NCBI GenBank assembly: GCA_965215025.1
Contig: CBDCCV010000001.1
Coordinates: 234,619 to 298,618, forward strand
Reading direction: 5' to 3'
DNA length: 64,000 bases
Origin: Salinibacteraceae bacterium
GTDB taxonomy: Bacteria > Bacteroidota > Rhodothermia > Rhodothermales > Salinibacteraceae
Made by a program: the position numbers and the translations under genes. Below the pieces are notes generated by a model that saw only the letters and a program-made list of their open reading frames with translations, was not told the origin of the DNA and did not search any database. Numbering within the stretch: the stretch's first letter is position 1; every line of letters starts with the position of its first letter. Positions 1 to 64,000 of this stretch are shown one piece after another.

Positions 1-492
1 GAAGGGCCGAAGCGCGGCGTAGTCGCGGCCGAGGACCACGGAGGCGTCGAGGTAATACTCGGGCTGGAGGTCCTGGCGGACGCGCTCTTCGGGGATGCCC
101 AGCGCGGCGGCCACGCGGCGGGCGGCGTCGAGGTCGCCCACGCGGTCCACCACGAAGGAGCGCGGCTCGTCAAACGAGGAGTGGTTGCCGGCCTCGACCA
201 CGTCGAAGCCCTGCGCGCGCAGGTAGCGCGTCGTCTGAGCGGCGATGCCAGGGGCGCCGGAGCCGTTGCGCACGGCCACCTGCACGATCTCGCCTGTGGC
301 GCCGCTACTGCTGGCGCGGGCCTCGGTACGTGCCGGGCGGGCCGCGTCGCCGCCGCTGCCCCCAAAGACGCCGCCGGGCAGGACGCTGCCGGTGACGAAG
401 CCGTAGAGCAGCACCAGAACGCCCAACCCGACCACCACGAGCGCCACATTAAGCGCCCGGCCGGTCCAATGGCTCTGCTGTTTTCCTGCCAT
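1..492 (-). CDS. LytR_C (cell-envelope LytR C-terminal) domain protein, 3'-truncated by window edge
   Basis: Minus-strand reading from ATG (rc of cat 490-492) gives MAGKQQSHWTGRALNVALVVVGLGVLVLLYGF...GEIVQVAVRNGSGAPGIAAQTTRYLRAQGFDVVEAGNH: TM anchor followed by LytR_C-like domain. Not in ORF track because it runs off the window. Confidence 0.5.
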   Translation of the reverse strand, partial: MAGKQQSHWTGRALNVALVVVGLGVLVLLYGFVTGSVLPGGVFGGSGGDAARPARTEARASSSGATGEIVQVAVRNGSGAPGIAAQTTRYLRAQGFDVVEAGNHSSFDEPRSFVVDRVGDLDAARRVAAALGIPEERVRQDLQPEYYLDASVVLGRDYAALRPF

Positions 493-617
493 AGCTCTGG
501 GCGCGCTGGCGTGGTGCGGCTGCGATGCCCGCCGGGTGCGTGTAAGCAAGAAAGCGCGGCCGGCCGCTCCGGGGGAGGGCCTGCCGCGCTATCCGTGAGG
601 CGGGGGCGCTTGAGCAC

Positions 618-1157
618 TTAGCGCGGCAGGTCGTCGTTCCAGAAGAGGCTGCTGGGTGCGGTGCCGGCTTGCACGTTGAAGCTGCTTCCGCCGTACGGGC
701 TGTAGAAGCCGCCCCGCGGGCCGAGGTAGCCGCCGTACGGACTCTGCCGCATCTGCAAGTGGATCTGCATGTTCTCCGTGGGCCGGTAAGCGATCTCGGC
801 ATTGCGCAAAAAGACGCGTGTGCTCTGGTCCTCGCCGAAAAGGTCGCCGCTGAAGGGCTGCATCAGGCTCACGTCCACGCGCGCGGCCAGCTTCTGGTCG
901 AACTGCCACATAAACGAGGAGGTGTACATCCCCATCGACGCGCTCTGGCCGCCAAAGGAGTTGTACGACATCTCGTACGAATGGCCCATGCGGAAGTGCT
1001 CGGCGCTGAACGCCTTGTCGAGCGCCGCCTGGAAGCGCCCCTCATCGTACACGCGCGCCGAGGACGGGCCGGGCGCGTCCGTGCGGAACTGGGCCTGGGC
1101 CGGCATCGCTACGCTGAGCGAGAGCACCAGAAAGAAGAGGAGAAGAGTGCTGCGCAT
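618..1157 (-). CDS. secreted hypothetical protein (179 aa, Y/G/S-rich C-terminus)
   Basis: Internal Met within ORF 618..2066(-) gives signal peptide MRSTLLLFFLVLSLSVAMPAQA. Upstream part of that ORF is antisense to tsaD and discarded. Confidence 0.5.
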   Translation of the reverse strand: MRSTLLLFFLVLSLSVAMPAQAQFRTDAPGPSSARVYDEGRFQAALDKAFSAEHFRMGHSYEMSYNSFGGQSASMGMYTSSFMWQFDQKLAARVDVSLMQPFSGDLFGEDQSTRVFLRNAEIAYRPTENMQIHLQMRQSPYGGYLGPRGGFYSPYGGSSFNVQAGTAPSSLFWNDDLPR

Positions 1158-1364
1158 AAAAGTCCTCCGGTTGGAAAAGTACGACCCGCGTGCGTATGTA
1201 TGATAGCGGGCCGAGGCGCTTTTGTCAAGAACCAGCGGCCCCGCTTTTTGTTCGACCGCCCGCCACGAAATACGGTAAACGGATAACGGCGGACGACGCT
1301 CCACAGGCCGAAGTCGCCGGCTGCTGCCCTCCGCTCCCCCACTCGCCCGCTCTTCTTTTCCAGA

Positions 1365-2372
1365 ATGCCCACCCTCCTCGGCATCGAAAGCTCGTGCGAC
1401 GACACGGCGGCGGCCATCGTGCGCGGCGGCGATTTGCTGTCGAGCGTGATTTCGTCGCAGGACGTGCACGCGGGCTTTGGCGGTGTGGTGCCAGAACTGG
1501 CCTCGCGCGATCACCAGCGCCTCGTCGTGCCCGTGGTCGAGCAGGCGCTCGAAGAGGCCGGCTGCACGCGCGCCGACCTTGACGCCGTGGCGGTGACGTA
1601 CGGGCCGGGCCTCGCCGGCTCGCTCCTTGTAGGGCTGAGCTTTGCCAAGGCGCTCGCCTTCGGCCTCGGCGTCCCGCTCATTGGCGTGAACCATTTGGAG
1701 GGGCACCTCTACTCCGTGCTGATTGAAGAGCCGAAGCCGCCGCTGCCCTACCTCTGCCTCGTTGCCAGCGGCGGGCACACGCAGCTCGTCCTCGTCGAAG
1801 AAAATTTCCAGCACCGGCTCCTGGGAAAAACGCGCGACGACGCCGCCGGCGAGGCGTTCGACAAGGTCGCCAAGCTGTTCGGCCTGGGCTACCCCGGCGG
1901 ACCGGAGATCGACCGCCTCGCCTCTGGCGGCGATCCGGCCTTCCACGACTTCCCGCGCTCGCGGCCCGGCGGCTACGACTTCTCCTTTAGCGGCCTCAAA
2001 ACCTCGGTCCTCTACTACCTCAACGGCTTTTCGGAAGACGTGCGCGCGCAGCTTTTGCAAGACCACCGCGCCGACCTCTCAGCCGCGTTTCAGGAAGCCG
2101 TGGTGGACGTGCTTGTAGACGCCCTCCGCCGCGCCGCCGAGGAGACGGGCGCGCGGCACGTCGCCATCGCCGGGGGCGTCTCGGCCAACAGCCGCCTGCG
2201 CGCACGCGCCGAGGCCGCCGCCGAGGCGGACGGCTTCCGCCTCTACCTGCCGGCCCTGCGCTACTGCGTGGACAACGCCGCCATGATCGCCGTGACGGGG
2301 TTTTACAAATGGCAAGCCGGGCACGAAAGCCCGCTCACGCTCACGGCTCAACCGAGTCTGACGCTAGGGTAG
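1365..2372 (+). CDS. tsaD: tRNA N6-adenosine threonylcarbamoyltransferase TsaD (Kae1/Gcp family)
   Basis: 335-aa ORF with hallmark motifs GIESSCDDTAAAI, VNHLEGH, GGVSANSRLR. Confidence 0.93.
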   Translation: MPTLLGIESSCDDTAAAIVRGGDLLSSVISSQDVHAGFGGVVPELASRDHQRLVVPVVEQALEEAGCTRADLDAVAVTYGPGLAGSLLVGLSFAKALAFGLGVPLIGVNHLEGHLYSVLIEEPKPPLPYLCLVASGGHTQLVLVEENFQHRLLGKTRDDAAGEAFDKVAKLFGLGYPGGPEIDRLASGGDPAFHDFPRSRPGGYDFSFSGLKTSVLYYLNGFSEDVRAQLLQDHRADLSAAFQEAVVDVLVDALRRAAEETGARHVAIAGGVSANSRLRARAEAAAEADGFRLYLPALRYCVDNAAMIAVTGFYKWQAGHESPLTLTAQPSLTLG

Positions 2373-2387
2373 AATCGAAAGAATCGA

Positions 2388-2439
2388 GGAGACGACGAGA
2401 GAAAGAAACGAAGCGCCGCCCCTTTTCGTCGTTTCTCCG
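2388..2439. terminator. GACGAC/GTCGTC palindromic element (GGAGACGACGA...TCGTCGTTTCTCC) enclosing GC-rich stem + T-run; likely tsaD terminator
   Basis: Inverted repeat read directly; loop contains gcgccgcccctttt. Confidence 0.5.
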
Positions 2440-2471
2440 CCTCATCGTTTTCCTGTTTCCCGAGACACGCC

Positions 2472-3500
2472 ATGCTCAAGAAAATCCTCATCGCCGGTCT
2501 CGTGCTCGTCGCCTTGGGCCTCGCGGCGGCCGGCGTGGGCTACTGGCTCGTCTTCGGGCCGAACACGGCGGACTACGAGGGCGCGCGCGGCGTGAAGATC
2601 CCGCGCGGCGCCTCATTCGCCGAGGTGGCGGACTCGCTCGCGGCCGGCGGCGTGATCGCCTCGCGGCAGCGGCTCGAATGGGTGGGCCGGGCCACGGGCT
2701 GGGCCGATCAGGTCAAGGCCGGCTACTACCGCTTCGAGAGCGGCGCCTCGAACTACGACATCCTCGACACCATCCGAAAAGGTTTGCAGTCGCCCGTGAA
2801 GGTGACGATCCCGCCCGGCACGCGCCCGGAGGTCGTGGCCGCCGTGGCCGCGCGCGAGATGGCCTTCCCCGCCGACTCCTTCCGCGCCGCGCTACGGGAC
2901 ACGGCCCTGGCGCGCTCGCTCGGCACGGACACGACGCACCTCTTCGGCTACCTCTTGCCAGAGACGTACCAGTTCTACTGGCTCGCCCCGCCGGAGCAGG
3001 TGATCCGCAAGGCGAAGGAAAGCTTCGACCGCCTCTACGCCGCCGAGGCCGACAGCCAGAGCGTGAGCGCGGAGGAGGCCCTGCGCCTGGCTTCCATCGT
3101 GGAGTGGGAGACGGGCATCGCCGAGGAGAAGCCCCGCATCGCGGGCGTGTACCTCAACCGCCTGCGCGACGGCTGGCCGCTCCAGGCCGACCCCACGGTG
3201 CAGTACGCTGTGATGGAGCGCGAGGGGCAGAAGCGCCGCCTGCTGTTCGAGGACTACGACATCGCGCATCCGTACAACACGTACGGCTACCGCGGCCTGC
3301 CGCCCGGCCCGCTCACCAACCCCTCGCCCTCGTCCGTGCGCGCGGTCTTGCAGCCGGAAGAGCACGGGTACTTCTACTTCGTAGCCACGGGCGAGGGCGG
3401 CCACATCTTCAGCCGCACGCTCAGCGAGCACAACCGCGCCGCCGAGCGCTACTACAAGCGGATGCGCGAGCGCCGCCGCGCGCAGCGCGAGGACGACTGA
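2472..3500 (+). CDS. mltG: endolytic murein transglycosylase MltG (YceG family)
   Basis: 342 aa; N-terminal TM helix and YceG-like core (VTIPPGTRPEVVA...PADPTVQYA...YNTYGYRGLPPGP). Confidence 0.88.
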   Translation: MLKKILIAGLVLVALGLAAAGVGYWLVFGPNTADYEGARGVKIPRGASFAEVADSLAAGGVIASRQRLEWVGRATGWADQVKAGYYRFESGASNYDILDTIRKGLQSPVKVTIPPGTRPEVVAAVAAREMAFPADSFRAALRDTALARSLGTDTTHLFGYLLPETYQFYWLAPPEQVIRKAKESFDRLYAAEADSQSVSAEEALRLASIVEWETGIAEEKPRIAGVYLNRLRDGWPLQADPTVQYAVMEREGQKRRLLFEDYDIAHPYNTYGYRGLPPGPLTNPSPSSVRAVLQPEEHGYFYFVATGEGGHIFSRTLSEHNRAAERYYKRMRERRRAQREDD

Positions 3501-3523
3501 CAGCCTGCTCCGGTACCGGGGAT

Positions 3524-3573
3524 GGACGAATGACGACCAATCTGCATCCCCGTCGTCATTCGTCCGTCGTCGT
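3524..3573. repeat. perfect 14-bp inverted repeat GGACGAATGACGAC/GTCGTCATTCGTCC followed by GTCGTCGTG (GACGAC palindrome family)
   Basis: Seen directly between mltG stop and the convergent OM protein gene. Confidence 0.6.
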
Positions 3574-3579
3574 GCGCTG

Positions 3580-5184
3580 TTAGAACGAGTACGTCAGGCC
3601 AAGGAGGAAGAAGTTGCGGCGCACGTCCTCGTTGGCGATGGGCGGGTTGGCGATGTCGGGATCGGCGTAGGGCACGTAGCGGTCCTCGAAGCGCTGCTGC
3701 GCGTAGCCGAGGTTGATCATCACGCGCTCGTCGAAGGCGTAGCCCAGGCCGGCCGAGAGGTACGTCTTGGAACGGTCCACGCCGCCGGAAATCTCGTCGG
3801 AGCGCGGGTCGGGCTGGTAGGCGAAGCCGCCGCGCAGGGCCACGCCGCCCAGCATCAGCTCGGCGCCCAGGCGCGTGTTGACCACGGCGTCGTAGTCATC
3901 GCGGATGGCGCGGTTCGTGTCGCTGAAGTCGTCGAAATCGGAGTTGATCTCAAGCTGCGTCCAGTCCACAAACTCGGCGTCGAGGGCGAGCGTGAGGTCA
4001 GCCGCGCCGCCGGTGAGCGTGGCGGCGTTGAGAACGAGGCCACCGCCGAGGCGCCACGGCGTGCGCACCCGGTACTCGTAGGCGCTGCGGCCCACGTCGC
4101 CGGGCTGATCGCCGTAGGAGAGCGTGCCGCCCTGGCTGAAGAAGGTGGTGATGGAGGCCAGCGTGTACGTCTCCTCGACGCGGTAGAACGTGGGCGTCTC
4201 GACGGTCAAGCCGGCGCGCAGGCCGGGCGTGAGCGCGGCGGAGAGGCCCGCGCGCAGGTTGCCGCCCACGAGGTCGGACTCGAACCCGGAGCGGAACTGC
4301 ACGGCGCGCAGCCCGGCGTACTCGACGCCATTGCGGATGACGACGTAATCGGCGTTTTGGCCCTGGTCGTCTTCCTCGATGAAGTTCTCGAAGCGGTACG
4401 TCCCGAACACCACGTTGGCCGAGAGGCCGAGCATGAGACCCTTCGACGCCTCGACGGCGCCGCCGAAGTTCGCCTCGCTCATCCGCCCTTCCTCGGTCAC
4501 GCGGCCGGACTGCCCCACGCTCGTCCCCGGCAGGACAGCCTGCTCGAACGGGTACTCGCCCGCGTCAAAATCGCCCTCGAAAAACTCGATGGCCCCCGCC
4601 TCGAAAGCGATGAACGGCAGCCGGTTGCTGGCGATGTTGTCGGGGAAGAACACGCCGTCGTCGCCCACGGCGTACTCGTCGTCAAAGGGCAAGAAGGAGG
4701 TGGTGATGGAGTTGGCGCTGTTGGTGGCGCCGAAGCCCAGCTCGCGCTCGAACGTGTTCACCTGGTTGAGGCCAGCCCCGAAGACGAGCGAGCCGCGCGA
4801 GGTGGGAAAGCTGTAGACGAGGGCGAAGTTGCCCCCGTAGTCGCTCACGGACTGGTCCTGCCCGGCGGAGAAGACCTGCGGCACCTCGTAGACGGCCTCG
4901 TCGCGCGCGCGCAGGAGGCCCAGCGTGCCAGCGGCCTGCGAGGCCTCGAAGTAGCCCAGCCCGGCCGGATTGGTAAAGAGCATGGTGTAATCGGCAAAGC
5001 CGCCAATGCCGGCCCCGCCGAGCGCCGTCATGCGCGCGCCGGTGGCAGGCAGGCGCTCGGAGAAACGCAGCGCGTCATCGGCCACTTGCGCGCGGGCCGC
5101 CTGCGGGAAGCCGATCAGCAAGAGCAGGGCGAGCAACGCGCCGGCTGCATGACGGAGCGCTCGGACGTTTTCTTGGCGTGCCAT
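3580..5184 (-). CDS. outer-membrane beta-barrel protein (FadL/OmpP1-like, C-terminal Phe), hypothetical
   Basis: Start chosen at MARQENVRALRHAAGALLALLLLIGFPQAARAQ (signal peptide); long Gly/Ala/aromatic-rich sequence ending ...LLGLTYSF. Confidence 0.7.
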   Translation of the reverse strand: MARQENVRALRHAAGALLALLLLIGFPQAARAQVADDALRFSERLPATGARMTALGGAGIGGFADYTMLFTNPAGLGYFEASQAAGTLGLLRARDEAVYEVPQVFSAGQDQSVSDYGGNFALVYSFPTSRGSLVFGAGLNQVNTFERELGFGATNSANSITTSFLPFDDEYAVGDDGVFFPDNIASNRLPFIAFEAGAIEFFEGDFDAGEYPFEQAVLPGTSVGQSGRVTEEGRMSEANFGGAVEASKGLMLGLSANVVFGTYRFENFIEEDDQGQNADYVVIRNGVEYAGLRAVQFRSGFESDLVGGNLRAGLSAALTPGLRAGLTVETPTFYRVEETYTLASITTFFSQGGTLSYGDQPGDVGRSAYEYRVRTPWRLGGGLVLNAATLTGGAADLTLALDAEFVDWTQLEINSDFDDFSDTNRAIRDDYDAVVNTRLGAELMLGGVALRGGFAYQPDPRSDEISGGVDRSKTYLSAGLGYAFDERVMINLGYAQQRFEDRYVPYADPDIANPPIANEDVRRNFFLLGLTYSF

Positions 5185-5301
5185 AGGTCGTTTGTTTTCA
5201 GATGGTTGCCAGAAGATGCTTTCGAGCGTGCGGCCACAGAAAAGGCCCACGCCCTACGCGCGGGCCTTCGGCTGCGTCCACGCGCCGGCGGGCGCGCGAA
5301 G

Positions 5302-6636
5302 CTACTGCCGGCTGTCGTTGTCGCGGCTGCTCCGGCTGGAGCGTCCGGAGGAGCGACGGCTGCCCGAGGAGCTACGGCTGCCCGAGGAGGAACGCACGGC
5401 GCTGCCCGAGGAAGAGCGCGAGCCGGATGAAGAGCGCGCCCGGCTGCTTGAACGGCGGCTGCCTGAAGAGCTGCGCGAGGAGCCGCCGGAGCGTTGCACC
5501 GCGCTGCCGCCACGCGAGGAGCCGCGCGAGGAGCCGCGCGACCGCCGCGTGCGGCTGCCGCTGTCGTTATCGCGCGAGGAGCCTCGGCTCTGGACGGCGC
5601 GCCCGCTGCTGCGGTCCGTATCGCTGCCGCGCGAGCGGGTGCGCGTACCTTGGTCGCTGCGCGTCGGGCTGCTGGTGCGGCCCGTACGGGCGCCGCGGCT
5701 TGGCGCATCGCTCGAGGAGCGGCCCACGGTGCTGCGGCCTGTGCGCGTGCCCTCGTTTGAAGGCGTGCGGCTCACGGCGCGGCCTTGGATCGTGCCCCGC
5801 TCCGAGGCGGCGCTGCCCCGGCCGAGGCGTCCGCGCGCCACGTCATCGCTGACGCCGCGTCCGGTGGTGCGGCGGCCCACGGTGCCCGCCGTCCCACGCC
5901 CCACGGTGCCGCGGCGCGGCTCAAAGCTGCGGTCGCGCGGCACGATTACGCCCGGCGCGTCGTAGCGGTAGCCGCCGTAGAACGCCGCCGTCCCGTAGTA
6001 GAAGCTCGGGCGGTAGCGGTTGTAGCGATACCCGTAGCTGTACGGGTAACCGTAAAACGGATTGCAGTGCCTGTAGCCGTAGCCGTAGAAGCCGCCGTAG
6101 CCGTACCCGTAGCCATGGTTAAGGCAAGAGGAGTACGAGGCGTAGAAGAACGAGTCGTGCCGGAACGGATCGTAGTAGAACGGCCGTCCGATGCGCAGGT
6201 TGAGGAAGAACTCGCTCCTGGAGATGTACGGGCTGTAGAGCGGGTCAAAGGCGTACCGCGAGCCGTAGTAGCCCCCGTAAGGCGGGCCGTAGAAAAGCGA
6301 CCTGTGGTAATACGACCGATACCCGCCTGCGATGTCGAGGTAGCGCAGCCGCTCCTGGTACTCGTGGTAGCTGATGCGCCCCCGGTAGCGGTCCTCGTAG
6401 ACCTGCCGGGCCGCCTCGTAGCGCGCCTCTTCGCCGTAGACATCCGTCACTTCGTCTTCGTAGTAGAACTCGCCGTCGTCGTACTGGACCTCCCGGTCCT
6501 CAGAAGTCCGAGGCGGCGCGTCGTTTACAGTGGCGAGTTGCGTGTAGCACCCCGTCAGCCCGAGGAGGAGCATCGCCGCCACCAGCGGAGCAAGCGAAAG
6601 GGGTTTGCGAGAGATCATCGCAGACATGCGTTTCAT
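5302..6636 (-). CDS. lipoprotein with Tyr/Gly-rich block and long Arg/Ser-rich low-complexity tail
   Basis: Start MKRMSAMISRKPLSLAPLVAAMLLLGLTGC (lipobox LTGC); GYGYGYGGFYGYGYRH block; ~200-aa RS/SR/GSR tail; degenerate tandem DNA repeats 5340-5600. Confidence 0.6.
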   Translation of the reverse strand: MKRMSAMISRKPLSLAPLVAAMLLLGLTGCYTQLATVNDAPPRTSEDREVQYDDGEFYYEDEVTDVYGEEARYEAARQVYEDRYRGRISYHEYQERLRYLDIAGGYRSYYHRSLFYGPPYGGYYGSRYAFDPLYSPYISRSEFFLNLRIGRPFYYDPFRHDSFFYASYSSCLNHGYGYGYGGFYGYGYRHCNPFYGYPYSYGYRYNRYRPSFYYGTAAFYGGYRYDAPGVIVPRDRSFEPRRGTVGRGTAGTVGRRTTGRGVSDDVARGRLGRGSAASERGTIQGRAVSRTPSNEGTRTGRSTVGRSSSDAPSRGARTGRTSSPTRSDQGTRTRSRGSDTDRSSGRAVQSRGSSRDNDSGSRTRRSRGSSRGSSRGGSAVQRSGGSSRSSSGSRRSSSRARSSSGSRSSSGSAVRSSSGSRSSSGSRRSSGRSSRSSRDNDSRQ

Positions 6637-6940
6637 GGCACTCCTCCTCTGGTAAGTTTCCAAAGCAGCATTAACTGACGCTACCTTTCGTGTTACGAAC
6701 AAAGATTTACAAAGTTTTACAGCGGTCCCTTCTGACGGCTCTATCGGAAACAACCTGGCTTTGAAAACCGCGCCGCCGCCGAGTATATTCTTCGCCTCCC
6801 TCGCTGCAACGCACGTTCTACCTGTCCGCTTGTTTGAAAAAACAGCAAAGACTGCGCCGGTTTTAGAAGCGCTCCGTGCAGCAGCTGATGCGGTTTTCTC
6901 CCCTGCGTTGCTCAAGAAATCCATCACCCCCCCGTACACT

Positions 6941-8416
6941 ATGGCCGACGCCCTCACCGCCCGCGCTGACGATTATTCCCAGTGGTACATCGACGTGGTG
7001 CGCCAGGCCAAACTGGCCGACTACTCGCCCGTGCGCGGCTGCATGGTCATTCGTCCTAACGGCTACGCGCTTTGGGAAAACATGCGCCGCGTCCTCGACA
7101 AGATGTTCAAGGACACGGGCCACGAAAACGCCTACTTCCCTCTTTTCGTCCCGGAGTCCTTCCTCTCGAAAGAGGCCGAGCACGTCGAAGGCTTCGCCAA
7201 AGAGTGCGCCGTGGTCACCCACTCGCGCCTCGTCCCCAACACCGACGGCACGGGCCTCATGCCCGATCCGGAGTCGAAACTGGCCGAGCCGCTCGTCGTC
7301 CGCCCCACCTCGGAGACGATCATCTGGAACACGTACGCGGATTGGATTCAGTCCTGGCGTGACCTCCCCATCCTCATTAATCAGTGGGCCAACGTCGTCC
7401 GCTGGGAGATGCGCACGCGGCTTTTCCTGAGGACGATGGAGTTCTTGTGGCAAGAGGGCCACACCGCCCACGCTACGAAGGAAGAGGCCATCGAAGAAAC
7501 GCTGCGGATGCTCGGCGTGTACGCCACCTTTGCCGAGGAGTACATGGCGATGCCGGTGATCCAGGGCGTCAAGACAGCGAGCGAGCGCTTCCCCGGCGCC
7601 GTGGACACCTACTGCATCGAGGCGCTGATGCAAGACGGCAAGGCGCTCCAAGCCGGCACGAGCCACTTCCTGGGGCAGAACTTCGCCAAGGCGTTCGACT
7701 GCACGTTTCAGAATGAGAACCAGGAGACGGAATACGTCTGGGCCACCTCGTGGGGCGTCTCAACGCGCTTGGTGGGCGGCCTCATCATGACGCACTCGGA
7801 CGACCAGGGCCTCGTTCTCCCCCCGAAGCTCGCCCCCACGCAGGCCGTCATCGTCCCCATCTACTTCAACGACGAGCAACGCGCCGACGTGCTCGAAAAA
7901 GCCGAACAGATCGAGCGCGAACTCACCGACGCCGGCATCTCGGTAAAGCTCGACGCGCTCGACGCCTACCGGCCCGGCTGGAAGTTCAACGAGTACGAGC
8001 TGCAGGGCGTGCCCGTGCGCCTCGGCCTCGGCCCGCGCGACCTCAAAAACGAGAACGCCGAGATGGCCCGCCGCGACACCGGCGACAAGGAAATCGTCCC
8101 GCAAGCCGGCCTCGCCGAGCGTGTGGGCGAAACGTTGGATGCCATCCAGAACGGCCTCTTCGAGCGCGCGAAAGCCTTCCGCAAGGACCACTCCACGCGC
8201 GTGGACTCGTACGACGACTTTAAGGAAGCGCTCGAAGAAACGGGCGGCTTCGTCTGGGCGCACTGGGACGGCACGGCCGAGACGGAGGCGCGCATTAAGG
8301 ACGAGACCGGCGCCACCATCCGCTGCATCCCGCTGGACCGCGACGACGAAGCGGGCGAGGACCTGCTCACCGGCGAGCCATCCGAGGGCCGCGTGGTGTT
8401 TGCGCGGGCGTATTAA
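6941..8416 (+). CDS. proS: proline--tRNA ligase, archaeal/eukaryotic-type class II
   Basis: [20 protein letters not shown]...; class II motifs; C-terminal ...[14 protein letters not shown] typical of this ProRS type. ORF N-terminal extension judged non-coding. Confidence 0.92.
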
Positions 8417-8440
8417 GCGAGCGGGCGGCAACGTTATTCA

Positions 8441-8975
8441 AATGACACCGGCTTATACACCGATCACCGATGAGTTTAGCTTTAGGGCGTCTCACCGAGG
8501 GGGAAGTGCAAGATTTGAGCGGGCTTCTCGGCAAACCTGTTTCCGTCATCTACGCTCCTTGGCTTACAACTTTACGGAAGTGCCGTTGAGGCTCAGCCTT
8601 TCCGTGCTTCTCGGTCATGTCGAGGTCAAGCGGAGGTTCGTAAACCTCGCAGCCTCAGATGTAGAGACGGAGATGTCCCACGACTTTCTCCACTCCCGCT
8701 TGTCCATCCAACGAGCGGCTATACCCAGAGGGACAGGATTTGATGCCAAGTTTGGCTCGATCACCAAGCCCTGCTCATCCATTCACTTCGGCCCCAATCC
8801 GTTTACCATCTCCGCTGTAGAGATTTATGAATCAGCAAGCCAAGTTTTTCATTCGGGACCGGAGCACGAGGAGTCCGTGCCGGTCGATTCGCTGGCTGTA
8901 TTCCGGAGCGGACTAAGCGGAGCACTTGTCAGTTTGGTGCAATCGAGACGTGGTTCTCACGGGAGAAGGCTGTGA
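8441..8975 (+). other. low-GC (~52%) ~700-bp segment; candidate 178-aa ORF or structured RNA, nature unresolved
   Basis: 186 stop-free codons in one frame (ATG 8441) in low-GC DNA, no database-like motifs; several strong hairpins (e.g. gaccggagcacgaggagtccgtgccggtc 8858-8886). Confidence 0.25.
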
Positions 8976-9172
8976 TCAAAAGGCTCTGCCGAGAGCACAA
9001 AAAGCAAGAAGAGTTCAGGTGGATGCACTCCGGCGCACAATGAGGCTAAGCGTTACGCTTCTATAAACCAAGCTTTACGCTTCGATGAAATCGCGCCGAG
9101 GCGCTGTTAATCAGGACGGGCGGGCGGTACTTTTAGAGGGCAAACGCTGCCGAATGCGTTGCGGCACTTTTC

Positions 9173-9898
9173 TTGTGCACCCTTTGCGCGATGCCTATGC
9201 CTTCTGACACGCTTTCCGCTGCCGAGCGCACCGATTCGCTGAGCTTCCGTGTGGCGCAGGGGCTGGGGTACGCGGTGAATCCGCTCGTCCTGCCGCCGCT
9301 GCTTTTTGGGCTGGTGCTGGCGCACTTCGGGGCGTCGGCGTATGAGATTAGCTGGGCCGTGGGCGTGGTAGTCGTCTTTTTTGTGGTGGTGCCGCTGGGG
9401 TATCTGCTCTGGCTCATCCGGAACGGGCAGGTGGCCTCGCTCGAACTCCACGACCGCACGCGGCGGACGCGGCCGTTTTTGGTGGGCATCGCCTCGTACA
9501 TCGCGGCGCTCGTGGTCCTCTACGGCACGAGCGCGACGGCGGCTAAGCTCGTCGCGGCGCTCGCGGCGCTGCACGTGATCAACACGCTGGGCATCATGAT
9601 CATCACGCTGCGGTGGAAGATTTCCGTGCACGCGGCGTCGCTGGCGGGGTTTGCCTCGATGCTCCTCTTCGTGGCGCAGACGCCGTGGTCGGGTCTGCCC
9701 GCCGCGCCGGACGCCTGGCTCCTGGAACCGGCCCCGCTCTACGGCCTCTTCGCGCTTCTGGGCACCATCATGTGGGCGCGCGTACGGATCGGCGCGCACA
9801 CACCCTGGCAGGTGTGGGCCGGGGCGCTCTTCGGGTTGCTTCTGCCGTACGCGCAGTTGTATCTTTTGCTCGAAGCGGGCTTTCTGCACAGCCTCTGA
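9173..9898 (+). CDS. PAP2-like (acid phosphatase/phosphoesterase superfamily) polytopic membrane protein
   Basis: Multiple TM segments; PAP2-like motifs RTRRTRPF, SVHAAS, ARVRIGAHTPWQV. Start could be Met at 9191. Confidence 0.55.
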   Translation: MCTLCAMPMPSDTLSAAERTDSLSFRVAQGLGYAVNPLVLPPLLFGLVLAHFGASAYEISWAVGVVVVFFVVVPLGYLLWLIRNGQVASLELHDRTRRTRPFLVGIASYIAALVVLYGTSATAAKLVAALAALHVINTLGIMIITLRWKISVHAASLAGFASMLLFVAQTPWSGLPAAPDAWLLEPAPLYGLFALLGTIMWARVRIGAHTPWQVWAGALFGLLLPYAQLYLLLEAGFLHSL

Positions 9899-10041
9899 CG
9901 CGCGCATCCGGCTGCCTCGCCTCTTTTTCCGAGAGGCCAAGCAGCGGTTTTCTTCGGACCACGATCTCTTTCCCGACGGCGCACGACGTATTCGGACTGC
10001 TACACCGCTTCCCCTTTCCCTTCCAGCACCCGCAGTCTGCT

Positions 10042-12495
10042 ATGCGTGCCGCTTCGTTTGTTCTCCTCGGCCTGTTTCTTTTCTTCCTGCTGCCTGAAGA
10101 CGTGCAGGCGCAGGGCTGGGGCACCGTCGAGGGCCGCGTGGCGCAGGCGGCCACAGGCGATCCACTGCCCGGCGCGACGGTCCTTGTGGCCGGGACGAAC
10201 TTCGGCACGGCGGCGGGTGAGAACGGGCGCTACGTCCTACGCGTGCCCGCTGGCACGTATGCGCTGCGGATCACGGCCGTCGGCTTCGAGGCGGAGACGG
10301 TGGACTCGGTCACGGTGCGGCGCGACCGGGCGACGGTGCTAGACGTGGCGTTGCGCGATGCGGTGATGGAGATGGAGGGCGTCACCGTCGAGGACAGCCC
10401 CGTCTCCGTCGAGGCGGGCGTTTACGAACTCGACCCGGAGCAGGTGCAGAACATCCCCTCGCCCCTGAAGGACGGCTTCCGCGCGCTCAAAGTCCTGCCT
10501 GGCGTGGCGACGAATAACGAGCTGTCGAGCCAGTACAGCGTGCGCGGCGGCGGGTACAACGAGAACCTCATCTTCATCGACGGCTTCGAGGTGTACATGC
10601 CGTTCCGTCCGCGGCAGGGCGAGCAGGAGGGCCTGGGCCTCCTCAACCCGGCGCTTTCGGAGCGGATCACGTTCTACGCGGGCGGCTTCCCGGCGCGCTA
10701 CGGCGGCAAGCTCTCCTCCGCCCTCGACGTGAAGTACCGCCGCCCCGACCGCGCCCCCCTCAGCGGATCGGCCTCGCTGAGCCTTTTGGATGCAGACGTG
10801 AACGCCTCCGCCTCGGCGCTCGATGGGAAGCTCGGGTGGGCCTTCGGCCTGCGGAAGGCGCAGGCGGAGCGGTTCTTCTCCACGCAGGAACTCCAAGGCG
10901 ACTACCGCCCCGACTTCACCGACGTGCAGGGGACGCTCACCTTCCGCCTCACGCCGGGGCAGGAAATCGAAGCCCTCGGCATCTGGGCCGACCACGAGTT
11001 CTTGCTCGACCCGAACACGAAGCGGACGTACTACGGCCTCATCAGCCTTGACCCGGACGTGCCCTCGGACCTGCGCTCGCTCTACACCGAGTACGAGGGT
11101 GAGCAGCGCGACGGCTACACCACCCGCTTCGGCGGCGCGCGGCTCAAGACGCGGCTCTCCAGGAAACTGCGGATGGAGCACGACGCAGCCTACTTCGGCA
11201 CCGAGGAGCGCTCGCGCGTGGACGTGAGCGGGCGCTCGATCCTGTTTCAGGAAGATCCGGGCGGCGGCGGGAGCGTCCCCATCGGCTACGGCGAGCAGGC
11301 CGATGAGGTGGACAACAGCGTCGCCGTGGAGACGCTCACCGGGCGCGGGCGCTATTTGCTGAGCTTGAACCGCCACGCGCCGGAAGCCGGCTGGCACGTG
11401 CGCGGCCTCCACTTCGAGGACCGGATCGACGAACGGCTCGTGCACACCCGCTTCGAGAACGGCGAGGAGGTTGAGATTGAGGCCGACCGCGTGGACGCCG
11501 CCGCGACGTTCGACGCCTGGCAGGCCGGCCTCTACGCGCAGGACGCCATCGACGTCTTGCCCGAGCGCGGGAAGCTCCTCCTCACTGCCGGCGTCCGCGC
11601 GGACTACTTCTCGTTTAACGAGGAGTGGACGGTCTCGCCCCGGCTCTCGGTGCGCTACGAATGGTCGGAGAACACGATGCTCACCGGCGCCTGGGGCCTA
11701 TACCACCAGAAGCCGACGTACCGCGAGTTCCGCGGCAAGCCGGAGCCGGGCGAGGAGGTCTTGGGCGCTGTGAACCGCGACCTCAAATCGCAGCAGTCCA
11801 TGCAGTTCGTCTTCGGCGGCGAGCACTTTTTGCCGGAGCGGCGGCTATACGTCCGCGCCGAGGCGTACTACAAGCGGCTGCGCAACCTGATCTCGTACGA
11901 CATCGAGAACGTGCGCGTCTTGTACTCCGGCGAGAACGACGCCGAGGGGTACGCCTACGGCCTCGACCTCCAACTGCGCGGCGAGTTCGTGCCGGGGCTG
12001 GAAAGCTGGTTCAACTACAGCTACCTCGTGGCGCGCGAGGCGTTTTTGCCGGCGTTCGAGACGCGCCTCAACGACGGCCTCGTCCCGCGCCCGACGGACC
12101 AGCGCCACACCTTCTCCGCCTTTATCCAGGACTACGTGCCGGGCGACGAGACGTGGAAGCTGCACATGCGCGGCCTCTTCGGGAGCGGGCTGCCCTACAC
12201 GCCGCCCATCCAGGGCGAGGCGCTCTCGAACGGCATCTACCGCCAGGTGCCGGGGCCGCGCTCGCAGGGCCGCCTGCCCGAGTACCGCCGCATCGACGTA
12301 GGCGCGACGAAGATCCTGCCCGTCTTCGAGAACGGCATCGGCGGCGAGCCGGTCACGCTCTCCCTCACGGCCGAGATCCTGAACATCTTCGACATGGTCA
12401 ACACGGTGGCGTACACGTGGGACGGGCAGTTCAACCGCATCCCCACGCGCCTGACGCCACGCACGGTCAACGCCCGGCTCCGGCTCGAATTCTGA
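10042..12495 (+). CDS. TonB-dependent receptor with N-terminal carboxypeptidase-regulatory-like domain
   Basis: Signal peptide MRAASFVLLGLFLFFLLPEDVQA; CarbopepD_reg-like GATVLVAGTNFGTAAGENGRYVL; plug and barrel; ends ...RLEF. Confidence 0.88.
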   Translation: MRAASFVLLGLFLFFLLPEDVQAQGWGTVEGRVAQAATGDPLPGATVLVAGTNFGTAAGENGRYVLRVPAGTYALRITAVGFEAETVDSVTVRRDRATVLDVALRDAVMEMEGVTVEDSPVSVEAGVYELDPEQVQNIPSPLKDGFRALKVLPGVATNNELSSQYSVRGGGYNENLIFIDGFEVYMPFRPRQGEQEGLGLLNPALSERITFYAGGFPARYGGKLSSALDVKYRRPDRAPLSGSASLSLLDADVNASASALDGKLGWAFGLRKAQAERFFSTQELQGDYRPDFTDVQGTLTFRLTPGQEIEALGIWADHEFLLDPNTKRTYYGLISLDPDVPSDLRSLYTEYEGEQRDGYTTRFGGARLKTRLSRKLRMEHDAAYFGTEERSRVDVSGRSILFQEDPGGGGSVPIGYGEQADEVDNSVAVETLTGRGRYLLSLNRHAPEAGWHVRGLHFEDRIDERLVHTRFENGEEVEIEADRVDAAATFDAWQAGLYAQDAIDVLPERGKLLLTAGVRADYFSFNEEWTVSPRLSVRYEWSENTMLTGAWGLYHQKPTYREFRGKPEPGEEVLGAVNRDLKSQQSMQFVFGGEHFLPERRLYVRAEAYYKRLRNLISYDIENVRVLYSGENDAEGYAYGLDLQLRGEFVPGLESWFNYSYLVAREAFLPAFETRLNDGLVPRPTDQRHTFSAFIQDYVPGDETWKLHMRGLFGSGLPYTPPIQGEALSNGIYRQVPGPRSQGRLPEYRRIDVGATKILPVFENGIGGEPVTLSLTAEILNIFDMVNTVAYTWDGQFNRIPTRLTPRTVNARLRLEF

Positions 12496-12526
12496 ATCTT
12501 ATCCTTCTCGTAGAAAACGGCACGCC

Positions 12527-13603
12527 TTGAAAGCAGCAGCGGGAAACGCCCTTCGATACGCAGCGCACCTCTTCGTTCTTCTCTCCGCCCTCCTGCTCTC
12601 CGCCTGCGCCCCCGCCGCGCCGCTTTCCGCGCCGGTCACGGCGGGCGCCGACCCCGCCGCCGGAACGGTGCCTCCCGAAGGCTTTACCTATCCCGAGGGC
12701 GACACCGTCCGCGTGGCGACGTGGAACGCCGAGCACTTCGTGGACGAATACGACAACCCGTACATCGACAACCGCCGCGAGGACGAGCCGTACGACAACA
12801 TGCCCGAGCGCACGCGCCTCTTCGTGGAAGTCATCCGCGCACTTGATGCGGATGTGGTGGTCTTGCAGGAGTTCGAGAGCGCGGCGTTCCTGGAGCGCCT
12901 GGCCGAGGAGCGCTTTCCGGAGATGGGCTACCGCTTTTTCGCCGGTACGGAGAGCCGCGACTGGTACCAAAACGTGGTGGTGATGAGCCGCCTGCCGCTG
13001 GGCGTGGTGGAGAGCTACGCCGCGGTCACCACGCCCGTCATCGGCGCGCGCGAGCCGCCGGCGCAGCGCCTGACGAACAACCGCATGTGGATGGCCGAGG
13101 TCCTGGCGCGGCCCGATTACACCTTCGCCCTCGTGGGGCTGCACCTCAAGGCCGGGCCCGGCGCGCGCAACGAGGGCTGGCGCACCGGGCAGATCCGCTT
13201 CCTGCGCGAGCGCTTCGACCAGCTTCTCGCCGCGCGGCCCGAGGCCAACCTCCTCGTCGTGGGCGACCTCAACGCGCTCCCCGGCAGCCCCGAACTGGGT
13301 CTGCTCCTGGGCGAGGCCCGCTCGGCCGAGGGCCGCGCCCGCCTCACCGATCCGCTGGCCGGGCGCCCCACGCCTACGTTTCCGTCCGATGCGCCGGAGC
13401 GCCAGCTCGACTACGTCCTCTTGGGCGAGAACATGCTGCCCGAGCTGGTCGAAGGCTCCGTCCGCGTCGCCACGCCGCTTTCGTCCGGGCAGATGCGCCG
13501 CGCGAGCGACCACCTGCCCGTCGTCGCAGCCTTCATCGCCGAGGAGCGCGCCGCAGGACGACGGCCGACCGCCGACGACGGACGGCCGATGGACACGCGC
13601 TGA
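12527..13603 (+). CDS. endonuclease/exonuclease/phosphatase (EEP) family lipoprotein
   Basis: Lipobox LLSACAP; EEP motifs VATWNAEHF, VVVLQEF, LVVGDLNA, SDHLPV. Confidence 0.8.
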   Translation: MKAAAGNALRYAAHLFVLLSALLLSACAPAAPLSAPVTAGADPAAGTVPPEGFTYPEGDTVRVATWNAEHFVDEYDNPYIDNRREDEPYDNMPERTRLFVEVIRALDADVVVLQEFESAAFLERLAEERFPEMGYRFFAGTESRDWYQNVVVMSRLPLGVVESYAAVTTPVIGAREPPAQRLTNNRMWMAEVLARPDYTFALVGLHLKAGPGARNEGWRTGQIRFLRERFDQLLAARPEANLLVVGDLNALPGSPELGLLLGEARSAEGRARLTDPLAGRPTPTFPSDAPERQLDYVLLGENMLPELVEGSVRVATPLSSGQMRRASDHLPVVAAFIAEERAAGRRPTADDGRPMDTR

Positions 13604-13680
13604 CCTTTGACTCGATCTCCTAAGCAGCGGTCCAGAGCCTACCCCGGCACCGGGGTCCGCGGCCGGCCGTCCCTCAAGCC

Positions 13681-14517
13681 ATGAACCTCGCCCTCGTCCA
13701 GCTCCAGCCCACCGACGACTTCGACCGCTCGCTCCAGCGCGGCCTCGACGCCTTCCGGGAAGCGGCCGACGCCGGGGCCGACCTCGTTGTCTTCCCCGAA
13801 CTCGCCTTCACGCCGTTCTACCCGCAGCACCCGGCCGGCCCGGACGCGCTTGACCTCGCCGAGCCGATCCCCGGCCCCACCACCGAGGCGTTCCAGGAGG
13901 CGGCGGCGCGCCACGGCGTGGTGACCGTCATCAACCTCTACGAGCGCGCCGGCGGCACGGCCTATGACACCTCGCCCGTCATCGACGCCGACGGCGCGCT
14001 CCTCGGCAAAACGCGCATGATGCACATCACCGACTACGACGGCTTCCACGAGCAGGGCTACTACGCTGAGGGCGACACGGGCGCGCCCGTCTACGACACC
14101 GCCGCCGGGCGCATCGGCGTGGCGATCTGCTACGACCGGCACTTCCCCGAGTACCTGCGTGCTTTGGCCCTCGGCGGCGCCGACCTCGTGGTGGTGCCGC
14201 AAGCGGGGATCGTGGGCGAGTGGCCGGACGGCCTCTTTGAAGCGGAGCTGCGCGTAGGCGCGTTTCAGAACGGCTTCTTCATGGCGCTCGCCAACCGCGT
14301 TGGGAAAGAAGAGCGGCTGGAGTTTGCCGGCGGCTCGTTCGTGGCCGATCCGTTCGGGCAGCTCGTTAAGCAGGCGCCCACGGGCGAGGAGGCCGTGCTG
14401 CACGCCGAGATCGGCCTCGGCCGCTGCGCCGAGGCGCCCGCGCGCAAGCTCTTCCTCAAACACCGCCGCCCGGACGAATACGAGGGCGGGGCCGTGCGGC
14501 TCGCGGGCGGGGCGTAG
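13681..14517 (+). CDS. carbon-nitrogen hydrolase (nitrilase superfamily; N-carbamoylputrescine amidase-like)
   Basis: E-K-C triad context: VVFPELAF, GKTRMMH, GVAICYDRHFPE. Confidence 0.82.
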   Translation: MNLALVQLQPTDDFDRSLQRGLDAFREAADAGADLVVFPELAFTPFYPQHPAGPDALDLAEPIPGPTTEAFQEAAARHGVVTVINLYERAGGTAYDTSPVIDADGALLGKTRMMHITDYDGFHEQGYYAEGDTGAPVYDTAAGRIGVAICYDRHFPEYLRALALGGADLVVVPQAGIVGEWPDGLFEAELRVGAFQNGFFMALANRVGKEERLEFAGGSFVADPFGQLVKQAPTGEEAVLHAEIGLGRCAEAPARKLFLKHRRPDEYEGGAVRLAGGA

Positions 14518-14597
14518 CCGCAGCGGCGGATTCGCGGCGGGTGGCCAGGGGTTGACCGGAGGCATCTCTCCCTCTTACGACCTGCCGCCGCTGTGCC

Positions 14598-15275
14598 ATG
14601 ACCGTCGAGGTGTTCGCCGACATCGCGTGCCCGTTCTGCTACATCGGCGAGCGGCACTTTGAGCAGGCGCTTGCCGAGGCGCGCGGGGCCGGCGCGGCGG
14701 CGCCTGAGGTGCGGTGGCGCTGGCGGCCGTTTCAGCTTCAGCCGGGGCTGCCTGAGGAAGGGATGGACTGGCGCGCCTTCGCCGAGAAGAAGTTCGGCGG
14801 CTGGGAGCGCGCGCAGGCCGCCTTCCGCCACGTGGCCGAGATGGGTGCCGCGGCCGGACTCGAGATGCACCCCGACCGCATCGCCCGGGCCGTCAACACG
14901 GCGAAGGCGCACCGCCTCGTGCTGTGGGCCGCCGAGGAAGGCGACGCGGGCGCGCCGCAGCGCCTGGCCGAGGCGCTCTTTGCCGCCTACTTCACCAGGG
15001 GGCGCGACGTGGGCAGCGTCGAAACGCTGGCGGCGCTCGCCGAAGAGACCGGCCTCGACGCCGCCGGCGCCCGCGCCATGCTCGCCTCGGAGCGCTTCGC
15101 GCCCGAGGTGGAGCGGAGCCAAGAGGAGGCGCGCCGCCTCGGCGTAACGGGCGTGCCGTTCTACGTCTTCCATCCGGGTGGGGCGGGCGGCGGAGACGCC
15201 TACGCGGTAAGCGGTGCGCAGCCCGTCGCCGTCTTCCGCAAGGCGCTTTCTAACCCCACGCCCCATGCCGGCTGA
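14598..15275 (+). CDS. DsbA-family dithiol oxidoreductase (FrnE-like)
   Basis: CPFC active site at N-terminus (VFADIACPFCYIGERHF), FrnE-like layout. Confidence 0.82.
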   Translation: MTVEVFADIACPFCYIGERHFEQALAEARGAGAAAPEVRWRWRPFQLQPGLPEEGMDWRAFAEKKFGGWERAQAAFRHVAEMGAAAGLEMHPDRIARAVNTAKAHRLVLWAAEEGDAGAPQRLAEALFAAYFTRGRDVGSVETLAALAEETGLDAAGARAMLASERFAPEVERSQEEARRLGVTGVPFYVFHPGGAGGGDAYAVSGAQPVAVFRKALSNPTPHAG

Positions 15276-15361
15276 CTCGGCTTTGACGCCGGGCTGCCCT
15301 ACGGCCACCGGCTGGCGCTGTATGAGGACAAAGTCCGTACGGAGCGTGCTGGCAGCTTTTG

Positions 15362-17358
15362 CTAAGAGCCTTCGGTCTGGCGCTGGAGCCAGGCGCTCGT
15401 CGCGGCCATCGCCTCGGAGACCGCCTCCGGCACGTAGTACAGCTCCATCTGGTTGTAGTCGTTGAGCCAGACGGTCTCCGGCTTGCCCGGGAGCCGCTCG
15501 ATGAAGGCGCGCGCGCCCTCGGGCACGGCCCCGCTCTCCGAGTGGACGATGTGGACGGGCACCGTGATGCTGTCGGCCGCTGCGATGGCGTCGAACGTGA
15601 GCCACGGCTCCCAGCTCATCACCGCCCAGCGGTTGGCGTAGTGCGGGCCGGCGCCCATCGCGGGGCTGAGGTAGTACGGGAACGCGCCGCCGGGGACGTA
15701 CATCGCCGCCATCGGGTTTAGCTCGCTCACGGCCTGGTTGTAGCGGACCTCGCCCGTGCGCTCGCGCGCCTCGCGCGCCTCGCGCCCGAGCCGGAGCAGC
15801 CCATCGCGGCGCCCGTTCGGCCGGCCGTCATAGAGGCGTAAGTCATGTCCGGAGTGTGGAGCCACGGCGCCACGAGGGCGAGCCGGCGGATGCGGTCGTC
15901 CTGAGCCACCGCGTGGGCCATGTAGCCGGAGCTGGCGCAGACCCCGAGGCCGGAGATGTCACCCGAGACGTTGGGGTGCCCGGTGAGGAAGGTGACGGCG
16001 CTCTGGATGTCCTCGACCTTGCGGCCGGCATCCTCGAACTGACGCGGCTCGCCCGCGCTCTCGCCCCAGCCCCGGAAGTCGAACGTGAGCGTCACGAACC
16101 CGTCTTTGGCGAGGAGCGAAGCGTACGCGTCAGGCATCTGCTCTTTCACGCTCGTCCACGAACCCGTCACGACGACGGCGGGGTACCGGCGCGACTCGTC
16201 GAAGCCCGGCGGGAGGAAGAGGTGGCCGACCAGCTCGTCGCCCGCGCTCTCGAAGCGGACCTCGCGCATGGTGACGCCGCTCTCGGGACGCGCGCCGGCC
16301 TCGTGAACCGAGTAGTGGAGCGGCGGGGCGCCGGGGAATCCGTTGGCGAGGATCTGCGGGTTGAAGTACTCGGCGAAAGTCTCCAGCTTGCCGCCCTCGC
16401 CAAAGGCGAAGACGCCGACATAGCTGTTGTTGTACTCGCTCCCCGGCTCGACAGTGATTTGGCCGTCGTACTTGGCGAGGACGACATTCGGATCGGCCGT
16501 GGCGAAGACCTCGTGGGGGTAGCGCTGGCTCGCAAAGCCCGCCACGGGGCCGTACTGCTCGCGGAGCGCGTCCATGCCCTCGACGCGCTCAGGAAAGCCT
16601 TCCGGCGCCAGCGGCATGACCTGCTTGCCGCCTTCGGCGAACGCGCTGAGGTACGCCTCGATGTCGCCGCGGCTGAGGTCGTCGAGCATGGCCGAGACGG
16701 TCTCGGTGTGCCGGCTTTCGAAGGCAGTGAGGTCCTCAGCCGTATAGCCCTGCCCGGCCTGCACACGCTCGGCGGCAAGGGCCGGGAGGTCGGTGTCGCC
16801 GGTCTGGTCATAGAGGCTCAGCCGCGTCCGGGCGATCTTCCATTGACCATCCTCTTTTACGAACTCGGAGTCATAGCCGGCGAAGACCGTCCAGTCTCGG
16901 CCCTCCAGGACGTGCGTGGCGAGGGCGTCGTAGGTGGCCGTCGCGCGGGCCGGCGCGCCCTCCTCCGTCATGTGAGGGACGGCCCAGACGGCGAGGTTGT
17001 GGGGGTTGTGGACCGTCCGCTCGAAGCCGGGCAGCATCTGCTGCCAGCCTTCCACGATTTCCTTCGGCGACTGCGTAGCCGGCTCGGCGCCGAGGGCCGA
17101 GTAGTCCATCTGCACCGAGTCGGCGAAAAACGAGGCCACGCGGTCCCACTCGCGCGCGTCGACGGCGGCGAAGAGGCCGTTGATGACTTCGCGGATGGTG
17201 GCCTCGTCTGCCGACGTGTCGGCGGCAGATGATCCTTCGGTAGGTGGTTCCTCAGCAGCTGAGACATCAGTAGAGGCGTCTTGCGCGTCTGAGGCGGCGC
17301 AGGCGCCGAGGAGGGGCAGCGTGGCGGAGAGGAGAACCCAAAAGAGGAGGTGGTTCAT
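15362..17358 (-). pseudogene. alpha/beta hydrolase with N-terminal SnoaL/NTF2-like domains; frameshifted (two ORFs 15727..17358 and 15362..15865)
   Basis: Upstream ORF ends in Arg/Ala junk (...TAGRTGAAMGCSGSGARRARRASARARSATTRP). Downstream ORF continues the fold (VHIVHSESG...WLQRQTEGS). Nucleophile-elbow-like GVCASSGY. Confidence 0.55.
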
Positions 17359-17435
17359 GGCTCGGGGCGGTAGCGTGAGGGGGCGGGGGGATGCTCACGT
17401 TACTCTACCACCCCGCGCGGCGGCGGGGTTTGCCA

Positions 17436-17467
17436 AATCTTGCGCTTTTCTTGGACAATCTTGCGCA
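17436..17467. promoter_or_regulatory. direct repeat AATCTTGCGC-N12-AATCTTGCGC between araC-family gene and hydrolase gene; candidate AraC-type operator
   Basis: Two identical 10-mers 22 bp apart (17436-17445, 17458-17467). Confidence 0.35.
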
Positions 17468-17489
17468 TCCCGCTCCCACACCTCCTGAT

Positions 17490-18383
17490 CTACCGGCGGC
17501 TCTCTTTCAGAAGCCGGCTCGGCGTGACCCCAAACTGCCGCTTGAACGCGCGCGTGAGGTGGCTCGGGTCTGAGAACCCCAGCGCGGCGGCGACCTCGCC
17601 CACGCGCTGCCGCCCGGCCAGGAGCAGTTCGCGCGCCCGCTCCGCCCGGCGCTGCATGAAGTATCGGTACGGCGGCACGCCCACCGACGCCTTGAACGCC
17701 CTGGCGAAGTGGTGCGGCGAGAGCGCCGCCACCGAAGCCATGTCCTCCAGCGTCACGTCGGCGGCCAGGTGCGCCTCGACGTATTCGCGCACGCGCCGGA
17801 GCTGCGCCGTGGAAAGGCCGCCGGGGCCGTTCGTTTCCGTCGGTGCCTCGGCGGCGTAGCGCCGGGCCAGGTGCGCGCTCACGGCCACGGCGAGCGTCTG
17901 CGCGAAGGCTGGGCCGTTCGGCCCGCCGGCGGCGGCCTCTTCCGCCAAGGCGCGCACGAGGTGCGCCAGCACGGGGTCGCCGAAGTAGCCGCTCGTCGGG
18001 ATCTCCAGGTCATCGGCGCCAGAGAGCCGGGCGGCGAAGTCGGGGCGGATCGTGAGGCCGGCGTAGCGGATCGCCCCCTCGACGCGCCACGAGAACGGCC
18101 GGCCCGCCCCGCTCACCCACACTTGGCCGATGCGGGGCCGGATGGGGTGCGGCGAGGCGCCTTCGCCAAACTCCATCACGGAGGCCTCGTCGCCGAGGTG
18201 GACGGCGACGTAGTGATCCGCCGTAGCGAGGGCGGTGACGTCCCAGTCGTCGTTCGCGCCGACCTCAACGGCGAGGCCGTCCCAGCCGAGGCCGCGGCTC
18301 GTCGTCTCGATCCGCGCGCCTGAGAGCGCCTTCACGTCGTGCCCGGAGCGGGCATCTCGGAGTTCGATAAGGCTCTCGCTCAT
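17490..18383 (-). CDS. AraC/XylS-family transcriptional regulator
   Basis: C-terminal HTH_AraC (HFARAFKASVGVPPYRYFMQRRAERARELL...FSDPSHLTRAFKRQFGVTPSRL); start chosen MSESLIEL. Confidence 0.85.
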   Translation of the reverse strand: MSESLIELRDARSGHDVKALSGARIETTSRGLGWDGLAVEVGANDDWDVTALATADHYVAVHLGDEASVMEFGEGASPHPIRPRIGQVWVSGAGRPFSWRVEGAIRYAGLTIRPDFAARLSGADDLEIPTSGYFGDPVLAHLVRALAEEAAAGGPNGPAFAQTLAVAVSAHLARRYAAEAPTETNGPGGLSTAQLRRVREYVEAHLAADVTLEDMASVAALSPHHFARAFKASVGVPPYRYFMQRRAERARELLLAGRQRVGEVAAALGFSDPSHLTRAFKRQFGVTPSRLLKESRR

Positions 18384-18440
18384 GGCACGTGCGCTTGCTG
18401 CTTCGGGGCGCCGCTTGCGCCAACCACACCGTTTGGCTAC

Positions 18441-19402
<962 letters not shown>

Positions 19403-19685
19403 CTATCCTGGGCGAGGGCGCTTCACCTGGCCTTCAACTCCCCTTCAGCCCACCCGTTTCTCTGACTATGGAAGATGGCTCTGCTGCAGGTGCGCGTCGC
19501 GGCGCAGCGCTTTCAGGCGCCCTGCCGGAGGCGCGCTGGGTGAAGCCGCCGCGCTTCCGCCAGGACAGCGGGGCGCACCGGCAGGCCACCTGGCTCGAAC
19601 TCTTCTTCGACCTCGTCTTCGTCGTCGCCATCGCCGGGCTGGCCGGCCTCCTGCGCGAGGACCTCAGCCTGAAGGGCCTGGCCTA

Positions 19686-20808
19686 TGTAGGACGACGAAA
19701 GAACGTTAACGGAGACCGGCCATCTTGAGCGCCGCTGCTGGCGTAAGCTCGTCGAAGAACTGCCGGCAGGCTTCCCGAAGCGCGCCGAGGCTGCGTTCGA
19801 GGTTGGCCGCGACGGTGTTCTTAAGTTCGCGCCAGAGGTCCTCCACCGGGTTGTCCTCAGGCGAGCGCTTGGGCAAGAGCACCGTCTCGATGCGCTCGTG
19901 CCGGGCAACCATCTTCTCGACAGCCTGCGAGGTGTGCCACCGCGCGCGCTCCCACACCAGCAAGGTAGTGCCCTCGACCTCTGCGAGCACTTGCTCCAAG
20001 AAGGCCTTTGTGTACTCGGACTTGCCCTTCGGGTACGCCTCGGTGATCGTCTCTGCGGTTGCGATATCGAGCGCGCCCTAGAGACAGAGCTTGTCGTTGG
20101 ACTCCGGCACGTCCACGCTCCACTGCTCGCCTCTGGGCATCCACATCCGCCTGAGCGGCGGGAAGCGCTTAAGCTCCGTCTCGTCCTCGAAGAGAATGCT
20201 CGTCTGTGCGCCAGCCGTGGCAACGGCTTCCACGAGCGCGCGCGCATGCTCGGCGTAATCCGGATCCGGCGGCAGCTCGCGGCGCGGACGCTTCCAACTG
20301 AACTGGAGTCGGCGCAAGGCGCGCCGCACGGTCTCGGGATGGACCTCGACGCCGAGTTCCTCTTCGAGGTGGCGCGCCAGGCGCGGCGCCGTCCAGCGCG
20401 TGGCGTTGTAGCCCTCTTCGGTTGGCGGCTCTTCGATGACGCGCTCAATCTCGTCTTGGGCCTCTTCATCGAGCTTCGGCGGTCGGCCCTCGCGCTCCTG
20501 GTCGCAAAGGCTCAGAGGGCCGCCCTCGTCGAAGCGATCCATCCACTTGTAGACGGTCACGTCGGATGTGTCTTGGATCTCGGCGATCTCCTGTGCAGCG
20601 AAGGCTCTGGCCGAGAGCAGGACCATCTGCGCGCGCATCGCCACGCGACCGATCTCTTCGCGCGTCATACGCTTGAGTTCTTCCTGCTCCTCCTGGTCTG
20701 GCGAACGAACCGTGCGGTGCGACATGGCGGTCGGGCTGTCTATCGTTGCAGGACCTACGCCCTGAGCCACACCCATCGCCATCGTTAGCGTTCTTCTGTT
20801 GTCCTACT
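19686..20808 (-). mobile_element. IS630/Tc1-mariner-family insertion sequence (~1123 bp), TA target duplication, ~25-bp imperfect TIRs
   Basis: TIR GTAGGACGACGAAAGAACGTTAACG (left) vs GTAGGACAACAGAAGAACGCTAACG (right, rc); TA at 19684-85 and 20809-10; transposase-like ORFs inside. Confidence 0.75.
19706..20782 (-). pseudogene. IS630-family transposase with premature in-frame TAG (rc of 20078-20080)
   Basis: ORF 20078..20782 (helix-turn-helix + DDE N-part, ...ILFEDETELKRF...) continues in the same frame after TAG into ORF 19706..19999 (LLPKRSPEDNPVEDLW, DDE third acidic region). Confidence 0.7.
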
Positions 20809-21908
20809 TAGCTCGCCTTCCTCTTTTTGCCCACGTGGTGGCTCTGGACGGACTTCAGCTACTACGGCGACCTCTTCGACACGGACGACGTCGTGTACCG
20901 GCTGGCGCTCTTTGCCGCCATGTTCGGCGTGGTGGCCATCAGCCGCGTGGCGCCGCGCGTGGCAGAGGGCGAGGCGGCGTGGGGCGCGCTGGTGTTTGCG
21001 GGGATGTACGCCGTGCTCACGGCGCTCTACGCCCGCGCCTACAAGCCGAACCCTCGGTTGCGCCCGCTCACGCGGCGGTACGTCGTGGCGATGGCCGTGG
21101 CGGCGGCGCTCTACGGCGTCAGCTTTTTCGCCGAGCCGCCGTGGCGGTACGCCCTCTGGGGCGCGGCCGTCTTCGTACCGATGGCGAACTCGCCCCTCGC
21201 GTATTACCAGCTTCCGGACCTGCTGAGCCAGCTCTCGCACATGCCCGAGCGCTCCGGCCTCTTCATGATCATCGCGCTGGGCGAATCGGTCGTGGCTGTG
21301 ACCGAGGGGATTGCCGAGGTGCCGTGGACGCCGCGCGTCGTGGGCGTGAGCGTGACCGGCTTCGCGCTTGGGGCGGCGCTGCGGTGGACGTACTTCATCC
21401 GCGACGACTCCTCGGCGCTGAGCACGGCGCTCGAAGGGGGCTGCCGGGCGCTCGTGCGCTCGCACGTCTACGGATACGCGCACTACTTCGCCTACGCCGG
21501 GGTGGTGGCGGCGAGCGTGGGGGTGGAAGAGGCGATCCTGGCCGTGGGCGAGGGGCACCACCTGGAGGCGGCGGGGCGGTGGGCGCTCGGCGGCGGCACG
21601 GCCGTGGCGCTCTCAGGGATGGCCGTTATCCACCGCGCGGCGGCGATGCCGCTCCCGGCGCGCGCCTTCGCCGTTAGGCTCGGCGGCGCCGGCCTGCTTG
21701 TGGCGCTCGTGGTCCTGCCGCTGGGTCTGCCGGCTGCCGGGCTGCTCCTCGCCGTGAGCGGCCTCGTGCTCGCGCTGGCCGTTTTCGAGACGTCTGTGCT
21801 CCCGCACCCGGACGCGCTGCCGGACGAGGCCGCCGCCGCCGAGCGTGCAGAGGGGACCGACGGCCAGGCCTGAAACGCAGGGCGGCAGCGCGCGCTGGGC
21901 GCGATCCG

Positions 21909-22397
21909 CTACGCCAGCGCCACGTAGAGCCAGCGCAGGAGCCACGCGATAACGGCAAGCGCGCCGAGGATGAGCATCAGCAGGGCCACGGCGATGCCGG
22001 CAGCAATCGTGCGGCTCGCGCGGGCCGTCTCCCGCGGATCGTCGAGGTAGCTTTCCAGAAGGTCCACGTTGCGCTCGTTGGCCTTGAACGCGGCGTCGAA
22101 GAGGTCGCCGAGGACGGGCACGGCGCCTACGACCGTTTCGATGAGCACGTTGAGCACCATCCGAAAGAACACCGCCTTCGAGACGCCGATGCGCACGGCT
22201 TCCACGAGCACATAGCTCGACAGGAGCGCCCCGAGCGCGTCGCCGACGCCGGGGACGAGGCCGATGACGGCGTCCACGCCCACGCGCCGGCCGATGAGCG
22301 GGAGCGGGATCGAGTCGTCCAGGAACCAGGCGTAGCGGCGCAGGCGCCGGCGGGCTTCGTCGTTGGCGTGCTTGGGCGAAGCGGGGCGGCGGGCCAT
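21909..22397 (-). CDS. DUF4112-like small membrane protein
   Basis: MARRPASPKHANDEARRRLRRYAWFLDDSIPLPLIGRRVGVDAVIGLVPGVGDALGALLS motif. Confidence 0.6.
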   Translation of the reverse strand: MARRPASPKHANDEARRRLRRYAWFLDDSIPLPLIGRRVGVDAVIGLVPGVGDALGALLSSYVLVEAVRIGVSKAVFFRMVLNVLIETVVGAVPVLGDLFDAAFKANERNVDLLESYLDDPRETARASRTIAAGIAVALLMLILGALAVIAWLLRWLYVALA

Positions 22398-22628
22398 ACG
22401 CGCGGGAAGCAAGAGCGGAAAGAAAACGGCTCTGGCCCTACGGTAACGATCCGGCGGCAGAAGTGAAAGGCCGAGCGGCAGTTATTCGCGGTCCCGCATC
22501 GGCCTGGTTTTTCTGTCGTGCAACACGCATTCGCGGCGGACGAATTTTTGCCTTTCGCGTTTTCGTCCGCGTTCGTTCCTTGCGCTGTGTCCCTTCTTTC
22601 GAACCTTACCTTTGCGGAGGTGCCCGCC

Positions 22629-24101
22629 ATGCAACGACTGCTTCTTGCCACCCTCTTCGTCGCGCTCGCGCTGCCGGGCGCGGCGCTCGCCCCGAGCGTT
22701 TTCGCCCAGAGCATCCCGGTCAAGACCGTGCCGGTGGCCGAGGGCGATCAGTTCCTCCTCTTCCCCTCCCAGAACGAGAGCATGGGCGGCGTCTCCATCG
22801 CCTTAGAAGACCCCCTAGCCGATCCGTTCGTGAACCCGGCCAAGGGCATCCGCACCGAGGGCGCGCACGTCTCCCTCGCGCCGGTGTACTACGGCTTCTC
22901 GGCCGATCAGGCCGCCATGGACGACGGCTCCGGCCGCACGCTGCCGATGAGCGCGCTCGCACGAAGCGGGCATTACTTCGGCGGGGCGGCGCTGGCGTGG
23001 CAGGAGCTGGTCTTGCCGCAACTCGAAAACGGCTGGCTCCCACAGCCGGCGCGCGAGGCCGAGCGCTCGCAGGACAACCTCTACGCCTTTGGCATGGGCG
23101 GCTTGCAGATCCCCGGCACGAACCTCTCGGTGGCGGCCAGCGCCTTGGTGGCGCGCCTGAACGGCATCGAGGGCGTGCGGATGCTCTACGCGCAGGGCAG
23201 CCAGGTGGACCAGTCCGGCACGATGGGCCTCTACCGCCTGGGCCTCTACCGCCACTGGACCGACGGGCGCTCGGCCGAGGCCGTCTTCATGCACCACCGC
23301 TTCTCGATGGAGCACGACATGCTCGAATGGCAGGGCGGCGACGGCTGGGAACGCGAGGGCACCTGGGCCGAGCGCACCGAGGAAGACCGCACGCTCGGCT
23401 GGGCGCTGCGCCTCGGCTACCAGCACCCGCTCTCTAACGGCTGGCGCCTCGGCGCGCAGGCCACCGGCGACTGGAAGTGGCACCCGAAGATCCCCAACTA
23501 CGACCTCATGCAGATCCCGCGCGATCCGGGCCGCTCCGAGGCGTACAACATCGGCATCGGCGTGGCGCGCAAGGTGGGGCCAGCGGCGTTCGGTCTCGAC
23601 CTCATCTACGAGCCGATCTGGAGCCACACCTGGGCCGACGCGCTTGAAGACACCGAGACCAACGCCGGCGGCCTCGTCCGCGCCGGGCAGATGACCGTGG
23701 AGAACCACTTCCGCTTCCACAACGCCCGCCTGAAGATGGGCGCGCGGCGCGAGGCCGGGCGGTTCGACTTCGCCCTTGGCCTTGACGCGCACCGCATCCG
23801 CTACCACCTCGACCAGCAGAACTTCGTGCAGGTCTTCGAGCGCGAGATGGAGGAGAGCTGGACGGAGTGGACGTTCACGACGGGCCTGGGCCTGCGCTTC
23901 CCCGAGTTCACCGTCCGCTACCAGGGCGCCCTGACGCTGGGCACGGGCCAGCCCTCCACGCGCCGGTTCGTGGCCGAGACGGCGGACTTCGCCATGGCCG
24001 CCCGCGCCGACTACATCATCGCGCCCAACGGCGCCTTGACGCTCGACGAGGCGCGCGTGTTCACGCACCAGGTCTCCGTCACCGTGCCGCTGACGCGCTG
24101 A
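22629..24101 (+). CDS. secreted/outer-membrane hypothetical protein (490 aa)
   Basis: Signal peptide MQRLLLATLFVALALPGAALAPSVFAQ; aromatic/Gly-rich beta-rich composition. Confidence 0.65.
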   Translation: MQRLLLATLFVALALPGAALAPSVFAQSIPVKTVPVAEGDQFLLFPSQNESMGGVSIALEDPLADPFVNPAKGIRTEGAHVSLAPVYYGFSADQAAMDDGSGRTLPMSALARSGHYFGGAALAWQELVLPQLENGWLPQPAREAERSQDNLYAFGMGGLQIPGTNLSVAASALVARLNGIEGVRMLYAQGSQVDQSGTMGLYRLGLYRHWTDGRSAEAVFMHHRFSMEHDMLEWQGGDGWEREGTWAERTEEDRTLGWALRLGYQHPLSNGWRLGAQATGDWKWHPKIPNYDLMQIPRDPGRSEAYNIGIGVARKVGPAAFGLDLIYEPIWSHTWADALEDTETNAGGLVRAGQMTVENHFRFHNARLKMGARREAGRFDFALGLDAHRIRYHLDQQNFVQVFEREMEESWTEWTFTTGLGLRFPEFTVRYQGALTLGTGQPSTRRFVAETADFAMAARADYIIAPNGALTLDEARVFTHQVSVTVPLTR

Positions 24102-24127
24102 GCGCCCGGCGGTTTTCTGTGCAGAAG

Positions 24128-24172
24128 AAAGCGCCGCGCAGCCTCCTCCGGGTGACGCGGCGCTTTCCGTTT
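24128..24172 (+). terminator. Rho-independent terminator (10-bp perfect stem AAGCGCCGCG/CGCGGCGCTT + T-rich tail), followed by GACGAC-palindrome cluster 24174-24248
   Basis: Read directly downstream of stop at 24099-24101. Confidence 0.6.
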
Positions 24173-24335
24173 GGTGACGACCGGCGAAGGAAGACCGACG
24201 ACCTCGAAGCGCGCACGTCGTCCATCGTCCGTCGTCCGTCCGTCGTCGGCGTGCCCAGCGAACACGGCGCGCGGATGGCGTGTTAACGTTTTCGCAATCC
24301 GCCCATCATCCGTACGCAGCTTTCGAGGACAGAGC

Positions 24336-25169
24336 ATGGCAGAGCAGATCTACCAGACGATCCAGGGCGAAGAGGTGCCGGCGCTGGGCCTGGGCACGTG
24401 GAAGCTTGACGGCGAGGCCTGCCGCCGGGGCGTGGCCGAGGCGCTGGAGATGGGCTACCGCCACATCGACACGGCGCAAGTCTACGAGAACGAGGCCGAG
24501 GTCGGCCAAGGCCTCCAGGACGCCGCGGGCGTGGACCGCGACGACGTGTTCCTCGTCACTAAAATCTGGCCGGAGAACTTGGCGCCGGGCAACGTGCGCG
24601 CCTCAGCGGAGGAGAGCCTCAAAAAGCTCGGCACCGACTACGTGGACCTCTTACACGTGCACTGGCCGGCGGGCGCTTTCGAGATGGAAGGCACGATGGA
24701 GGCCATGAGCGCGCTGCGCGAGGCGGGCAAAGCGCGGCACCTGGGCGTGAGCAACTTCACGCCGGAGCTGGTGGAGGAAGCGCTCAGCCACGCGCCGCTC
24801 TTTGCCGTGCAGGTGGAGTACCACCCGTTCCTCTCGCAGCACGCGCTGGCGCGGACGGCGCGCGAGCACGACCTCCTCCTCACCGCCTACAGCCCGCTCG
24901 CGCGCGGCAAGGTGCTCGATGACGACCTGCTCCAGGCCATCGGCGATGCGCATGGGAAGACGGCGGCGCAGGTGGCGCTGCGCTGGCTCGTGCAGCAGAA
25001 TAAGGTGGCGGCCATCCCCAAGGCGTCCTCGACGGAGCACCGCCGCAGCAACTTCGACCTCTTCGACTTCGCGCTCTCGGACGAGGAGATGCAGGGCATC
25101 TTCGACCTCGCGCGCGGCGAGCGCATCATCCACCCGGACGACCTCGCCCCCGCCGCCTGGAGCGCTTGA
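24336..25169 (+). CDS. aldo/keto reductase (2,5-diketo-D-gluconate reductase-like)
   Basis: AKR motifs GLGTWK, HIDTAQVYENE, LHVHWP, IPKASSTEHRRSNFD. Confidence 0.88.
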   Translation: MAEQIYQTIQGEEVPALGLGTWKLDGEACRRGVAEALEMGYRHIDTAQVYENEAEVGQGLQDAAGVDRDDVFLVTKIWPENLAPGNVRASAEESLKKLGTDYVDLLHVHWPAGAFEMEGTMEAMSALREAGKARHLGVSNFTPELVEEALSHAPLFAVQVEYHPFLSQHALARTAREHDLLLTAYSPLARGKVLDDDLLQAIGDAHGKTAAQVALRWLVQQNKVAAIPKASSTEHRRSNFDLFDFALSDEEMQGIFDLARGERIIHPDDLAPAAWSA

Positions 25170-25217
25170 TCTTTTTTTGACCGCTGACCGCCGACGGCGG
25201 ACCTCTGCTGAAAAACG

Positions 25218-25772
25218 ATGGCGAAAAGCGCTGTCCATCTCGTCAACGCTGCGCTGCTGGCCGGTCTCTTCGCCGGGAGCGTGCTCGTCTTCGACACGCT
25301 GCCGGAGCGGATCCCTATGCACTTCGGCTGGGACGGCACGCCGGACCGCTTTGCCCAGACGACGTGGCTTTCGTGGCTGGCGCTGCCGCTCATCGCGCTG
25401 GCGACGGCGGCACTGTGCTACGGCTGCGCGTGGCTCATTGCTCAGGCGCCGGAGGCGGTGAACGTGCCCGGCTGCCAAGCCGAGTACGACGCGCTCTCCT
25501 CAGCCGGCAAGCAACAGATAGGCACGCTGGGACAGCGCTTCCTCTACTGGACGGCAGCGGGCACGACGGTGCTCTTCGCGGTGATACAGCGCGGCAGCTA
25601 CGCTGTGGCAACTGGCACGAGCGAACAGTTGCCGTCGTATGCGGGCGTTTGGGTCGCTGTCGTCTTCACGCTTGCCGTGATAGCGGGGGCGGTGTGGATC
25701 GGCCGGAAAACGCGGGCGGAGGTGAAGCGCCTCTACCGGCAGGAGCAGGACGCGCCACCGGCAGAGCCGTGA
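25218..25772 (+). CDS. DUF1648-like membrane protein
   Basis: TM helices; IPMHFGWDGTPDRFA motif. Confidence 0.55.
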   Translation: MAKSAVHLVNAALLAGLFAGSVLVFDTLPERIPMHFGWDGTPDRFAQTTWLSWLALPLIALATAALCYGCAWLIAQAPEAVNVPGCQAEYDALSSAGKQQIGTLGQRFLYWTAAGTTVLFAVIQRGSYAVATGTSEQLPSYAGVWVAVVFTLAVIAGAVWIGRKTRAEVKRLYRQEQDAPPAEP

Positions 25773-25842
25773 GCGCGTGCGCCGGTGGCGGGCCGTGGCT
25801 ATATTGGCGCGTGCTCGCCCTCTCCAACGTGCCACGCTGCCC

Positions 25843-26907
25843 ATGCCCTCCTGGCTCAAGACGACGTTCAGCCTCTTCAGTGAGACGTTCGCGGTGTGGC
25901 TCGAAGACGACGCGCCGAGCCTGGGCGCCGCGCTGGCGTACTACACCATCTTCTCGCTCGCGCCGCTTTTGGTCATCGTCATCGGTGTGGCGGGGATGGT
26001 GTGGAGGCAGTCCGACAGCGTGCGCGCCGACGTGATGCAGCAGGTAGGCGACCTCGTTGGGCCGGACGGGGCGGAGATGGTGGGCACCATGCTCGACAGC
26101 GCGAGCGGCCCCGGTGCCGAGAGCTTCTGGGCCACGCTCATCGGTGGGGCCGTGCTCCTCTTTGGCGCCACGACGGCGTTTGCGCAGCTCAAGGCCTCGC
26201 TCAACGTCATCTGGGGCGTGCGGCCCGACCCGGACCGCGGCTTCGTCAACCTGCTCCTGGCGCGCGTCCTCTCCTTTGGGCTGGTGCTCACCATCGGGTT
26301 CCTGCTCCTCGTCTCGCTCATCCTAAGCGCGGCGCTCTCGGCCCTGGACGCCTTTCTTACCGACCTCGCCTTCGGCACCGACGTGCTGATCCAGGCGGCG
26401 GGCTTCGTCATCTCGCTCGGCGTGGTGGTGGTGCTTTTCGCCCTCATCTTCAAGTACCTGCCCGACGCCGAGATCGAATGGCGCGACGTGTGGGTGGGCG
26501 CCTTTATCACGGCGCTCCTCTTCACGCTGGGGAAGTTCGCGCTGGGCGTCTACCTGGGGTCGAGCAGCGCGGCCTCGGCCTACGGCGCCGCCGGCTCGCT
26601 CGTGCTGCTCCTCATCTGGATCTACTACTCGGCGCAGATCCTCTTCTTCGGCGCGGCCTTTACGCGCGTCTACGCCCAGCGCTACGGCGCGCAGATCCGC
26701 CCCGCCAAGGGTGCCCTGCGCGCTGAAGACCTGGAAGACGAGGGGGAGCCGGCGGACGAGCACGAAGAGAAGAAGGCCGAGGTCGCGGCACCGGCGGAGC
26801 GCCGTGCCGCCGCGCCGAGGCAACGGCGTCCGCTGTGGAAGCGCGCCGCGCCGCTCGTGCTGGCCTTCTTCGTAGGACGCGCGCTGGGGCGGCGCGGCTC
26901 CTCCTGA
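25843..26907 (+). CDS. YihY/BrkB-family inner-membrane protein
   Basis: GAALAYYTIFSLAPLL signature; six TM segments; acidic/basic C-tail. Confidence 0.82.
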   Translation: MPSWLKTTFSLFSETFAVWLEDDAPSLGAALAYYTIFSLAPLLVIVIGVAGMVWRQSDSVRADVMQQVGDLVGPDGAEMVGTMLDSASGPGAESFWATLIGGAVLLFGATTAFAQLKASLNVIWGVRPDPDRGFVNLLLARVLSFGLVLTIGFLLLVSLILSAALSALDAFLTDLAFGTDVLIQAAGFVISLGVVVVLFALIFKYLPDAEIEWRDVWVGAFITALLFTLGKFALGVYLGSSSAASAYGAAGSLVLLLIWIYYSAQILFFGAAFTRVYAQRYGAQIRPAKGALRAEDLEDEGEPADEHEEKKAEVAAPAERRAAAPRQRRPLWKRAAPLVLAFFVGRALGRRGSS

Positions 26908-26936
26908 GCGCGGCGCGCGGCGTGCCTGCGGCGCTG

Positions 26937-27362
26937 CTACGCGCCGAGCGCGTCGGCGCCGGCCTGCGCCACCTCGTGGTCGTCCTCAACCACGCTGCCG
27001 CTGACGCCGATGGCGCCGATGACCTCGCCGCTGCCGTTCTTGAGCGGGAGGCCGCCGGGGAACGTGATCAGCCCGCCGTTGGAGTGCTCGATGTTGTAGA
27101 GCGAGCCGCCCGGCTGCGAGAGTTTCCCCACCTCACCCGTGGGCATGTCGAAGTAGCGCGCCGTCTCGGCCTTCTTGATGGCGATGTCGATGGAGCCGAG
27201 CCACGCCCCGTCCATGCGGACGAACGCCTTGAGGTTCGCACCCGCATCCACGACAGCGATGTTCATCTTCAGGTCCATCTCCTCGGCCTTGCGGCGCGCG
27301 GCGCTCATGACGGAGAGGGCCTGCTCGGTGCTGACGTCGGCTACGGTGTTGGCGTCGGGCAT
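26937..27362 (-). CDS. GlcG/HbpS-like heme-binding (DUF336) protein
   Basis: 141 aa from [15 protein letters not shown]; [13 protein letters not shown]...GGLPL motif of DUF336. Confidence 0.7.
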
Positions 27363-27643
27363 GAGTTGGGGGTTTCGGGGATGGGCTGAGTGAAGGACAA
27401 CCGGCAGCGCGGCGACGGCAGCGCTTCGGGATGCGCCTTCAAGGATAGCCGGGCGAGCATCCCGAATCAAGCCGGCACGCGCCCCGGACGGCTGCGTGTT
27501 GCGGATGGCCGCGCGCTGCGAAGAGGCCGCCGGCGGAGCCTTTCAGGAAACCGCGTAAAGAAACTGTCTGTAGCGAAACGGCAGCCTCGCAGCGCTGATT
27601 GAAGACGCTCAGCCCGACCCCCACCACACGCCCCCCGCCGCGC

Positions 27644-28741
27644 ATGGCAACCAAGAAGTCCACCGCTGCGTCCAAAAAGGCCGCGCCCCAAGGCGGTGCG
27701 CTTGGCCCTAAGGCCTCGGCCCGCCGCGCCGGCTTGCGCTACGTCTCTGACGAGGAGCCGGGCCTGACGCGCAAACCTTGGGGCCGCGGCTTCACCTACC
27801 TCGACGCCGAGGGCAACCGCATCACCGACGAGGACGAGCGCGCGCGCATCGAGGCGCTGGCCATCCCCCCCGCCTGGACCGAGGTGTGGATCGCCGCCAC
27901 GCCAGACGCGCACCTGCTCTCCACCGGCCGCGACGACAAGGGCCGCAAGCAGTACATCTACCACCCCGAGTGGCAGGCCGCGCGCCAGCGGATGAAGTTC
28001 GACCGCCTCATCCTCTTCGCGCAATCGCTCTCGCAGCTGCGCGCGCGCTGCCGCCACGACCTCACGCTCGACGGCCTCCCGCGCGACAAGGTCCTCGCCG
28101 CCGTGGTCCGCCTCCTGGACCGCACGCTCATCCGCATTGGCGGGGACGAGTACGCGCAGGAGAACGACTCCTTCGGGCTGACGACGATGCGCCGCCGCCA
28201 CGTCCGCTTTGACAAAAAGGGCGCGTGCACGTTCAGCTTTGCGGGGAAGAGCGGCCAAGAGCACGAGATCCCGCTTGACGATCCCCTCCTCGCGCGCATC
28301 GTCCAGGACTGCTGCGACGTGCCGGGCTACGAGATCTTCGCCTTCTTTGACGAAGACGAGCAGAAGCACGACGTCAAGGCCAGCCACGTCAACGCCTACC
28401 TGCGCGAGACGACCGGCGAGGACTTCACCGCCAAGCACTTCCGCACGTGGGGCGGGACCGTGCGCGCGGCCACCTTCTTTCACGAGGCCGGCCCCGCCGA
28501 AGACGAGGACGCCGCCCAAAAGACCACCGTGGCGATGGTCAAGGCCGTGGCCGAGGCCCTGGGCAACACGCCCGCCGTCTGCCGCGACTACTACATCCAT
28601 CCCGCCATCACGGAAGGCTACGCCGAGGGCACGCTGCTCCCGGCCTGGCGCTCGTTTTTGGAGGAAGAGCCGGCCGCGCAGCTCGAGCCACCCGAACACG
28701 CCACGCTGAGCTTCCTCCGCGCCGGCGTGGTGAACGACTGA
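27644..28741 (+). CDS. DNA topoisomerase IB (poxvirus-type, bacterial TopIB)
   Basis: LRYVSDEEPGLTRK..., FGLTTMRRRHV, catalytic-region ...TAKHFRTWGGT...CRDYYIHP (Tyr active-site context). Confidence 0.8.
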   Translation: MATKKSTAASKKAAPQGGALGPKASARRAGLRYVSDEEPGLTRKPWGRGFTYLDAEGNRITDEDERARIEALAIPPAWTEVWIAATPDAHLLSTGRDDKGRKQYIYHPEWQAARQRMKFDRLILFAQSLSQLRARCRHDLTLDGLPRDKVLAAVVRLLDRTLIRIGGDEYAQENDSFGLTTMRRRHVRFDKKGACTFSFAGKSGQEHEIPLDDPLLARIVQDCCDVPGYEIFAFFDEDEQKHDVKASHVNAYLRETTGEDFTAKHFRTWGGTVRAATFFHEAGPAEDEDAAQKTTVAMVKAVAEALGNTPAVCRDYYIHPAITEGYAEGTLLPAWRSFLEEEPAAQLEPPEHATLSFLRAGVVND

Positions 28742-29036
28742 CGCGCCTCCGCTTCCATCAGGCGGCTGCCTGAAACGTCCGCGCTCCATCCGACAAGCAG
28801 GCCGAGGCCGGCTTCCCCGCAAACGCTGCTGGTGCTCCGCCGCGTGCCGCTCTGGTGCGCGGCTTTTCTTTGTGCCGGGCGCCCCGCCTTCTTTCCGATT
28901 GCGATGCGTCTCTTTTTCATTTCTTTACTTTGCAGAGGGAGGCAATCTCATTATTAAGTTTGACAGTTGACTACTTGAACCTTAAAATTAAAACTGAACT
29001 ATCCATCTTGCTTCACAAACCATTGCCAACGCCAGC

Positions 29037-30407
29037 ATGAAGCTCCGTTTCGTCACTGCCCTTGCTTTTGTTCTCGTCCTCAGCGCGGCGCCGGTGTGGG
29101 CGCAGGACGCCGCCACCGCCGAGGCCGTGCAGGTCAACCTCAACTACGTGTGGACGATCATCGCGGCGGCCCTCGTCTTCCTCATGCAGGCGGGCTTCGC
29201 GCTCTTGGAGACGGGCCTGACGCGCGCCAAGAACGCCGTCAACATCATCATGAAAAACGTGATGGACGCCTCGGCGGGCGCGCTCGCGTTCTTCTGCGTC
29301 GGCTTTGGGCTGATGTTCGGGCACACGACGGGCGGCTGGTTCGGCACGGACGGCTTTTTCCTGGCGGGCGTGACGGATCAGCCGGCCGAGTGGACGTACG
29401 CCTTCTTTTTCTTCCAAGCCGTCTTTGCGGCCACGGCGGCCACCATCGTCTCCGGCGCCGTGGCCGAGCGGGTGAAGTTCAGCGGGTACCTCATCTTCTC
29501 GGTGCTGGTGACGGCGCTGATCTACCCCGTCTTTGGGGCGTGGGCGTGGGGCGGCCTCTTCAACGGCGGCGGCTGGCTCGAAGCCTTGGGCTTTATCGAC
29601 TTCGCCGGCTCGACGGTGGTGCACTCGGTGGGCGGATGGGCCGCGCTCGCCGGCGCGATGGTCGTGGGGCCGCGCGCTGGGAAGTACGATGCCGAAGGGC
29701 GGCCCCGCAGCATCGAGGGGCACAGCCTGCCGTTGGCCGCGCTGGGCGTCTTCATCCTGTGGTTCGGATGGTTCGGCTTCAACGCCGGCTCGACCACCGT
29801 GGGCGACACGGCCATCGCGCTCATCGCCACGAACACGTTTCTGGCCGCCGGCGCGGGGGCCGTGGGCGCCATGACCATCACCTGGATTAAAAACGGGAAG
29901 CCCGACGCGGGCATGACGCTCAACGGCGTACTGGGCGGCTTGGTGGGGATCACGGCCGGCTGCGCGAACCTCGTCCCCGGCTTCGCCATCCTGACGGGCG
30001 CGGTGGCGGGCGTGGTCGTCGTCTTCGCCAGCGAGGTTATCGAGCGCTTCGTGGACGACCCCGTGGGCGCGGTGGCCGTGCACGGCGTGTGCGGTGCGTG
30101 GGGCACGCTCGCCGCCGGCCTCTTCGACGCGGGCGGGTTCAGCCTTCCTCAGCTTGGCGTGCAGGCCCTGGGCGTAGGCGCAGCGTTCTTGTGGGCCTTC
30201 CCGCTCTGCTACGTGCTTTTCAAGGGGATCGACCGGCTCGTGGGCGGGCTGCGCATCAACGGCGATCTGGAGAAGAGCGGACTCGATCTGCACGAGCACG
30301 CCGTCCGCGCCTACCCCGAGTTCGGCCGCCATCACGCCTCGGCGCGTGCGGAGCCGGCGCGTGCCGACGTCCGCGAGTACGAGAACGGCGAGGTCGTGGC
30401 GCCTTGA
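29037..30407 (+). CDS. amt: ammonium transporter Amt
   Basis: 456 aa; signal peptide; Amt signatures DFAGSTVVHSVGGWAALAGA, GWFGFNAGS, VHGVCGAWGTL. Confidence 0.93.
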   Translation: MKLRFVTALAFVLVLSAAPVWAQDAATAEAVQVNLNYVWTIIAAALVFLMQAGFALLETGLTRAKNAVNIIMKNVMDASAGALAFFCVGFGLMFGHTTGGWFGTDGFFLAGVTDQPAEWTYAFFFFQAVFAATAATIVSGAVAERVKFSGYLIFSVLVTALIYPVFGAWAWGGLFNGGGWLEALGFIDFAGSTVVHSVGGWAALAGAMVVGPRAGKYDAEGRPRSIEGHSLPLAALGVFILWFGWFGFNAGSTTVGDTAIALIATNTFLAAGAGAVGAMTITWIKNGKPDAGMTLNGVLGGLVGITAGCANLVPGFAILTGAVAGVVVVFASEVIERFVDDPVGAVAVHGVCGAWGTLAAGLFDAGGFSLPQLGVQALGVGAAFLWAFPLCYVLFKGIDRLVGGLRINGDLEKSGLDLHEHAVRAYPEFGRHHASARAEPARADVREYENGEVVAP

Positions 30408-30600
30408 CGCCCCAGGATCTGCGCCGACGGGAAGCACTGGAGCGGTCGCCTCTTTCGAGGGGCGGCCGCTTTGCTGTGCGGCGCGGTTTCGCTCATGCCT
30501 ACGGGCGGCACGCCACGGCGGATGCGCGTTGACCGGCAGCGTAACTTCGGCTATGTTGTGTGCGTACTGATCTTCGGACTCTAACTATTCTCCGGAGCTT

Positions 30601-31212
30601 ATGGACGCGATCTACCTCGTCTGCCTCCTTGTGGGCGGCTTTTTCGTCCTCCTCTCCGTCCTCGGCGGCGGCGACACCGATGCCGACGTGGACGCGGATT
30701 TCGATGCCGACTTCGACGCGGATCTGGACGCGGACGCCGGCGACTTCGACGGCGAGGCGGACGTGCACGCGCTCGATGCCGTGAGCGACGTCTCGGCCGG
30801 GCCGGGCTGGGTGGACCTTTTTACCATCCGCGCGCTCTTCCTCTTCATGGCTTTTTTCGGGCTGACGGGCGTCTTGCTCGACTGGATCGGCACCGAGGAA
30901 CCGATGGCGGCGGTCCTGGCCGCGCTCACGGGGCTGATCATCGGCCTCGGCGGCAACTACATCATCAAGACGGTGGGCTACCGCCACGTGTCGAGCAGCG
31001 TCACCACGCGCGATCTCAAAGGCACGACCGCCGAGGTGACGCTCCCCTTCGAGGGCGACGGCCTCGGCAAGGTGCGCCTCGTCGCGCGCGGGAACCGGGT
31101 GCAGCTGCGCGCTCGCTCGTTCGAGGCGGCCGACGGCCCCTTCGCCCCCGGCGACGAGGTCGTCGTCGTGCGCATGGACGGCTCCGTGGCCGAGGTAGTC
31201 AAGCCGGAGTGA
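30601..31212 (+). CDS. NfeD-like membrane protein (partner of flotillin/SPFH) with acidic (D-A-D-x) repeat
   Basis: TM helices + C-terminal OB-fold-like domain; directly upstream of flotillin gene. Confidence 0.7.
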   Translation: MDAIYLVCLLVGGFFVLLSVLGGGDTDADVDADFDADFDADLDADAGDFDGEADVHALDAVSDVSAGPGWVDLFTIRALFLFMAFFGLTGVLLDWIGTEEPMAAVLAALTGLIIGLGGNYIIKTVGYRHVSSSVTTRDLKGTTAEVTLPFEGDGLGKVRLVARGNRVQLRARSFEAADGPFAPGDEVVVVRMDGSVAEVVKPE

Positions 31213-31352
31213 TTGGGAACGGATGAGCGGATGACAGGAAGAAGGGACGCCACACAGATCTTCCGTTCACCCATCCCTCCTTCCCGGCCTAAAAACGCTC
31301 CCGCCCGGCCCGCTCCAACTCTCTATCCTGACTCAACATCGAGGCAAAGAAA

Positions 31353-32648
31353 ATGGACATCGTCGTCATCGCAGGCGTGCTTATCCTCGGATTCCTGGCG
31401 GTGCTCGGCATCGTGCGGGCGAACCTCAAGATCTGCCAGCCCAACGAGGTGTTGATCTTCAGCGGGCGCGAGCGGGCGCTCGACGCCGGCGGCTCGGTGG
31501 GCTACCGTGTGATCCGCGGCGGGCGCGGCTTCCGCATCCCGCTTCTCGAAGAGGTGGACCGCCTGGACCTCAGGACGCTCCCCATCGACCTGATGGTGAC
31601 GAACGCGTACTCGAAGGGCGGCATCCCGCTCAAGGTGCGCGCGATTGCCAACGTGAAGATCGCCTCGAACGAGCCGGAGCTGAACAACGCCGTCGAGCGC
31701 CTCTTGGGCAAGCCCTTGGCTGAGGTGCAGCAGATCGCCAAGGAGACACTCGAGGGGAACCTCCGCGGCGTGATGGCGCTCCTGACACCCGAGGAGGTGA
31801 ACGAGGACCGGCTCCTCTTCGCCAAAGAGCTATTGAAAGAAGCGGATCAGGACCTCTCCGCACTCGGCTTACAGCTGGACACCTTGAAGGTGCAGAGCAT
31901 CGAGGACGACCGCGGCTACCTCGACGCCATCGGGCGGCAGCAGACGGCGCACATCATCTCCGCCGCCGAGATCGCCGAGGCCGAGAAGCAGGAGCAGGCG
32001 CGCGTGGCGCAGGCGCGCGCCGACCGCAACGTCGCCAAAGAGGAGAAAGAGACGCGCGTTGCGATGGCCCGCTACAACGCCGAATCCGAAGCCGAGGAAG
32101 CGAAGGTGGAGGTGGCCGCCGACATCGCGCGGGCGCAGGCGCAGCAGGAACTGGAGGAGCAGCAGATCCTCTTGGAAGAAAAGCGCCAGCGCGCCAGCGT
32201 CGTCGTCAAGGCCGAGGCCGAGCGCGAGGCCAAGGAAGAGATCGCTAAGGGCAACGCCGCGCGTATCTTAGAGGACGGCCGCGCCGAGGTGGACGTCTTG
32301 AAGCAGAAGCTCGACCTCTGGAAGCAGGCCGGCCCGGACGCCGAGCGCCTCTTCCTGATCCAGATGCTGCCCGACATCATGCGGCAGGTCGTGCAGACGG
32401 TGGACAACATGAAGATCGACAAGCTCACCGTAGTGGACAGCGGCGGCCCCGGTCAGCGCGGCGTGCCCGCTGTGTTTAACCAAGTGGCCGGCGCCACGCC
32501 CGCCCTCTTGGAAAGCCTCAAGTCCTCCACCGGCATCGACATCGCCGGCCTGCTGAGCCGCGCCGCCAACGACACGCACGCCGACACGAACACCGCCGCC
32601 GACAGCGAGGCGAGCGTCCGCCCCGGCGCGGGGGATGGGGCATCGTGA
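31353..32648 (+). CDS. flotillin-family SPFH/band-7 protein (FloT/YuaG-like)
   Basis: N-terminal TM + SPFH domain, long EA-rich coiled coil. Confidence 0.88.
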   Translation: MDIVVIAGVLILGFLAVLGIVRANLKICQPNEVLIFSGRERALDAGGSVGYRVIRGGRGFRIPLLEEVDRLDLRTLPIDLMVTNAYSKGGIPLKVRAIANVKIASNEPELNNAVERLLGKPLAEVQQIAKETLEGNLRGVMALLTPEEVNEDRLLFAKELLKEADQDLSALGLQLDTLKVQSIEDDRGYLDAIGRQQTAHIISAAEIAEAEKQEQARVAQARADRNVAKEEKETRVAMARYNAESEAEEAKVEVAADIARAQAQQELEEQQILLEEKRQRASVVVKAEAEREAKEEIAKGNAARILEDGRAEVDVLKQKLDLWKQAGPDAERLFLIQMLPDIMRQVVQTVDNMKIDKLTVVDSGGPGQRGVPAVFNQVAGATPALLESLKSSTGIDIAGLLSRAANDTHADTNTAADSEASVRPGAGDGAS

Positions 32649-32658
32649 GGAGCGCTAA

Positions 32659-33175
<517 letters not shown>

Positions 33176-33236
33176 GGGAAGTGTAAGAATAGCCGCGGCG
33201 AGTCAGTACCTGACGTGCAGCCGAGTTGCGGGCGCT

Positions 33237-33349
33237 GACATCGCCGCCTCCTCAGCCGCGCCGCCGACGACACGCACACCGACACGTCCACCGGCGCGGG
33301 CAGCAGCGAGGCGAGCGTCCGTCCCGGCGCAGGGGACGGGGCGTCGTAG
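33237..33349 (+). repeat. decayed duplicate (~85% identity, 1-nt deletion) of the flotillin 3' terminal ~112 bp (original 32538-32648)
   Basis: Direct alignment of the two segments including stop codon context. Confidence 0.8.
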
Positions 33350-33915
33350 CAGGCGCTCGGGGACTGAACTCTGTTTAGGCAACGCGATCAAATGAACTAC
33401 TCCGGGGCAAGCTCCAAGGTATCCGACTCCCAAATCGAATGACCTTAGTTTCGAGGAAACCATTCCGAGAGCGCTGGGAAGTTCTTGCCGAGTTTTCTAA
33501 TGGCAAGCGCCGGACCCCACTGCTCCAGACCCACCTCGAACACCAGCGCTTGCGGCCCGGCCCGATCCAGGGTGTAGTTCTGGGCAATACTGAAGAGGCA
33601 GCCGCTGTAACTCAGATTGCAACAGGTGCTTCTTCTCGAAGCACTCTGCACTATGAGTCTGGGGAGAATGGGTCCACCACGGTACTTCACAGCGATCACG
33701 TACGATTCAGGTCTTTCACAAGTCCCGTCTCCTCTCTGGAGGGACGACCTGCACAAGTAGTAGCAGAACTCGAGCTGGAGGAGTTGACTGTAGCGCATCG
33801 CCGCCATGACAACCCGGACGAAATCCGCGACATCGTGTTCTCTCTGGCAGGCCCAGAGACGCCGTGGCAAATTCGGATTGATCCCGGCTCGCTCGGGAGC
33901 GGTTGAGCCAAGTAC

Positions 33916-34884
33916 TTGGATGAACCGCTCGAACTGGGGATAGAGCTTCCATTCGAAGTGAAGGTCACAAAACTGCCTTATCAGGAACAAGACTCCAGTG
34001 ACCCTCGCGTTCTGCTTCACACGACGGAGCTTGCCTTAGTAGTTGAGACTTTGGTTGCACGTGACCAGTTGCCTGATGATGCACTCCGAGAACGCGGGGA
34101 AACGGTAGTAGAGGACATTCTCCTACTCGTATCGTTCGCCATGCGGACGTGGGTAACTTGGTATCAGCGAAGAATGCGCGTGCCGGGGCTTCACGAGACG
34201 CGGATACGCCGAATCAGGCGCACATTGAGCGAGCGGGAGCCAGCATACAACGATGTGGTGGTAGATCCTCGTCAGGTACGCGATTTCCTACGAACTGCCT
34301 ATCCATTATTCTGTCAGCTTCGAGATGACGGTCTTGACCTCACGACTGTATTACAGACAACCCTCACCAGTTTAGAGGAAAAATATCTCGAAGCTCAATT
34401 TCTCTCTTTGTTTACCGCTCTTGAGGCACTGAAGAACTTTCACGCCGACATCAAAGGAACGAATTTCGTTCTTCCCTCCGAAGAGTTCGAGAACTTAGAA
34501 AAGCCGCTTAGAGCCGTGGTCAAAAAGGAGGTAGACTCAAAAGAGGCGAGGCGCGAACTGTATGCGAAGCTACGTGGCTTGAATCGTCGGTCCTTACGCA
34601 CGGTGATAGAAGAGATGTTTAAGGAGTACAATACAGATTGGAGCGACCTTTATCCGGGTGAGTCCAGCGTCACTCTTCTTAGTACGCGCAATGCTCTTGT
34701 TCATGCTGGGAAAAGACCAAACGATGACACCGTCATACGAGACTTTGTACGGCTGCAAGCTGTTATTGAGCGCCTCTTACTCCGTATGCTCGGATGGAAA
34801 GACATCTCTCAAAGCCCAAGTCCGCTTGATATGAAGTGGTTGCACCGACCCAGGAAGCACACGGACGGAGAGGCCCACACATGA
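33916..34884 (+). CDS. hypothetical protein with C-terminal HEPN-like Rx4H motif (LLSTRNALVHAGKRP); putative Abi-like RNase
   Basis: Low-GC ORF; preceded in the same frame by ORF 33439..33906 separated by a single TGA; stop overlaps start of next gene (ATGA). Confidence 0.45.
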   Translation: MDEPLELGIELPFEVKVTKLPYQEQDSSDPRVLLHTTELALVVETLVARDQLPDDALRERGETVVEDILLLVSFAMRTWVTWYQRRMRVPGLHETRIRRIRRTLSEREPAYNDVVVDPRQVRDFLRTAYPLFCQLRDDGLDLTTVLQTTLTSLEEKYLEAQFLSLFTALEALKNFHADIKGTNFVLPSEEFENLEKPLRAVVKKEVDSKEARRELYAKLRGLNRRSLRTVIEEMFKEYNTDWSDLYPGESSVTLLSTRNALVHAGKRPNDDTVIRDFVRLQAVIERLLLRMLGWKDISQSPSPLDMKWLHRPRKHTDGEAHT

Positions 34885-35360
34885 AATACATGATGCGGCA
34901 GAAGCTCTGGTCGCTCGGCGACTCGTTCACCATCAAAGACGAGCGCGAGGCGGACGCCTTCCGCGTCGAGGGGAAGGTCTTCTCCTGGGGCGATAAGCTC
35001 CGCTTCTACGACGCCGAGGGCCGCGAGGTGGCCTTCGTCAAGCAGAAGCTCCTGAGCCTGAAGCCGCGCTACGAGATCTACCGCGACGGCGAAAAGTTCG
35101 CCGAGGTGACGAAAGATTTCACGCTCCTCAAGGACCGCTTCACGCTCGACGTGCCGGGGCCGAACGACTACACCGTGCGCGGCAACCTTTTCGACCACGA
35201 GTACACGTTCGAGCGCTCCGGCGAGGAGGTCGCGCGCGTCTCGAAAACGCTTTTCGCATTCAGCGACGTGTATGGCGTGGACATCAACGAGGGCGAGGAC
35301 GATGTGGCGATCTTAGCCACCTGCGTCGTCGTTGACCTCGTGAGCCACGACGAAGGCTGA
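34881..35360 (+). CDS. LURP-one-related (LOR/DUF567, tubby-like) family protein
   Basis: MKYMMRQKLWSLGDSFTIKDE...typical LOR N-terminus. Confidence 0.72.
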   Translation: MKYMMRQKLWSLGDSFTIKDEREADAFRVEGKVFSWGDKLRFYDAEGREVAFVKQKLLSLKPRYEIYRDGEKFAEVTKDFTLLKDRFTLDVPGPNDYTVRGNLFDHEYTFERSGEEVARVSKTLFAFSDVYGVDINEGEDDVAILATCVVVDLVSHDEG

Positions 35361-35377
35361 GGCGCGGGCGCTCTGCC

Positions 35378-36238
35378 CTACGCGCTTTTGCGCCAGGCGC
35401 GCTCGCCGGGATAGCCGGGGGCGTCCATGACGCGTGCGTAGGCCTCGCGCCACGCCGCCGGGTGCAGGCGGCTCAGGCGCTTGACGACGAGTTCGCCCGC
35501 ATCGGCAGGGCGCTTAGGGATCTCGCCTTCTTCTACGTCCACTGGCTCGGGCGCGTAGCTTAGGCGGACCTCCGCCGTGGCCGGGTGCACCGTGGCGTGG
35601 CGCGCCTCCGAAGAAGCGTTCTGGCGCAGGCGCTGCCGACCCTGACGGCCGAACAGGGCCGGGTCCCACTTCGCCACGAGGTGCAAGACGTCGTCCAGGC
35701 GCTCCGGCGTGAGGTCCTCGCGGCGGAAGCGGTAGAGCACGTCCACGGCGTCGGCGCCCATGAGGAGCGCCTCGCGCAGCGCCGGCTCGCCCAGCGGCGG
35801 CGCGTAGTCCTCGTCCGATCCGCCGCAGAGGATGCCGATCCGGCGCGAGCCGTACGCCTCCTCATCGCACTCGATCAGGAAGTCCACGCGGAAGCAGTCG
35901 TCGGGCGTGAGGACGACGGCGCGGTGCTGCAAGGCGCACGTGGCCGGCGCGAGGTGATGCACGAGGTGCCAGGCCAGCGCGTCATGCGCCGGGTCCTCGT
36001 ACGGCGGGTTGTAGAAAAGCGGCAGCTCGGCCAGCGGACCGCGCGGGTCACTTGCCGCCGACGGCTCGGCGGTGGAGCGGTTGGGCGCGCAGGCTTCGTG
36101 CGGAGGCGTGCGGGGCGTACGGCGGTCGTCGCGCGCGCGCGTACGCGAAGGGCGCGAATCGGAAGTCCAGGGATCGGTCATAGCAGGCACGGCGTCGGCC
36201 TCTCGTAGAAGGAGTTCCAGCAGGTTCACGGGCAACAT
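35378..36238 (-). CDS. hypothetical protein
   Basis: Start chosen at MLPVNLLELLL (alternative MTDPW at 36181); upstream ORF extension is low-complexity. Confidence 0.45.
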   Translation of the reverse strand: MLPVNLLELLLREADAVPAMTDPWTSDSRPSRTRARDDRRTPRTPPHEACAPNRSTAEPSAASDPRGPLAELPLFYNPPYEDPAHDALAWHLVHHLAPATCALQHRAVVLTPDDCFRVDFLIECDEEAYGSRRIGILCGGSDEDYAPPLGEPALREALLMGADAVDVLYRFRREDLTPERLDDVLHLVAKWDPALFGRQGRQRLRQNASSEARHATVHPATAEVRLSYAPEPVDVEEGEIPKRPADAGELVVKRLSRLHPAAWREAYARVMDAPGYPGERAWRKSA

Positions 36239-36464
36239 ACGCAGCCTCGGTGACACCGCTGTGTCATAACACTTGGTGCTTCTAAAAAACCTTTCCGATG
36301 CATTTTCCGATGCCGCCCCCACTCTTTTGTAGAGCACACCGCGCGCTCGATTTTTTCTCACAATCGCTGCCGCAACGCCCCGGCCGAGCGAACGGAAAGC
36401 GCTCTTGCTGTGTAGACAGCGCGTTACATTTCGCGCTTCAGGCTGAGACGATCCCTTCCACGCC

Positions 36465-39449
36465 ATGCGCTCGCTGGCCTTTTCTTTTCTCCTTGCCGCG
36501 TTTCTCGTAGCGGGGCCGGCCTCGTCCGCAGCGCAGGGGTTCAACGCCTTCAGCGGGCGCAACCATCCCGAACTCCGCTGGCAGGCGGCCGAGACGGAGC
36601 ACTTCGAGATCATGTACCCGCAGCGCCTGGCCGGCATCGAGGCCGAGGCCGCCCCCCTCGCCGAGGCGGCGTACGCCGCCCTCTCGGCTAACCTGAACGT
36701 CACCTTCGATGAGAAAATCCGCATCTACCTTTCCGATGAGGACGAGATCGTCAACGGGTTTGCCGTGCCCATCGGCGCAGGATACACCAACATCTGGGTG
36801 CACGTGAACGACGCCGCCGACGTCTTCACCGGGCGCGAGAAGTGGCTGCGGAAAGTCTTGGCGCACGAGCTGGCGCACATCTTTCACTACCGCGCCGTCC
36901 GGTCGAACCTCGGCTTCTTCGGCCTCGTCCTCGCCGATGCGCTGCCGAGCTTTTGGACCGAAGGCCTGGCGCAGTACCAAACCGAAACCTGGGACGCGCA
37001 GCGCGGCGACCGCTGGCTGCGCACGGCCATTCTCGAAGACGATCTGTCGTACACCGATGGCCGCTCCGTCTGGAACGGGCGCCTGAAGTACGCCGTCGGC
37101 AACGCGCAGGTGCGCTACTTTGCCGAGCAGTACGGTGACTCGACGCTCGCCCGCCTCCTCGCCCACCGCGACACGCTCCTCTTCGGTTTGGCGCGCGTGC
37201 ACGATTTTGAATCGGCCTTCGAGGACGTGGCCGGAAAAACGCACCGCGCCTTCTACGACGACTGGCGGCGCCACCTCAACGTCTACTACAACACGCTCGC
37301 CGGGCAGCTGCCCGCGCCGGACTCGCTCGAGCTTGAAGACCTCGATGTGCCGGGCCGCTACGTCTACGACGTGCGCTTTTCGCCCGATACGGCGCGCGTG
37401 GCCGTCGTGTCGCTGCTCTCGCCGCGCCGCCCGGTGCGCCGGCTCTACGTGCTCGATCCATCTTCGGGAGATGTAGAAACGGTGGCCGAGGGGCCGATCC
37501 GCGCGCCGGTAAGCTGGAGTCCGGATGGGCAGCGGATCGCGTTCGCGCGCCTCTCGCGTGGGCGCAAAGGCTCGCTCCTGAACGATCTTTTCGTGGTGGA
37601 TGCGGATGGAAAAAATCTGCGCCGCCTCACCCGGAGCCGCCGCACCTCTTCGCCCGCGTTCGATCCGCAAGACGGTCAGCGGCTGGCTTTCATCGGATCG
37701 GAAGACGGGACGGCGAACGTTTTTCTGCTTGACCTGAAAACGGGCCGGGAGACGCCGCTTACGCGCTTCGCGGGCGACGTGCAGCTTTCCGGGCTGGCGT
37801 GGAGTCCCACGGGCGGGCAGCTCGCCTTCGCCCGCTTCAACGCGGACGGGACGCGCGGCCTCGTCCTCCTCGACCCTGCGGAAACCGAGCCGCTCGCACT
37901 CCGAAACGGCGCCATGCCCTCCGCTACGCTCACCGCCATCACGAGCGGGAGCCACGATGACCGCTACCCCGTCTGGCGCCCGGATGGAAAGCAGATCGCC
38001 TACACCTCGCTCCGCGACGACGTGCCGAACGTGTTCGTCTACGACCTCGCCGAAAAGACGCACCGGCGCGTGACGCACCTCGTCAGCGGCGCGACGGCGC
38101 ACGGCTGGCTCCCGCCCGACTCCGCCTTTGCTGAGGGGCGGCTTGTGATCACCACGACGGTGAGCAAAGCGCGCGACGCGGCGCACCTCCTCGACGCCGC
38201 GCACCGGGCCGCGCCCGCCGAGGCATCAGTGCCGGCGGGGTTTGCTACTTGGACCACGCACCGCCCGCCGCAGGAGGTGGCCGAGCGCGTGCCGCCGGAT
38301 GCCTCGCTCATCACGGCGCGCTATCCGTACCGTTCGTGGGCGAATATCACACATGTGGCCTCCCTGGCCGTGCCGTACTACCTCGGCCCGGACGACGCCG
38401 GGATCGCCGGCTTCACGGCGTGGACGGAGCCGCTGGGCAAGCACGCCATCGCGGCGGGCGGCGCGTTTTCGCTCACGGCGCCGGCCTCGAACAGCGCCTT
38501 TTTCGGCGCTTACGTCAACAATCAGCTTTATCCGACGCTCGCGTTTAGCGCGTACCGGCTGCCCGGCTCGGCGCGCGCGTATGGCGACGACCTCTTGGTG
38601 GAAGGCTTCCTGGGCGGCGATGTCGAGGCGCTGTGGCCGCTGGACTGGCGCGCGCGACCCTACGCCTCGACGCGCCTGGGCGTGCGGCTGCGCTACGTGG
38701 ATGTCGAGCCGGAGCGGCCCGAAGACATCGACCTCGAAGGCAGCCCGCTCCTGCGCCCCGAGGCCGGGCAGCAGGCCGACCTCCGCCTCGCGCTCACGCG
38801 CACGAAGCTGCGCCCGTACCGCGACAACCCCGTCCACCCGCTCGACGGCTACGGCCTGCGCGCGCAGGTGACGGGTGCCGCCCCGCTCCTTGGCGCTGAC
38901 TTTTCTTTTGTGCGAGGCGATGTGGCGGCGTACACCGTCCGCCCCGGCTTCTTCGGCTTGCAGCGCCTCTTCTTCTACGCCCGCGCGCAGGCGCAGACGG
39001 GTGATCCGCTGCCGCAGGACTACCTCGGCTTCTCACGCTACGACCACGTGCAGATCGGCGCGGCCGGCCTCCTCCCGATCTCCCTTGGCGACACGGAGCG
39101 CGTGCGCGGCTACCGATCCTACGCTGTGGGCACGCGCGCGCTTTTCGGCTCGGTGGAATACCGCGTCCCGCTCCTCAGCGATTTGCAGACCGAGATCCTT
39201 GGCCTCGCCCGCCTGGGCACGACCACGCTGGCCGCCTTCGCCGACGGCGGCCTCGTCTGGACGGGCGCCGACGTGGCCGGCGGCGTGCAGCGCGCGGGCG
39301 TGGGGCTGGAGGTCAAGAACGCGCTGGTCCTCTTCGGAGGCGGCCTCCGCCTCGCGCACGCCGTGGGCGTAGCGCAGCCGGCGGAGCGCTTGGGTAGCGC
39401 GACGGACTACGAGGTTTACTACCGCCTCCGCACGGCGCTGCCTTTCTGA
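36465..39449 (+). CDS. 994-aa outer-membrane protein: N-terminal HExxH zincin-like domain + PD40/TolB-like beta-propeller repeats + C-terminal Omp85/BamA-type beta-barrel
   Basis: Signal peptide; HELAHIFH; repeated WSPDGxxIAF-type PD40 motifs; C-terminal Bac_surface_Ag-like pattern ending YYRLRTALPF. Confidence 0.8.
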   Translation: MRSLAFSFLLAAFLVAGPASSAAQGFNAFSGRNHPELRWQAAETEHFEIMYPQRLAGIEAEAAPLAEAAYAALSANLNVTFDEKIRIYLSDEDEIVNGFAVPIGAGYTNIWVHVNDAADVFTGREKWLRKVLAHELAHIFHYRAVRSNLGFFGLVLADALPSFWTEGLAQYQTETWDAQRGDRWLRTAILEDDLSYTDGRSVWNGRLKYAVGNAQVRYFAEQYGDSTLARLLAHRDTLLFGLARVHDFESAFEDVAGKTHRAFYDDWRRHLNVYYNTLAGQLPAPDSLELEDLDVPGRYVYDVRFSPDTARVAVVSLLSPRRPVRRLYVLDPSSGDVETVAEGPIRAPVSWSPDGQRIAFARLSRGRKGSLLNDLFVVDADGKNLRRLTRSRRTSSPAFDPQDGQRLAFIGSEDGTANVFLLDLKTGRETPLTRFAGDVQLSGLAWSPTGGQLAFARFNADGTRGLVLLDPAETEPLALRNGAMPSATLTAITSGSHDDRYPVWRPDGKQIAYTSLRDDVPNVFVYDLAEKTHRRVTHLVSGATAHGWLPPDSAFAEGRLVITTTVSKARDAAHLLDAAHRAAPAEASVPAGFATWTTHRPPQEVAERVPPDASLITARYPYRSWANITHVASLAVPYYLGPDDAGIAGFTAWTEPLGKHAIAAGGAFSLTAPASNSAFFGAYVNNQLYPTLAFSAYRLPGSARAYGDDLLVEGFLGGDVEALWPLDWRARPYASTRLGVRLRYVDVEPERPEDIDLEGSPLLRPEAGQQADLRLALTRTKLRPYRDNPVHPLDGYGLRAQVTGAAPLLGADFSFVRGDVAAYTVRPGFFGLQRLFFYARAQAQTGDPLPQDYLGFSRYDHVQIGAAGLLPISLGDTERVRGYRSYAVGTRALFGSVEYRVPLLSDLQTEILGLARLGTTTLAAFADGGLVWTGADVAGGVQRAGVGLEVKNALVLFGGGLRLAHAVGVAQPAERLGSATDYEVYYRLRTALPF

Positions 39450-39482
39450 TATTACCGCAGTGATAAGATCAAGCTCTGAATG

Positions 39483-39578
39483 TAACTTTTGCCCCCCCCC
39501 CGCCTTTACTTCATCGCCGCAAACGAGTATCTTGTTAGCGAAACATTCACGGTTAATGTACTTGTGGAGCATTGTGCT
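39483..39578 (+). promoter_or_regulatory. conserved leader copy 1: C10 homopolymer (39492-39501) + GCAAACG..TATCTTGTTAG + -7-like AATGTACTTGTG
   Basis: ~85-90% identical to 41983-42080 although downstream CDSs are only ~45% identical. Confidence 0.6.
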
Positions 39579-40655
39579 ATGCGCCTATCACTTCTTGAAG
39601 TCTTGCCCATTGGAGCGCTCCTGCTACTTGCCGCCACGCTACCGGGGTGCGACCTCTTCGGCTCGGATGGAGGGGGCAGCATTTTAGACGACGTGCCGCC
39701 AGAGCGCCTCGTGGCGATGGTCGCCGTTTACAACGACACCCATGAGAACGGCGCGCCAGTTCAGCGCCTCGTCTTGGCTGACTTCGAGAATCCTTCTGCC
39801 TACAAGGTACTCTCGGAGGCGGGCACCTTTGCCACTGAGCCGCGCTTCGCGCCGGGTAAGCGTCGGCTTCTCTTCGTAGACCAGACCGGAGCACGCACCG
39901 CCTCGGACGGGCAGGTCACGTTGCTCGACCTCGAAAGCGGCTCAGTACGTCCTCTCCTCTATGTGAGGGAGGACGGAAGGCAGTTCCCGCTCCGCGGCTC
40001 GCTCGAAGGCTTGGCTTGGGAGCCGGACGGCTCAGGGTTCTACTCGGCGCTCGCCGGGCCAGCGGGGCTGACGGTGGCCTACCACTACGATCTTGCGACG
40101 CGGCGCTTGCGTCCGTTCGCGCAGACGCAGGGCGGGGCCACAGTCATTCCGTACGGGCGCAAGGGGCAGGACTCGATCTTCGTGATCTCCAACGAGAGGC
40201 TCCGAGAGGGGGGGGACCGCATTCCGGGGTTCTACTTCGTAGACGCCGAGACGGGCGCGTACCTCGAACGCATCGAGAACGAGCACCTGCGGTTCGTCCG
40301 CTGGGAAGACCCCAGCCGTGGCGGATGGAGATATTCTGTGTACACGCCCGCCCTCGACGGGAAGGAAGAGTTGGTCGCCTTTCGGATCAATAACCCAGAA
40401 AACAGAGGCAACCTTGCTGTCGCGAGTCTCAGCGGAAGCTCATTCGAGGTCTACGGAGCTTCTGAAGAATACATTGACACTCTACCACGATGGGGGCCGA
40501 GCAGCGTGGTACTCTTCAACCGAAGCAGAGGCGCATCGTCTCCATTCCAAGCGCATCGCGTGATGGTCGTCGATACCGAAACAGGCGAGGTGCGAGCGTT
40601 TATCCGGCCAGAAGTCATTGACGGCGCAGCGGGTTTGCGCACGCCTGACTACTAA
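39579..40655 (+). CDS. lipoprotein (single PD40-like motif), paralog A
   Basis: MRLSLLEVLPIGALLLLAATLPGCDLFG lipobox; paralogous to 42081..43163. Confidence 0.78.
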   Translation: MRLSLLEVLPIGALLLLAATLPGCDLFGSDGGGSILDDVPPERLVAMVAVYNDTHENGAPVQRLVLADFENPSAYKVLSEAGTFATEPRFAPGKRRLLFVDQTGARTASDGQVTLLDLESGSVRPLLYVREDGRQFPLRGSLEGLAWEPDGSGFYSALAGPAGLTVAYHYDLATRRLRPFAQTQGGATVIPYGRKGQDSIFVISNERLREGGDRIPGFYFVDAETGAYLERIENEHLRFVRWEDPSRGGWRYSVYTPALDGKEELVAFRINNPENRGNLAVASLSGSSFEVYGASEEYIDTLPRWGPSSVVLFNRSRGASSPFQAHRVMVVDTETGEVRAFIRPEVIDGAAGLRTPDY

Positions 40656-40842
40656 GCGTACCCAGAGCACCTGCACCAGAACCCCCTATGGAGGTGATAC
40701 CACCAGCGACTGACGAAAGAAAAAACCCTCGGAAGCAGCACCGACGAGGCCGCACTCCGGCAAGAGATACCGGCCTCAGCAGACTGCCCACGAGGGCTTC
40801 TCACAGCAACCCTTCCAGCCATTCAGACACAAGAGACTCGCC

Positions 40843-41988
40843 ATGAGACATCTCGCTATAGTCCTTATTCTTCTTCTTGTTTCCACCACTCTGGCTTCTG
40901 CGCAGGAGCGTCCAGGTCAGGGACCACCTGACTCGGCACGCGCAGCCACCGTTGCGCAGTTCCGTTCACAGCACGGCCCCGAATGGCAGATCGCCTGGCA
41001 TGAGAAAGCAGCGGCCCCTGCCACGCTCATGGGCGGCACAGCGCGTGGCTACAGCGGGCCGCCGGAGCAGGTCGGCCGCGCCTTCCTGCACGACCACCGC
41101 GCCCTCTTCGGCATCGAGAACGCACAGCAGAATCTCGAAGTCGCTCGGTCGAACGCCTCGCGCGGCAACAGCCGAGTGCTCTATCGGCAGGTTTACCAGG
41201 GCCTCCCTGTCTTATACAGCGGCTACCTCGTGGCCGTCAACGAAGCCGGTGCCGTTTACTACGTCAGCGGCGATTACTACCCGGATTTAGAGGTACTCGA
41301 CGTCTCGCCTTCAGTCTCGCCCGCGAGCGCTGTCAGTCAGATACGCTCTGATCTCGGCGGCGCAGCCAGCTTCAAGGTGCTCCAAGAGCCGGTGCTCTCC
41401 ATCTACGTGGACGACGAAGGGGAGGATCTGTCTTACCACCTCGCCTACGAGGCGCGGGCCGAGCGCCGTGACCCTCTCGAAGCCTACAAATATGTGATCG
41501 ATGCCCAAAGCGGCGAGATCTTGCAGAAGATCAGCTTGGTCACAGATGTCGTCCATGGGGGCATACGCGCAGGGGATGGGGACGACGCTGCAACTGCTAA
41601 CGGCCCTACTGCCAGTACAGCGAGCGCTGTTAACGGCAGCGGAGAGGTCTACCTAACCAACCCACTTCATGGTTCGCCCACCAGCGTGACCCTCAACCGT
41701 CTGACCGCCAACTGGTGGGATAACTTCGACGAAGGTGAACGGCTCCACGGTGAGAACATAGTCGTGACTAACGCTGAGGCGCCGGAGGCATTTTCCTCGA
41801 ACCATGAGTTCGACTACAGCCCCTCGAACACGCACTTCGATGAGGTCATGGCGTATTACCACAGCGATGCCTTCGAAGGGTGGCTCATCGGCAGCCTCGG
41901 CATGGCTTCGAATCAACTGGCCTGCCAGTCCGCACGGCGCTGCCGTTTTGAGTGTTACCGCAGGAATAAGACCGGACACGAAGTGTAA
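40843..41988 (+). pseudogene. truncated paralog of M4-type peptidase (propeptide FTP/PepSY region only; no HExxH)
   Basis: Aligns to N-terminal 380 aa of 43358..45706 product then diverges into ...ACQSARRCRFECYRRNKTGHEV* at the duplication junction. Confidence 0.6.
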
Positions 41989-42080
41989 CGATTGCCCCCC
42001 CCCGCCTTTACTTCACGGATGCAAACGGATATCTTGTTAGTGGAAAAATCACAATGAATGTACTTTTGGAGCACACGGTC
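41983..42080 (+). promoter_or_regulatory. conserved leader copy 2: C10 homopolymer (41994-42003) + -7 box TACTTTTG 12 nt before ATG
   Basis: See copy 1. Confidence 0.6.
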
Positions 42081-43163
42081 ATGCGCTGTTCTCTACCCCG
42101 CTGCATCTTATTTGCCTGGAGCGCCGCACTACTCGTCGTGCTGCCGGGGTGCGACCTCTTCGGCTCGGGCAAGGACGACGATCCCGGCGTGGAGGGCGTG
42201 CCGCCGGAGCGCCTCGTGGCAATGGTCGCTGTCTGGGACGATGGGAAGGGCGGCGACAAACCAGTGCATCGCCTCGTCGTGGCCGACTTCGACGACCCCG
42301 CCGCGCGCTACGACGTGCTCAGGAAGGCCGGCGAGGAGGTACAAACCACCTGCTTCTCGCCTGACAAACGCCGCATTCTCTTCGCTGACAACAGCGGGAG
42401 CATCACCGGCGGACGCTCAGCGATGAAGCTCTACAACCTCGACAGTGGCGAAGTGCGCGCGCTCGACGGGGCGCCTACCGCTGCCACGTACGGCGGCACC
42501 AGCATGAGGTGTGTCTGGAGCGCGGATGGCTCAGGCTTTTACTACATGGCAGCTGGAGCCGCTGGAGCAGCTTTCTCCATGTACTACGACGTAGAAACCA
42601 AGCAGGCGCGACCATTCGGCATAAGAGAAACGGCGGGCGGTGATCCGGTCAGCGGTGTTTTCTTTTTTGGCCTCAAGGGCCAAGACACGTTGATCGTGCG
42701 CTCTCAAATGTCGGAAAAGGCGCCGGACAGTCTTCATTACCTTATTGACGGCTACCACTATGTTGACGCCCAGACGGAGAAGTATCTCGGACGTATTAAG
42801 AACGAACACTTAAAATTCATTCCGTGGGAAGACAAAAGTCGCGGAGGCTTCAAACGAGCCGCCTACAGCGTGACCTACGACGGTGCGCCCGGCTTGATCG
42901 CCTTCATGCGCAAGACCGAAGAAGAGCGCAGCCTCGCCGTCACCGATCTCGAAGGCTCGTTCGTGAAAGACCTCACGACGGGCGGGCCGCTCTACATGGA
43001 CCTGGCGTGGAAGGGGCGTAGTACCCTGCTATTTTCTCAAGGGGGCGCGCAGAACCGTCCGCGCCGCATTTACGTCGCCAACGTCGAAACCGGCGAAGTG
43101 CGCTCCCTCGTCGAGCCGAACGCTATCGACGGAGCCATCCGACTTACCGAACCCGACTACTGA
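42081..43163 (+). CDS. lipoprotein, paralog A'
   Basis: MRCSLPRCILFAWSAALLVVLPGCDLFG; same architecture as 39579..40655. Confidence 0.78.
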   Translation: MRCSLPRCILFAWSAALLVVLPGCDLFGSGKDDDPGVEGVPPERLVAMVAVWDDGKGGDKPVHRLVVADFDDPAARYDVLRKAGEEVQTTCFSPDKRRILFADNSGSITGGRSAMKLYNLDSGEVRALDGAPTAATYGGTSMRCVWSADGSGFYYMAAGAAGAAFSMYYDVETKQARPFGIRETAGGDPVSGVFFFGLKGQDTLIVRSQMSEKAPDSLHYLIDGYHYVDAQTEKYLGRIKNEHLKFIPWEDKSRGGFKRAAYSVTYDGAPGLIAFMRKTEEERSLAVTDLEGSFVKDLTTGGPLYMDLAWKGRSTLLFSQGGAQNRPRRIYVANVETGEVRSLVEPNAIDGAIRLTEPDY

Positions 43164-43357
43164 TTCTCGCTTCGCTCTCCCTCACAAATGCTTCCAGAGG
43201 TGATGCCTGTCAACCGATTCTGACCGCAAACACGAAAAAAAGCCCTCGAAGGCTGCGCCGGCCGGACTGTGTCCGCCAAGACAAACAGGTCCGCGCGCGT
43301 GGCCTCGCAAGGGCTTCTTCACGACCGTCCTCCCGTCATCCAAACCGGAAAACAGCC

Positions 43358-45706
43358 ATGAAGCGTTCGACCATAGCCCTCATCCTCGCTTTTGTTTCTA
43401 CCGCCCTGTTCGCCGCGCCCGGTCTCGCGCAGACGCAGCAAGGGCCGCCCGATGCGGCGCCCGATTCGGTGCGCCGCGCCGCCGCCGCACAGTTTCAACA
43501 AGACCACGGCGCGGCGTGGCAGATCCAGTGGAGCGCCGAAACCGGCACGCCCGCCACACTCATGAGCGGCACCGCCGCCGGTTATAGCGGCCCACCGGAG
43601 CAGGCCGGTCGCGCCTTCCTCGAAGACCACGCGCAGCTCTTCGGCATCGAGAACGCGCAGACGAACCTGCGCGTCGCCCGGCAAAACGCCTCGCAGAGCG
43701 GTAGCGCGCAGGTGCTCTACCAGCAGGTCTACCGGGGCGTGCCCGTCCTCGCCAGCGGCTACCTCGTGGCCGTCAATGAGGCCGGTGAGGTTTATTACGT
43801 CAGCGGCGACTACTATCCGGACGTGAAACTGCCAAGCGTCGCGCCGCAGGTCAGCGCGCAGGCGGTGGTGCGCCACATGCGCGACGATCTCGACGCTGCC
43901 GGCCCGTCCAGCGAGTTCGAGGTGCTGGAGCAGCCGGAGCTGGTCGTCTACGTCGATAAGGGCAACGCAGGAACCGGCCCCGATGCGGGAAGCGCGGGCG
44001 AAAGCCTTTCGTACCACCTCGCCTACGTGGCGGAGGCCGAGCGGCGCAGTCCCCTCGAAGCCTACAAATACGTCATCGACGCGCAGAGCGGCACGGTGCT
44101 CTACAAAACCAGCCTCGTCGAAGACGCCGGCCACGCGCACGGCTTCGGCGGCGAGACACCGGCGACCGACGCCGGCGACGCGCGGCCCCGGCGCAACGCG
44201 GCAGGCAACGCCGCCCTCGTCAACGCGAGCGGGGAAGTGTACCGCACCAATCCGCTGCACGGAAGCCCGGTCACGGTGACGCTGACGCGCCTGCGCGACC
44301 TTTCCCCGCGCGACCTGTACGGCTACGAGGTAGACGTCAACGACCGCTTCGGCAACGCCGCCCTCTCCCCCTCGGGCGAGTTCGACTACAGCCCGTCAGA
44401 CTTTCGCTTCGACCAGGTCATGGTGTACCACCACAGCAACGACTTCGAGGCGTGGCTCGTCGGCGACCTCGGCTGGAGCGACGACACCGGCGAGGTGAAC
44501 GCCGAGACGCGCAGCGACCAGTGCTACGCCTGCACCATTCCATCTCAGGAGGACGCCTTCTACTCTGACGGCACAGGCTACCCCAATGTCATCCCTGGCT
44601 TCGAAAATCCGACGCACGAGGCGAGCATCATGGCGCACGAGCAGATGCACATCGTCAGCGAGAAGTACGATGACTTGAATCACAACGGCGACGGTGACGC
44701 CCTCGACGAAGGCTACTCCGACTACTTCGCCGTCGCCTATCGGATCGACCGGCAGAGCGGGCAATCCACGGTTGTTGGCGAATACGCCTTCGGCTCTACC
44801 ACGGCTGATCGCAACGTAGATAACAATTACGATGACCGCAACGCCGATAACGACGGCTGGGGTGGAAATAACTTCTACGACGAGTCGCTGGTGTTCAGCG
44901 GCGCGCTGTGGGACTTCACCACCGACGTTGCAACCGACGTAGAGGAGGCGGCCACGATCACGCTCGGCTCGCTGGGCCACCTCGACGCCGACCCGTCATT
45001 TCTGGACGCGCGCAACGCGCTCATCGCCGCTGCCAGAGACGCTGACAAGAGCAACTACGAGTGCGGCATCAAGCAGGCCTTTGCTGACCACGGCATCGGC
45101 ACGGCCCTGGGCGTGGAGGTTTACGGACCAACGGCGCGCATCAGTGGAGAGTCGGGCACGTGGTATGCCTCGGCCGAGTGCGCACGCAGTTCCGTTTCCT
45201 ACAAGTGGTACAAGCGCCCCCAAGGGACGCCCCCAAGCCACAACTTCTACATTGGCAGCGGCTCACAGATCACCGTTGCTTTCCAAGAAAGCGTCATCCT
45301 TTCGGCTAAGGGCACAAGCGGAGGAGAGACCGCCTGGGGAGAAATAAGCGTCTACGTAGGCGGCGGTGGCGGGTGCAATGCAGCTACCGGAAACCCCCCG
45401 GAACCCTGCTTAGTCTCGTCGCCCGGGGAGGCGCTGCCCGAAGCGTTCGCCCTCGAAGAGAGCTACCCGAACCCGGTGCGCAGTGAGGCGCAGATCCGCT
45501 ACGCGCTCCCCGAAGCTGCTCACGTTGAGCTATCCGTCTATGACGCGCTCGGGCGCGAGGTCGCGCGCTTGGCCGATGGCGAGAAGCCAGCCGGCTACCA
45601 CACGGCGACGTTCGAGGCGGGCGGGCTGCCGAGCGGCGTCTACGTCTACCGCCTGCGCGCGGGCGACGCCTTTGCCGAGTCCGGCAAGCTCGTCGTGGTG
45701 AAGTGA
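43358..45706 (+). CDS. secreted M4 (thermolysin-like) zinc metallopeptidase with propeptide and T9SS C-terminal sorting domain
   Basis: Signal peptide; HEQMHIV (HExxH) + ALDEGYSDYFA (second zinc-ligand motif); C-terminal ...SGVYVYRLRAGDAFAESGKLVVVK (Por_Secre_tail-like). Confidence 0.82.
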   Translation: MKRSTIALILAFVSTALFAAPGLAQTQQGPPDAAPDSVRRAAAAQFQQDHGAAWQIQWSAETGTPATLMSGTAAGYSGPPEQAGRAFLEDHAQLFGIENAQTNLRVARQNASQSGSAQVLYQQVYRGVPVLASGYLVAVNEAGEVYYVSGDYYPDVKLPSVAPQVSAQAVVRHMRDDLDAAGPSSEFEVLEQPELVVYVDKGNAGTGPDAGSAGESLSYHLAYVAEAERRSPLEAYKYVIDAQSGTVLYKTSLVEDAGHAHGFGGETPATDAGDARPRRNAAGNAALVNASGEVYRTNPLHGSPVTVTLTRLRDLSPRDLYGYEVDVNDRFGNAALSPSGEFDYSPSDFRFDQVMVYHHSNDFEAWLVGDLGWSDDTGEVNAETRSDQCYACTIPSQEDAFYSDGTGYPNVIPGFENPTHEASIMAHEQMHIVSEKYDDLNHNGDGDALDEGYSDYFAVAYRIDRQSGQSTVVGEYAFGSTTADRNVDNNYDDRNADNDGWGGNNFYDESLVFSGALWDFTTDVATDVEEAATITLGSLGHLDADPSFLDARNALIAAARDADKSNYECGIKQAFADHGIGTALGVEVYGPTARISGESGTWYASAECARSSVSYKWYKRPQGTPPSHNFYIGSGSQITVAFQESVILSAKGTSGGETAWGEISVYVGGGGGCNAATGNPPEPCLVSSPGEALPEAFALEESYPNPVRSEAQIRYALPEAAHVELSVYDALGREVARLADGEKPAGYHTATFEAGGLPSGVYVYRLRAGDAFAESGKLVVVK

Positions 45707-45747
45707 GTAAGAGGAAAGCAGCCAGCCGGTTGCTCTGTAGAAGAAAA

Positions 45748-45786
45748 AGCGCCCCGCGCCCTTTCCGGAGCCGGGGCGCTTTTTCT
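45748..45786 (+). terminator. Rho-independent terminator AGCGCCCCG...CGGGGCGCT + TTTTT
   Basis: Read directly after stop 45704-45706. Confidence 0.65.
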
Positions 45787-45999
45787 GTTACCTCAGCGCA
45801 TTCCGCCAGCAGACTTCCAAAGCGGAGCCTTCGACGAGAACCACGAAGTGCGGCTCAGCGTCCTGGAGAAAGCCCCACGCCATAGATGTGCACGAGGTCG
45901 TTAGCAAAGGACGGTATGGGTAGGCGCGAAGTGGCAGGCTGAAACGGCGATGCGCGCGGCGATAGATATAAGCGTTGCGAAACGGGGAAACGATGAGTG

Positions 46000-46073
46000 G
46001 AGGAGACGACGAGGACGAAGGAGCGAGCGCCCCGCCTTATCGTCGTTTCTTCCTCTCTTCCATTCGTCGTTTC
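46000..46073. repeat. GACGAC/GTCGTC palindrome family member (GGAGGAGACGACGAGGACGAAGG...CGTCGTTTCTTCCTC...CGTCGTTTCT)
   Basis: Seen directly. Confidence 0.5.
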
Positions 46074-46081
46074 TGCAAAAG

Positions 46082-46113
46082 AAAAGGCCCACCCAAAGCG
46101 GACAGGCCTTTTC
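46082..46113 (-). terminator. hairpin AAAAGGCC...GGCCTTTT downstream of rpoD
   Basis: Seen directly. Confidence 0.45.
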
Positions 46114-46141
46114 CCAGCGGAAGCCGTAAAACGAAGCACCC

Positions 46142-46981
46142 TCAGCCGATGTGCGTCTGCAGCTCTTCGCGGCGGTGCTTCTGGCGGAGCTTGCGCAGCG
46201 CCTTCTCCTTGATCTGGCGCACGCGCTCTCTGGTCAGGCCGAAGCGCTGACCGATCTCTTCGAGCGTCAGCGGGTGCTCGCGCCCGATGCCGAAGTAGAG
46301 CCTGGTGATCTCCGCCTCGCGCGGATGGAGCATCGAAAGGGCGCGCTCGATGTCGATCTTGACCGATTCGCCGAGCATCCCCTCGTCCGGGTCGGCGCCG
46401 TTCTCGTTGGGGAGGACGTCGAGGAGCGAGTTGTCGTCCTCCTCGTTGAAGGGGGCGTCCATGGAGAGGTGGCGCGAGGTGTGCTGCATGGCCTCGCGCA
46501 CCTTCTGCACGTCGATCTCCAGCTCCTCGGCCAGCTCCTCGATGTTGGGCTGGCGCTCGTGCTTCTGCTGGAGCTTCGCACTCGTCTTGCGGATCTTCGA
46601 GATGGTGCCGATCCGGTTAAGCGGGAGGCGCACCACGCGGCTCTGCTCGGCCAGGGCCTGGAGGATGGCCTGGCGGATCCACCACACGGCGTAGGAGATG
46701 AACTTGAACCCGCGCGTCTCGTCGAAGCGCTGGGCGGCTTTGATGAGGCCGTAGTTCCCCTCGTTAATAAGGTCGGCCAAGGAGAGGCCCTGCCCCTGGT
46801 ACTTCTTAGCAACGGAGACGACGAAGCGCAGGTTGGCGCGTGTGAGCTTGTGCAGCGCCTCTTGGTCGCCCTGCTTGATGCGGCGCGCCAGGTCTACTTC
46901 TTCCTCGGGTTCGAGCAGGTCGATCTGGCCGATCTCCTGCAGGTATTGATCCAGCATCCGTTGCTGGCGGGGGACGTACAT
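46142..46981 (-). CDS. rpoD: RNA polymerase sigma-70 factor, short Bacteroidetes-type primary sigma
   Basis: 279 aa from [18 protein letters not shown]; regions 2-4 ([57 protein letters not shown]). Confidence 0.9.
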
Positions 46982-47170
46982 AGGTCGCTTAGCAGTTTGT
47001 GATGAGGGGCTAAGGCTTACGCGAGAGGGGCGCGCGCATGGGGGCGCGGCAGGAGAGAGGGGCGAGGTGCGCCGCGGAAGGATGCCCGTCCGGCGGCGGC
47101 TCTTCTCCACGCAGGCGGCCGGTGCGGGTTCCAGCTAATCAGTTGTTTCACTGCACGTTATAACAAAGCT

Positions 47171-48730
47171 TCAGCGTTTGTTTCCCGCGATAGCCAAAAC
47201 GTCATCGGCCACGCGGCGTTCCTCGCTCATACGCGGCACCTTCGTCTGCCCGCTGATGTGCTCCTTTTCTCCCTGGAGCCAGGCGTAGAAGGTGCCGGGC
47301 GCTACGGGCACCACCTCCGGGCCGCTGAACGCGCGCGCCTCGCGGCGGATCTGGTAGTGGCGGTTCACCGCCTGCAGGTGCTCGTCGATGACCTCGGCAA
47401 ACCTCTCGGCGTCGGGCGGCGCGCCCTCGAACTCGACGAGCCACTGGTGGCCGGGCAGCGCGCCCTCGCTTTCCGGGCGCGGGGCGATGTGGAAATCGGT
47501 CATGCTGGTAGAGGTGGCCTCGCACGCCTTCTGCAGGGCCGCGCGCGCCTCTTCGCCAAAGACGGCCTCGCCGTACTTGTCCATCATCTCCGACGTCCGC
47601 CCGGCCACGACGATCTTGTGCGGAAAGACCTCGGTAAAGCGCACGACGTCGCCCAGGGCGTAGCTCCACAGGCCGCTGCACGTGGTCACGTAGACGGCGT
47701 AGCGCACGCCGGGGCGCACCTCGTCAATGGCGAGGCGGCGCGGGTTCTCTTCGGAAGCGAGCGCGTCCATCGGCACGAACTCGTAGAAGACGCCGCTGTC
47801 GAGGTGCAAGAGCATGGCCGGGTCCTCGACGTCGTTCTGAAACGCGATGAAGCCCTCCGAGGCGCCGTACGTCTCGATAAAGTCGATCTCGTGGCCGATG
47901 CGCGCGGCGATGAGCGCGCGGTACGACTTCAAGGCCACGCCGCCGGAGATGAGCACTTGCAGGTTCGGCCACACGTCGCCCACCGTTTTCGCGGGCGGCG
48001 CGCCCGGTTTCCGCTGCGCGTTGTGGGCTTCGATAAGGCGGTCGAAGAGGACGAGCGCCCACGTCGGCGCCATGACCAAGAGGCGGATGTCCTGCGTGGC
48101 CGTCTTTTCGGCGATGGCCTGGAGCTTCTTTTCCCAGTTCGGGCGGAAGGCCACCTCGTTGGATACGGCCTGGTAGAAGCGGCGGAAGTACGTGGGCGCC
48201 GCCTCGGCCACGAGGCCGCTCACCTCGCCCACCTGCGTGTCGGGGAACTGCGCGTCCGGCTCGATGCGGCCCGGCAGCGTGAGGTGCTTGCCCAGGAGGA
48301 AGCCCGCCTTGCCCGTGGTGGCGAGGTAGTTCACCGCCGCGCCCACGCCGAAGTCGCGCGTTTTGGCGAGCATCTCCTCGGAGACGGGGATGATCTTGCC
48401 GGCGGAGGCCGTACCGCTGGAGACGGCGAACTTTTTGAAGCGCCCCGGCCACATCACATCCGAGGCGCCGGCGCGCATCCGCCGCACGTCCTCGCGGATG
48501 CGCTCGTAATCGGCCAGGGGGACGCGGCGCTGGTAGGCGGCCACGACGTCCGGCGCCTGGGCGATCTCGGCGAAGCCGTAGCGGCGGCCCCACTCCGTCT
48601 CGGCAGCTTCTTGCAGAAGCCGCCGCAGGAGCCGGCGCTGCGTCCGGGTGGGCGCCTCGGTAAACTGCCGGATGGTGCTGAGCGGCCCGAGCGGCAGGCG
48701 ACCGAGGAGCGCCTTGAGTGCGGTGCTCAT
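47171..48730 (-). CDS. GH3-family (auxin-responsive promoter / acyl-amido synthetase-like) protein
   Basis: Adenylate-forming GH3 motifs (FAVSSGTASAGKIIP, YGASEGFIAF, ...) start MSTALKALLG. Confidence 0.82.
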   Translation of the reverse strand: MSTALKALLGRLPLGPLSTIRQFTEAPTRTQRRLLRRLLQEAAETEWGRRYGFAEIAQAPDVVAAYQRRVPLADYERIREDVRRMRAGASDVMWPGRFKKFAVSSGTASAGKIIPVSEEMLAKTRDFGVGAAVNYLATTGKAGFLLGKHLTLPGRIEPDAQFPDTQVGEVSGLVAEAAPTYFRRFYQAVSNEVAFRPNWEKKLQAIAEKTATQDIRLLVMAPTWALVLFDRLIEAHNAQRKPGAPPAKTVGDVWPNLQVLISGGVALKSYRALIAARIGHEIDFIETYGASEGFIAFQNDVEDPAMLLHLDSGVFYEFVPMDALASEENPRRLAIDEVRPGVRYAVYVTTCSGLWSYALGDVVRFTEVFPHKIVVAGRTSEMMDKYGEAVFGEEARAALQKACEATSTSMTDFHIAPRPESEGALPGHQWLVEFEGAPPDAERFAEVIDEHLQAVNRHYQIRREARAFSGPEVVPVAPGTFYAWLQGEKEHISGQTKVPRMSEERRVADDVLAIAGNKR

Positions 48731-48972
48731 GGCGAGAGGACTTGGCGGTACAGAAAACGAAGCGGAGTACAAAAGCGCCGGCGCAGGGGCAGCGCTCTAC
48801 GGCGCCCGTAACAGGCCGCATGTGCGAACTATCGGGCAAAAGACGTGCCCCGCCTCGCTTTGACGCGCGTGCGACGCTATGTTATGTGTATCGGAAAAAC
48901 GCATTCGTAAAAGCGCCGCCTGCCCGTTCCGTTCCGTTCACCTGGGACGCGCCGCCTGCCTTCCGTGCCGCT

Positions 48973-49962
48973 ATGCCACTCCGCTCTGACTTGCCTGCGT
49001 TGAACGTCGCGCGCGTGCCTGCGCCAAAGGCCTCGCCGTTCGTGCTCGACTGCCGGGGCCGCCGGCTCGACTGCCGCCCCGGCCAGGGCGTGCTCGCCCG
49101 GCGCGGCGCGCACGTCATGGGCATCCTCAACGTCACGCCCGACTCGTTCTCCGACGGCGGCTTGTACCAGGGCGTCGAGGCCGCCGTCGCGCGCGCGGTA
49201 GAGATGCTCGCCGAGGGCGCCACCCTCATCGACGTCGGGGGCGAATCGACGCGGCCGGCCGGCTCCGTCTACGGCGAGGGCGCCGCCGAGGTGGCCGCCG
49301 AGGAGGAGCTTCGGCGCGTCGTGCCCGTCATCGAAGCGCTCGTGGAGGCGTTCCCGGAAGCCCTTCTTTCCATCGACACGTACAAGCCGGAGGTGGCGCG
49401 CGCCGCGCTCGAGGCCGGTGCGCACCTCGTCAACGACGTGACGGGCCTGCGCTTTTTTCCTGAGACGGCCGCCGTCTGCGCCGCGCACGGCGCGCCGCTC
49501 GTGGTGATGCACGCCCTGGGCCGCCCCGGTCAGATGCCACACCAGCACACCTACGCCGACGTGGTGGCCGAGGTGAAAGCCTCGCTGGCGGCCTCGGTGG
49601 AAAAGGCGGAAGCGGCGGGCGTGCGCCACGTCATCGTTGATCCGGGGTTCGGCTTCGGGAAGTCGGCCGCAGAGAATTTGCGGCTCGTCGGGTGCGCGGA
49701 TGCGTTTTTGGAGATGGGGCGGCCCGTTCTGGTGGGGATCTCGCGCAAGAGCACCATCGGCGCGGTGCTGGGGACGGCCGAGGCGCCTGCGCCGGTGGAG
49801 GGGCGGCTCTACGGCACGCTCGGCGCCACGGCGGCGGCCGTCGTGCACGGCGCCACGCTCGTCCGCACGCACGACGTTCGCGCCACGGTGGAGATGCTGC
49901 GCCTTTTGGCCGCTACTTTCGCCGCCGCCGATGCGGCTGAAGACGTGGATCGTGGGTCGTAG
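48973..49962 (+). CDS. folP: dihydropteroate synthase
   Basis: VMGILNVTPDSFSDGG, IDVGGESTRPG, DPGFGFGK motifs. Confidence 0.9.
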   Translation: MPLRSDLPALNVARVPAPKASPFVLDCRGRRLDCRPGQGVLARRGAHVMGILNVTPDSFSDGGLYQGVEAAVARAVEMLAEGATLIDVGGESTRPAGSVYGEGAAEVAAEEELRRVVPVIEALVEAFPEALLSIDTYKPEVARAALEAGAHLVNDVTGLRFFPETAAVCAAHGAPLVVMHALGRPGQMPHQHTYADVVAEVKASLAASVEKAEAAGVRHVIVDPGFGFGKSAAENLRLVGCADAFLEMGRPVLVGISRKSTIGAVLGTAEAPAPVEGRLYGTLGATAAAVVHGATLVRTHDVRATVEMLRLLAATFAAADAAEDVDRGS

Positions 49963-50063
49963 GTTGTGGATGGTTTTTCAGCAGGCGCCGAGGCGGCCCA
50001 CAGCTTGCCCTCCACGATCTACCCTCCGCGGTTCGTAACACGAAATCCGTTCCTGAGAAAACC

Positions 50064-50882
50064 ATGCCTCTGGCGCTCAAGCTTTTCGGCATCATCCCGG
50101 TGGACCTGCTCGACGCGGTCGAGGTCGCCCTGGTGGCGTACGTCTTGTACCGGCTCTACCGATTCATGCGCGGGACCATCGCCGTGCAGATCTTCATCGG
50201 CATCGGGGCCTTGTACCTCATGCAGGTGATCGTGCGGATTTTGGACATGACCATGCTCAAGGCCATCTTCGAGTCGGTGGGCAGCGTGTTCGTCCTGGCC
50301 ATCATCATCGTGTTCGCGCCGGAGATCCGGCGGCTCTTGCTGCTCCTGGGGCAGAACCCGCTCATCCGGCGGCTCGTCTCCTCGGCGGCCGAGCAGCAGG
50401 AGGTGTTCACCGAGACGGTCGAGGCCGTCGAGCGCATGAGCCGCGAGCGCATCGGCGCCTTGATTGTCTTCGAGCGCACGACGGGCCTGAGGAGCTACAT
50501 CGAGACGGGCGAGCGGATTAAGGCGCACCCCTCGCGCGACCTCCTCGTCACCCTCTTCCACGGGCAGAACCCGCTCCACGACGGGGCCGTGATCATCCAG
50601 AACCAGCTTATCGAGGCGGCGCGCTGCATCCTCCCCGTCTCGACCTCGATGCGGCTCAGCCCGCAGATGGGCCTCAGGCACCGCGCCGCCGTGGGCCTGA
50701 CGGAGCAGACCGACGCCTTCGTCGTCATCGTCTCCGAGGAGACGGGCGGCATCTCCGTCTCCGAGAACGGCCGGCTCATCAGCGGCCTGGACGTGGCCGA
50801 CTTCCGCCGCCGCCTCGCCGAGGCCCTCTCCGCGCAGCCCGCCACCGCCGCCGCCCCGGAGGGCGCGCTGGCCGAGGCCTGA
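50064..50882 (+). CDS. cdaA: diadenylate cyclase CdaA (DisA_N)
   Basis: 3 N-terminal TM helices + DAC domain (GALIVFERTTGL, LHDGAVII, RHRAAVGLTEQTDAFVVIVSEETG). Confidence 0.9.
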   Translation: MPLALKLFGIIPVDLLDAVEVALVAYVLYRLYRFMRGTIAVQIFIGIGALYLMQVIVRILDMTMLKAIFESVGSVFVLAIIIVFAPEIRRLLLLLGQNPLIRRLVSSAAEQQEVFTETVEAVERMSRERIGALIVFERTTGLRSYIETGERIKAHPSRDLLVTLFHGQNPLHDGAVIIQNQLIEAARCILPVSTSMRLSPQMGLRHRAAVGLTEQTDAFVVIVSEETGGISVSENGRLISGLDVADFRRRLAEALSAQPATAAAPEGALAEA

Positions 50883-50933
50883 CGCCCCATCCGCCCCGAC
50901 CGCCCTTTTCTGACGGACCCCCGCCCCGCCTCC

Positions 50934-51632
50934 ATGCCTGACGATCAGGAATCCGCCCGCGAGGCGCGCACCTACGCGCGCCGCCGCCGCCGCATGGTGG
51001 ACGCTCTCGAAAAGCGCGGCATCACCAACGCGCGCGTGCTGGACGCCTTCGGGCGGGTGCCGCGCCACCGCTTTGTGGACCACGCCCTGCGCCCGCGCGC
51101 CTACAAGGACGAGGCGCTCCCCATCGGCCTGAAGCAGACGATCTCGCAGCCGTTTACCGTGGCGTACCAGACCTCGCTTTTAGATCCGCAGCCCGGCGCG
51201 CGCGTCTTGGAGATCGGCACGGGATCGGGCTACCAGGCCGCCATCCTGCGTGAGATGGGCGTGCGCGTCTTTTCCGTCGAGCGCCACGGGCCGCTCCTCA
51301 GGCGTACGAGCCAGCTTCTGGAGCGCCTCGGCTACCGCGTCGTTGCCAGGGAGGGCGACGGCACGTTTGGCTGGCCCGCCTTTGCGCCGTACGACGGCAT
51401 CGTTGTCACGGCCGGCGCCGCCGAGGTGCCCACCGCGCTCCTGGAGCAGCTCCGCCTCCCCGGAGAAGGCGAGCGCGCGGGCGGGCGCCTCGTCATCCCC
51501 CTGGGCGACGCCGAGGGGCAGACGATGACGCGCCTGACGCGCCTCGGCCCGGACGCCTTCGAGGAGGAGGCGCACCACTCCTTCCGCTTCGTCCCGCTTA
51601 TCGGCGAGGGCGGCGGCGCGATGGAGTCCTGA
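50934..51632 (+). CDS. pcm: protein-L-isoaspartate O-methyltransferase
   Basis: VLEIGTGSGYQAA SAM motif and PCMT-family layout. Confidence 0.88.
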   Translation: MPDDQESAREARTYARRRRRMVDALEKRGITNARVLDAFGRVPRHRFVDHALRPRAYKDEALPIGLKQTISQPFTVAYQTSLLDPQPGARVLEIGTGSGYQAAILREMGVRVFSVERHGPLLRRTSQLLERLGYRVVAREGDGTFGWPAFAPYDGIVVTAGAAEVPTALLEQLRLPGEGERAGGRLVIPLGDAEGQTMTRLTRLGPDAFEEEAHHSFRFVPLIGEGGGAMES

Positions 51633-51669
51633 GCGTTCGACGTTTCAACATCAGAGCCGCAGCGCCTTT

Positions 51670-52160
51670 ATGCCTGTTACGCCGTACCACTTCGGGCCGG
51701 GCCTCTTGCTCAAAGGGATCGCGCCGCGCGCCACCTCCTTGTCAGCCTTCGTCCTGGCGAACGTGGCGATTGATACGGAGGTGGCCGTGAACCTCTGGAC
51801 CGGCCGTTACCCATTGCACGCGACGCTGCACACCTACGGGGCCGCCGTCGTCGTAGGCCTGCCGCGGGCCTGGCGGTTGCTGGGGCCGGACGCTTGGCAA
51901 AACGGGAGCAGGCCGAGTGGGCCGTACAGCCGGCCCTCATTGGTGGGCTGCTCGGCGGGATCAGCCAGCCGCTCCTCGACAGCGCCATGCACGCGGACAT
52001 CCGCCCGTTCTGGCCCTTGAGCGCGTCGAACCCTGTCCTGCACGTGGTAGACGTTCAAACGCTCCACCTCGCTTGCGTTGCCGCAGGTGTGGTGGGCGGC
52101 GGCCTCATCGCGGCGAGGCGGTGGCGCCGCGCGTCAGAGCGCCCTGACGCCGGGCGCTGA
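51670..52160 (+). pseudogene. small membrane metal-dependent-hydrolase-like protein, apparent frameshift near 51860-51895
   Basis: ORF 51670..52020 degenerates into Ser/Arg junk; ORF 51894..52160 in another frame continues hydrophobic membrane sequence. Confidence 0.35.
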
Positions 52161-52179
52161 ACGCGCGCACGCGCAACGC

Positions 52180-53349
52180 CTAAAACGCCGTCCCCTCCGT
52201 CTCGAACGCAACGCCGAAAAACGCGGCCACCGTGGCGGCGTGGTCGTTGAACGACGGGCGCGTGCCGAGGTCGCTGCCGCCGCCATCGCCCGTGTAAAAG
52301 AGGAGCGGGACGTACTCGCGGCTATGGTCGGTGCTCGGCGTGATCGGGTCGTTGCCGTGGTCGGCGGTGAGGACGAGGCGGCCCCCTTGCGGCAGCGCGC
52401 CGAGAAGGTCGGGCACGGCGCGGTCGAATGCTTCCAACGCGCGCGCAAAGCCCTCGGGATCGTTCCGGTGGCCGTACTCCTGGTCGAAGTCCACGAGGTT
52501 CGTCCAGAGGAACGTGGGCGGGGCTTCGTCGGAAAAGGCGCGCATCCGGCGCAGCGTCTCGGCGACGCCCTCGGCGTTGCTTTTCGTCTTGCTGATCTCG
52601 TCGAAGCCGACGCCGCCAAACAGGTCGCCAATCTTGCCGATGGCGACGGTGCGCACGCCGGCTTCCTGGAGCACCCCCTGAAGCGGCGCGCGCCCGGGCA
52701 GGCGCGAAAAGTCCTTCCGCTCCTCCGAGACGCGCGTGTACGCGCCGGGCGCCCCGGTGAACGGACGCGCGATGACGCGGCCCACGGCGTGCTTGCCCGT
52801 GCACACCGCGTCGCGCGCCGTCTGGCATAGTTCGTAAAGCCTGCCGAGCGGGATCGTCTCCTTGTGCGCGGCGATCTGGAAGACGCTGTCCGCCGAGGTG
52901 TAGACGATGGGATGGCCCGTCTCCTGATGCCGCTCGCCCAGCTTTTCAACGATGGCGGTGCCGGACGCGGCGCGGTTGCCCAGGACGCCGCCGCAGCCCG
53001 TCTTCTCCACAAACGCCCCGATCACCTCGGGCGGAAAGCCGTCCGGGTACGTCGGGAACGGCTCGCGCAGGCGCAGGCCGGCCAGTTCCCAGTGGCCCGT
53101 GGTGGAGTCCTTGCCGGCGGAGGCCTCGCGCATCTTCCCGAAGTGCGCACGCGGCGCCTCGGCCGGCGGCACGTTTTCCAGCGGCGCGATGCGGCCCAGC
53201 CCCAGCCGCGCGAGGTTCGGCAAACGAGGCCGGGCAGCCGCGCAGACGTGGCCGAGCGTGTGGCTCCCGGCGTCGCCGTAGCGAGGGGCGTCGGGCTGCG
53301 CCCCGACCCCCACACCGTCGAGCACGATGGTGACGAAGAGCTTGCTCAA
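52180..53349 (-). CDS. deoB: phosphopentomutase
   Basis: 389 aa; LDGVGVG..., metal-binding TADHGNDP, alkaline-phosphatase-like core. Confidence 0.9.
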   Translation of the reverse strand: MSKLFVTIVLDGVGVGAQPDAPRYGDAGSHTLGHVCAAARPRLPNLARLGLGRIAPLENVPPAEAPRAHFGKMREASAGKDSTTGHWELAGLRLREPFPTYPDGFPPEVIGAFVEKTGCGGVLGNRAASGTAIVEKLGERHQETGHPIVYTSADSVFQIAAHKETIPLGRLYELCQTARDAVCTGKHAVGRVIARPFTGAPGAYTRVSEERKDFSRLPGRAPLQGVLQEAGVRTVAIGKIGDLFGGVGFDEISKTKSNAEGVAETLRRMRAFSDEAPPTFLWTNLVDFDQEYGHRNDPEGFARALEAFDRAVPDLLGALPQGGRLVLTADHGNDPITPSTDHSREYVPLLFYTGDGGGSDLGTRPSFNDHAATVAAFFGVAFETEGTAF

Positions 53350-53417
53350 GCCTCAGGCGCCTGGTATCGGAGGACTCTCGTAGGACTTACGCAGTTGAGA
53401 AAACGGCAGCACCAGAA

Positions 53418-53504
53418 TCCCCCCTTGGAAGGGGGCCAGGGGGATGTAAAGAGAGATGGCGCCATCCCTGACATCCCCCTCGATCCCCCTTCAAAGGGGG
53501 AAAC
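53418..53504. repeat. three consecutive G5/C5 stem-loops (CCCCCTTGGAAGGGGG; GGGGGATGT-N23-ACATCCCCC; CCCCCTTCAAAGGGGG)
   Basis: Read directly in deoB leader / downstream of small repeat ORF. Confidence 0.55.
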
Positions 53505-53549
53505 AGAGGCAACTGCGTAACTCATAACAGTTTCTCAAACGAAAGAAGC

Positions 53550-53897
53550 TCATCCGCCGTTAGTCTCGAAGGCCGCCCCTCGGCGCTCGCTGGGCATCTG
53601 CTCGTCTTCGCCCTCTTCTGATTTCCCGAACGCGCGGTTCAGGACCGCCCCGCTCTTGCCGATGCTCAAGATCGAGCCGGCGCTCCCGATGCTCAGGATG
53701 CTGCCCGCGCTCCCGATGCTGAGGATCGAACCCGCGCTCCCGATGCTCAGCATCGAGCCGGCGCTTCCGATGCTTAAGACGCTCGCAAAGCTGTTGACGG
53801 AGTAGACGCTTAAGGCGCTCCGTATGCTGCGAAGCGAGAGCCACGACGACGTTTGGGCGGCGGCGTTTGTTGATGGGCGGGAAAGAAGCTTCTGCAT
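53550..53897 (-). CDS. putative small Ser/Gly-rich protein with 9-aa tandem repeat (LSIGSAGSI x5) encoded by 27-bp DNA repeat
   Basis: 27-bp period, 5 copies at 53655-53790; ORF has start and no internal stops but no recognisable domain. Confidence 0.35.
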   Translation of the reverse strand: MQKLLSRPSTNAAAQTSSWLSLRSIRSALSVYSVNSFASVLSIGSAGSMLSIGSAGSILSIGSAGSILSIGSAGSILSIGKSGAVLNRAFGKSEEGEDEQMPSERRGAAFETNGG

Positions 53898-53990
53898 GGC
53901 GTTTCTGCGGTTTCACCGGATGGATCGAAGCGGCACGGCTGAGGGCTGCCGGTCGTGCTTGCGTGCCGGGGGGCGCCGCCGGCCTCGCGC

Positions 53991-55499
53991 TCAGGCCAGG
54001 ATGGTGCACGTGCCCGTGGTGAACGCCTCTTGCAGGGCGCTCATGGCGTGCGCGCGCAGCGCTTCGGGGCTTTCGTGCTCGTCGCGCAGCATGGCCAGGC
54101 CGATGCTCACGCCGCCTTCGAGCCAGCCCTCGGCGTGGGCCAGCTTTTCTTGAAGACGCACGGCCCAGCGCTCCACCTCGGCCACGGAGCCGGAGTAGAA
54201 GATGCCGTACGTCAGCTCGCCGAAGCGCTCGACGCGCGCCTCGGGGGCGGCCTCTTCGAGGCGCTCGCGCAGGGCGGCCTCGGCGGCCTCGACGGCTTCC
54301 GCGCCATCGGCGGCGACGTCCTCGGCGCGGTTGAGGTAGACGAGCGCGAGCGCCAGCTCGCGGCCCTGCGCGCGGGCCTCCGCCATCTCCTCTGCTATGA
54401 TGTCCGTGCGCGGGCGGGGGCCGCTGGCTTGGGCCGTTTCTCGCTCCTCCGCCTCGTCATCGGCTAGCTCGTCGTCGGGCGGCTCGACGGCGGGCGGCTC
54501 CTCGGAGCGGGGCGGGGCTTCGACGCCGGGCGCCTCGGCCTCGTAGGTCCGCGCGCCGGCTTCTTCCGCCTCGGGCGCGTGAACGCTGAGGACGACCGCG
54601 AGCAGCCTGGCGAAGCGCTCCAAAAGTGTGCGCGCCGGGCGCTCGTCGAAGCCGTCCACGGCGTCGGCCACGAGAAAGTAGGTTGCGGGCGTGCCCTGCC
54701 GCGGCACTGGAGCGAAGGCCACCTGCCGCAGCGCGGGCACCGCGCCGGCGTAGTAGCCCAGGTGCTGGATCGGCACGCCGCCGCTGCCCTCCCCTACGGG
54801 CGCGAACGCCACGGCCTGGCGCGAGCGCGCCGCCGAGAGGAGCGGGGCCGAGGTCGAGAACGTGGTGCCCGGCGCCACGTGCCGATCCGGGCCGGCCACG
54901 GCCTCGACGCGGTACTCCAGCGCCAGCTCTTCCTGGACGAGCAGGCACACCGCCCGCGCCCCGATGGCCGCACGCACGGCGCGCAGGTACGCCTCCACGA
55001 CCGATGGCTCGGCGGCAGCCTCACGCGGTTTTGCTGCCGCCTTGCGTGGTTCCGCCGTCGCCTCGCCGTTGCCGCCGGTAGGGCTGCTGGTGTGGCCGCT
55101 GGCGGAGGCGCCGTTCCGGCGCGGGGCGGGTCGGGGCGCAGTTTCCGGCGGCGCGGGCCGTGCTTCGAGCTTGGCTTCTTTGGCAGAGGAAGCCTCCTGG
55201 GTCGAGGGAGAGGCCGACGAGTGCTTCTCGGACGGGCGCGGGGCGCTGCGGGCGCGGGGCGGCGGCGTCTTCTTCTCCTTCTTACGGATCTCCACGATGC
55301 CGAGCGCGCTGAGGTCGTCCTCGGGCGGGCGCTGCCGGTAGGGCGCCTGCGCTTTCTGGTGCGAGCGGCGCCAGCCGGCGGCGAGCATCCCAAGCGCGGC
55401 GATGAGGAGCACGCCGGCCACGCCGTAGAGCCAGGGCTGCCCCATGAGGTACGCCAGGACGGCTACGACGATGGCCAGGCAGACGAAGAGGAAACGCAT
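53991..55499 (-). CDS. membrane-anchored protein with Pro/Ala-rich linker and C-terminal degenerate GGDEF-like domain
   Basis: Two N-terminal TM helices; RVERFGELTYGIF (GGDEF position degenerate) and VSIGLAML. Confidence 0.5.
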   Translation of the reverse strand: MRFLFVCLAIVVAVLAYLMGQPWLYGVAGVLLIAALGMLAAGWRRSHQKAQAPYRQRPPEDDLSALGIVEIRKKEKKTPPPRARSAPRPSEKHSSASPSTQEASSAKEAKLEARPAPPETAPRPAPRRNGASASGHTSSPTGGNGEATAEPRKAAAKPREAAAEPSVVEAYLRAVRAAIGARAVCLLVQEELALEYRVEAVAGPDRHVAPGTTFSTSAPLLSAARSRQAVAFAPVGEGSGGVPIQHLGYYAGAVPALRQVAFAPVPRQGTPATYFLVADAVDGFDERPARTLLERFARLLAVVLSVHAPEAEEAGARTYEAEAPGVEAPPRSEEPPAVEPPDDELADDEAEERETAQASGPRPRTDIIAEEMAEARAQGRELALALVYLNRAEDVAADGAEAVEAAEAALRERLEEAAPEARVERFGELTYGIFYSGSVAEVERWAVRLQEKLAHAEGWLEGGVSIGLAMLRDEHESPEALRAHAMSALQEAFTTGTCTILA

Positions 55500-55867
55500 A
55501 GGCTTGGAGCGCGCAGAAAGGGCTTTTAAGCGATCTGGGAGGGCGCAGGCAGGTGGCGCAGAGAGGCGCGTGCAATCTACCGGCAGCCGGCGGAAAAGTC
55601 AACGCAGGCGCCGCGCGGACCCCCGTTTTCAAGTGGCTGCCCTGAGCCGTACCTTAGCAATGCCAATCATGGGTTGAGCCAAGCCGCCAGATAACATCCG
55701 TAGGGGCGTAGCGCGATACGCCCCTACTACGGCTGATGGGTCCTCGGCGGCCGGGACAGATGTTTCCGTTTCAACTCCTGATCCGCATTAGCATGGGATT
55801 CCAAGTTACGTTGGCTTCCAGGCCTATGCCGGTTTCCGAACATCCCCCCGCCTCGCCTCCCACCGTC

Positions 55868-56170
55868 ATGAACACGCAGCAGAAAGCCCTCATCGTCAAA
55901 ACCGGCCCCGAGCACACCTACGGCCTCGACGAGCTGAACGTCAAGCTGGGCCGCGGCTGGCGCGTGGTCCAGATGACGTCCCTGGGCGGCGCCGGCGCGG
56001 GCACCACCGCCGCCACCGATGACGCGGCCGTGCTGTGCCTGGCCGCCCTCGTCATCGTAGAACGCGCCGAAGAAGAGGCCGCCGAACTGATGGAGCAGAT
56101 CGAGGAAGAGGAGATCCAAGAGGAGATCGACGACATCGTAGAAGGCAACGGCGCGAGCCTCGATCTCTAA
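55868..56170 (+). CDS. small hypothetical cytoplasmic protein with acidic C-terminus
   Basis: MNTQQKALIVKTGPEHTYGLDELNVKLGRGWRVVQMTS...; upstream ORF extension ignored. Confidence 0.4.
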   Translation: MNTQQKALIVKTGPEHTYGLDELNVKLGRGWRVVQMTSLGGAGAGTTAATDDAAVLCLAALVIVERAEEEAAELMEQIEEEEIQEEIDDIVEGNGASLDL

Positions 56171-56517
56171 GCCTCGCCGCCCGCAGCACCGCTTCCACGC
56201 AGGTCAGCATAAACACCAGCCTAAGCTGCGCGCTGGACGCCGCTGACTTCTTCCGCGAGCGGTTTTAGGCCGCCCTCTGCTGCGGCAGAACGCTACGTTT
56301 TTGTTGCGACACGGCACGTGAGCTTGCAATCCACATCAAAAACAGCGATTCTTTGCCCGCTCCGCCCTTTGACCGATGCCGCCATCTATGCGCGAGTGCG
56401 CGATGCGGCACGGCACGTAACTCCGGCTCGCGTATTGCTGTATCCTCTCGGCGCAACGTTCTCCGGCGCCCTCGCGCGCGTTCCCCCTTTTCTCACTCGA
56501 CCTGATGCTCTGACGCC

Positions 56518-57642
56518 ATGATCGCTCTCACACTCATCGCGCTGCTCCTGACCTTCCCAACGGCCACGGACGGCCCCGACGACGACAAAGACAAAAAGGA
56601 CAAGAAGAACACGATCAAGCGGGTAGAAACGCTCGCGCCCGTCACCTTCACGCCGGCCACGGGCTACACCGTGAAGAACCTCACCGGCGCCAACGGCCGC
56701 GTGTGGGTCACCGGCGCCTACGGCTACACCGAGCGCTACTACGACTCCGACAGCGACGAGCAGGACCTGGGCACCTTTGCCGTCGGCCAGAACGAGTTTG
56801 AATCCAACGGCCGCCTTACCAGCTACATCCTCCACGTGGGCGGCTCGTACGACATCAGCCGCATCGACGACATGAATATCTCCGTGGGCGCGGACCTTGG
56901 CCTGGCACAGCGTCAGGCTACCGCCGACGCTACCGGCGTAAGCGCCGCACGCGACGAGTCCAGCGGCGTTGCCCCGCAAAACCTCACGCTCTTCGGCGAG
57001 ATTGCCCGTCCCACGTACACGCTACGCGCCGGCTACCTGCTCGACCTCAGCCCGGAAGACGATCTGGATGATGACGAAGACTACGAGAACACGGACCGAC
57101 AGGATGCCGTCCTCCTCGGCCTCTCGGCGCAGTATCCGGCTACGAACGACGTGCGCGTCTTCGGCGGCTTCGACTACTTCATCACGCTCGAAGGCGAGGG
57201 CGACTTCCTCATCGGCGCCGGTGAAGCGGAACGACTCCAGGAGAACGTGACCTATGACGAAGGCGACCTAGCCGTGCTTCACGCCGGCGCAGGCTACAAC
57301 TTCGGCTCAGGCGAAATTGGCGTCACGCTCCTCTACCGCATCAACACCGAAGGCAAGTTCGGCGACTTCGACGGCGACGACGTGCCCACCACGCTTGGCG
57401 AAAACCCGCTCGATCCTTCGGACGACGGCCCGCGCAGCCCCGGCACGCCGAACCAGTTCGCCAGCGGCAACTCGCTCGGCGCCGTGCCTTACGTGAACTA
57501 CACGCCGCTGGGGGCCAACTTCCAGGTCACGCTCAAAGGCGCCGTGCAGACGGAGTACTTCGACTACGGCTACACCTTTGCTGGCAAGAACGACATCGCC
57601 CCGCGCTTCGGCTTTACGCTGGGCGTGCAGTACGGCATCTGA
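56518..57642 (+). CDS. secreted beta-rich hypothetical protein (outer-membrane-like)
   Basis: Signal peptide MIALTLIALLLTFPTATDG; alternating aromatic/Gly pattern; ends ...LGVQYGI. Confidence 0.6.
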   Translation: MIALTLIALLLTFPTATDGPDDDKDKKDKKNTIKRVETLAPVTFTPATGYTVKNLTGANGRVWVTGAYGYTERYYDSDSDEQDLGTFAVGQNEFESNGRLTSYILHVGGSYDISRIDDMNISVGADLGLAQRQATADATGVSAARDESSGVAPQNLTLFGEIARPTYTLRAGYLLDLSPEDDLDDDEDYENTDRQDAVLLGLSAQYPATNDVRVFGGFDYFITLEGEGDFLIGAGEAERLQENVTYDEGDLAVLHAGAGYNFGSGEIGVTLLYRINTEGKFGDFDGDDVPTTLGENPLDPSDDGPRSPGTPNQFASGNSLGAVPYVNYTPLGANFQVTLKGAVQTEYFDYGYTFAGKNDIAPRFGFTLGVQYGI

Positions 57643-57705
57643 GCGCCAGCGGGCACTCCAGGCGCGCGGAACTACCATCTGCACGGCCTCGCGCTTCGCT
57701 CAAAA

Positions 57706-57742
57706 GAAAAAGGCTCTCGGCACGGCGCCGGGGGCCTTTTTC
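57706..57742 (+). terminator. Rho-independent terminator (AGGCTCTCGG...CCGGGGGCCT + TTTTT)
   Basis: Seen directly, G-U-tolerant 10-bp stem. Confidence 0.55.
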
Positions 57743-57830
57743 TTTCGACCTTCAGGCCGCAGGCGAAACCGCTTTCTACCACCGCGCATTTCTATGACCT
57801 CTCCTGCCCTCCCTTCTTCTCCGCAATCCT

Positions 57831-58964
57831 ATGGCGCCTGAACGCGCATCGGACCGGCGGCCCGGTCTTTCTGACGGCGAGCCTCCCGCAGACGGCCGCC
57901 CGGACGACAACCGCCCCTCCGGCTCCGACGATCCCGCACGCGAGACCTCGCACGCGGAGAGCTACCAGGAGGACGGCGAGGAGGAGGCCTACACGTCCCC
58001 CTCGGATGGCGCCCCCCCAAACGACAAGGGAGCCGACGAGGAGGACGTCAGCGACATCCTGGGCACCGACACCATCTTCCGCCGCATCCTGGCTACGGCG
58101 GACGATGAGTTCGACAAGGCCGCACGCCTGCTCTTTTTGAGCGGCATCGCGGCGGGGCTGATCATGAGCCTCTCGTTTATGGGCCTGGCCTCCGTTAAGG
58201 CACGCGTGCCGGCCGACAGCACGGGCCTTGTGCCCAGTATGCTCTATCCGCTGGGCTTCCTCTTCGTGGTGCTGGGGCGCTACCAGCTTTTTACCGAGAA
58301 CACGCTCACGCCCGTGAGCCTGGTCCTGGCGCGGCTGGCCTCGATCCCGCGGCTCCTGCGCATCTGGGGCATCGTCTTCACGGCCAACATCATCGGCTCG
58401 GCGCTGGCGGCGTACTACTACGCCTCGACGGGCATCTTCGGGCCGGAGACGGTCGCCGCCGCCACGGGCATCGGCGAGCACATGCTGGAGATGTCCTGGG
58501 CCGACACGTTCTTCAAGGGCACCATCGCCGGGTGGCTCGTGGCCGGGATGGTGTGGCTCAACCACGCCTCGCGCGAGGCCGCCGCGCGCGTCCTCATCGT
58601 CTTCTTTTTGATGTACGTCGTCTCCGTGGCCGACCTGGCGCACTGCATCGTCGGCTCCTCGGAGATGCTCTACCTCGTCTTCCGCGGCGGAGCCTCGTTC
58701 TGGGGCGACTTCCTCTGGGGCTTCCTCGCGCCCGCGGCGCTGGGCAACACCGCAGGCGGCGTCCTCCTCGTGGCGCTCCTGAACTACGGCCTCACGCGCG
58801 AAAAGCGCCTCCCGGACCGAGACCGCATCTCCTGGCGCGAGCTGTTCATGGGCGAGAGAGAGCACACGCCCGAGCAGTCCATCTCGGAGGAAGGCCACGC
58901 GCGCAAACAAGCCGAGCAGAAGGCGCAGCAGCGACAAAAGACGCCGCAAGGCCGGGAGCTGTGA
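57831..58964 (+). CDS. formate/nitrite transporter (FNT) family protein with acidic N-terminal extension
   Basis: FNT core (LFLSGIAAGLIMSLSFMG...YQLFTENTLT...LAHCIVGS). Confidence 0.82.
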   Translation: MAPERASDRRPGLSDGEPPADGRPDDNRPSGSDDPARETSHAESYQEDGEEEAYTSPSDGAPPNDKGADEEDVSDILGTDTIFRRILATADDEFDKAARLLFLSGIAAGLIMSLSFMGLASVKARVPADSTGLVPSMLYPLGFLFVVLGRYQLFTENTLTPVSLVLARLASIPRLLRIWGIVFTANIIGSALAAYYYASTGIFGPETVAAATGIGEHMLEMSWADTFFKGTIAGWLVAGMVWLNHASREAAARVLIVFFLMYVVSVADLAHCIVGSSEMLYLVFRGGASFWGDFLWGFLAPAALGNTAGGVLLVALLNYGLTREKRLPDRDRISWRELFMGEREHTPEQSISEEGHARKQAEQKAQQRQKTPQGREL

Positions 58965-58991
58965 ACGGCCCCGCGCTCAGGCTTCCGGCGC

Positions 58992-60011
58992 TCAGATCGA
59001 GTCGATGAGCGTCGTATCCCGCCTGATGGGCAGCCCGTTAAAGCGGCTCGTGTCACGCCCCGTTGTGTCGCGCGCTGCCGTGTCGCGCTCCGTGGGCTGG
59101 GCGCGGCGCAGGCTGGTGTCGCGCGGCCAGGCCGCCGCCGGCGTGTCCGCGCTGACCTCTTCCTGCTCCTGGGCCTCCTCGGCAGGGAGGCTGAAGAGCG
59201 TGCCCTGGCGCAGGACGATGGTGCCGTTCTGCGTCTGAAGCTCCAGGAGCGCGTTGCCGCTGCCGAGCTGCCCCCGGAACGAGGCGCCGGCGCCCTCGGG
59301 GCTGAGCTGCCGGTTCGTAAAAGCGAGGCCCTCGACGCGGATCTCGCCGGCGCCCGTCTGCGCCTCGACGCGCACGGACGTGCCCGCTGGGAGGACCACG
59401 GTGATGTCGCCGTTGTTGGTTTCGAGGCGGCTCTCGGCCTCGGCCGGGAGGCGGCGCAGGCCCAGGAGCAGGTCGCCCGTGCGCGTGGTCAGGTCCACGT
59501 CCTCGCCCACGCCCGCCGCCGCGATGGGGCCGCTCGTCTCGACGCTCAGCGGCCCCTGCACGCCGGAGAGGCGCACCGGACCGCTCTCCAGGTTGATGCG
59601 CGCCGGCGTCGTAGGCGGCACGCGCCCTTCGACGGCCACGCTCGTGCGCTCGCCCTCCTCGGTGCTGAGGGAGTAGACGTACTCGGCCTCGCCGCCGCGC
59701 TCGGTGATCTCGATGCCGGAGAGCACCTCGCGCGCGGCGGCGGCGTCCTCGCCGCGGCCCTGCTTGACGAACTGAAGGCGGGCCACCTCTACGTCGGCCC
59801 CTTCGAGGTCCACGCGCCCGCTGAAGCCCTCCAAAACGAGCGTGCGGTTGCCGAAGACAACGCCGCGCTCGACCGTCTGCTCCACCTCGGCGCGGCCGAG
59901 CGTGAGGCCGCCTTCCTCCGTCTGCCCGATGTCGCCCTCGTCCGAGCCGCAGGCGGTGAGCAGGAGGACAGCCGCGAGAGAAAGCAACCGGAGCGCGTAG
60001 GAATCAGGCAT
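58992..60011 (-). CDS. lipoprotein, DUF4097-like putative adhesin (beta-helix repeats)
   Basis: MPDSYALRLLSLAAVLLLTACG lipobox; repetitive VxLxxxxGxIxV-type repeats. Confidence 0.55.
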   Translation of the reverse strand: MPDSYALRLLSLAAVLLLTACGSDEGDIGQTEEGGLTLGRAEVEQTVERGVVFGNRTLVLEGFSGRVDLEGADVEVARLQFVKQGRGEDAAAAREVLSGIEITERGGEAEYVYSLSTEEGERTSVAVEGRVPPTTPARINLESGPVRLSGVQGPLSVETSGPIAAAGVGEDVDLTTRTGDLLLGLRRLPAEAESRLETNNGDITVVLPAGTSVRVEAQTGAGEIRVEGLAFTNRQLSPEGAGASFRGQLGSGNALLELQTQNGTIVLRQGTLFSLPAEEAQEQEEVSADTPAAAWPRDTSLRRAQPTERDTAARDTTGRDTSRFNGLPIRRDTTLIDSI

Positions 60012-60039
60012 GACCGTAAGCGTTGAGTGGCAAGGGTTG

Positions 60040-60107
60040 GAACGACGAATCATAGACGACGGACGACGCCCTCGGGTTCACCGCCGAGTTCCAGTCGTCA
60101 GTCGTCC
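60040..60107. repeat. GACGAC palindrome family member ((GACGAC)2...(GTCGTC)2)
   Basis: gacgacggacgacg ... cagtcgtcagtcgtcc. Confidence 0.5.
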
Positions 60108-60121
60108 GCTGTCAAAAAAGG

Positions 60122-61003
60122 TCAGTGCAGCGCCACGCGGCGCACGAAGCGGCGCACGGCGAAGTACGAGCCGACCCAGCCCAGGACAACGCCCACGCCG
60201 ATGAGCGCGCCGGCCAGCGCCAGCCCGCCCAGCGTCGTCTGCGCGCCGAGCTGCGGGAGCTGCCCGGCGGCGAAGCGGTAGAGCGCCCACAAGATCAGGC
60301 TCGCCCCCACCCCGCCGACGGCCCCCTGCACGATCCCTTCCACCACGAACGGCCGGCGGATAAACGCATCGGTGGCGCCCACGAGCTTCATCGTGCGGAT
60401 GAGCAGCCGCCGCGCGTAGACGGTCAGGCGGATCGTGTTCGCCACCAGAAAGAGCGCGGCCAGGACCACGAGCGTCCCCAGCGAAAGGCCCACGATGGAG
60501 ATCAGGCGCAGGTTCTGCTGCACCTTGACCAAGAGCGCCTGGTTGAAGATGACGTCGTCCACGCGGTTCCACGAGGCGAACTCCTCGGCCAGGCTCGTGA
60601 GGCTGTCGGGCGTGGCGTAGTCCGAGGCCACGCGCACCTTGATCTCGGCCGGGAGGAAGGGCGTCTCGTAAAAGTCCTCGGCCCCCTCGCCGAAGTCGCG
60701 CTCGAAGATCACCTGCGCCTCGGCCGGGGAGATGTACTCGGCCTCCTCTACGCCGGGCGTGGCGGCGGCGCGCGTGCGCAGCGCCTCGGCCACCGTCTCG
60801 CCGGCCTCGTCGGTGAGGTAGATGCGCAGCTCGCCCACGCGCTGCCGCAGCCAGTTCGAGACCTCCTGCGCCTCGAAGGCCACCAGGCCGAAAAGGCCGA
60901 TGAGGACGAGCGCCACCGTCATCGCGCTCGTCGAGGCGAACGCGGCAAACTTGGCCCGGCGCAGGCCGGCCAGGCCCTCGCTAAGACTGTACGGCAATGC
61001 CAC
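60122..61003 (-). CDS. ftsX: cell division ABC-transporter permease-like protein FtsX
   Basis: 293 aa; FtsX layout (TM, periplasmic loop, 3 TM) with conserved ...KLVGATDAFIRRPFVVEG. Confidence 0.88.
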   Translation of the reverse strand: MALPYSLSEGLAGLRRAKFAAFASTSAMTVALVLIGLFGLVAFEAQEVSNWLRQRVGELRIYLTDEAGETVAEALRTRAAATPGVEEAEYISPAEAQVIFERDFGEGAEDFYETPFLPAEIKVRVASDYATPDSLTSLAEEFASWNRVDDVIFNQALLVKVQQNLRLISIVGLSLGTLVVLAALFLVANTIRLTVYARRLLIRTMKLVGATDAFIRRPFVVEGIVQGAVGGVGASLILWALYRFAAGQLPQLGAQTTLGGLALAGALIGVGVVLGWVGSYFAVRRFVRRVALH

Positions 61004-61069
61004 GGGTTGGGTGTGGGGGTGTGGGAGAATGGGGGGGTGGGCGCCGTCTGCAACAGAGGCGTACCCAAT

Positions 61070-61101
61070 CCAAAATCAGAAATCAAAAATCAAAAGTCGA
61101 A
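61070..61101 (-). promoter_or_regulatory. AT-rich TGATTT(T) x4 repeat carrying three TTTTG motifs (minus strand) between argS stop and ftsX start; candidate Bacteroidetes-type promoter
   Basis: minus-strand read: GACTTTTGATTTTTGATTTCTGATTTTGGATTGG. Confidence 0.35.
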
Positions 61102-62964
61102 TCACATCTGCCGGGGGGCGCTCAGGCCCAGGACGGTGAGGCCGTTCCGGAGCACCGTCTGCGCGGCGCGGGCCAGGTGCATCCGCGCCGTGGCGAGCGC
61201 CTCCTCCTCGCCGATGATGCGGCAGTCGCGGTAGAAGCCGTTGAACGCCGTCGCCACGTCGCCCAGGTAGTTGGCTACGCGGTGGGGCGCCTTGGCCTCG
61301 GCGGCGCGGGCCAAGGTGGCGGGGAAACGCAGCAGCTCTTTGATGAGGGCCTCCTCGCTGGGGTGCTGCAAAAGCGCGAAGTCCGGCGCCTCAGCAAAGG
61401 CGGCGCCCGTCTCCTCGGCCTTGTCGATGATCGAGCAGATGCGCGCGTGGGCGTACTGGAGGTAGAAGACGGGGTTTTTGTCGCTCGCCTCGGTGGCCTG
61501 GTCGAGGTCGAACTCGAGGTGCGCGTTCGGGCTGCGCATGAGGAAGAAGAAGCGCACCACGTCCGGGCCGGCGTCCTGATGCGGCTCGCCGTCGGGCGCC
61601 TCCTCGGTCCGCTCGGCGGTTTTCTCAGAGAGCGCTTTCTCGGAGAGGACGGCGTTGATCTCGTCCATGAGGTCGTCCAGGGTGACGTAGGTGGCGCGGC
61701 GCGTGGACATCTTCACCGGCGCGCCCGAGCGCACGAGCGTGACGAACTGGTGGATCACCACCTCCACCCGCTGCGGATCGTGGCCCAGGACTTCGAGCGC
61801 GTTCAAGACATCCGGATACGTGGCAATGTGGTCCGCGCCGAAGACGTCAATCATCCGGTCGTACCCGCGCGCGAACTTGTCCGCGTGGTAGGCGATGTCG
61901 GGCAGGCGGTACGTCGGCTCGCCGGTGGACTTGACGAGGACGGTGTCGGCCGGCTCGCCTTCTTCGCCCGTCTTGCCAAAGCGCGAGGTCTTCAGCCACG
62001 TGGCGCCTTCTTTCTCGTAGACGAACTCCTTTTCGCGCAGGGCGCTCAGCGTCTTTTCGATCTCCCCTTTTTCGTAGAGCGTGTGCTCGTTGAAGTAGCG
62101 GTCCATGCGGATGCCCAGGCGCGCGAGCGTGGCTTCGATCTGCTCGAAGATCATCTTCTCGGCCACCTCTTTAAACGGCGCGACGTCTTCTTCGTCCAGA
62201 AGCGTGATGCCGCGCGTTTCGACGAGGTGGCGCGCGACGTCCACGACGTACTCGCCGAGGTAGCCGTCCTCGGGGAAGCTCTTGGGGACCTCGACGGTTT
62301 GGCCGTCGCCCGCGTCGATGAGCTTGGTGTCGTAGGCGTCGCAGTGCGCGTGCCAGCGCTGCTCTTCCTCGGCGGAGAAATCGAAGTAGGGCGCCATGTC
62401 CTCGTCGGCCAGAAGCTCCTCGTAGCGCGCTTTGACCGACTGGCCGAGGACGCGCATCTGCCGGCCCGCGTCGTTGAAATAATACTCGCGCTCGACGTCG
62501 TGGCCCGTCCACTCGTAGAGATTGGCCGTCGTGTCGCCGAGGACGGCGTTGCGACCGTGGCCCACGGTGAGCGGCCCGGTGGGGTTGACCGAGACGTACT
62601 CGACCAAGACGCGCTGCCCCGCGCCGCCGTCCGTGCGGCCGTAGGCGTCGCCCGCGTCGAGGATCGAGGCGAGGCCCTGCGAAAGGTGAGCCTCGGCAAA
62701 GCGGAAGTTGATGAAGCCCGGCCCGGCCACCTCGACGGCGGCGATGCGCTCGGGGTCTACACCCTCACGCAGGCGCGCGGCGAGGTCCTCAGCGATGGTG
62801 CGCGGCGGTGCCTTGAGCGCGCCGGCGAGGCGGAGCGCCGTGTTGGTGGAGAGATCGCCGTGCGTGGGATCGGCGGGCGTCTCCAGCTCCGGCTCGAAGT
62901 CGTCCGGCACGCCGTCCATTTCGCTCAGGACAGTGCGGAGGGTGTCTTTGAGGGCGTCGCGCAT
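61102..62964 (-). CDS. argS: arginine--tRNA ligase
   Basis: 620 aa; class I motifs (PTGPLTVGHGRN HIGH-like; KMSTRRATY KMSK-like). Confidence 0.93.
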   Translation of the reverse strand: MRDALKDTLRTVLSEMDGVPDDFEPELETPADPTHGDLSTNTALRLAGALKAPPRTIAEDLAARLREGVDPERIAAVEVAGPGFINFRFAEAHLSQGLASILDAGDAYGRTDGGAGQRVLVEYVSVNPTGPLTVGHGRNAVLGDTTANLYEWTGHDVEREYYFNDAGRQMRVLGQSVKARYEELLADEDMAPYFDFSAEEEQRWHAHCDAYDTKLIDAGDGQTVEVPKSFPEDGYLGEYVVDVARHLVETRGITLLDEEDVAPFKEVAEKMIFEQIEATLARLGIRMDRYFNEHTLYEKGEIEKTLSALREKEFVYEKEGATWLKTSRFGKTGEEGEPADTVLVKSTGEPTYRLPDIAYHADKFARGYDRMIDVFGADHIATYPDVLNALEVLGHDPQRVEVVIHQFVTLVRSGAPVKMSTRRATYVTLDDLMDEINAVLSEKALSEKTAERTEEAPDGEPHQDAGPDVVRFFFLMRSPNAHLEFDLDQATEASDKNPVFYLQYAHARICSIIDKAEETGAAFAEAPDFALLQHPSEEALIKELLRFPATLARAAEAKAPHRVANYLGDVATAFNGFYRDCRIIGEEEALATARMHLARAAQTVLRNGLTVLGLSAPRQM

Positions 62965-63291
62965 GGGTCGTTGCGTTGGGCATTCAGCGGGAGCTGATGA
63001 CTCAAGAACGGCGTTTGCCGCGTGGAGCGAAAGCGCGCGTGCGCTAAATCGCAGCGAATCTTGCGCACGCCCAAGCAGCGGCCTGCTTGCAAAAACGTCC
63101 GCTTCTCATCATCCTGAGCGAATGTGAAGGATCTCCCACGTTGAAAATCACCGGAACCGGGAAGATTCTTCGCCTTGCTCAGAATGACACGGGGGTGAGG
63201 TTGCAGCCTGAGAAACCGTGCAGAAGAAAGCGCCCCGCCCGGCGCGGAGCCAGGCAGGGCGCTTTCCCGATGCGATGCTGAGCGCGGCGTG

Positions 63292-64000
63292 TCACTTCAC
63301 CACGACGAGCTTGCCGCTCTCGGCGAAGACCTCGCCCGCGCGCAGGCGGTAGACGTAGACGCCGCTCGGCAGCTCACTCGCGTCAAACGTGGCGCGGTGG
63401 TACCCCGCCGGTCGCTCCCTGTCTACGAGGTGCGCTACCTCACGGCCCAGCGCGTCGTAGACGGCAAGCTCGACGTGTGCCGCCTTTGGGAGCGCGTAGC
63501 GGATCTGCGCCCCGGAGCGCGCCGGGTTAGGGTAGCTCCCCTCTAGAGCGAACGCCTCCGGCAAAGCCGCTCCGCCCTCACCCATCAGGCATGGTCGGGG
63601 CGCGTCCAGACCGGCATCATTCCCTGCGGAGCCGCCGCTTGACTCACCGCCTGCCGTAGTGGGACCGCAGCCTCCGCCGCCGCCGTCAATCACGTGCACG
63701 CTCAGTTGGTCGGAGTCGCTTTCGCCGCCGCGCGTGACCGTGACTTTGATGTCGTGGTCTCCAGGCTGATGCCATGCGTGGCTATAGCTGGACGAGTTGT
63801 AACCGACCTCGATCCAGTTGGACCATCCGTCGTTGCGGCGGTACCATTGGTACTCGTAGGAGCCGCCCTCGCCGCCGGTGGCGTCTGAGTTCCAATAGCC
63901 AGTCTGGTCCTGGCTTAGCGTGACGGAGCCGCTGAGGTTGGCGCGCACGGGTGGCGCGGGCGGATCGCCTTCTGTACCAATGGCCGTGTAGGCGATCTGA
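63292..64000 (-). CDS. T9SS-secreted protein, C-terminal part (N-terminus beyond window), with Por_Secre_tail domain
   Basis: ...ALPEAFALEGSYPNPARSGAQIRYALPKAAHVELAVYDALGREV...VYVYRLRAGEVFAESGKLVVVK, ~85% identical to CTD of 43358..45706. Confidence 0.7.
   Translation of the reverse strand, partial: QIAYTAIGTEGDPPAPPVRANLSGSVTLSQDQTGYWNSDATGGEGGSYEYQWYRRNDGWSNWIEVGYNSSSYSHAWHQPGDHDIKVTVTRGGESDSDQLSVHVIDGGGGGCGPTTAGGESSGGSAGNDAGLDAPRPCLMGEGGAALPEAFALEGSYPNPARSGAQIRYALPKAAHVELAVYDALGREVAHLVDRERPAGYHRATFDASELPSGVYVYRLRAGEVFAESGKLVVVK

Follow-up and report, generated by a model that had tools for sequence, protein, structure and literature searches.

Tandem propeller-lipoprotein and M36 peptidase units behind poly-C-bearing leaders in a Salinibacteraceae genome: anatomy, history, and a plausible expression dial

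Why do two short noncoding leaders, each carrying a long run of C, resemble each other more closely than the genes that follow them? The question arose in a 64,000-nucleotide stretch of a Salinibacteraceae genome (hereafter, the window), in which a first-pass annotation had described two tandem lipoprotein-peptidase units, and both are indeed present where it placed them. We propose that the region consists of two tandem operons of one module, each built of a promoter, a propeller lipoprotein, a spacer hairpin, and a T9SS-exported M36 prepropeptidase, an explanation that is our best one and in which, taken as a whole, we have about even confidence. The solid result is the corrected anatomy and the evolutionary history of the locus.

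The module and its duplication

The features are listed below. W1 and W2 denote the window lipoproteins, W1p and W2p their peptidases, and L followed by a number a homologous locus.

36465 to 39449, + strand: gene of a 994-aa outer-membrane protein (HELAH motif at residue 134; Pfam PD40 and Omp85)
39427 to 39449, + strand: source of the junction copy, the final 23 nt of the 994-aa gene (…RTALPF and stop), with a 21/23 match at 41929-41951
39492 to 39501, + strand: unit 1 poly-C tract, C10
39505 to 39533, + strand: unit 1 predicted sigma-70-type promoter P1 (-35 TTTACT 39505-39510, 17-nt spacer, -10 TATCTT 39528-39533)
39579 to 40655, + strand: lipoprotein 1 (W1), 358 aa, A-type; lipobox LPGC then Asp; predicted TolB-like beta-propeller
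40690 to 40698: Shine-Dalgarno-like GGAGGTGAT in the unit 1 spacer
40720 to 40806: hairpin 1, long and conserved, in the lipoprotein-peptidase spacer (covariance-model match, 51.9 bits)
40843 to 41988, + strand: truncated A-type M36 prepropeptidase ORF (W1p), 381 aa; signal peptide, FTP, and PepSY kept
41906 to 41928: duplication junction, assignable neither to the peptidase nor to the relic (peptidase homology stops at ~41905, relic from 41929)
41929 to 41951, + strand: relic of the 994-aa gene (copy of its 3' end)
41995 to 42003, + strand: unit 2 poly-C tract, C9
42007 to 42035, + strand: unit 2 predicted promoter P1 (TTTACT 42007-42012, 17-nt spacer, TATCTT 42030-42035)
42081 to 43163, + strand: lipoprotein 2 (W2), 360 aa, B-type
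43196 to 43204: Shine-Dalgarno-like AGAGGTGAT in the unit 2 spacer
43237 to 43323: hairpin 2, long and conserved, in the unit 2 spacer (covariance-model match, 71.9 bits)
43358 to 45706, + strand: full-length B-type M36 (fungalysin-like) prepropeptidase (W2p), 782 aa; HEQMH, T9SS C-terminal sorting domain
45737 to 45791: bidirectional intrinsic terminator (A5, hairpin, T5) at the array end (inverted repeat I12 plus a terminator call at 45763-45776)

The peptidases had been labeled M4-type, and Pfam assigns them instead to M36. In W2p, Peptidase_M36 scores 44.7 bits (cut-off, 23.3), FTP 29.2 bits (cut-off, 21), and Por_Secre_tail 30.1 bits (cut-off, 27; residues 703-773), next to a weak M4_C match. 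With its catalytic motif HEQMH at residue 427, W2p combines an HExxH domain above the curated cut-off with an FTP propeptide, as defines M36/M4 thermolysin-like metallopeptidases, and its C-terminal sorting domain marks it as T9SS cargo. The only domains of W1p are FTP and a weak PepSY, and Pfam and motif searches returned neither HExxH nor a C-terminal sorting domain. The two proteins are 52% identical over ~360 aa, and the final 29 codons of W1p come from junction and relic DNA read in a different frame; the W1p ORF as called here was absent from the protein collection in an exact-sequence look-up. In a word-indexed search, this peptidase family is small, with 11 matches.

The view that the truncated peptidase ends at a duplication junction proved correct, since its homology stops at ~41905 and a relic of the 994-aa gene follows. 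The tandem duplication has its unit boundary inside the peptidase gene, and the junction bears a copy of the 3' end of the upstream gene. Read in the frame of the 994-aa gene, neither of the two differences between relic and source changes the encoded residue, and extension of the relic past 23 nt is not significant (p=0.73). The 994-aa protein does carry the HELAH, PD40, and Omp85 features attributed to it. Nevertheless, the functional tie that had been drawn from this gene to the cassette is not supported, as homologous cassettes have other upstream neighbors: the 994-aa gene is context only and no conserved partner of the cassette.

Despite their tandem arrangement, the units are not recent copies. 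W1 and W2 share 41% amino acid identity (BLASTP E, 3e-73), and fourfold-degenerate sites at conserved residues are 43% identical in the lipoprotein against 35% expected from codon usage, and 50% against 37% in the peptidase, so that the synonymous sites of the two units are near saturation. As judged by sequence comparison, unit 1 is A-type and unit 2 B-type, two ancient types each with orthologues elsewhere, whose coding sequences predate speciation. In the tree, W1 groups with L003b, L005, and P0008, and W2 with L001, L002, and P0004-6. The N-terminal parts of the peptidases mirror these types, W1p being 63-64% identical to its counterparts at L003 and L005 (L003p and L005p) and W2p 79% to that at L010 (L010p). 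W2 is moreover a mosaic, its N-terminal part being closest to L002 and its C-terminal part to L001. We propose that A and B units were joined by unequal recombination or duplication, with a left breakpoint 23 nt or slightly farther ahead of the 994-aa stop codon and a right breakpoint near codon 355 in the A-type peptidase. The right breakpoint inside the A-type peptidase would thus have left unit 1 with an ORF of signal peptide and propeptide only. The terminator that closes the array is formed by inverted repeat I12, with 20-nt arms that are 90% complementary.

The lipoprotein was modeled as a TolB-like beta-propeller (pLDDT 83, pTM 0.81), and the best PDB matches of the model are TolB structures (Foldseek E, 1e-14, and TM, 0.60, against Escherichia coli TolB). 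A Pfam search assigned it neither PD40 nor any other family, and a profile search yielded ~93 cluster representatives at E ≤ 1e-30. Among the matches listed in the corresponding search of genome contigs, L008 and L009 are irrelevant propeller loci. The lipoprotein gene lies directly 5' of an M36/Por_Secre_tail gene in the window and at L003, L004, L005/6, L010, L011, and L012/13. On the basis of this strict gene pairing, a putative binding of the peptidase by the lipoprotein is most likely, which would hold, gate, or inhibit the enzyme. Against it stands the survival of lipoprotein genes at loci with a truncated, deleted, or decaying peptidase.

The lipoprotein-peptidase spacer (187-194 nt) holds a conserved 80-nt hairpin with an invariant loop, which we regard as a candidate new RNA or terminator motif. 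Hairpin 1 folds with z-scores of -3.3 (plus strand) and -6.0 (minus strand). The minus-strand stem is the more stable in 10/12 sequences and is then followed by T4-T7 in most and by TT only in two, and a minus-strand terminator-like call falls at hairpin 2 (43254-43241); on the plus strand, the stem has only CUUCUU after it. We know of no minus-strand gene for which a terminator at this hairpin would be needed. Three candidates from this region were rejected. A 313-aa minus-strand ORF (43319-44260) ending at hairpin 2 lacks domain support and is treated as a GC-rich antisense artefact. The small ORF after GGAGGTGAT is open in W1 and L005, and it is not conserved because it stops after 5-7 codons in W2, L002, and L003b. 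The 25 matches of a spacer-motif scan of metagenomes were all chance matches inside GC-rich coding sequence.

A predicted promoter and the likeness of the leaders

We propose that a sigma-70-type promoter, TTTACT-N17-TATCTT, makes up most of the ~90-nt leader and that a short 5' UTR of ~39 nt without structure comes after it, with predicted transcription starts near 39540 (unit 1) and 42042 (unit 2). The P1 hexamers and their 17-nt spacing are identical in both units despite six spacer substitutions, and L002 retains TTTATT-N17-TATCAT at the same place, directly after its C5AC3 tract. P1 matches the consensus at 8/12 positions, below the 9/12 threshold of the promoter scan, and passes a relaxed scan, a rule that 15 window sites pass. 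The four clean promoter matches of the window all read TTGAC-N17-TAnnnT and all lie upstream of genes. The position of GGAG would suit a Shine-Dalgarno sequence, although most window genes lack one. A promoter register aligned by eye between W2 and L001 (20/35) was dropped after a shuffle test (p 0.5-0.8).

The leaders had been described as 85-90% identical. We measured 78% ungapped over 92 nt and 76% (66/87) from tract to ATG, against 45% in shuffled controls. The ordering on which the initial argument rested is nonetheless upheld, the leader at 76% being better conserved than the coding sequence (55% of nucleotides) and than lipoprotein fourfold sites (43%). The leader element GCAAACGnnTATCTTGTTAG is found exactly twice in the 64-kb window against 0.01 expected. 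An nhmmer profile found no leader copy beyond the two, either in the window or in 24 loci, and an exact-pattern scan of metagenome contigs gave 0 matches. The implied selection on the leader is only partly sustained: the leader does stand above synonymous sites, but deep selection on the whole leader is not supported, the two-leader profile matching no homologous locus. Outside this genome only the tract and the adjoining box match, in L002 (p=0.002).

Because the two types are ancient and their synonymous sites near saturation, the leader similarity must either postdate the divergence of the genes or be under tighter constraint than they are. It could be purely a matter of history, the 5' module (relic, leader, and lipobox region) having been duplicated or homogenized after the A/B split and so having had less time to diverge, a reading that we find credible, if just short of an even chance. 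It accounts for the relic, which has no obvious function in unit 2 and is still 21/23 identical to its source, and for relic plus upstream spacer, identical at 50/66 positions, about the same level as the leader. It also fits the contrast between near-saturated synonymous sites, in coding types older than speciation, and a leader that stays similar, as well as the lack of any match to the leader at orthologous loci. A precedent comes from L007. Adjacent but unrelated lipoprotein genes there share, at ~98% identity, a ~250-nt module made up of leader and signal peptide, and the similarity stops immediately past the lipobox. Since the L007 5' module was copied between adjacent genes in this way, recombinational homogenization is a live alternative; the window units share 27/28 nucleotides around the lipobox, and W2 itself is a recombinant mosaic. 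However, identity across the 5' module is patchy (relic, 91%; next 43 nt, 67%; tract plus -35, 21 nt, 100%; signal-peptide core, ~50%), a pattern that is easier to reconcile with block-wise selection than with one tract of uniform age. Moreover, W2 and its orthologue L002 share variants before the tract (ACACGA, GTAACGAT) that are absent from W1. Patches of the peptidase propeptide match the conservation level of the leader (0.78-0.85). The historical reading is compatible with the promoter explanation rather than exclusive of it. We thus favor a combination, in which the excess of leader over gene similarity would reflect constraint on promoter blocks together with recombinational sharing of the 5' module, as in L007.

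The poly-C tract and other readings of the leader

The leaders had each been credited with C10; the tracts are C10 in unit 1 and C9 in unit 2. That a slippage-prone C tract is present is confirmed, as both reach the length at which a G/C homopolymer can slip (about 8 nt or more); no other C or G run in the 64-kb window reaches 9 nt, and both tracts lie at homologous leader positions. The expectation of variable length finds indirect support in the range of C5-C11 among homologous leaders and in the difference between L012 and L013, but L005 and L006 are both C9. Over 6010 nt, L012 and L013 show no mismatch and differ by a single indel (C11 versus C10), the L013 contig starting 12 nt from the tract. 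Other tracts are C9 in L005/6, C3AC7 and C5 in L003, C7T7 in L044, and C5AC3 in L002. L003, L012, and L044 have TTGACA-type leaders, in which the tract falls within the spacer (16-23 nt) of TTGACA…TAnnnT. The window tract instead precedes the predicted -35 by 3 nt and thus stays clear of the -35/-10 spacer.

In our model, the tract would be a slippage-prone element whose length tunes or switches promoter output. A tract 5' of the -35 leaves core spacing unchanged, and any effect in the window would hence need a putative upstream element: tract length could shift the core promoter relative to upstream DNA such as the conserved TGTAAC box. For the related TTGACA-type leaders, it could change the -35/-10 spacer directly. 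We regard the poly-C run as a plausible candidate for a mutable expression dial.

One-base differences in homopolymers of 9-11 nt are a classic sequencing or assembly error, and the tract could be a passive compositional feature of a C-rich promoter/5' region, its length differences reflecting neutral drift or such error. We consider this a serious possibility, although not a probable one. The 5' sense-strand regions of the window are pyrimidine- and C-rich, with C7 runs just before the starts at 6941 and 61003, and since such regions are common in this genome, the tract could be a compositional extreme; at least three C9 matches occurred in the window in 11/100 shuffles. The C9 shared by L005 and L006, which come from different samples, points the same way, as do the complete absence of the tract from the close relatives L039-43, whose lipoprotein shares 88% identity with the L005 protein, the proximity of the L013 contig start to its tract, and the position of the window tract outside the -35/-10 spacer. 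Against mere composition stands the restriction of runs of at least 9 nt to the two homologous leader sites. In several organisms, leaders of A-type as well as B-type lipoproteins also carry long C runs, both window tracts are uninterrupted despite 24% leader divergence (estimated chance, ~0.09), and the tract accounts for the 16-23-nt spacer lengths of the TTGACA-type relatives.

The leader had further been proposed to hold a Bacteroidetes-type -7 box; a -33/-7 promoter (TAnnTTTG) 12 nt before the ATG would give a near-leaderless mRNA and turn the rest of the leader into upstream regulatory DNA. The box is perfect in unit 2 (TACTTTTG), a similar TACCTTTG-GGAGG precedes the ATG at 22629 by 14 nt, and a Shine-Dalgarno sequence is absent from most genes here, as in Bacteroidota. 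In unit 1, however, the box is the imperfect TACTTGTG, and the nearest upstream TTG, as read from the sequence, is 24 nt from the box, outside the usual 19-21 nt. The 64 kb hold only 3 instances of TAnnTTTG, against TTGAC-N17-TAnnnT at four gene starts, and the host, placed by its TsaD homologues, belongs to Rhodothermales, not to Bacteroidia. We thus set the claim of a Bacteroidetes-type promoter aside as improbable. A cis-regulatory RNA (riboswitch, attenuator, or thermometer) is highly improbable: conserved blocks do occur in the leader, and inspection of the leaders of L003 and L012 also shows TTCACGGT…GYGGAG, but this likeness to other loci is not statistically significant, Rfam searches of the whole window (gathering thresholds) and of 39300-43500 (E up to 5) gave no match, and the leader folds no better than shuffled controls, or worse than they do (z -0.33 to +2.09).

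Significance and relation to known systems

Returning to the promoter-plus-tract model, one could envision a contingency system of a free-living member of the Rhodothermales, in which recombining, fast-evolving arrays of propeller lipoproteins with poly-C-tuned promoters would present variants across subpopulations, and these would act on a single T9SS-secreted M36 protease by gating or inhibiting it. The spacer RNA or terminator would then set the lipoprotein:protease ratio or end an antisense transcript over the protease start. This broader scenario is speculative and, in our judgment, unlikely in its entirety. If the tracts truly switch or tune promoters, repeat-driven phase variation would reach beyond host-adapted pathogens to the environmental phylum Rhodothermota, and would also extend to a secreted-protease system. 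The propeller lipoprotein and M36/T9SS peptidase module has so far been unannotated.

In Neisseria porA and opc, the -35/-10 spacer contains a poly-G/C tract, and a C stretch is found in Bordetella fim promoters. Like such simple sequence repeat (SSR) contingency loci, the window shows an uninterrupted G/C homopolymer of the 9-11-nt range at the promoter of a cell-envelope gene, and its TTGACA-type relatives carry the tract in the -35/-10 spacer as well. The single 1-nt length difference observed between otherwise identical contigs would be a further likeness. In Neisseria meningitidis, whose SSRs have been surveyed (PMC5084427), a repeat upstream of the nadA core promoter changes the spacing of promoter elements (PMC2791445), an arrangement that the window tract, just upstream of the -35, recalls. 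Unlike the hosts of those loci in host-adapted pathogens, the present host is a free-living member of the Rhodothermales, an order for which our literature search found no report of homopolymer phase variation.

W2p resembles M36 fungalysin/M4 thermolysin-like prepropeptidases in its FTP propeptide and HExxH catalytic domain, and the window differs from them by the T9SS C-terminal sorting domain and by one copy that is a propeptide-only ORF. The predicted lipoprotein fold is that of the TolB/PD40 six-bladed beta-propellers. Unlike TolB, the lipoprotein has a lipid anchor, lacks the TolB N-terminal domain and a Pfam PD40 match, and is encoded beside a peptidase rather than in a tol-pal context.

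The closest parallel in gene organization is that of the potempin/KLIKK-peptidase operons of Tannerella forsythia (PMC9890683). As in those operons, the lipoprotein gene lies immediately 5' of a T9SS-secreted peptidase gene on the same strand, and several pairs occur, with similar lipoprotein 5' and signal-peptide regions. Potempins, however, are beta-barrels of 98-132 residues, and their genes overlap the peptidase genes or lie ≤5 bp apart (PMC9890683), whereas the window spacer is 187-194 nt long with a conserved hairpin. With a TolB-like propeller of ~335 residues as predicted fold, the lipoprotein is thus not a potempin. By analogy, it may nonetheless work like one, and the module would then constitute a structural alternative to the potempin solution for T9SS protease control.

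Tandem units and the duplication junction

The two tandem leader-lipoprotein-peptidase units described by the first-pass annotation on the + strand were confirmed, with the anatomy corrected as listed below; the earlier interpretation found support in part.

Features of the tandem array (window positions)
39450-39578, +, unit 1 leader
39579-40655, +, unit 1 lipoprotein ORF
187 nt, unit 1 lipoprotein-peptidase spacer
40843-41988, +, unit 1 peptidase ORF, truncated
41952-42080, +, unit 2 leader
42081-43163, +, unit 2 lipoprotein ORF
194 nt, unit 2 lipoprotein-peptidase spacer
43358-45706, +, unit 2 peptidase ORF, full
45737-45791, bidirectional terminator at the end of the array

The window (66.8% G+C) comes from a Rhodothermales bacterium, since its TsaD shares 73-76% identity with proteins from Rhodocaloribacter, Rhodothermaceae and Rhodothermus marinus. 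Lipoproteins 1 and 2 share 41% identity (E 3e-73) and the peptidase copies 52% across their first ~360 residues. The full peptidase has Pfam matches to Peptidase_M36 (44.7 bits, cut-off 23.3), Por_Secre_tail (30.1, cut-off 27) and FTP, with a weak match to M4_C, and carries HEQMH at residue 427. Given the Peptidase_M36 match and this motif, the enzyme earlier called M4-type is better named M36, of the fungalysin family, the clan being the same. The truncated copy matches FTP and, weakly, PepSY and nothing more in Pfam, and a motif check of its ORF found no HExxH.

The earlier proposal that the first peptidase copy ends at a tandem-duplication junction also held, and a sharper marker of the junction was found. 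Homology between the units continues upstream of the C tract: a relic at 41929-41951 matches at 21/23 positions the final 23 nt (39427-39449; …RTALPF and stop) of the 994-aa outer-membrane protein gene preceding unit 1, and the 43 nt after it show 67% identity between units. Further upstream, no significant extension of the relic was found. Since peptidase homology in unit 1 ends near 41905 and the relic starts at 41929, the junction lies within 41906-41928. Past it, the truncated ORF continues out of frame for 29 more codons across the junction and the relic and stops at a TAA 7 nt upstream of the unit 2 tract. This arrangement is the mark that a tandem duplication, or an unequal exchange, leaves behind; the segment involved would have begun in the 3' end of the 994-aa gene and stopped midway through the peptidase gene.

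Stops, codon-position identity and outgroup distance revealed no sign of decay in the truncated peptidase: it has 361 codons without a stop, it matches the homologous locus L003 at 74% of codon positions 1+2 and at 45% of third positions, and it lies no farther from the outgroup than intact relatives do (0.57 versus 0.52 and 0.53). Thus, either the truncation would be recent or selection would keep a propeptide-only protein (signal peptide, FTP, PepSY). As a separate observation, near-identical contigs from five samples (L039-L043) carry 2-bp, 5-bp and 34-bp indels within a peptidase gene broken into several ORFs, next to an intact lipoprotein gene; these indels and split ORFs suggest ongoing decay of the peptidase in this population.

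A lipoprotein family shaped by recombination

Neither lipoprotein matches a Pfam family. A word-indexed search gathered a family of 16 proteins, and a profile search reached 93 cluster representatives at E ≤ 1e-30. The AlphaFold model built on the alignment of 16 sequences (pLDDT 83, pTM 0.81) predicts a beta-propeller, and TolB gives its best matches among solved structures (E 1e-14, TM 0.60). The lipobox Cys24 is invariant and an Asp at +2 is kept in at least 90% of sequences. Within the lipoprotein 1 gene lies a G8 run (40208-40215, …REGGDR…) that has no counterpart in lipoprotein 2; a slip of +1 or -1 in this run would end lipoprotein 1 early, at residue 272 or 221. An M36/T9SS peptidase gene follows the lipoprotein gene in every homologous locus with sufficient sequence (L003, L004, L005/6, L010, L011, L012/13). 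The 994-aa Omp85/PD40/HELAH gene, initially taken as a partner of the cassette, is not a conserved neighbor, as an S8 peptidase, an AraC-type regulator, DsbA or a chemoreceptor lies upstream in other loci.

In a neighbor-joining tree, lipoprotein 1 groups with L003b, L005, P0008 and P0012 (type A, ~50% identity) and lipoprotein 2 with L001, L002 and P0004-6 (type B, ~55% identity), the P entries being homologous lipoproteins. The N-terminal parts of the peptidases mirror this grouping, the truncated copy showing 63-64% identity to the A-type enzymes of L003 and L005, which are intact, and the full copy 79% to the B-type enzyme of L010; the A/B split is therefore older than the separation of the organisms concerned. 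Fourfold sites at conserved residues, with 43% and 50% identity between the units against 35% and 37%, respectively, expected from codon usage, are nearly saturated, which agrees with an early A/B split.

Other family members also form tandem arrays that include peptidase remnants (L003, L044, L007). L003 has, at 643-3128, a peptidase stub of ~40 codons between two lipoprotein genes, and in L044 (1-370) the spacer hairpin leads straight into the next leader without an intervening peptidase. Recombination is evident from three sequence comparisons. First, unit 2 and its orthologue L002 share 88-93% nucleotide identity over the first ~150 nt of the mature protein (42157-42306 versus 2436-2579) and 80-87% in the spacer (43204-43378 versus 3443-3620), compared with 45-60% in the middle and C-terminal remainder of the gene. 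Second, the N-terminal part of lipoprotein 2 is closest to L002 (83%) and its C-terminal part to L001 (53% versus 43%), so that lipoprotein 2 reads as a recombinant mosaic. Third, in L007, a leader plus signal peptide of ~250 nt is ~98% identical between adjacent lipoprotein genes (6160-6410 and 7860-8085) whose products, of 400 aa and 335 aa, are unrelated in their mature parts; similarity stops immediately after the lipobox Cys-Asp-Leu, and peptidase fragments lie on both flanks of the second gene.

Leader, predicted promoter and poly-C tract

The leaders of the two units align without gaps over 92 nt at 78% identity, and from tract to ATG at 66/87 positions (76%, versus 45% in shuffled controls), below the 85-90% given earlier. 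Set against nearly saturated fourfold sites, this makes the leader either younger or more constrained than the coding sequence. Although no function is evident for the relic in unit 2, it is conserved as much as the leader or more, and a leader profile found no match in orthologous loci; together with the L007 module, these results favor a 5' module copied between neighboring genes. Selection on the leader blocks probably contributes as well, since identity is uneven along the module, with its highest values at the tract and at the -35 and -10, and unit 2 and L002 have in common some variants upstream of the tract that are missing from unit 1. Selection and homogenization are thus probably both at work: the peaks agree with the selection initially read from leader conservation, and gene conversion, named at that time as the contrary explanation, would account for part of it.

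No Rfam family matches the leader, and its RNA folds no better than expected by chance (z from -0.33 to +2.09). The blocks kept in both units are C9-GCC-TTTACT-TCA (21 nt), GCAAACG, TATCTTGTTAG, AATGTACTT and TGGAGCA. TTTACT and TATCTT are exactly 17 nt apart in both units despite six substitutions between them; the window holds 4 matches to TTGAC-N17-19-TAnnnT, all with a 17-nt spacer and all upstream of genes; and L002 has TTTATT-N17-TATCAT immediately after a C5AC3 tract, this tract and box being the sole leader part that matches another locus significantly (p=0.002). From these three features, we infer a sigma-70-type promoter, P1 (TTTACT-N17-TATCTT), with +1 predicted near 39540 in unit 1 and 42042 in unit 2, followed by a 5' UTR of ~39 nt that lacks structure. 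P1 agrees with the consensus at 8/12 positions, under the threshold of the promoter scan, and the relaxed rule that it satisfies passes 15 sites in the window. The -7 box proposed earlier is perfect in unit 2 but imperfect in unit 1 and unlike the TTGAC-N17-TAnnnT promoters of this organism; TAnnTTTG has 3 matches only in the window. GGAG stands 9 nt before the ATG in both units, and its role as a Shine-Dalgarno sequence is uncertain because most window genes lack one. Elsewhere, 22607-22631 (TACCTTTGCGGAGGTGCCCGCCATG) places TAnnTTTG, then GGAG(G), ~10 nt before an ATG, arranged as in the unit 2 leader, and an unusually A/T-rich intergenic stretch (28900-29040) carries a TAAGTTTG box and, at 28960-28988, TTGACA-N17-TAAAAT, the best sigma-70 match in the window.

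Each leader was said to start with a run of 10 C; this is true of unit 1 (C10, 39492-39501), whereas unit 2 has C9 (41995-42003). No other C or G run in the window reaches 9 nt. In both units, the tract ends 3 nt before the predicted -35, hence its length leaves the core spacing unchanged; a change in length would instead shift upstream DNA, including a TGTAAC box common to both units (CGTAAC in L002), relative to P1. An alternative promoter (TGTAAC-N18/17-TTTACT) would have the tract inside its spacer but has poor hexamers. Other lipoprotein leaders have a good TTGACA, then a C tract, then a TAnnnT box, and L005 and L006 have C9 after TTAAC.

TTGACA-TAnnnT spacers in other lipoprotein leaders
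L003b, 16 nt, C5
L044, 18 nt, C7T7
L013, 19 nt, C10
L012, 20 nt, C11
L003a, 23 nt, C3AC7

The most direct evidence for a mutable tract is the comparison of L012 and L013, from two sequencing runs, which over 6010 nt differ by 0 mismatches and a single indel, C11 versus C10. That the poly-C tract is a functional mutable element is possible, a shade short of probable. A tract with no role in switching would fit the fact that this length difference is a single case, with the L013 tract 12 nt from a contig end and length errors common in homopolymers; the L005 and L006 tracts are equal, the L039-L043 population has no tract despite a lipoprotein 88% identical to that of L005, and 5' regions are generally C-rich in the window genome. 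In the window, the sense strand of 5' regions is generally rich in C and T, poor in G and sparing in Shine-Dalgarno motifs, and C7 runs lie at 6927-6933 (+) and 61031-61037 (-), just upstream of starts at 6941 (+) and 61003 (-).

Spacer hairpin and comparison with known systems

The lipoprotein-peptidase spacer contains a conserved imperfect hairpin of ~80 nt (−32 to −48 kcal/mol), whose loop, GTCCGCCAAGAC, hardly varies. It is preceded by an A run and, ~30-45 nt upstream, by GGAGGTGAT, a perfect Shine-Dalgarno-like 9-mer in an organism where such sequences are rare.

Occurrences of the spacer element
Window, 40686-40845 and 43195-43360
L002, 3434-3606
L003, 1599-1745 and 3172-3324
L005, 4646-4794
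L010, 837-1002
L011, 362-510
L012, 1307-1455
L039, 1735-1884
L044, 5-150

In the 12-sequence alignment, 74.9% of cells pair versus 31-47% in slid controls, and the covariation score is 0.208 versus ~0.1, with the observed value attained in 0/500 shuffles; both tests support the predicted stem. The covariance model matches lipoprotein-peptidase spacers only, and the element has no Rfam match. The minus-strand hairpin is the stabler in 10/12 sequences, A·C mismatches outnumber G·U (35 versus 19) and a T run follows on the minus strand, so that the element resembles an intrinsic terminator that would stop antisense transcription running over the start of the peptidase gene, a reading that would leave the loop conservation and the length unaccounted for. 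A 313-aa antisense ORF (43319-44260, -), probably a GC-rich artefact, lies over the 5' third of the full peptidase gene; its stop adjoins hairpin 2, and it covers the span of any minus-strand transcript ending there.

Both the candidate promoter tuned by a simple sequence repeat (SSR) and the module of a lipoprotein plus a T9SS protease are of kinds already known. The tract resembles classical SSR contingency loci in having a repeat at a promoter and, as in nadA of Neisseria meningitidis (PMC2791445), it would lie upstream of the core promoter; our literature search found no report of an SSR contingency promoter in Rhodothermales. Tannerella forsythia has potempin/KLIKK operons, in which the gene for a small lipoprotein inhibitor directly precedes that for a T9SS peptidase and is cotranscribed with it (PMC9890683). 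The window pair likewise has its lipoprotein gene upstream of a T9SS peptidase gene, but with an intervening spacer of about 190 nt and with a predicted TolB-like propeller where potempins are small beta-barrels. With these two differences, the window lipoprotein does not qualify as a potempin, but it may act like one.
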